NCBI GenBank assembly: GCA_039621445.1 | Contig: CP154954.1 | Span: 31,210,012-31,274,011 of the forward strand | Direction: 5' to 3' | From: Euglena gracilis | Taxonomy: Eukaryota | DNA length: 64,000 bases | Shown: positions 1-64,000 of the stretch, in pieces | Numbering within the stretch: position 1 is the first letter of the stretch | Layout: the number at the start of each line of letters is the position of its first letter | The notes under the pieces: model-generated | Told to the model about the DNA's origin: nothing | Databases searched by the model: none | The model's input: only the letters and a program-made list of their open reading frames with translations | Position numbers and translations under genes: made by a program

Positions 1-509
1 GCAAGCGGCACAAGAGCAAAGCGCCGTCACATCTCACTCAGGGGGTGACGATTGCACACGATTGCGGAACCGTTGAGAGGATAAGGAGGAGGGACGTAAA
101 GAGGGAAAGGAAGACAAGGAGGAAGGGAAAGGATAAGCGATGGTCCAAGGATGCCAGGGATAACTCTTTCCCCCAAAATCGACCTGTGCTTTCGGCCAAT
201 TTTTCTGTGGACTTATCACTGAATGTGCCAGGACCAAACGTTGACTAAAGATCCGAAACAACACGCAAATGGGGGGGGGGGCAGCCAATAATGCACAACG
301 CAAAGAATTGCAAAGAAAATGCAAATTCATTCCCTTCAGCCCTCAGGAAGGCTGCTCTGCTGCCACCAAACGCAGTTGAGAGGTCGTCCACAAAATTTGT
401 AAAAATTACCATTGCGAACAAAACAAAGAAGCGGCCAGGGGCTAAACTAGACAGTGGTGGTGGCAACGCGCCCATGCAGGGTGGGAACAGGGGGAGGGCA
501 TGCCTGCAC

Positions 510-3500
510 TTGGGGGTAGCGGACGTACAGCTCCGCCTTTGGGCCAATGAGGCACTCTGTGGCGATCTGCCGTTTTCCAAAAAGCAATTTTGAAAATTGG
601 GTTCGATGGGTGGGAACATGGCTGGGCTGGGTCCATAGAGGCCAGCATCAGCAATTGTGGACTTGCATAAGACGGGGTCTGCCCAGGCTTGCTTAAGGAC
701 CCCCGGGGGGGGGGGGGGGGGGGGTGGGGTAGGGGTGGTCGGGGGGGTACTGGCTAGCCCAATGGTAGACACTGGAAAAAGGGACTAGCTAGACCCCCCC
801 CTCCCCCACGGGGGGGGGGGGTCCGGGGTCCCCGGATGGAAAAAAATCGCGCGCGCCGGAGGAAAAAATGGGTTTTTAACAGGTTTTTGGCTGATTTTGT
901 TACCAAAAATTCCCAAAAAATGGCCAAAACCGGGCAGGTTTTGGCCATTTTGGGGGCCCAAAAAAAAAGTTCGGCGTCTTTGCCGGTCATGGAAAAAAAA
1001 TTCCATAGCTAGCCCTGTAGCAGACCCCCCGGGGGGGGGGGGGGTCTGCTAGAAAACCACTAGCCAAATGTGGACTTGCATCGGGACTGGGTCTGCCCCC
1101 CCCCCAATCCCCCCCCCAATGTGGCTGGCATTGGGGAACCTCCCCCAAATGCAAACAACCCGTTGCTTGAACTTCACCGGGCAGGCTGAAAGGTGGCTGA
1201 ACTTTGGGCAAAACAACAAAGAAATGCCTCTTGTGATGAAGGAAAGGGGTGGCATTTTTTTTGACGAAAAACGCCTGTCTGCCAGCCCAAAAAAATGAGC
1301 AATGGTCGTCAAGTTGGTTGGGTGATTTTGTTGCTGATTGCTTTCGATTGGAGCGGAGATCTTCCTTCGCTTTCCCTAAATTTTAGCTTCATTTCCAGAG
1401 GTTTCTTAATTTTGGACTTCGCGGTGGTGCCGGGGGGGGGGGGGCTTCAATTTGGGTGTCGGTCGGTTCGGCCCCACAGGTTGCTGAAAATTGGGGGTTA
1501 CTCACAGCGGGAGGAGAGGATGGCCGCTGGAGGGCGGGGGGGGGGGGAGCACGGCCCCACCTGCTGGCCCTGCCGGCGACCCCGGGCCCGCTCCAAGTCG
1601 CGAAGCACCCGGTGACAGCGGGCGAGGGCGTCCTGCATCTCGCGGTACCGGATGGCCGCCTCCGCCTGGGCGGGTGCCGCCAGGGCCCCGGCCCGGTTGT
1701 CGAGAAGAAGGCTGACGCTCGCGCGCACATGCACGTGTGCGTACCATTAACCGTGCATTCCAAAACCAACAATATTGGTTGAAAGGCCCCACCCACATGG
1801 TTTGGGGAAAGCGTGTGGCTACTGAGGCATGTGGCTCACGGCGGGAAACACAATTGAAGCACAGCATTCGGGGGGAGGGTCAACATTTTGCCACTCCTCA
1901 CACTTGGGGCCCATGGTGAAGGTGTCTTGTGCTATGGGGTGCCTGCACATAGCAGGCAGACCCCTTGGTGAAAATAGTCATTTCGTGGTACCTGGCATGC
2001 CGTGAGGGGAGGGCGGCTCCAGCACTGCCCGGCCCAACCCCAACCCCAGTGCAAAATCCACCCGAATGGCTTCAGGGGGTTCATATTCAATAATTTGGGT
2101 GAAACCTCGACTTCCAGCCACTTTTAGAAAAAGAACACCGCTGCCCATTGGAATTTGTTCGTCAAGGCAAACCCACCCCATTGAAATTGAAAATTGCCAA
2201 CAAAAGGTTTTGCCTGCAAGGGAGGAAAAGGGAGGTTGGTTCTGGACCTTGCTGGGGTGGCCGGCCGTGGGGGCTTGTCCCACCCCCCCCCCCCACTGCC
2301 TGTCCACAGCGCCAACCCACCCATGCGGGGACCGCACCGTGACTGGGGTGCGACCTTCCTTGCAAAGAAGACACGAGCACGTCCCTGCGCGTGGGAAAAC
2401 ACATGTGTGTGGTGTGGCTTATTGTGTTCCGGGGTTCCCCTCGAAGCCTGACAGACGTGGCCCTGCGCACGATGTCCTCCAGGGTCCCCACCTCCTGCAG
2501 CAGCTGATCCGCCTCCGGGCACTGCCGCCAGCGCACGGCGGCCGGTGGTTGGCCGTCGGGGGGCCCGCCTCCCCCGCCCCGTCAGCCCACCCCACCGGAG
2601 AGCGGGGGGCCCAGGCGGGGGGGCCGGCAACCCTGCGGCCGGTAGGCAGCGTTGGCCTGGAGGGCGGCCACCCTGCACCACACGGGGGGAGGGGAGCAGC
2701 GGGCGAGGAGCCAAAAGGTCAGGCGCGGGGACACCGATGACCCCCCAGCAGAGCGGCGGGTGGCGGCACACCGGTCGGCCAGGAGGGCCCACCCCTTCTG
2801 CATGGCGGGCCCGTCCTGCTGCTCCTCGGGCTTCTCCAGCTGGGCGCGCAGCTTGGCCAGGGGATCCCCGGGGGGCCCCGGACCAACACTGCATTTGACC
2901 ACCTGCCCCCCCCCCCAGGGCAGAACGGGAAGGCCTGGTGGGGGGGGTGGTCGACCCCCCCCCTGGGACGAGGGGGGGGGGTCGACCCCTTCCACCCACC
3001 ACAGCATTTGCACCACCAATTTCGGGGAAACGGGGATATTGGCCAGAAAAATTTTGAAAATTTTTTTTGAAAAATGAACCCAAAACACATGATTTTTTGA
3101 TGGAAAACCACATTTTTTCCACAAAAAATCTCAAAAAATTCAGGGTTAAAAATTGGTACTTTTTAGGAGGGGGGGTGAAAAAAAAGAGGTCAAAAAAAGT
3201 GGACAAAATTTTGGACAATCAAATTTTACTGACATTTTTTCTCATTGAAAATTTTTGGACTTTGAATGGCATTTTTTGCTTCAAAAACCTCTCAAAATCA
3301 ACATTTTGAGAAAATGTTGATTTTCTGGAAGGTGTGAAAAAATGGGGTTTTGGCGCCGGAAAATTTTTTTCGGGTCCAAAAATTGGTGCTCCCGGAAATA
3401 CGGGAAGAGGTGGTGGGGGGGTCGAACCCCCCCACCCACCATGCAGGGGGTGGGGGGGGGGGGGGGTCGACCCCCCCCCCGGCCAAACGTCGGTTTACCA

Positions 3501-6500
3501 ACCCCGGGGGGGGGGGGTGCCTTGGTGCCTGCCCATACTAGGCAACAAGGCAAACCCCTCGGGTGGGTGGTGCCCATAGCAGGCACCCCCCGGGGGTCGG
3601 TTTTGGGTCGTGGTGCCCGCCACAATTTCCCCTTGAAAAGGGCCATTTTCGGGCCCCCAGGCACCGGGGGGGGGGGGCATGCTATGGCACTGCTCCCCCC
3701 CAAAAAAAGAAGCCTGCCCCTGACCCCTGTGAACCCACCCCCGACCAGCCCCTCCCCTGGACAGAAACGAGTTCTCTGAAACTCACAACTTGGGGGAGCA
3801 GTCGTAATCTGCCTCCATCCATCCACCCACCACTTGCTGGACATCGCGCTGGGCACAAGGGATGAGTGGCCGGGTGAAACCGATCCAGGCGTTTGCAGAA
3901 ACCCAGGAGATCGCTTCACGTGACTGAATGGATTGCTGAGTAATGTGGCATTTTGGCCGGGGGGGGGGGGGGGGGGGAAAAAGAGGCCAGCGTCCTGCCA
4001 CGGCACTTCGCCACATGATCCCGCGCCTCCGTGAACAGCTGCAGGCGGTCCAGGGTCGCCCCGGCATCCACGCTCAGCCGCTCATACTCCTGTAGCGTGG
4101 CCTGAGCCACGCACAGGGGCCAGGGGTGTGGGCAGTGGCATACACCGCAAGCCATCGCACAACACCCCTCAGGGTGCATCACACAATATTGGTGGAAAAA
4201 ACTTGCACAAATGCTGTTGCCTTGCACACGGTCAAGGTCAACCTTTCTGTTTCAGTGAATGAGATGCAGTTGTACTTAGGATCATACAATTGCTTACCGA
4301 CCCCCCCGGGGGGGGGGGCACTCCACTTTTTTAAAAACCAGTCAGTCACTCATTTTCAAAACGCCAGCCAGTCACTACCCCCCCCCCCCGGGGGGTTGGG
4401 GGTCGGCCACTCAGAAAAACGGCCACTTTCCAGTCACTTTAGGCCATTTTTGGCCCAAAAAATTTTTCCGGCCTTCGGCGCCGGGGTCACTCAAGCCACT
4501 TTTGCCCACTCCTGGCCGACCCCCCCCGGGGGGGGAGGGGGTCCGGGCCAAAAACCAGTCAGTCACTCTACCGTCAGCGGGGCTACCACCGCTCGACGGT
4601 GCCCTATCCTCTGTGGGATGAGGTGGTAACCACTTTGTGGTGAACGGGTGCACAGCCGGTAGCGTTGTATCTTTACCTGTCCTGCCTGTTCCTTCTTATC
4701 CCTCCCCCTTCTCGCTCCGGAACGGCCCTTGGTGCTTGAGAAGTGTCCCAAGATTTTGGGTGGAAAATGGAGTGTCTGGCTCTTTCCCATATTGAATCTT
4801 TTGGTTGGACACGTTAAGGAATGATTGCTGCCAATCTTTCTATGTGTGCCATACGCGGGATGTGCCTATTCATGGCAGAACATATGAACTCCTGTAAGCC
4901 TAGTTGTGATAGCCATGTACGTATTGATGGCAAATCACAAAAACAAAACAAAACAAAAAAAAACTTTTTTGACAAATGATATTGACATGTCTGGTTATTG
5001 GAAAACACACACAAAAGAAACAAGCCGATAGTCCCATTGGTTATTTGTGCATGGTACGAGAAGCATGGGTTGTGACGTGTGAGTGTGTGTGTGCGCATGC
5101 ATGTGTACTATTTTATATCCAATATATATATATATTGATTTTTTTTCCCTCACTTCCAAAGTGAATGCCTTTTTTTTTTATCCTGTCCCTTCCCATCTCA
5201 AAATGACGTTGGAAGATGGTTAACCCACTGGAATGTGTATGACCATCTTCATTTACGTATGTTTGGGCTTGCCAAATCTTGAAAAGGAAAACATAAGAGG
5301 ATGTCTTTCTTCTGGCTCCATTTTCTATGTCCAGCTTGCTTATTTTTTATTTTATTTTATATTGGTTTTCTTATTTTATATTATTTTTTTATTTTATTTT
5401 CCTTCCCCATTCGTGTTTTCTCTGTCCAGGGATCCTCACACGTCCGTGCTGGCCGAGGCCAAAATGTATCCGTGATTTTCTGTGAATTTCCGTGATTTTC
5501 CGTGAATTTCCGTGAATTTCCTGTTTCCGGAAAAGGTCAAAGGCCACATTCCATTCTGCACTGGAGCCATATTTGGGCGGTTGTGGCAGCAGATCGTTTC
5601 TCCATAATATAGTCCTGGAGATCCCCCAGTTCCTATTCACACCTGTATATGAAAAAAAAAACGTACAGGAGGGGAAAAAACAACCTTTTGTCCTTGAATT
5701 TTTTTTTGATTGCCCCTAAATGGGTTGCCAAAACCCTGTCAGCAGACCGATATAGCGATTGACCCTTCCGCATGCAGCCTGGGCGGGAAGGTGGAAAGTC
5801 ATAAAAACCAGACGCCCTCAACTTGTGTGTATTTTTGGAGAACACCTCTGATGCTCTCGAGGTCCAATTTTGTGACCGGGAGACCAGAATGGAGGAAAAC
5901 GGCCACAAAATCATCTGTGATTGTCTGGGTGAGGTTTCGCTTAATTCACCGACTCCCGAAAATCCAACTGCTTCAGTGGAGTGTCCTGGCTAGGAAGAAA
6001 AATTACAAAAAAATGAATTGGACGACATTGTCTGTTTGGAAAGGCAGAGAATAAGCAAAGCATCCCATCAAAATGTGTCTGCACAAACAAAACACATTCA
6101 AAGAAAGACCAATTTTTTTTTCCCGAACCCTCCTCCTCATCCGTGAATTTCCGTGATTTTCCGTGATTTCCGTGAAAATGGCCTTCCGCCCATTTCCGTG
6201 ATCCTCCGTGAATTTCCGTGAATTTCCTTTTCAGGACGTGTGAGGATCCCTGCTCTGTCCATTCCCTTTCCCCATGTGTTGCAGCCATTGTTCACCCGTT
6301 TATGTTTCGGCATCTTCACAGCTCTTCCCGACAGTTTGATGGCCCACTTCACGGCATTGTCGCTGGAGGAGCAAGCCTTGGCGGCTTCCCCAAAGACAGC
6401 CTTCCCGATTATGTCAGTGGGGAAAGCACCTGACACCAACGAAGTAGTGGTGTCAGCTCGCATCTATTCCTCAAAAAAGGAAGTGCACCGTATTCCAGCA

Positions 6501-9500
6501 TCATCGGGACCATGCCTCTCCTCAGTAAATTACCTCTGCATTGGCCCTCCCTCTCCATTTCACTCAGAAACACACACTATCTCATATTCATATTCACACT
6601 CACACATGCGCGCCTCTCCCTCTCTCTCTATCTCTTATCTCTTCTTCTGGTTTCCATTTGTTCTCCCGCATTTTTTTTTGCATTTTTTAGTAGGGACTCA
6701 CTCCACGGTTGGGCACAAAAAAAAAACCCAAAAAATCCCTCCGACGTTGTGCAATAAGGTTTTTTTTGGGTTGTTGTTGTTGTTGTTGTTGTTGTGTTAT
6801 TTAACAAATGATAAATTATTATTTATTGTAATAATAATAATAATAATATTATTATTATATTTAATAATAATAATATTTTATAATATAATTATAATAATAT
6901 CATTATATTACAATATTTATATACATTTTTTATATAATATTTTTTGTTATATATTATTTTATATATTATTATATATTATTAGATATATTAGGTTATTATT
7001 AATTTTAAATATAATAGTAACTACAGGTTTCCGCAGGGGCTGTTTCCCCCCCCTTGATATGTCGACAGAAGGGAACCCTGCCTCTTAAGTGGCCCTCCAC
7101 AGCATGGATGTCCAACACACCTGCTAGATGAAAAAGTTATGAGCGTGTTCACGAGGTAAGACCGGAATGATTTTCTTTTTCTCCCCCTCTGAGAGTTGAT
7201 GTATGGGCCGGATTACTTCGCTCCATCAGTCTTTGGTGGCCCATGATCACTGGCGCTTTACCAGCAACCAGCATGGCCACTCTCCATAAGGGTTTGCCAG
7301 CTCTGGGAGTGGAGTCTTGGAGTGATGTACTTGCTATACTCCTGATGCACTACCCAGGGTGGGATGAAGAGAAAAAACTGGTTTTTCAGGCTGAGGTTGC
7401 TGATGAGTCTCCCGACGTCGAAGTGGCCAATACACATGTTTGCCTGAGTTACATTGTTCTGTTTATTCCCCCCCCTAAGCTTGAATGTATTTCGTACATA
7501 GGTTATGTATGTAGTGTGGGATTGCTTGTTGTTATCTTGTTTGCTTGTATGTTCCCCGTTTTCCCCTTGAGGACAACAAAAGCCATCCCATTTCCAAAAA
7601 AAAAACGGATAAACAAAACGAGTCTGTCCAATCGCATTTCTGGATACTCCACACAAATTTCTTTTTCCAATTTTGTGTTGTCTCTCAACACAAGGGTGAG
7701 CTTCATATACAATATAATTAGTTGTTGTTCTTTTTTCCATCAATGCATATATAAATTTATTGTTACTAGCAGTATCATTAGGTTTAGTATTATCTTTGTA
7801 TTCTCATACTGATGATTTATGATCGTATTTGCAGTTTTTATTCTACAGTTCTTCAACACCACACAGTTTACATATTTGAGCTCAATCTAGATTGTGTCAA
7901 TCTAGAGAGTTTTTCTCTGCCATGCATCCTCCCTTTCTGGTTTTCTTTTCCTTTTTTCTTTGTTTTTTTTAAGCTACAACGAATGAAGTTTTCGATGGGT
8001 TTAGTCAAACATTTGGCAAAAATACCTGCTGAATCTGCCCCATGAACAATTTATGAAACTGATTTTGAATGGCAGTGGCAAGGAGAAAGAGAAAGACAAA
8101 GATCGACCGAAGACCAAACTTTTGATGCTGATCATATGGTATGCGGTGTACAGTTGGGTATCCAGATCATTGAACAAGCAACCGGTGTATGGGTTGAAGA
8201 TCTCTGAAGATGAGAGTGTTCCAGATTCTCCTTTGAGCCCTGAGGATTGGGCCAAGCTCGTCAAGGCTGTGGTTCAGCAAGTCAAGGCTCCGCCAGATTG
8301 TCCAGGGGTGCTCTCTCATTTTTTGGTTGGAAGGGTTCGTTTGATTATTGTTTTAGTTTTTTTTAAAAAAAAGAAAAACCAAATCGATTTTTTTTTATTG
8401 CCTGCGTTGTTTCAGCAAAAACCTGACACTAGGGGGGTCCCCCCCTACTTCCCATGCCTTCTCCTCTTTTCCCGAGCATTTTATTGGGGACTCAACGACC
8501 AGATTGATTCAGGTGGTGGGTGCCTCAGGTTGTGTTTGCCATAAAATGCTTTTTTTTTTCGTGATCAGAGAGAATATGTCTGTTCCTGGGAGAAGGTGAT
8601 GAAGCCGCAAGATAGATCATCCATTTCTGCGGTGGCTTCGGGTGCCTCTTGGCGGTCGCTTCTGCTTCCCTCGAGTCCCGCTCTGTCTAGTTCTTGTCTG
8701 GTTTTTTCCTTTTTTTTTGGTCACACTCTAATGTTTGATACAGTTATGTTGTGGTGGGGGGAACCATTAAGTTTATCACGTTTGTCTGCTTAGAGGAAAA
8801 GCATACCAAAACACAAGAAGTAATGAAGATGAGAGCCACTTATAGGTGTAAATAGCAAAGAGCTTGTCTGCAGACTTGCCCCTTTGCTAGAGTTGCTAGA
8901 GATGGCTAGGGAGTTACTGGAATTTGCATGCTTTTGTTTATTCTTTCTACTCTATGAGTGCATTCGGTTTGCCATCGTTTAGTAGGGTTATTGTGGGGGT
9001 ACTGCACTTTTTCTTTTTGGGAGCTTGACAGCATTTGGCATTCAAGTTTCATGTGTGTCCACTATGGACACAATTTTAGAGGAGGTCTTGTTTTTACCTG
9101 ACATCATTGTACCTCAAGCCAGTGCGGCATTGAGAGAGCTTCTCATCGAACATCAAGCCGGATCCTCGAACCTGCGCGCTCTTGATGGCATCCGCCTTCT
9201 GCAACAACTTCAGATCGCGCTTCGACAAGTGTGGTCCAAGGTCACCACCAGCCAACGTTTGGCGCTGCTTGGTCCATACAATTTTGTTCTTCTTCTATCG
9301 GTTTATTTTCTTTTATTATTTATTTTTGTTTCCCTTTTTGTTATCTTTTAAAGGGCATAATCCCCGTATCATCTCTGTTTCATGAAAGTGTGGTTGTTGT
9401 AGAGCCAGTGAATTTATCCCAACATACGGTTCATCAAATATTGATCAGGTCTCTTTTGGGGGGGCACACATATACCCGGACTGCCCATTGTTTTTTTTTG

Positions 9501-12500
9501 TTTTTAATTATTCATTGTGGAAGTGAGGATAGTTAGCATAGTTGTGCAGTGGAATCAATGCAAAGGCTGAATGTTGGAACTCTTATGGTTTCAAGACATA
9601 CCGATTACGCATGGGATTCAAAACAAAATGGCATGTTATGGACCCCTGCAGGAATGGAGCACGGCATGTACGCAACTGGCCCCAGTGGGGGTGTCCTCTC
9701 AAGACCAACAGGCCGTGCTCAAGTCCCTCCAAGGCTATCTGGCACAATTACCTCATTCCACCAATTTCATCAACCTGGTGTACTCCATTTTATTTGCGGC
9801 TCCGTCGTTCAGATTTCTTCGGATTCTTCTGTTAAAAATTTATCACTTGCAAGTTTTATTATATGGCATCCAAAAAAAAACCCAAGAAAGGTATTTTGCG
9901 GTTTTTCTTTTGGGAAGGGCAGGATACAATAATTGAGTGTGTAAAGTAAAGTAGTCGAGGTGGTGCAGGTTGAGCTTTTAAGAAAATATTTTTCGTTTTT
10001 TACCGTTAATAGGCTGTTTGAAAAAGAAAATATTTTTCGTGTTTTACCGTTAATAGGCTGTTTGAATCCTTTCCTTTGCCACCTTACAAAGGTTTGTCGG
10101 TCCACAGTGGGTGTAGTTTAGGGTCAAGGGCATTGTGATGATCATTTATTTGGTTTTTTTTGGTTTTCTTTTGTTTGTTGGTTTTTTTTTCTATTTGGTT
10201 GTTGGTCTTGTTTTTTGGAACCCGAGGCAACCTGGTTTCCAACATGGGACTTCGGTGGGTTGCACTCTGTTGTTGATCTTCCTACGCTTCGGGCTGCTTT
10301 ACTGGGCCTGGTCAGAGGGATTTCCTCAAAAACCCAATTAAAAGCCTTCCAAAGGCTTGTGGAGGAGCATCTTAGGAAACAACTTCCCTCTACGTCTGCA
10401 GACCACAGCGTTCAGGCTTTATGTTAGGTTAATTTTAAGTTTCTGTTTGTTTGTTGCGTTTTCCCCCTCCCCCCCCCATTTTCGTTGTTCTTATCTCTCT
10501 CTTGTTTTCGTTGGAGGATAAAAGGAATGAATGGGTCATAATTCCTATGTGCTCATTCGCAATTTTTTGTGGGTATTGTTGTTTTTTTTTGTTTCATTTT
10601 GATTCTTGATTTCCCCCTCCTAATTTATTATAATGGAGCCTGCTGAAGACCTGGATTGGTTTCTGCAAGGTGAGCCCACAACCCCTGTCCCATCTGCTCC
10701 ATCCTCCTCGACTCTCACGGGAGCTACAGAGAGTCCTCGTGTTGCTCCCACCGAAGGACAGGAGCGTCCCAAGCCCTCATGGACCGTCAGACCGCTGGAA
10801 GAGCAGCAGGGCTCCGTGGTCCGTGTTTTGAATTTATCTCGTCAGTTCAGTCCCATGGCGTACACAGAAGCTTTGAGGGAGGTTTTGGATTCTATGGATG
10901 TGGTCACGCCAATGAACGTTGATCGTGGTTTTTGTCACGTCACGATTCCATGTTATAAATATCGCGAGTTATTTCGGACTTCTGACATGGCGGAAGTGAA
11001 GTTGGCTTCTGGGTTATCTTTCAGAATCCGTGGGCGCACTCCAGAAGGGGAACCTTACATCGATTTTCGGAGTTCCGCCGCGAAAAGACCCAGGATCGAG
11101 GCCGGATCCCGTCCACTTCTCTCGCCCACTTCGTCAACACCAGTACTAGCACGTGTTGGTGTGCATCCCATCCCGAGTCCCCCTCCGACTCCGCCGTCAT
11201 TCTCACGTTCCACGGTTGACTCTTTCGCGAGTTCGCCTTTCGCCAAATTACCAGCCTCTTTGGATGATATCATGCCGGTTTTCACACATTATGCTCCTGA
11301 TGTTGGTCGTTTCTACAATTGGTTGTGGATCCCTCCTCTTCCTCCGGCAGCCTACATCCCCCAGGATTTCCTTCGTCTTTTTGGCCCCGCCATAATCAGC
11401 ACAAATAATCAGGTCAAAGTTGATTTCCTCAAAGAAATAGTGCAGAGATTGGATTGTGTGGACAACCATGGTTTCTATTTTGAAAAGACCTGCGATGCCA
11501 AGGGATGTTGGAATTGCGGGTCTGTTTTTTTCGGCTGATAGTTTGTGTCCGGGCTGTTTGAGTAGTTCGTTTTTCTATATTCCGTGCGACACACAAACAA
11601 AATCCTTAATGGGTAATGTGGATGGGTCGGATGCTTTGAAATTCATCCTCAAAGGGCTGCAACAGACCTCAGCCACTTGGTCCACCATGTTGTCGTCGGT
11701 GGCGAGCAAATGGGCTAAAATTCTCCTTAGCAGGCCTCGCCTTCTGTCGACGGGTGGGGTCTACGTGTCCCCTCCTATCATCAATGATGATGCCTTTTTG
11801 GTGTTCTTTTCGATTCCCAAGGATATGCCTCCTCCTCCCAATTTTCCCATCCCTCCCCTGACCAATGAGGAAGTGCGGTGCATATACTCTTCTTTGTGCT
11901 CACAATGTGGAAGGCCCAAGGCAGAAAACATCAAATTCTGACAAACACACTGCCTTTTTTTGTCAAGAGTGCGTTGTGCATCCGTTTGGATAAGGGACAA
12001 ACTTCTGCCAACAAAGTTTTTGCTCAACAGTCTCGTTGGAATCCTTATGGTCTTCCCCTGGAATTTGTGTTACCAGTCACTCCTCGTTTTTCGTTTGACT
12101 GCAACCCGGAACAGCCACCGCCCCCTGATCTCAGGTTTTGGGTGAAGGAATTGGATGCAAAACTGCCCCCGCTTGTTGATGTCACCAATACTCGAAATCC
12201 TGGTTGTTGGAGGATCATGGATTTGAATTGTGGGGGTGGTTCCTCGCTACCTGCGGTTTGTGATTTGATGTCACTTTTGGATCCAGACTTCATTTTTCTT
12301 CAGGAATTGTGGGAGACCGACCCTCGGGACGAGATTGCTTTTCGCCGATATGTTATATTCCTCAGTGCATTCCGTGATCGTGGTCAAGGCTTGTGTATTA
12401 TGGTGCATCGAAGGGTGTTGTGTCCCAATTCTGCATCGCAGATCCTCCCCTATGATTCTCCATGATTGTAGATCTTGGTTAGCTCTGGGGTTTCACGTGG

Positions 12501-15500
12501 GTTCTTCATCTTTCCTTTTGATCAATGTGCATCTTGACCCTTCTTTCAACATGAAACAAAAGGTGGAGGAAATGCATTTGATGGGTGCCTTGATTCATAA
12601 GTCCAAAGCAGGCTGTCTGGTGGCGGGTGATTTCAACATACACCGGACAGCACATTCGTTGATGGAACACTCAACACGTGCTTTCGGTGTCCCGGGTTTG
12701 AGGATACCGTATCCTATGGGGCTCCACACAAATCACACACGAGCAGGTAATCGGCTTTCCGACACAGAGATTGATTATATATATGCAAGTGATTTTTTCC
12801 CCCTCAAGTGGCATGGCCTGATTCCGGGTCCGTCTTCCCATGATTGTGTGGTTAACGACCTCATTATACCACATGTTTTTTCTAATTCTCCTTCCTGGAA
12901 GAGGTATCAGTTTGCTAATGTCCCCGCTTCAAAAATTCAACAGGTGGCAATACTTTTGTCATTTTTCTGGTTTTGGTTGCGTGGTCAAGGTGCACATCCC
13001 AATTTGTGGCTCCGTGTTTACTGGTTTTTGGCTGATAGAGTTTTTGCTCCCTATGATCAACACTCCTCGGCTAAGTCTCTCATACAATTGGGGTTGGCAT
13101 GTGCCGACCGCCGCTCGAGTGATCTTCTCATGCAATGGCGGAGCAAATGTGTGGAGCATCGTTTTTTGGCTGGTTTGCAACTCAGCCATGAAGTCGCTTT
13201 GCAAATCAGCCCAACCTCCTTAACAACAAAATTGATCAACACATGTTCCAAAAAGCCGGGGCCGTATCCCAAATTAGCTTCTGGCCGGGGGGAGGATGGG
13301 CAAACTGGCAAGACTTCGGAAGAGGAAATCATCAGTCAATTTAAAATGTATCATGCCAATCGGGGTTTATCCATGAATGTGGGTCATTTGTATGCAGACC
13401 TTGATGTGGTATCAAATCTTCCACAGGATGATCCCTCTTTCTTTCATCTATTTGAGGCCCGTCGTGAAGGGTTATGGAACAATGATCTCATGAGTCGGCG
13501 CCTGCATCTCTTGGCTCGGCCAATGTGACGCTTTGATTCCATCCGAGGCATCACAGAGTCTCTGCGTTGCGGAGGTTCCAATGCCACTTCATTGGATTCG
13601 CTCCCCATGGCAGTTCTACAGCACTTTACCTTGGCAGGCATGGTGGCTTTGAGCCATTATGTGTTTCTTCTACGGGGTCTCCCAAAGGCTCTGAGCAATG
13701 AAGTCATTCAATTGGCCATTCCCAAGGGTGGTCCACAACATTTGTTCACTTCCTATCGGCCCATCAAACTCGGATCCGCCATAAACTGTGTGGAGGCTGG
13801 GTCAGTTCATTTAGAGGCAAGTTTTCGCGCTGAAATGGATGGTTCTTTCACATCCAACCTCTACTCTTATCGGAAGGAAGTGACTCCTTTTATGCTTGCC
13901 TTTGCATTAAGGTCCACAATTTTGCTGTGTTTGAAGGAAACATCAGAGGCCCACATTTTGGATGGTGATGAATCGGGAGCTTTTGATACTCCTGTTCGGG
14001 AGGATTTGGCATTGTTGGATCATATGTGGAAAGGCCAATGTGCTTTTGGTAGTTGGGCTCATCGATTTTACGCCACCCAGAGAATTCGCCTTCTAACACA
14101 TGAGGGTTTGACACAACCGATGAAGACAGGGGATGGCCTGTCACAAGGTTGCAAATTTGCCCCGACCGCTTACAACCTAATTGGCGTTGGGAGGAACATA
14201 ACCTTCATGAAATCATTTCAAAGTACGTTGTGTCACAACGGCTTACCCCTATGTGAATTTATCTATAGTGACGATCGCCGATGGGTCAGCCCCTGTGCGA
14301 ATGATTTGGCTATTGCGGCACGAGTTGCGAATGCTATCTCACAGGAAGCGTGTGCAATCAATAACTTGCAAAAAATGAAGTATGTTGCTTTGAAACGCTG
14401 TGCTGATGGTTCCATTTGTACTTTTCGAACCGAAGTTGCCATCAATGATCAGTGGGTGCAGTCTGTGTGTGAAATTCCTTTGATGGTGGGGTTATCAATG
14501 CAACCAGGTGCTATAAATCCTTCCCTACTCCCCAGAATCAAAATTCGCTTACAAAAATTGCGGCAATTCATAAAGAAATTGAATCCAAATTTCCTGTTGA
14601 CTTTACGTTGTACAATAGCGTATGCGATATCAATACTGGATTATTCCTCCCGGGGCTGTTTTGTTCCATCATCAATTTTGATGAAAGTACAACCTTTCCT
14701 TAATCAAGTAATAAGTGCATGCCTTTCCTTCCCCCCAGACACCCCCATTTCACTGATGACTCTCCCCATGGCACATTTTGGTTGGGGCTTTCCAAATGTG
14801 ACTCATCGAGCCCGACTCCAATTTATTTTGGGTTACTTCGAAGCAATCGATGGTAGGAACAATTTGTGTAGATTCGTGATGCGTCAATCTAGGGATGACT
14901 CCGGTGTGCAGAGTGACTATGCTTTGATTCGTTCTTTATTTACCCAATATGATCTCTCCGAGGTTGTTCCAGCCTCATTTTTTTCCCCATGCCTACCCAG
15001 CCTTTGCCTTTCACTTCAGCATGCCTCCGTACTATATATCACAACGGATGCTTCGCTAGTCTCTCTGCAGGATGGTGTGTTCGATCTTCAACGAGCGGGG
15101 TTGGGTGTTGTCATCACGGATGGCATTGTTTATCAAGAGATCTCGTGGGGGTTCTGTTCCGTGGCAGCTTGTTCCACTGATCTGGAATGGATGGGGAAGC
15201 TTTTGGCAGTTTGGTTGGTGCGCTTCTTCCGGGGCAAGATAGTACTGTTGTGTGACAACTCATCCGTACAACTTTGCAACTTCACACAATGGGTGAAAAA
15301 GAACAAAAAAGAAAAAAAAAAAAAGAAACGTCAAAAACAGAGAAAACCCCCACCCTCTTTCCTCCTCCCCCCCCCCACCGCCCCCCCCGTCTCTTCCTTT
15401 GTTTTACCGTTGAGAGCAAGGGAAAGAAGCGAGCAGGAATCTAAGAACCTAACACTGACAAGTAAGGATAACGTAAAGTACCTGCCTTGGTGACCACTCA

Positions 15501-18500
15501 TTCCGTACAACTTTGCAACTCACACAAATGGTGAAAATTCCCTCTCTCCCTGTGGGTGGACCGTTGGGCAAAGATGATTTTGGGTTTGCCGGTTTGGGAT
15601 CATATCACGGAGGGGTGGCTTCAGGCGGAACACGATTCACTCTCTCAAGGATTGGCATGTTCGTGGCAGAAACGGGCAGATTATTTGGCTGGTTGGGGCT
15701 CAACTCATGTGGAATCGGCTGGTTTCCCTTTGGCTGATATGCTCTCTTCTCTGGCGGACCCCCCCTTTCCTTTGTTTTGGATGGAAGGCTTGATCGTTTC
15801 CTTGAAGAGATTTGTGACCAAGCTCTACGAACTGTGCACTTTCCGTGATTCAGTCGCTTTCGCCACCCTGAATGCTGGTGCCTTTGTCGTCTGATTTGGA
15901 AAAAGTTGGTTTTATCAAGTGATGTTCCATTGGTCATGCACAAAGTGGCAGCCTACCTGCGTGCTGTGCCCTTTTTGTCTCGGAGTGCTCATTACAATGT
16001 GGAATGTCGGTTTTGTCATGCCGAGGTCGGTTTTTTGCCCAGGCACATTGTTGGATGTGTGGGATTGTATGAAGTATTGATCAAGGCTTTCTCGGAGGTC
16101 CTGCAAACAGTATCAACAGGTTCACTGGGTTCAATACTGGAAAGGTCGGACTTGGCTGCGGTTCTGCAATCTCAAAATGAGAGGTGGGTCATTGCACTTC
16201 TTCCTGAAGAAAACGTCGTCCGTGTGCGTCATTTTTTTGAGCAAAAAGGTTTCCTTTTGCTGTGTGTTACATGGTCGGGCCTCATCAGTGTACCACATCG
16301 ATTGAGTATGCTTTTCTCCACAAGTGTTCGTTTGGAATTGTGTGCCATAGTATTACGGACATTATCAGCTGCCCCACGAGGATTCTTCACAACATCAGAT
16401 ATCGACATTCCACCGCACACCAATTTTCGGGGTTTGGTGGGTTGGTCAAGCAACGACGCACGTGGGTGCCAACCGTCTTTCCGGGTCCAACGGAGGCTCG
16501 CATGGATCTTGCTTGCACAATTTGGAGGGTGGTCGTTTGTGTTCTTCTCGTTCCTTGTCGGTATACCTCCCCCCCCCGATGTTTGTATCCACCTGACCTA
16601 TTTGATGTAAGGGTTTTTGCTTGTGATGTTAACCATTGTTTTGTCATCTCTAACCATCCTGGGAGAGGCCCTGCATGCGTGCTGTGTGATTGCCACATAA
16701 CAGCTCCCTCGTATTGGCATCTCCATCGCTCCTATTCCGAAGGTGCGCTGTACATCTCAGCAGACTTCGGCTCATCGCCCCTCTAACCTCCAACACAACG
16801 CTTCGATCAGGGTGCTCCACTTCATGTGTTCTTGTGTATGTCTGTAGCTCATGTATCCTCTTCCCCCCCTATTCATCTACCATCGCTATGTCAAGCACCA
16901 AGGGCATGCGCACTTGCTCATTAACCTCTGCCATGGTGTGCTATACACACTGCGATGTACCGTACGGCGATGTACCCTCTGCAATGCGATTTTATGGATT
17001 GCATCGTTTTGGTTGGTGCTGCCCTCTTTCCACCCTGGTCCGACGTGAGTGGTTGTGATGTTTGGGTTGACTCTTTCCGCTCTCGTTTGGTAGGGCTGTG
17101 TTTGTGCTCGAGTTGTTTGTGCTGCCCCCTTCCCGCTCTCGTCCGGTAGGGCTGAGCGTGTGCTGGTGTTGTTCGTGCTGCCTCCTTCCCGCTCTCGTCC
17201 GGTAGGGCTGAGCGTGTGCTTGTGTTGTTCGTGCTGCCTCCTTCCCGCTCTCGTCCGGTAGGGCTGAGCGTGTGCTTGTTTCGTTCGTGCTGCCCCCTTC
17301 CCGCTCTCGTCCGGTAGGGCTGAATTGTTATTTTATTTTATTTTATTTTATTTTTTTTTTCATTTTCCTTCCTTCCCGCAATAAATGCTAAATAAGCCCC
17401 TTTCGCGTTGCCTGTACCCGCCCAGCCTCACCAAACCAACCCAAACCAGTCAATACCTATAAAAAACCCAGTCCCCCCCCCCTGGGGGGGGGGGGGGGGG
17501 TCGGTCAGTGCTTAAGCAATTGCCTGCTTAGGATGCCAATCGATGAGAATATCCTCTTGTAACCTCAAAATAACCTCAAAATTGCACACCCAAAGAGAGG
17601 ATTGGAATCGACCTTGTCAAAGCGCTGCTACTCACAAAAAATAGCAATCGGTTCGGAATCATGGTCCTATCTCTTAGAGGCTGGCTGCTTCCCTCAAATA
17701 AAGCGCATCACAACGGCTATTTCAGAAGCACCAACGTTGATTGCAGCTTGCACACTGACCGTTAAAATTTGTTCGAAACAAAAAATGGGCGTAAAGCTGC
17801 CACACCCAGATTTTTTTAGGACCCGGGAATATCCCGAGGGGTCCAAAAAATCTCAGCGCTTCGCACCAAAAATAGAGGAAATCCCCCCTGGGGAGAGGTT
17901 TCACTCTCACTCAGTCCGAACCCCCCCCTGGGCCTTTAAATTTTAAAAAATCTCTGGGCTGCCAAGAACAGAACGCAGCCCAGCAAAACCTTCTGCGCCT
18001 CGGAGAGGATGGGCTCGCTCTTCCTCAGCAGCTCGGCGCTGGCACACGCCTCTGCCAGGGCAGAACGGGAAGGCCTGGTGGGGGGGTCGACCCCCCCACC
18101 CGGGAGGTGGGGGGGGGGGGTGGGTCAACCCCCCCCACCCACCACAGCATTTGCACCAATTTCGGGGAAACGGGGATTTTGGCCAGAAAAATTTTTGCTT
18201 CTTTTTTGAAAAATGAACCCAAAACACATGATTTTTTGATGGAAAACCACATTTTTTTCACAAAAAAATCTCAAAATTTTCCGTCCTAAAAACTGGGACT
18301 TTTTAGGGGGGGAAACGAAGGTCAAAAAAAGTGGACAAAATTTTGGCACAGTCAAATTTTACTGACATTTTTTCTCGTTGAACTTTTTTGGACTTTGAAT
18401 AACATTTTTTGCTTCAAAAACCTCTCAAAATCACCCTCTTGAGAAAATGTCAAATTTTTTGAAGGTGTGAAAAAATGGGGTTTTGGGTGGGACCCCCTAT

Positions 18501-18756
18501 GTGGGTCCCAAAATGGGTCAAAAAAACACCCGGCACCGAAGGCGCCGAAAAAATTTTTCGTGTCCAAAAAATTGGTGCTCCCGGAAATACAAGAAGAGGT
18601 GGGAGGGCCGCCTCCCCCCCCCACCCACCACTCTGGCTGTTCGGCCGATTCCCGTTCTGCCCTGGCCTCGGCCCAGAGCTTCTTGGCCGCCTTGCAGTTC
18701 CCCTTTTCCACCTCTGCGGGGTACTGGGCCACGGCGACCTCCAACCGGCTGGCACT
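510..18756 (-). CDS. Multi-exon hypothetical protein (alpha-helical/coiled-coil-like); 5' end, 3' end and some internal junctions unresolved
   Basis: GC3-rich exons with compatible phases: 18756-18668 (SASRLEVAVAQYPAEVEKGNCKAAKKLWA), 18050-17990 (ACASAELLRKSEPILSEAQK), 4101-4007 (ATLQEYERLSVDAGATLDRLQLFTEARDHVA), 2902-2772 (DPLAKLRAQLEKPEEQQDGPAMQKGWALLAD), ~2540-2457 (EADQLLQEVGTLEDIVRRA), 1717-1561 (VSLLLDNRAG...LRDLERARGRRQGQQ), 566-510 (IATECLIGPKAELYVRYPQ). No family recognised. Confidence 0.55.
2916..3490. mobile_element. Copy of the CAGGGCAGAACGGGAA MITE family inside an intron, right end degenerate; other relatives at ~44862-45050 and ~47402-48420
   Basis: Same left TIR and internal sequence (GAAAAATGAACCCAAAACACATGATTTTTTGATGGAAAACCAC) as 18056-18664. 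Confidence 0.75.
5427..6252. mobile_element. hAT (Ac-like) MITE
   Basis: Perfect 19-bp TIR CAGGGATCCTCACACGTCC; flanking duplication CTCTGTC(C); subterminal TTCCGTGA repeats near both ends. Confidence 0.85.
10633..16785 (+). pseudogene. Frameshifted retrotransposon polyprotein: Pro/Cys-rich N-terminal part, APE endonuclease, reverse transcriptase, RNase H, zinc knuckle
   Basis: APE (~12200-12860): MDLNCGG, FIFLQELW, LLINVHLDP, VAGDFN, EIDYIY, SSHD. RT (~13600-14800): YRPIKL, GDESGAFD, GLSQGCKFAP, IYSDD. RNase H (~15030-15700): YITTDAS, AGLGVV, DLEW, LLCDNSSV, WLQAEHD, RADYLA. CRFC...HIVGC at ~16005. Several frameshifts. Confidence 0.88.
17076..17360 (+). repeat. 56-bp tandem repeat (~4.4 copies) plus (TTTTA)n tail at the retrotransposon 3' end
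   Basis: Unit CCCGCTCTCGTCCGGTAGGGCTGAGCGTGTGCT... starts at 17076, 17132, 17188, 17244 and 17300. Confidence 0.9.
18051..18667 (-). other. Nonconventional intron made of an intact hAT-type MITE (element 18056-18664)
   Basis: Perfect 16-bp TIR CAGGGCAGAACGGGAA; TSD GCCGAGGC/GCAGAGGC (minus strand). Removing 3 nt + element + 5 nt gives in-frame KLWAE|ACASAELLRK. A 1-nt slide also allows a GC...AG reading. Confidence 0.75.
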
Positions 18757-20534
18757 CTGCGGAGAAGGTCCGGCCCGGCCTCGCCATGCGGAACCCTCCC
18801 TACCCCCACTACGCCAAACCTGCGGGAAGCGAACCTTCGGAGGCGTCCAGAAGGGGAATGAATGAAATCCAAAGCAGACGGAGCCATGGGACTGGCAACA
18901 CTTTCTTTGCGCTCTCGGCAAAGCAGCAGGGGCGATAAGGCAAAACAGAGGTATTTTTTAAAGGACCCGGGGTTCACTCACCCAGCACCCAGGCCCCCTG
19001 GGGGGCTGGGAGAGCCCAATTTCAAGGATCAGTTTGGGCAAATTCTTTTCAGTGCGAAGAACCGAAAACAGAGGGGCCTCCCCCTCTCCACAGGGTTCCC
19101 ACTCAGCCTGACCCCGGGGGGGGGGGGGGGGTTTGGACCCCAGGGTACGTGATATCGGAGGCCCTTGGAAAACTGCCGGGAAATTGCGGGAAAAAAATTG
19201 CGGAAATTGCAGAAGAATTGCGTGGAATTGTGGTTGCAGTTTTGGGATTTAGCACATTTCTTCCAGAGAGGACTTAACAAAATTTCACAAATTTGGTCAT
19301 TTTGCAACATAGATGTGCTTTGAGCCGTTATTCACATTTTTTTGCAACAAAAAGGTCCAAAAGCATCATTTTGTAGTTTGGGAAATGATCCTGGAAACAT
19401 GGAATTCCTTAGGTCCAAAAATCCAAAAAAAAGACACAACAAATAATTGGAAAAATTTTGTCTCGGGTAAAATCTGGTCCAGGATACTTTTTGAATTTTT
19501 GCTTTTTGGGTTTGAATTTTCCTCAGTCGAAAGTATTTCCCACAAAAATTGGGAGAAAACCTAAAAAAAAAAAGCTGAAAAATTACCAAATTTTGTGAAA
19601 TATTGTAAATTCTGGCAAATGTTGGCAAATTTGCAAAAAAAAAAATCAAAAAAATCACTTGGGGTCCCTTGTGACATGTTCAAGGAATGGCCAGCATTTC
19701 ACCTTCAATCTCAGGTTCAAGCGGAAAAAAAATTGCGGAAAGGGAATAAAAATGCAGAATAATTGCAGAGAATTGCGAAACTTGCAGAAAAATGGCGGAT
19801 ATCAATCCCCCCCTGAAAACCCACATCACCACCAGGTCACCATTTTTTAATATAAAAAAAAGTCTGGTGCAAGTGAAAAAAGTGAGAGCCCACATACGCT
19901 GGTGACTGCCTTTCTGTCCATGGGGCAAGCAACAGGCGGCACTTCTGGAACATTCAACGGCCCTTCGGCTCCGTGAATGCCATTGAGCAGCAGCACCCAC
20001 CAAGCGCCTGGAGAAAAGCAACAGAGCAAGCAAGCCAGGTGAAAACTTCCGTTGGAGCGTCGTTTTGTGCACCCTGTGTTTGTGGGAAGAAGACACCTTT
20101 CCGGCGAGACCCATATCTGCATATCTCCCAAGGAGGGCAAGAACTGTGCAAACAGATATTTGTTATGTGCAAACATTAATTTGAACAATTGGCACCCAGC
20201 CACCAGACAACACGGCGGTAGCCCCACCCTCATTGAAGGTGTGCAGGGGCAACTTACCAACAGGTTGCACTGAACACAAAAAAAGCAGCACAAATGCAAA
20301 AGCCGTGTCCCACGTCGCACAGCTTCGAAGGGTCAAAAGGCGCTGTACAGTGAAAAAAAGGATTCTCGCAGGGTGAGCAGCGTGAAAGAAGGTGCGGCTG
20401 ACGTCTGGATTGCCCCTCGGGCACAGATGCCAGGGGTGTATCAGTCAATGCGCCATATGAACTCAAATGGCCGGGAAAGCCCAGTGTGGTGTGAGGTGCA
20501 AACACATGCGGCCTCGGGCTGCATCGCGTTTGTA

Positions 20535-46640
<26,106 letters not shown>

Positions 46641-46648
46641 AGTTGATG

Positions 46649-46665
46649 CTGAAAAGAAGAAGTGT
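46649..46665 (-). promoter_or_regulatory. Candidate spliced-leader trans-splice acceptor for PPWD1
   Basis: Pyrimidine tract CTTCTTCTTTTCAG ending 8 nt before the ATG. Could equally be a cis-spliced 5'-UTR intron acceptor. Confidence 0.45.
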
Positions 46666-47552
46666 ATGTTGCGGGATTGATCAACAAACACTCAAAACGA
46701 GGACCAAGCGATCAACTGCAATTGACTGGGGTCTTGGTTTGATTTACGGTGCTTCCACTTAATTAAGAATTAGAGCCAATGTGGGAATCACCGTTTCAAA
46801 AAAAAATTGACAAATCGTGGTTGGCTTTTGTTTTTTTAATTTATTTTTAAAACCAAAAAATGCCTAATCCTTAAATAGGACTAAGAACCACAATCGGCAA
46901 CTTTTTGGATGGTGCTTTTTGTTGTTGTATTTTTTTTCTGTTTCATCATCATCATCATCATCATCATCATGACCCTGGCCCCGTTCCCTGCTTTTTTTTT
47001 CAGGATTGACCCCCCCCCGAGAATTTGGGCTTGCTTCTTGTGAAGGCAAAACAGCGCAAAGCACATTGGATGCACCGGGACTCAAGCCCGAGTTTTCCGA
47101 CGCAGCGGCCAGCACACATTCTTTGCCTTCATGCCAACAGCAGGACCCGAAAGTTGCCTCAGGTCTCGCTGAAGTCGTTAGAAATCATCAACAAAACTGG
47201 GTCTTCAGCATGAGTGACGGACATTGTATCAACCACCACAAGAATCGCCGGCTGAAGGCCAGCCCTTTGGCCGAAACCAACCAGCTTTTTGAATAGTTGA
47301 ATAACTCTTTGCAATGAGACACCTCTACGACCCCCACCCCTCCAAAATACTCACGGCCATCCCCCCCAGGACCCTGTCTTGGGAGGGTCCTGGGCCAGGG
47401 TTAGGGCAGAACGGGAAGGCCTGGTGGGTCGACCCCCCCAGCTGGGAGGGGGGGGGGCCACCCACCACAGCATTTTCACCAATTTTGGCCAACGGGGATG
47501 TTGGCCGGGGAAAATTTTTGAAACTTTTTTTTGAAAAACGAACCAAAAATAC

Positions 47553-47731
47553 AGGACTGAAAACACACATCCACCGGATCGAAAACACACATCCACCGGA
47601 ATGAGAACGTACATCCATCAGTCTGGAAACACACATCCACCGGACTGAAAACACACATCCACCGGACTGAAAATGCACATCCACCGGATTGAAAGCACAT
47701 GTCCACCGAACTGAAAATGCACATCCACCGG
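47553..47731. repeat. ~22-bp minisatellite (GGACTGAAAACACACATCCACC), about 8 copies
   Basis: Degenerate tandem array inside a MITE. Confidence 0.85.
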
Positions 47732-47777
47732 TGATTTTTTGATGGAAAACCACATAATTTAACAAAAAAAAATCTCA

Positions 47778-48009
47778 GGGGGTGTTCCCCCCGCCTCCCC
47801 CCCCCCCCCCCCCCCCCGCGTCCCCCCCCCCCGCGTCCCCCCCCCGCGTCCCGGATTTTGGCCGGGCACGTTTTTTGGTCGACCAAAGGAAAATTACATA
47901 CAAATTTAGGTGACGCCAAAGACAACGTGTGGGGTGGTTGGGCCACGGTTCCCCCCCGCGTCCCCCCCGCGGCCCCCCCCCCCCCCCCCCCGCGTCCCGA
48001 ACCACCCCC
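47778..48009. mobile_element. MITE with GGGGGTGTTC termini and 3-bp TSD (PIF/Harbinger-like); second copy at 60661-60894
   Basis: TSD TCA here and CCG at the second copy; shared core GGATTTTGGCCGGGCACGTTTTTTGGT...GGTGACGCCAAAG. Confidence 0.7.
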
Positions 48010-48680
48010 TCAAAAATTTTTAGGTTAAAAATTGGTAGTTTTTAGGAGGGGGTAAAAAAAAACGAAGCTCAAAAAATGGACAAAATTTTGGCACAGTCCA
48101 ATTTTACTGAGACTTTTTCTCTTGGATTTTTTTTTATTTCAAATGGCTTTTTTGCATCAAAAACCGCTCAAAATCAAAATTTTGAGAAAATGTTGATATT
48201 TTGGAAGCAAGGCAGAACGGGAAACGGCCTCGGGGCAAGGTGGTGGGTGGGGGGGGTCGACCACCCCCCCCCACCACCTCTTCCCGTTGTTCTGGTGGCA
48301 CCAATTTTTGGACCCCAAAATTTTTTCCCAGCACCTTAGGCGCCAGGTGTTTTTTTGACCCATTTTGGGACCCATACATGAGGTCCCCCCAAAACCCCCC
48401 CCAAACCCCCATTTTTTCAGGGTCCTAGGGGTCCTAGGGCGGTGGGGTCCTGGGGGTCTTGGGGGGGGCCTGGGTTGCCCTGGATCCTCTCCCCCAACCC
48501 CCCTCTCAGGCTTGTGGGGCGGCAATTTTTGCTATATGTGTCCCTCAACCCCCCCTTGCACCCTCACTTCCCATTTTGTAAGGAAACTATTTTGACTTTT
48601 TCGCCTTAGAAATGGCCGGGCTGGCGGGGCTGGTGATGTGTGGGGGTGAAACCGAACAAAATGGTTTTCCTAGTCTCAGC

Positions 48681-48773
48681 ATTTTCGGAATTGCAAAATT
48701 CGATTTGAAAATTTTCGGAATTGCAAAATTCGATTTGAAAATTTTCGGAATTGCAAAATTCGATTTGAAAATT
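48681..48773. repeat. 30-bp tandem repeat x3
   Basis: ATTTTCGGAATTGCAAAATTCGATTTGAAA repeated. Confidence 0.9.
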
Positions 48774-51700
48774 GGGGTCACTTGTGGAGTCCAAAAAAAA
48801 GTCCGAACTCGAAAAGTCCGTGTGACTGGCTGGGCGGGTGGGGGGGGGTCTGGGGTGCGGGGAGGTGGGTTTTTTTTTGTTTTTTTTTAAAAAAAACATT
48901 GTTAGAATTAAAAAAGACAACAACAAAAACAACGTCAAAAAAAACAGGCCGACCCACTATGCCTCCCGCTACCTCCAAAGTGGCATACTTCCCCCGTGAC
49001 CCCCCCCCGTGACCCCCCCGTGACCCCCCCCCCCGTGACCCGCACCACCCCCTGGCACATCCTGGGACAGCTGTGGGCCACATTTTGGGGCAGGTTTGAT
49101 ACCCCATCTTGGGGTCAGTTTTGTGTCCCAGCTTGAACAACACCAGCTTGAACAACAGATGGGTCAGGTTTTTTTTGACGTCGGGGCAAAAACCGGGGGA
49201 TAAAAACTGTTTTGCTTTTTTGGCCGGGGGGTGTCCTGTCCAAAACGTTCCATCCAAAACGGTGGCTAGTCAGGGGTCCAAGAACAGGTTTATTTTTTTG
49301 GGTATGTTTGTTGTAGCACCCAGTTTGCGCGACCACAACGTGAAATTTTTCCTAAAAAAGTTACTGAACCCTTCCGGAGACAGAAAAAAATTGTCTTAGG
49401 CGAGCCGAACTAGAATTAAACCTCCAACTTCCGGGAAGAAAACGGAATTAATGCCTGTCGCTTTTAATGCAGACGTATTAAGTGTCTGTCGCTGTTAAAT
49501 GGCGACCTATAGCGAAAGTTACCGCGCTCATCCCGCTGCCCAGGCTTCAAATGGTGGCAGTGGAGTTCAACTTCATAAACACTTCGACGTTGCGTTACCC
49601 CCCCCCCTTATTGTCCCACCGACCTCTCCCCGGGAGGCCCGACCGGACAATAAGGGGGGAGGGACAATAAGGGGTACAATAAAGGAATTTTCATTAACCG
49701 GGCCAAAAAATCCCCCGTCGGCCGGGGCCTAGGGACAATAAGAGGGGGGGGGACAATAAGGGGGGGGGGGGGTTACCTGACGTTACGGAGGACATTTATG
49801 TGGAGTTGGCGGAAGTGGTGGAGACATGGTATACATTCACACAAATGGCCACATAATTGGCAACTTGTTTTTTTTTGGACACTGCTTTTTGTTTTTCTTT
49901 AATTGAACAATGTTTACCATGCCCCCCCCCTACTGTTCCCGTCCCGTGGCCCCCTTTTGGGTCCATGGGAACAGTAAGGGGGAACAGTAAGGGGGGGGAC
50001 GAGCTCCCCCCCCCCCTTACTGTTCCCATGGGCCATGAACCAACCAACCAAGTTAGACCCAAAAGGCCACCTAAAATGCCAAAATGAAGCTTTTTTGGTT
50101 TACATGCTTGAAAATTGCACCTCCACAACATCCATTTTGGCATTAGGTTGGATTTTGGTGGGATGGAAAGCACCTAAAACCGACCACAAAATTCCCCCTT
50201 TTTGCCTTGTGTTCCAAGAATCCTTTACAAAAAGTGCTATGACACTGTACTGTTCCCGTCCCCCCAATGGGAACAGTAAGGGGGGGGAACAGTAAAGGGG
50301 GGGGCATGGTATTCAAAAAAAAACCTTTTTAAATGCATATTCTCAATCATTTTTAGCAACTTATGGGAGTTTCTATCAAAAACTTCCCTAAAAAATGAAA
50401 AGATTCATAAAATTACATTTTCTTGCATTTTGGATGTTTTTGACCACTTTTGGGCAGCTTTTGAACTTAGTAGGATTCGAAGCATAGGGGGTTGGTACGC
50501 CGTGGCGAGGGGGGTCCGAATAGGGGGGGGGGGGGGGATAAATGGCGTGGCGAGGGGGGCAGCGACTAGGGGGGGGGGAGGGGTGTACATGGTTTTCCAA
50601 CAAAATTTTCGTTCAAAAAAATCGCGAAAATCGCCAGTGGTGTGGCGAGGGGGTCCGCGAGGGGGGGGGGGGGGGGTTAAATGGCGTGGCGAGGCCCTCG
50701 GAGAGGGGGGGGGGGAGGGGTGTACCAACCCCCCCATGGTTTGGGTGTTTCATAAAGTCTTTTTTTTTCAATGAAACTTCCCTTTTGTTTTTGTTCTTTT
50801 GGTGTGTTTTGCTGTTTTTTTTTCTTCAATAAAAAACACATTGTTGTTTTTTTTAAAAAAAATTTAAAAAACGCCAACTATGGATGGCCACACTTTACAT
50901 TAGCTTCCAAAAATTTTCTCTGCAGCAACTCTAGGGTACAAGCAACCTCTTCCCAAAGCCTTCCTGGGGGGTTGGTACGCCGTGGCGAGGGGGTCCGAAT
51001 AGGGGGGGGGGAGGGGGGTAAATGGCGTGGCGAGGGGGTCGGCGAGCAGGGGGGGGGGGCGTAGCATGGTTTCCAACAAAATTTTCGTTCAAAAAATCGC
51101 GAAAATCCCCGGTGGCGTGGCAAGGGGGTCCGGCTAGGGGGGGGGTAAATGGCGTGGCAAGGCCCTCAGAGAGGGCCCCCCTAAAACAACATTTTGTGTT
51201 CACTTTGGGCTGGGGAAAAAAAACAGCTTTGCGATCACTGTGCATCATGGAAAGCCAGAGGCAACAGCAATGCGGGACGCACTGCTTTTCAAAAACATTT
51301 GGGGCTCTGCAGTTACCTTCAAAAAATTTAATAAAAAAACAGAAAGGGTTTGGGGGGTTTTTTGTGATTATTTTTTAAAAAAGACAAAAAAAGCCATTCA
51401 TGAAAAATGCTTTTGCCAGAAGAAATTGTTGCTTTTCAAGGAACCTCACCAACCTGTTGCAAATGATTTCCCAACATTCAAAAAAAGCTGTGTGGTTCAT
51501 CACCAGTCACACATCGATCTGGTTGACGAACGTGCAATATCGTTCACTCAAAATCCTGTATCAGACCTCTCTATTTTGTGAAACCCGACAAAAAACAAAA
51601 CCCTGTTTTCCGGGGGTTTTCATTCTAAAAGATGTGGCCCAGATGGCATTACCCCCCTCCCCTTCATTGGCCAAAAAAGGAGGTGCCGCCCACCAAGAGG

Positions 51701-52732
51701 CGGTGTTAATACAACCAATTTACCCTTAAAATGTTTTGCATCTGACTTCACAACCCAATAGCAAATAAGGAGTGCATAGAGGCAAGGTTGACGGCTTGTT
51801 TTTTTTGAAAAAAACAACATTTTTTTTAAAAAAATATGTTTTTTTTAAAAAAAAACGCATGGAGGGTTTGGGGGAAAATTTTTTGCAATTTTTTTTTCAG
51901 AAGAAAGTTCACGTTTATCTCTGCGGCACTCATTTTTTTGTTGTTTTTTTGGGGTTGAAAGGATGATTTTTCGCACCAGAAAACATAGATTTGGAAATAC
52001 TTTCACACATAAAAAAATTAGAGGGCCGGTGATGCCTTATTTGGCAAAATATTCAGGTAGATTCCTAATTTTGAGGCATAAATTTTGCAAAATTTGGAAT
52101 GGTGATGCCTAATTTGGTGTCAAAATGCTAATTTTAGGTTGGATTCCAAATTTGGAGCCTAACAGGGATTTTTTCCCCAAAATTTCGTTTTCGGTGATTC
52201 CTAATTTGACCACCGAAAATGTGATGTTCCCCCGTGACCCCCCCCCCGTTACCCCCTCGTGACCCCCCCCGGTCAAACCCAAAAATATCCCTTTCAATGT
52301 TTTCAGAGACGTACCCCTTCCTGAATGCCCAGCAGGAATGTTTTCAGGGTTTCCCCCCCAGGACATTCTGGCCTTGAGAAAAATACCCGAAAATATCCCT
52401 TTTCCCCCTGGATTTTTGCTGGCAACCCTTGCGGGGGACTGCACGGCGCAGCGGCGACGAGCGCCAGCCTGGAGCGCCAACCACGCCGCCAATGCCCCCC
52501 CCCCCAAGGTCACCACACTTGTGAATTTACTCTGAAAACCCTGAGTTCCCCCCCCCGCCCTTGGCCACTGCAGCTGTGACTACGTTTATGACTGTTTGGA
52601 AATTCATTTTGGGGGGGCAGGTGCCATAGGTGTAGAAGTGGGGGGTGGGGGGGGGGGGGGGCGGCCGCCCCCCCCCCCGAGATTTTGGAAAGACAATTTT
52701 TTTTTGCAATGTCACGCTTTCGCTTTGTAGGG

Positions 52733-57681
<4,949 letters not shown>

Positions 57682-58870
57682 AAGCCTTTGTTGCATCTTC
57701 CGCATTTTGTTGTTTGCGGAGAGTGAGAAGGGGAATTGGAATGAAATTTCAAAGTGTATTATGCTCAACACCCGTTTCGGTCCGAATCTCGCCCCCCCCC
57801 AAGAAAAAATTACTTCTACACCCCTGGCAGGGGCCCCCGAACGCCCCCCCCCCCGGGTCCAAGTCACCGAATGTATACCTTTTTGGGTGGCGTTTCACTG
57901 CAAACAAACGACTTGCCCCCCCCGCCAACGGCATCGTGCACGCATCTGTCCGTCCTCAAGCTCTCCTACGGCGTTCTCCGAACGCGATTGGGTCCAGAGA
58001 AGGCCCACGTTCAGGCCTCCCCCGCCCCCCTGAAGAAGACGTGCATTCTTTAACCACTGCCCCCCCCCTGGGGCTGGGGCTGGGGGGGGAAACTGGCGCC
58101 CTGGGCATACGTTTTCGCCGTGCAGCGCCCAAAATTTTTGAAAACTGCCCGATTTTTTGGGGGGGTCTGCCCCCCCCCTGGGGGGTGCCTCCCTGGGTAG
58201 GTGGGGGGTGCCTTCTTGCCCCCCCCCCGTTCCCCTGCTTCTTCGGGGGGGGCCTGAAGCCAAACTCAGCTTCCTGAGCCGGGAGCTGCATTGAGTTTGG
58301 TGCGATAATGTGCGGGTGCCGGGCAGTCGCACAGCAGATGCAGCTGCAGTCGTAGATTCACGAGGGGGCTCTCCGGGGGGGGGGGGGGCAACCGACACGT
58401 GGCCCACAAACAAACAAAAAAGAAAACCAATCGAGACAGACTGAGGAACCGTCCAACCCACAGTGTTTCTATGTTGCCCACAGAAAACAGGAATCGAGAC
58501 AGACTGAGGAACCGTCCCACCCACAGCGTTTCTATGTTGCCCACAGAAAACAGGAATTGCAGACATCTTTTTTTCAGAACATCCCCTCAGTGGATCCACG
58601 TGTGCAACACAGGCTGTGCCGAAAAACACAGCCGGGCCGGGCTGAAGCAGGGGGGGGGGTTACAGTAGATCGCTGTCGTCGGCATCCCACTCGTTGACGT
58701 CGCGGTTCTGTGATTTGCCTTGACAACATAAAAAGGGTCAAAAGGGTCAAAGTAAGGCAACTTTTACTTTTTTTTTGGGTTCCCAAAAAAAGTGATTCGG
58801 TTGTTCCTCAGCAAAACATAAGGCATCTGCTGCCCTTTTTTTTGGTTGCTGAAAAGCGAGGGGCCGTTGA

Positions 58871-59691
58871 TAAGGTTGGACGATTAATCTTAATCGACGG
58901 CACCGAACGATTAATGCCGATTAATCGGGGGGGTGGCGAACAATTACCGAACGATTAATGCCCCCTTTGGGTTCCTAGCATTATGATGACCAACAAACAC
59001 TTCATTGCCCTTGAAAAATAATGTTTTTCCTTAAAAATAATTTTTTTACGGGATCCCTTTCTTTTTGGCACGTGCATTCTCACCAACATCTGACCTTTCT
59101 TCCTGGACATCAGCCGACAGGGCTAAGCTGAACACCGCTTCACCTCACACTGCCTTCCCTTACTGAAAAAAATGGGTCATGAGGATGATATTTTGCCACA
59201 GTTGAAACGGGAGGTGGGGCAATGGGTGACCCAAAATGGCCCTCTGGCCATCACTGCTTCTGAAGCACCAAGGCTGAAAATTGCAACTGCAACTTTGGCC
59301 AAAACCGGCACATGCAAAGCAACTCCCTCCCAAAATTGCACAGGCTGAGGAAGTGGCCGTGTTGAGCGCAGTTTTTCTCACCAGAGTCTCCTGCATAGCG
59401 ACTTGCGCGCTAAGCTGGATGACTCTTCCATCTGTGCTCTGATGTCTGTGCGTATGAGTATATCCCGTTTGTTTCCTAACGGGTCTCCCCCAAAAGAAAG
59501 CAACGCGCAGTGACATTCCTGTGAGATAGAGCCTCCAAAATTATCACTCCCAAGTGTTTTCCTGCACTGCCTTTTCAATGGTTTCTTTGGGAAGACCGAT
59601 TATTTCGATTAATCACCCCCTGGCCGAATGAACGATTAATCAAGGGGTGGCGAACGATTAATCAAAAAATCGATTAATCGAAACAACCTTA
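58871..59691. mobile_element. hAT-type MITE (CGATTAATCG family)
   Basis: TIR TAAGGTTG/CAACCTTA; TSD GCCGTTGA/GCCGTTGG. Confidence 0.8.
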
Positions 59692-60499
59692 GCCGTTGGA
59701 AGGAAGACTGGGGAATGAAACCCGTTCCTGGGGAAGAAAGGACTGCCTCTTCGGCGTCGGCGACTTGCGAACTGCTGGTTCACGATTGCGCAGGACACTG
59801 CGCCCGTTACCCATGCCGGCCTTCACTAAGTTGGGCCGACCGCGGGCAGTTGCCCCCCCGGGTCCGTCGTGCACACGACGTGCACGTGCCCCATGTCTTT
59901 TTCCATACTGTCGAAAATCCGTCTTTTTGATTTTCGACGACGGTTTTAAACCGATTTAAAACGATGTTTTAAACGACTGATAAAAGACGAGGCCCACACT
60001 GCCCTTGACCCGAACCATCCCCGAAAATTTTTCTGCAAAAAATGGCCATTTCGCAAGGAAAAAGGTCAATTTTTGCTTTTTCAAAAAAACATGTTTTTTT
60101 GCGTGTTTTTTTTAAAAAATGCTTTTTTGTTTTTTTAAAAAAAACAAAAAAAAATGTCAACCCTGCATAAGAGGTTCGGCACGTTTGACGAGGACCCTCG
60201 GCCACCAAGGGGGGGGGGGTACCCATTTTGCCGTGCCGAGGGGGTCGGACCCCCAGGGGGGGAGGGTCCAACGCGGCGGAGAGCCGAAATTTCCCAAAGG
60301 AAATTTTTTCATTGGTATGGTTCGGCCGTGCCGAGGGGGTCGGCCGACCACGGGGGGGTAGGATTGCTATTTTTCCGGAAAAATATAATTTTATTTTTCC
60401 GATGGAAAAATTGTGGGAAAATTGCGGAAAAATTGGAAATATTGCCGATATTTTTCCATCATATGAAAATTGACCCGGAATGGGAAACAACCATCAGCC

Positions 60500-61632
60500 A
60501 TTCAAAGGCAAAGAAAAGTGAATCAAATGGCAGTCGCGGCAATGTGATGCCAGCAACGTAATAGGTAAGGGTTGCAATGCAACGTGATTCACACGGATAT
60601 ATACCTCACGCACCAGCTTTTCAAAAGCAATCCGAGGTCTACCATCGGATAAAAAATCCGGGGGGTGTTCCCCCCGCATCCCCCCCCCGCGTCCCCCCCC
60701 CTCGCGTCCCCCCCCCGCGTCCCGGATTTTGGCCGGGCACGTTTTTTGGTTGACCAAAGGAAAATTACATGCAAATTTGGGTGACGCCAAAGAAAATGTG
60801 TGGGGACAGTTGGGCCACAGTTCCCCCCCCCCGCGTTCCCCCCGGGTTCCCCTGCCACGTCCCCCCCCCCCCCCCCGTCCCGAACACCCCCCCCCCGCTG
60901 TACGGAATGCTCTCTCCACCGATGCTTGAGAAGCCGGAATCCAAGCCAGCTTTTTTCCTAGTCTTGATATGTTATGAACGGCATCATTCTCATTTATTGT
61001 AAAATATTTTCTCAGAAATCCATACAAGCCTTAACTCAGGTGTTGGGGGTGTGGGTGGGGGGAGATGTGGGTGTGGTGGGGGGGACGTGGGTGTGTGGGG
61101 GGGGGTGGGGGGCTGGGGGGGTGGGGGGGGAGGGTTTGGGGGGAGGAGGGGGGGTCTGGGGGGGGGGAGGGCGGGGGGGGGGGGGGGTGTGGGGGGTGTG
61201 GGGGTGGGGGGATGTGCGGGTGTAGGGGGGGGGGGTGGGGTGGGGGGCGTTGGAGGGAACATGGTGGGTTTTTCGATTTTATTTGAGAATTGTGCCTTGT
61301 GGAAAGGGTGACAGTCAAAATGACTATCTTTGAAGTGGCCTGGACTTGAGCCGAGCCGGGCTAGGCCGAAATCGGCTAACTACACCAAAAATGGCTTGCA
61401 AAATGCAGTTTCCAAAAAAAATGAGGATTTGGCAACCCTCCAAAAAATGTCCAAAAAAACCACCAAAGCAGCATTTTGGGCCAGTTAAAGAGATATGTGG
61501 CCGGACTGCATTGCTGTTGCCAATCGCAATACACACATCGTGCAACAATCGCATCCTTCATATCAACAATGCCACCTTCTTTGTTCAATGGCACAAAATG
61601 TGTCCAAATTCCAACCTTCCTTCCACGGCCCA
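60500..61632 (-). pseudogene. Internally deleted second hAT transposase remnant (BED finger plus C-terminal dimerisation motif)
   Basis: MGRGRKVGIWTHF...ARCVYCDW (BED-like, 61632-61480); IPASQASVERAFRT[MITE]ADFLSDGRPRIAFEKLVREVYIRVN (~60950-60585). Confidence 0.7.
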
Positions 61633-62386
61633 TGACAAAAAACACCACTGCAAAAAGAAAAAAATATTTTTTCTATTTTTCCTATTGGAAAAATAAAATA
61701 TATTTTTCATGGAAAAATTGCGGAAATTTTTCCTGGAAATTTTTCCTGGAAATATTTCAGCAATCCTACGGGGGGGGTACCCATTTTGCCGTGCCGAGGG
61801 GGTCCGACCCCCGGGGGGGGGAGGTATGCCGAACCTCCATAGAGGTCTGGTCTGCTCCTTGCAGTCTTTTCCATCCACTCAGAAAAACGCCACCAGTCTC
61901 ACACAGAAGTGCCCACGGGGGCTCAACAAAAATGTCCATGCGGGCCTAAATTTCTCGTCCATTAGGATCAATAATTGTGTCCAGGGGGGTTCTCCGGAAC
62001 GTGTCCGCGAGGGACAACAAAGTCCAGGAGGGATCTTCATTTTGTCCAAAATTCCCTGCTAGGGGGTGTATGGGACGCGGGGGGGGGAGGACGGGGGGAG
62101 ACGCCCCTTAGAGACCGAATTTTTTTCCATCGCCGAACAAGGTGCCTGCAAGGTGCAAAAAAATGTTTGTAGACAAAGGGCCAGTTGTGGATAGTCCTGG
62201 TTTGGTTAGGAGTATGTACAAATACAGCAAGCGCGAGTAAGCGAGCGAACGCTTGAGCAAAGCTCAAGGTTGGGGGTTTGGGGAGTATAGGTTTATGTGT
62301 GATGGTCTAGAGGACCAGTGTGAAAGGGAGAGGAGGGGAAAAAGAGAGGGGGGGGGGTGTGAGGGCACCGGCGTCAGGGTGAATTA

Positions 62387-62915
62387 TCACGTAGATAAAA
62401 GCATCCGGTCTGTGGCTCTTTCGGCCAGGCGCAGTTGGCGGGCAACTGCCCGGGCGAGTATGATAGATAGATTCTCTGTCAGTTCCTGGAGCCGGCGTTG
62501 TTTGACAATGCCGGCGAAAGCGTTTGTAGCCATGTGGAGGATTTCACGGAGGAGCTTGGCAGCGGCAGGGCCAGGACAGCCCCACGGGTTGAAAGTCACA
62601 CCGGAGTAAGTCCCACTGATGCCGCGAACATCTGTCCTCTGCCTGGTTCCTTTTATGCAGCTCAGCATCGGGCAAAGTGCGTGAGACACGGGTGAGATTC
62701 AGAGGCCACTGGGAGGGGGGCCAGAGGGTGTTCGATGGAAACGTCTACGGCAAGGTGCCGTCCTTTGTTCCGGCCGAGCAGTGGGAGGTCGGCATCGCGA
62801 GTGCCAGATTCGCAGCTCTGCTCCTTGCGAACAGAATCGCCTGCTCGCTGGCAGAGATCGACGATGGCGTCCCGGAGGCAGTTATGTCTTTCGGTGACGC
62901 CGTTCTTGCGGCCTA
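62387..62915 (-). pseudogene. 5'-truncated second CRE-like RLE fragment
   Basis: ERHNCLRD...RKEQ...RDADL...LAVDVS...[frameshift]...FNPWGCPGPAAAKLL...LSIILARAVARQL. Confidence 0.75.
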
Positions 62916-63437
62916 ATGATTGTACCGGGTTTTCACCTTCCCCTTACATCCTCCATCACGGTGGGTAGCACAGCTTCACCCAAACCGTGCCCCGGGCCCA
63001 GGGAAACGTCTCTTTTGGCCCTCGCCACAAGAGGAACCCCCTTGTGACTCCCTGTGCCGCCACAGGTCGCGGGTAGCTTATACTGTGGGAGTAATGTACA
63101 AAAGAGTGTTGTCAGGGTGCGGAGGTTGGTTAGCGGAAGATGAGCAAAGGTCACCTTCAATAAATATTGGGCGGGGAGGGGGGCGTTTGTACCTCTTTTG
63201 CCACAGGATGGCGTGTTTGTGTCGGGTTTTTTGGCTTTTGTTGTGTTCTGCTTCTCTGCGCGTCTATGTGACCCATTGATTTGTCTTTGGCTCGGCGTGT
63301 GGCTCTGCTCAAGGGGTAACTAGGGGTTACTGAGTTGTGTCTTCTTTGCTCATTTTGTAATCTGACCTTGGGGTGCTAACATAGTAGGTGAGAGTTCAAG
63401 GTTGGTTATTTGGTTGAGAGTTTGTGCTCAAAGGCCT

Positions 63438-64000
63438 TCAGACAGAATATGGTGAGTGGGCGGAAGACAGGGTGATCTCATCTTTGGAAGAATACAAGCT
63501 CCAAACGAGCTGTCTACTGATTTCTCTGATAAGTGTGAAGGACAGGCCTTGCCAAATGTCTGCTTCTGCGGCCCGCCGTTGCCACCCTTCCCGCTGCCCC
63601 AGAAGGGCCTTGAGGAGGGTGGCCATCAAGGAGCGCGCTTCTTGTCCCATGCCCCCGTAGCAATCCATGACGAATGGCATCAACCGCCAGCCCAGTCGTT
63701 GGCATGTTGCATCATATTTGGTATGCTTTTCAGCCTCCTGACGTGTTTGCCATTGTGAAAGGCTCTCTGCACTTCGGAGCGGATGACTTTGCGCAAGGGT
63801 GTGGCGGATTGTCACATCCACTGCAACGGGTCCATCACTGTCCAAGCGAGGAATGAAGATGTCCCCAGGCCGGGAACGGTCATCAACTCGTTGTTCTTTA
63901 CGGGCTGTGAATCCTGCCTTCTGTGTTGTGGTTGTCAGAAAGTCTTGGACAGCCCCGTGCCGCCGGGTGATGAAGTTTGATTTGCAGCAAACGAGGTGGT
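63438..64000 (-). CDS. C-terminus of a CRE-like non-LTR retrotransposon ORF (restriction-like endonuclease); runs off the window edge
   Basis: Open frame: HLVCC...RRHGAVQD...KEQ...RPGDIFIP...VAVDVT...EKHTKY...C...PFVMDCYGGMG...LSFTLIR. Confidence 0.85.
   Translation of the reverse strand, partial: HLVCCKSNFITRRHGAVQDFLTTTTQKAGFTARKEQRVDDRSRPGDIFIPRLDSDGPVAVDVTIRHTLAQSHPLRSAESLSQWQTRQEAEKHTKYDATCQRLGWRLMPFVMDCYGGMGQEARSLMATLLKALLGQREGWQRRAAEADIWQGLSFTLIREISRQLVWSLYSSKDEITLSSAHSPYSV

Follow-up and report, generated by a model that had tools for sequence, protein, structure and literature searches.

A hAT-like miniature transposon in a FYVE-domain gene of Euglena gracilis that probably acts as a nonconventional intron

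How nonconventional introns come to interrupt euglenid genes is the question raised by a locus of Euglena gracilis at which a repeated 609-bp element lies in the middle of a coding exon. Of the introns of E. agilis, 71.8% are nonconventional, and so are about 57% of the catalogued introns of E. gracilis. An origin from MITEs has been proposed for them since 2013 on the basis of their inverted ends and short repeats; papers published between 2013 and 2025 term their origin unclear or a mystery. Milanowski et al. (2014; PMC3935182) wrote that euglenid genomes had so far yielded no identified transposable elements. The window analyzed here is the whole stretch of 64,000 nucleotides in which the element lies.

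RESULTS

Anatomy of the element

Sequence inspection revealed an intact element of 609 bp at positions 18056-18664, interrupting a minus-strand coding exon. Its terminal inverted repeats are 16 nt long and perfect, with the sequence CAGGGCAGAACGGGAA (18056-18071 and 18649-18664), and a repeat finder returned arms of 18 nt (18054-18071 and 18649-18666; 100% complementary, 577 nt apart). The flanking 8-bp target-site duplication consists of GCCTCTGC (18048-18055) and GCCTCGGC (18665-18672), equal at 7 of 8 positions. The sole mismatch, located in the 18665..18672 copy, is silent, being at the third position of an Ala codon (GCC versus GCA). On the gene strand, the first 5 nt of the 18048..18055 copy are intronic and the last 3 nt are exonic under the boundaries proposed below. 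The ends of the element were set at CAG by comparison of copies, in which the preceding base differs (C, C, C, T, G, and T). The GC content is 0.47 for the whole element and 0.39 for its interior. These results bear out the first-pass annotation, made from the sequence by itself, which had described a 609-bp element with perfect 16-bp terminal repeats and a duplication matching at 7 of 8 positions. Features of the element and of the interrupted exon were as follows.

18056..18664, no strand assigned: MITE, a non-autonomous DNA transposon, hAT-like (inverted repeats, family copies, composition)
18056..18071, plus strand: left terminal inverted repeat, CAGGGCAGAACGGGAA, 0 mismatches
18649..18664, minus strand: right terminal inverted repeat, identical 16-mer on the opposite strand, 0 mismatches
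18048..18055, no strand assigned: duplication copy GCCTCTGC, downstream in the gene sense (sequence and end scan)
18665..18672, no strand assigned: duplication copy GCCTCGGC, upstream in the gene sense (sequence and end scan)
18051..18667, minus strand: proposed nonconventional intron, 617 nt, GGC-CAG...CTG-GCAGA, then G
19898..19921, minus strand: exon 1 (MDRKAVTS) with the start codon; donor GTATGT, acceptor ...CCGCAG at 18757
18668..18756, minus strand: exon 2, first part (SASRLEV...KKLWAE; transcript match and codon bias)
17990..18050, minus strand: exon 2, second part (ACASAELLRKSEPILSEAQK); a GT-AG intron of 13,888 nt comes next

None of the six ORFs of at least 113 aa that overlap the element contained a Pfam family. 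The Pfam scan, which covered 150 of the 168 non-low-complexity ORFs of at least 110 aa in the window (178 ORFs in total; the 18 shortest were dropped), gave no match within or adjoining it, and the Rfam scan of the whole window gave 0 matches at the gathering score. The 16-mer end motif (up to 3 mismatches) occurred 7 times in the window versus 0.73 times expected (shuffle maximum, 3; 0 of 100 shuffles reached 7).

Host gene and coding continuity

The host is a minus-strand FYVE-domain gene, and its transcript-derived protein, EG_transcript_11399, is uninterrupted across the insertion site, where it reads ...KKLWAEACASAKLLRNSEPILSEAQK.... Names of this form are those used for the E. gracilis transcriptome. 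The upstream part of the exon matched this eukprot protein (E value of 6.2e-10; 100% identity, with 78% of the 40-aa query aligned), the single protein among 17 candidates to have an E value of ≤1. A dinoflagellate source for the DNA, suggested by its G/C runs and the GC-AG reading described below, was rejected on the strength of this match. The 31 residues upstream of the insertion site are 100% identical between window and transcript. The minus strand from 19921 to 504 encodes residues 1-193 and 202-222, uninterrupted by any stop or frameshift; residues 194-201 were sought in the window and not located. Among the 214 mapped residues, 4 differ (residues 3, 44, 48, and 106), and 2 of these fall 4 and 8 codons after the insertion site; the window has R3, E44, and K48, and the transcript has K44 and N48. 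The transcript protein, 98% identical to the window exons and without the element, may therefore derive from an empty-site copy, be it another allele, a paralogue, or the gene of a different strain.

The two exon flanks are strongly codon-biased in one minus-strand frame, with GC3 values of 0.90 (30 codons) and 0.95 (20 codons) and a GC content of 0.55 at codon positions 1 and 2. A GC3 scan in 150-nt windows was too coarse, picked up one cyclophilin exon only, and gave way to a segment-based scan. Deletion in silico of 617 nt (18667..18051) restored the reading frame, giving ...KKLWAEACASAELLRKSEPILSEAQK and the peptide ...KKLWAE-ACASAELL.... Retention of the element would shift the frame (617 mod 3 = 2) and lead to a stop at codon 135 of the read-through. 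Earlier claims that the element splits a codon-biased exon and that removing it with one duplication copy rejoins the coding sequence thus hold.

Junctions and the nonconventional splicing code

Nomura et al. (2025) give an experimentally defined code for euglenid nonconventional introns, 5'-N3CDG-/-CH'GN5-6|R. The interval 18667..18051 agrees with this code in all four features tested. CAG at positions +4 to +6 is complementary to CTG at positions -8 to -6; GGC (3 nt) precedes CAG as one spacer and GCAGA (5 nt) follows CTG as the other, compared with 3 and 5 to 6 nt in the rule; a purine opens the downstream exon (G at 18050); and the ends pair perfectly over 16 positions (18 when the flanking GC is counted), with 13 pairs of the 16 lying beyond CAG/CTG. 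The predicted fold of the whole element likewise pairs both ends (minimum free energy of -269.7 kcal/mol versus -209.8 ± 7.0 kcal/mol in 20 shuffles; z = -8.59). CCAGG at positions +3 to +7 agrees with the E. gracilis consensus as presented in PMC11170887. The published junction preferences come in pairs: exon -1 and intron -1 favor a pyrimidine, intron +1 and exon +1 a purine, and intron +3 and exon +3 a C. In 18667..18051, both pyrimidine positions are instead occupied by A, a difference from the known nonconventional introns.

The 3-nt spacer is identical to the opening 3 nt of the downstream exon, and the 5-nt spacer agrees at 4 positions with the final 5 nt of the upstream exon. The position of the intron can consequently be slid: its ends are GG...GA at the position set by the code, and a slide of 1 base (18666..18050) gives GC...AG. 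On these sequence features, the 609-bp element is probably excised from RNA as a euglenid nonconventional intron. The proposal of the first-pass annotation that the element acts as an intron is retained as to the interrupted exon and the continuous transcript protein, and the published code agrees with it; the boundaries are those of the euglenid nonconventional class rather than of a generic intron. The locus is a further example of a known intron class whose MITE origin was already hypothesized.

The slidable ends also allow a reading in which the conventional U2 spliceosome removes the element as a GC-AG intron (18666..18050), that is, as an "introner" like those of dinoflagellates and Micromonas, with both sites supplied by the duplicated ...AG|GC target. 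The in-frame GC...AG ends would yield the same mRNA as 18667..18051; transposon-derived introns of Polarella with 8-nt duplications are described as using several such frames, including both sites from the duplication; and 659 of 28,337 E. gracilis introns are given as GC-AG in PMC11170887. Such an intron would count as a "hybrid" or "intermediate" type. Its 5' end, GCCAGG, does not contain the GTGTG motif that, per the same source, pairs with U1 in E. gracilis, and neither that motif nor a C-rich pyrimidine tract was found (the last 20 nt include 12 pyrimidines). Every one of the 15 conventional introns mapped in the window begins with GT, in 12 cases with GTG, and the nonconventional code is fully satisfied. 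Removal as a conventional intron is accordingly considered unlikely.

Retention of the element is about equally improbable. In that case the window would carry a disrupted allele or paralogue, and the intact transcript would come from a sister copy with an empty site, as might be suggested by the 4 residues that differ among the 214 mapped, of which 2 are no more than 8 codons away from the site. All other mapped exons are nevertheless intact and 98% identical to the transcript, and the sole mismatch of the duplication is synonymous. In the knock-in experiments of Nomura et al. (2025), moreover, both natural and fully synthetic code-conforming sequences were spliced from a foreign exon.

Other introns of the host gene

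As in other genes with euglenid nonconventional introns, conventional and nonconventional introns are combined in the FYVE-domain gene. The intron at 2468..1676 conforms to the code, and a duplication trace is absent (2 of 8 positions match, by eye). Two other nonconventional introns of the gene misfit the code. At about 2638..2525, no duplication trace was found and the spacers sum to 7; at 4000..2868, no duplication trace was found and CTG is missing at the expected place.

Family copies in the window

Within the 64-kb window, 18056-18664 is the only intact member of its family. Other copies are about 76 to 86% identical to it and are truncated or rearranged.

About 2916..3441, plus strand: copy 2, 85.7% identity over 448 nt and 83.5% over 91 nt; left end intact, right end missing
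44862..45042, plus strand: copy 3, 83.2% identity over 190 nt; left 180 nt only, upstream of a PPWD1-like gene
About 47402..48398, plus strand: copy 4, rearranged; left and middle parts at about 47403-48207 in three pieces (76 to 89%), right arm inverted at 48208-48398 (77.8% over 194 nt)
29269-29342: family fragment of 74 nt, 87.8% identity

Copies at 2916, about 44862, and about 47402 had been annotated as lying outside coding sequence. The copies are real; copy 2 sits within another nonconventional intron of the FYVE-domain gene (4000..2868; 1,133 nt). Coding evidence was looked for around copy 3 and none was found. In the adjacent PPWD1-like gene, the junction from residue 66 to residue 80 could not be placed with a guide protein of 81% identity. 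The left and middle parts of copy 4 are broken by a 22-nt tandem array and C-rich runs. The first-pass annotation had called the MITE young and the intron gain recent, which is at most tentative: the ends of the intact copy are perfect, but the other copies are 14 to 24% diverged and broken, so that the family as present in the window is not demonstrably young or active. The view that one family is both an ordinary MITE and an intron stands as far as a repeated family with inverted ends and a duplication is concerned. A self-contained intron is formed by one copy only in the window, one broken copy is nested in another intron, and the rest lie outside mapped genes.

Affiliation with hAT transposons

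YARNG is the terminal motif of the hAT superfamily. The end of the element, CAGGG, conforms to it; the duplication has a length of 8 bp (flanking 8-mers equal at 7 of 8 positions); and the element is small (609 bp), non-coding, and accompanied by four further copies or fragments in the window, as would be expected of a hAT-type MITE. The length of the duplication and the terminal motif together suggest that the element is hAT-like.

A hAT transposase remnant was found at 53.2-56.2 kb (Dimer_Tnp_hAT, 32.9 bits versus a cutoff of 21.4, E value of 5.5e-8; two DUF4371 pieces). The remnant had 1,917 relatives with an E value of ≤0.001 among 2,868 candidates, and the matches listed carried DUF4371 (PF14291) and hAT C-terminal dimerization (PF05699) domains. 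It spans 52806-59692 with ends CTAGGGCTGTTTCG... that have only AGGGC in common with those of the MITE, and it was ruled out as the parent of the MITE by these differing ends. No recognizable target-site duplication was found at its flanks, and no autonomous hAT with matching (CAGGGCAGAACGG-type) ends was found within the 64-kb window.

A scan of the window for CAG...CTG elements with 12-nt inverted ends (up to 2 mismatches) and flanking 8-mers equal at 6 or more of 8 positions returned 4 cases, versus a mean of 0.25 (maximum, 2) in 20 shuffles. Two of these elements are unrelated to the family.

28247-28640: CAG...CTG element, duplication 7/8, inside a conventional intron
43224-43580: CAG...CTG element, duplication 8/8, upstream of a gene

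Given these positions, the 8-bp duplication is independent of splicing. An independent parallel comes from E. agilis, in which the one nonconventional intron described as recently gained is flanked by direct repeats of eight nucleotides (PMC4770533). Milanowski et al. (2016) raised double-strand-break repair as an explanation for those repeats. Under an alternative reading, such repair, or reverse splicing of an excised intron RNA, would account for the present locus as well, with inverted ends existing only for the needs of the splicing code. An origin other than by transposition is nonetheless very improbable for this element, given its relatives at four other window sites (most of them not introns of their own), the 8-bp duplications of two unrelated CAG...CTG elements outside exons, and spacers that match the local exon ends (3/3 and 4/5) where reverse splicing would have carried the old spacers along.

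DISCUSSION

Taken together, the observations indicate that a hAT-like miniature transposon probably landed in exon 2 of the E. gracilis FYVE-domain gene and now acts as a euglenid nonconventional intron. As read from the anatomy (perfect 16-nt CAGGG ends, an 8-bp duplication, and diverged or truncated relatives), insertion took place at the DNA level; the element would have been mobilized in trans by a hAT transposase. In the pre-mRNA, the ends are predicted to pair into a stem of 16 to 18 bp that would juxtapose both junctions. Under the published code, the nonconventional splicing machinery would then recognize the CAG and the CTG at the base of the stem and cleave 3 nt upstream of CAG and 5 nt downstream of CTG, the second cut being followed by a purine. 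Since 3 + 5 = 8, excision would take the element with exactly one duplication copy (617 nt), which in silico restores the frame that preceded insertion. With the frame restored, the insertion would be phenotypically silent and able to persist as a new intron.

Many features of the proposed intron are those of euglenid nonconventional introns in general, namely, CAG/CTG pairing, 3- and 5-nt spacers, a downstream purine, paired ends, and slidable direct repeats. Unlike published examples, it visibly belongs to a dispersed family, its 16-nt ends are perfect, and its 8-bp duplication is nearly so; the publications consulted propose such an origin rather than demonstrate it. With hAT non-autonomous elements it shares the 8-bp duplication, the short CAGGG inverted ends, and the lack of coding capacity, and the window holds a hAT transposase remnant. 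Splicing of maize Ds from transcripts has been described (Giroux et al., 1994, as cited in PMC3935182); that splicing is imprecise and carried out by the ordinary spliceosome, unlike the excision proposed here.

Introners (the Polarella classes with 8-nt duplications and those of Micromonas and Aureococcus) also arise when a DNA transposon with inverted ends enters an exon and is removed with one duplication copy. Introners of dinoflagellates, Micromonas, and Aureococcus have spliceosomal GY-AG (or GA) sites and form large, near-identical families, whereas the Euglena element follows a structure-based code without GT-AG and has one intact copy in 64 kb. Noncanonical introns of the tunicate Fritillaria borealis are likewise MITE-like insertions turned into introns with non-GT-AG ends, and they are removed by a modified spliceosome (review PMC11282704). 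According to the same review, the nonconventional introns of Euglena are removed late and independently of U1 and form full-length circles once excised.

That the 3- and 5-nt spacers add up to the 8-bp duplication is a new lead from the present analysis. More tentatively, and at somewhat less than even likelihood, the Euglena nonconventional splicing code may be an RNA-level counterpart of hAT transposon excision. The conserved CAG and CTG would then be hAT terminal bases, and the two spacers would be the 8-bp hAT duplication, hence removal without a footprint; the paired junction preferences resemble duplicated target bases under this hypothesis. If it is true, most nonconventional introns would descend from hAT-like MITE insertions, and neutralizing this one transposon superfamily would be what their splicing machinery evolved for.

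At this locus a single sequence combines four properties: it belongs to a dispersed family marked by inverted ends and a target-site duplication, it interrupts a conserved exon, it is missing from a matching transcript, and it fits the splicing code exactly. The locus points to a specific superfamily, hAT, and to an arithmetic reason for the 3- and 5-nt spacers, and a hypothesis of intron origin thereby becomes testable genome-wide in Euglena assemblies. It provides a concrete example of how nonconventional introns may arise.

The interrupted FYVE-domain gene

The upstream part of the interrupted exon matched EG_transcript_11399, a transcript-derived eukprot protein of 387 aa that carries a FYVE domain (PF01363), at 100% identity over 78% of the query (E = 6.2e-10). 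This was the sole protein with an E value of ≤1 among 17 candidates, and "EG_transcript" names follow the style found in the accessible text of the Euglena gracilis transcriptome paper. Codon bias on both sides of the element, as claimed in the first-pass annotation, was confirmed, with GC3 values of 0.90 (30 codons) and 0.95 (20 codons) in one minus-strand frame. EG_transcript_11399 reads uninterrupted across the insertion site (...KKLWAEACASAKLLRNSEPILSEAQK...). A gene model was obtained by mapping this protein onto the window.

Table. Model of the FYVE-domain gene (minus strand)
19921-19898: exon 1 (MDRKAVTS)
End at 18757: intron 1, GT-AG
18756-17990: exon 2, split by the element
17989..4102: large intron, 13,888 nt, GT-AG
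4000..2868: intron without GT-AG, 1,133 nt
About 2638..2525: intron without GT-AG, 114 nt
2468..1676: intron without GT-AG, 793 nt
Down to 504: remaining exons

Intron types were mixed, with GT-AG ends in three. No stops or frameshifts were found across the 214 mapped residues, and residues 194 to 201 of EG_transcript_11399 were not found in the window. Because four of the mapped residues differed (window/transcript: 3, R/Q; 44, E/K; 48, K/N; 106, E/K), the transcript is suggested to come from another allele or strain, or from a paralogue. The 13.9-kb conventional intron also contained a LINE-like retroelement (11869-15490, plus strand), comprising two ORFs with weak Exo_endo_phos matches (17.7 and 20.1 bits, under the cut-off of 24.5) and, downstream, a 654-aa ORF that had no Pfam match and appeared reverse transcriptase-like by eye.

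Anatomy of the element

A 609-bp element with perfect 16-nt ends and a 7/8 duplication was borne out by the sequence at 18048-18672. For the inverted ends, a repeat finder returned a perfectly complementary pair of 18-nt arms (18054-18071 and 18649-18666). The start was placed at CAG because the preceding base was not constant when the copy ends were compared (C, C, C, T, G, and T).

Table. Features of the element
18056-18664: element, 609 bp, ends set by copy comparison
Terminal inverted ends: 16 nt, perfect, CAGGGCAGAACGGGAA
Flanking 8-mers: GCCTCTGC and GCCTCGGC, matching at 7/8 positions

The end motif, allowing ≤3 mismatches, occurred 7 times in the window versus 0.73 expected, and none of 100 shuffles reached 7. 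Inverted CAG...CTG ends with flanking 8-mers matching at ≥6/8 positions were found in four cases, one of which (34388-38014) was rejected as a G-run artifact, versus a mean of 0.25 and a maximum of 2 in 20 shuffles of the window. The architecture of ends and duplication was far beyond chance expectation.

Intron boundaries and splicing code

Removal of the element plus one duplication (617 nt) had been predicted to restore the reading, and comparison with EG_transcript_11399 upheld this: any of 11 slides of the deletion restored the protein sequence, and six slides, via a shared GAGGC, were equivalent at the nucleotide level. Retention in RNA would shift the frame, with a stop at codon 135 of the read-through.

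The code established for E. gracilis nonconventional introns by knock-in mutagenesis is 5'-N3CDG-/-CH'GN5-6|R, plus base pairing between the stretches that follow CAG and precede CTG (as given in Nomura et al. 2025, PMC12501133). The interval 18667..18051 reads GGC-CAG...CTG-GCAGA, then G, and all four requirements of the code were found there, with end pairing of 16 to 18 bp and a predicted fold that closes the element ends (z = -8.59 versus 20 shuffles). CCAGG at +3..+7 equals the E. gracilis consensus as stated in PMC11170887. As for the weaker junction rules in the accessible text of PMC4770533, 18667..18051 has purines at both intron +1 and exon +1, as well as C at exon +3, and lacks the two pyrimidines. 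A conventional intron at 18666..18050 would have GC-AG ends but is less likely, because its 5' end, GCCAGG, lacks the U1-pairing GTGTG (consensus as stated in PMC11170887), all 15 conventional introns mapped in the window start with GT (12 with GTG), and introns with both motifs, 0.8% of all introns, are considered substrates of the nonconventional machinery by Nomura et al. (PMC12501133).

The reading of a MITE acting as an intron was right in outline, and its treatment as a generic intron was not: on the code, the element is a candidate MITE-derived intron of the known euglenid nonconventional class. The 2468..1676 intron of the same gene also fit the code exactly (GCG-CAGGGCC...GGCCCTG-GCGGC|A), with termini similar to the MITE's CAGGGC and no duplication left at its junctions.

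Family copies and other elements

Copies reported at 2916, ~44862, and ~47402 do exist, but all are damaged, and their description as lying outside coding sequence was incomplete: the first is inside an intron of the FYVE-domain gene.

Table. Family copies, other elements, and neighboring gene
2915-3441: family copy, 84-86% identity, right end missing, inside the 1,133-nt nonconventional intron
29269-29342: family fragment, 74 nt
44862-45042: family copy, 83% identity, left 180 nt only, upstream of the PPWD1-like ORF
47403-48207, with inverted right arm 48208-48398: family copy, 76-89% identity, upstream of the PPWD1-like ORF
28247-28640: unrelated CAG...CTG element, 394 bp, ends CAGGCTTTTGCT... 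/ CAGGCTTTTGC, 8-bp duplication 7/8
43224-43580: unrelated CAG...CTG element, 357 bp, ends CAGACTTTCATT... (CAGACTTTCATTTA-type), duplication ATCCCATG 8/8
42661-20538, minus strand: PPWD1-like gene (WD repeats and cyclophilin domain), about 16 exons
52806-59692, plus strand: degenerate hAT transposon, 45-nt inverted ends, 87% complementary, CTAGGGCTGTTTCGATTAATCG...
53719-54357 and 54530-55192: DUF4371 pieces of the hAT remnant, 24.9 bits each, below cut-off
55988-56224: Dimer_Tnp_hAT of the hAT remnant, 32.9 bits (cut-off, 21.4)

No coding signal was detected around the 44.8- and 47.4-kb copies by segment scan and Pfam searches of ORFs. In the latter copy, a tandem array of a 22-nt unit (8.1 copies, 47554-47731) breaks up the sequence, long C-rich runs are present, and the right arm is inverted in place.

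The 28247-28640 element sits in a 6-kb GT-AG intron of the PPWD1-like gene, and a relative with 74% identity occupies 741-1063, within a FYVE-gene intron. The 43224-43580 element, which precedes the PPWD1-like ORF by about 450 bp, had no further copies in the window. Since these unrelated elements share the architecture, insertion of CAG...CTG elements bearing 8-bp duplications into this genome does not depend on their becoming introns. The PPWD1-like gene, mapped using a euglenid protein of 81% identity, had GT-AG at 12/15 junctions and no GT-AG at a single one, 39145/38200, which had CAG at +4..+6 and CTG off the expected distance. Its introns contained two long pure trinucleotide arrays (26138-26283, about 48 units; 38834-39045, about 70 units).

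The hAT superfamily is characterized by 8-bp duplications and termini of the YARNG/CAGGG type. For the hAT remnant, with a transposase split over several frames, 1,917 of 2,868 candidates were relatives at E ≤ 0.001. The remnant had no recognizable target-site duplication, and it was ruled out as the parent of the MITE because its ends differ. It also contained a 68-nt unit in two copies (56395-56462 and 57240-57307; 96% mutually complementary), built from a pair of perfect 33-nt hairpin arms that include AAAACAGGGCAT.

Proposed origin and removal

The most likely working scheme is insertion, end pairing, and N3/N5 cutting. From the anatomy, a staggered 8-bp cut would have allowed insertion of the element as DNA. 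After transcription through the element, its ends are predicted to pair, and cuts, by the published code, would fall 3 nt ahead of CAG and 5 nt past CTG. Because 3 + 5 = 8, the RNA would lose the element and one duplication copy, restoring the original message. The 3-nt spacer GGC repeats the opening three bases of the following exon, and the 5-nt spacer GCAGA agrees with the preceding exon's final 5 bases at 4/5 positions, the mismatch being a synonymous third position. Arrival by reverse splicing is disfavored by these spacers of native rather than foreign sequence, which argues for insertion as DNA.

Nonconventional introns account for 71.8% of introns in E. agilis (PMC12501133) and for 4,498 + 11,653 of the 28,337 introns in an E. 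gracilis catalogue (PMC11170887). The proposal of a MITE origin dates from 2013 (PMC3935182) and recurs in PMC6221363, PMC11282704, PMC12621601, and PMC12501133, in the accessible text always as a hypothesis. Transposable elements had not been identified in euglenid genomes according to Milanowski et al. 2014 (PMC3935182), and the origins were still called unclear by Nomura et al. 2025 (PMC12501133). Eight-nucleotide direct repeats, for which break repair was suggested as the cause, flank the sole newly gained intron seen within E. agilis in Milanowski et al. 2016 (PMC4770533). The nearest analogue among spliceosomal introns is the dinoflagellate introner-like elements with 8-nt duplications, as described in 10.1101/2020.10.14.339549. 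A literature search of openly accessible full texts returned no naming of hAT for euglenid nonconventional introns, no dispersed family containing such an intron, and no link of the 3/5 spacers to an 8-bp duplication. The element adds a clean, checkable example of a candidate MITE-derived nonconventional intron, together with the hAT and 3 + 5 = 8 lead.
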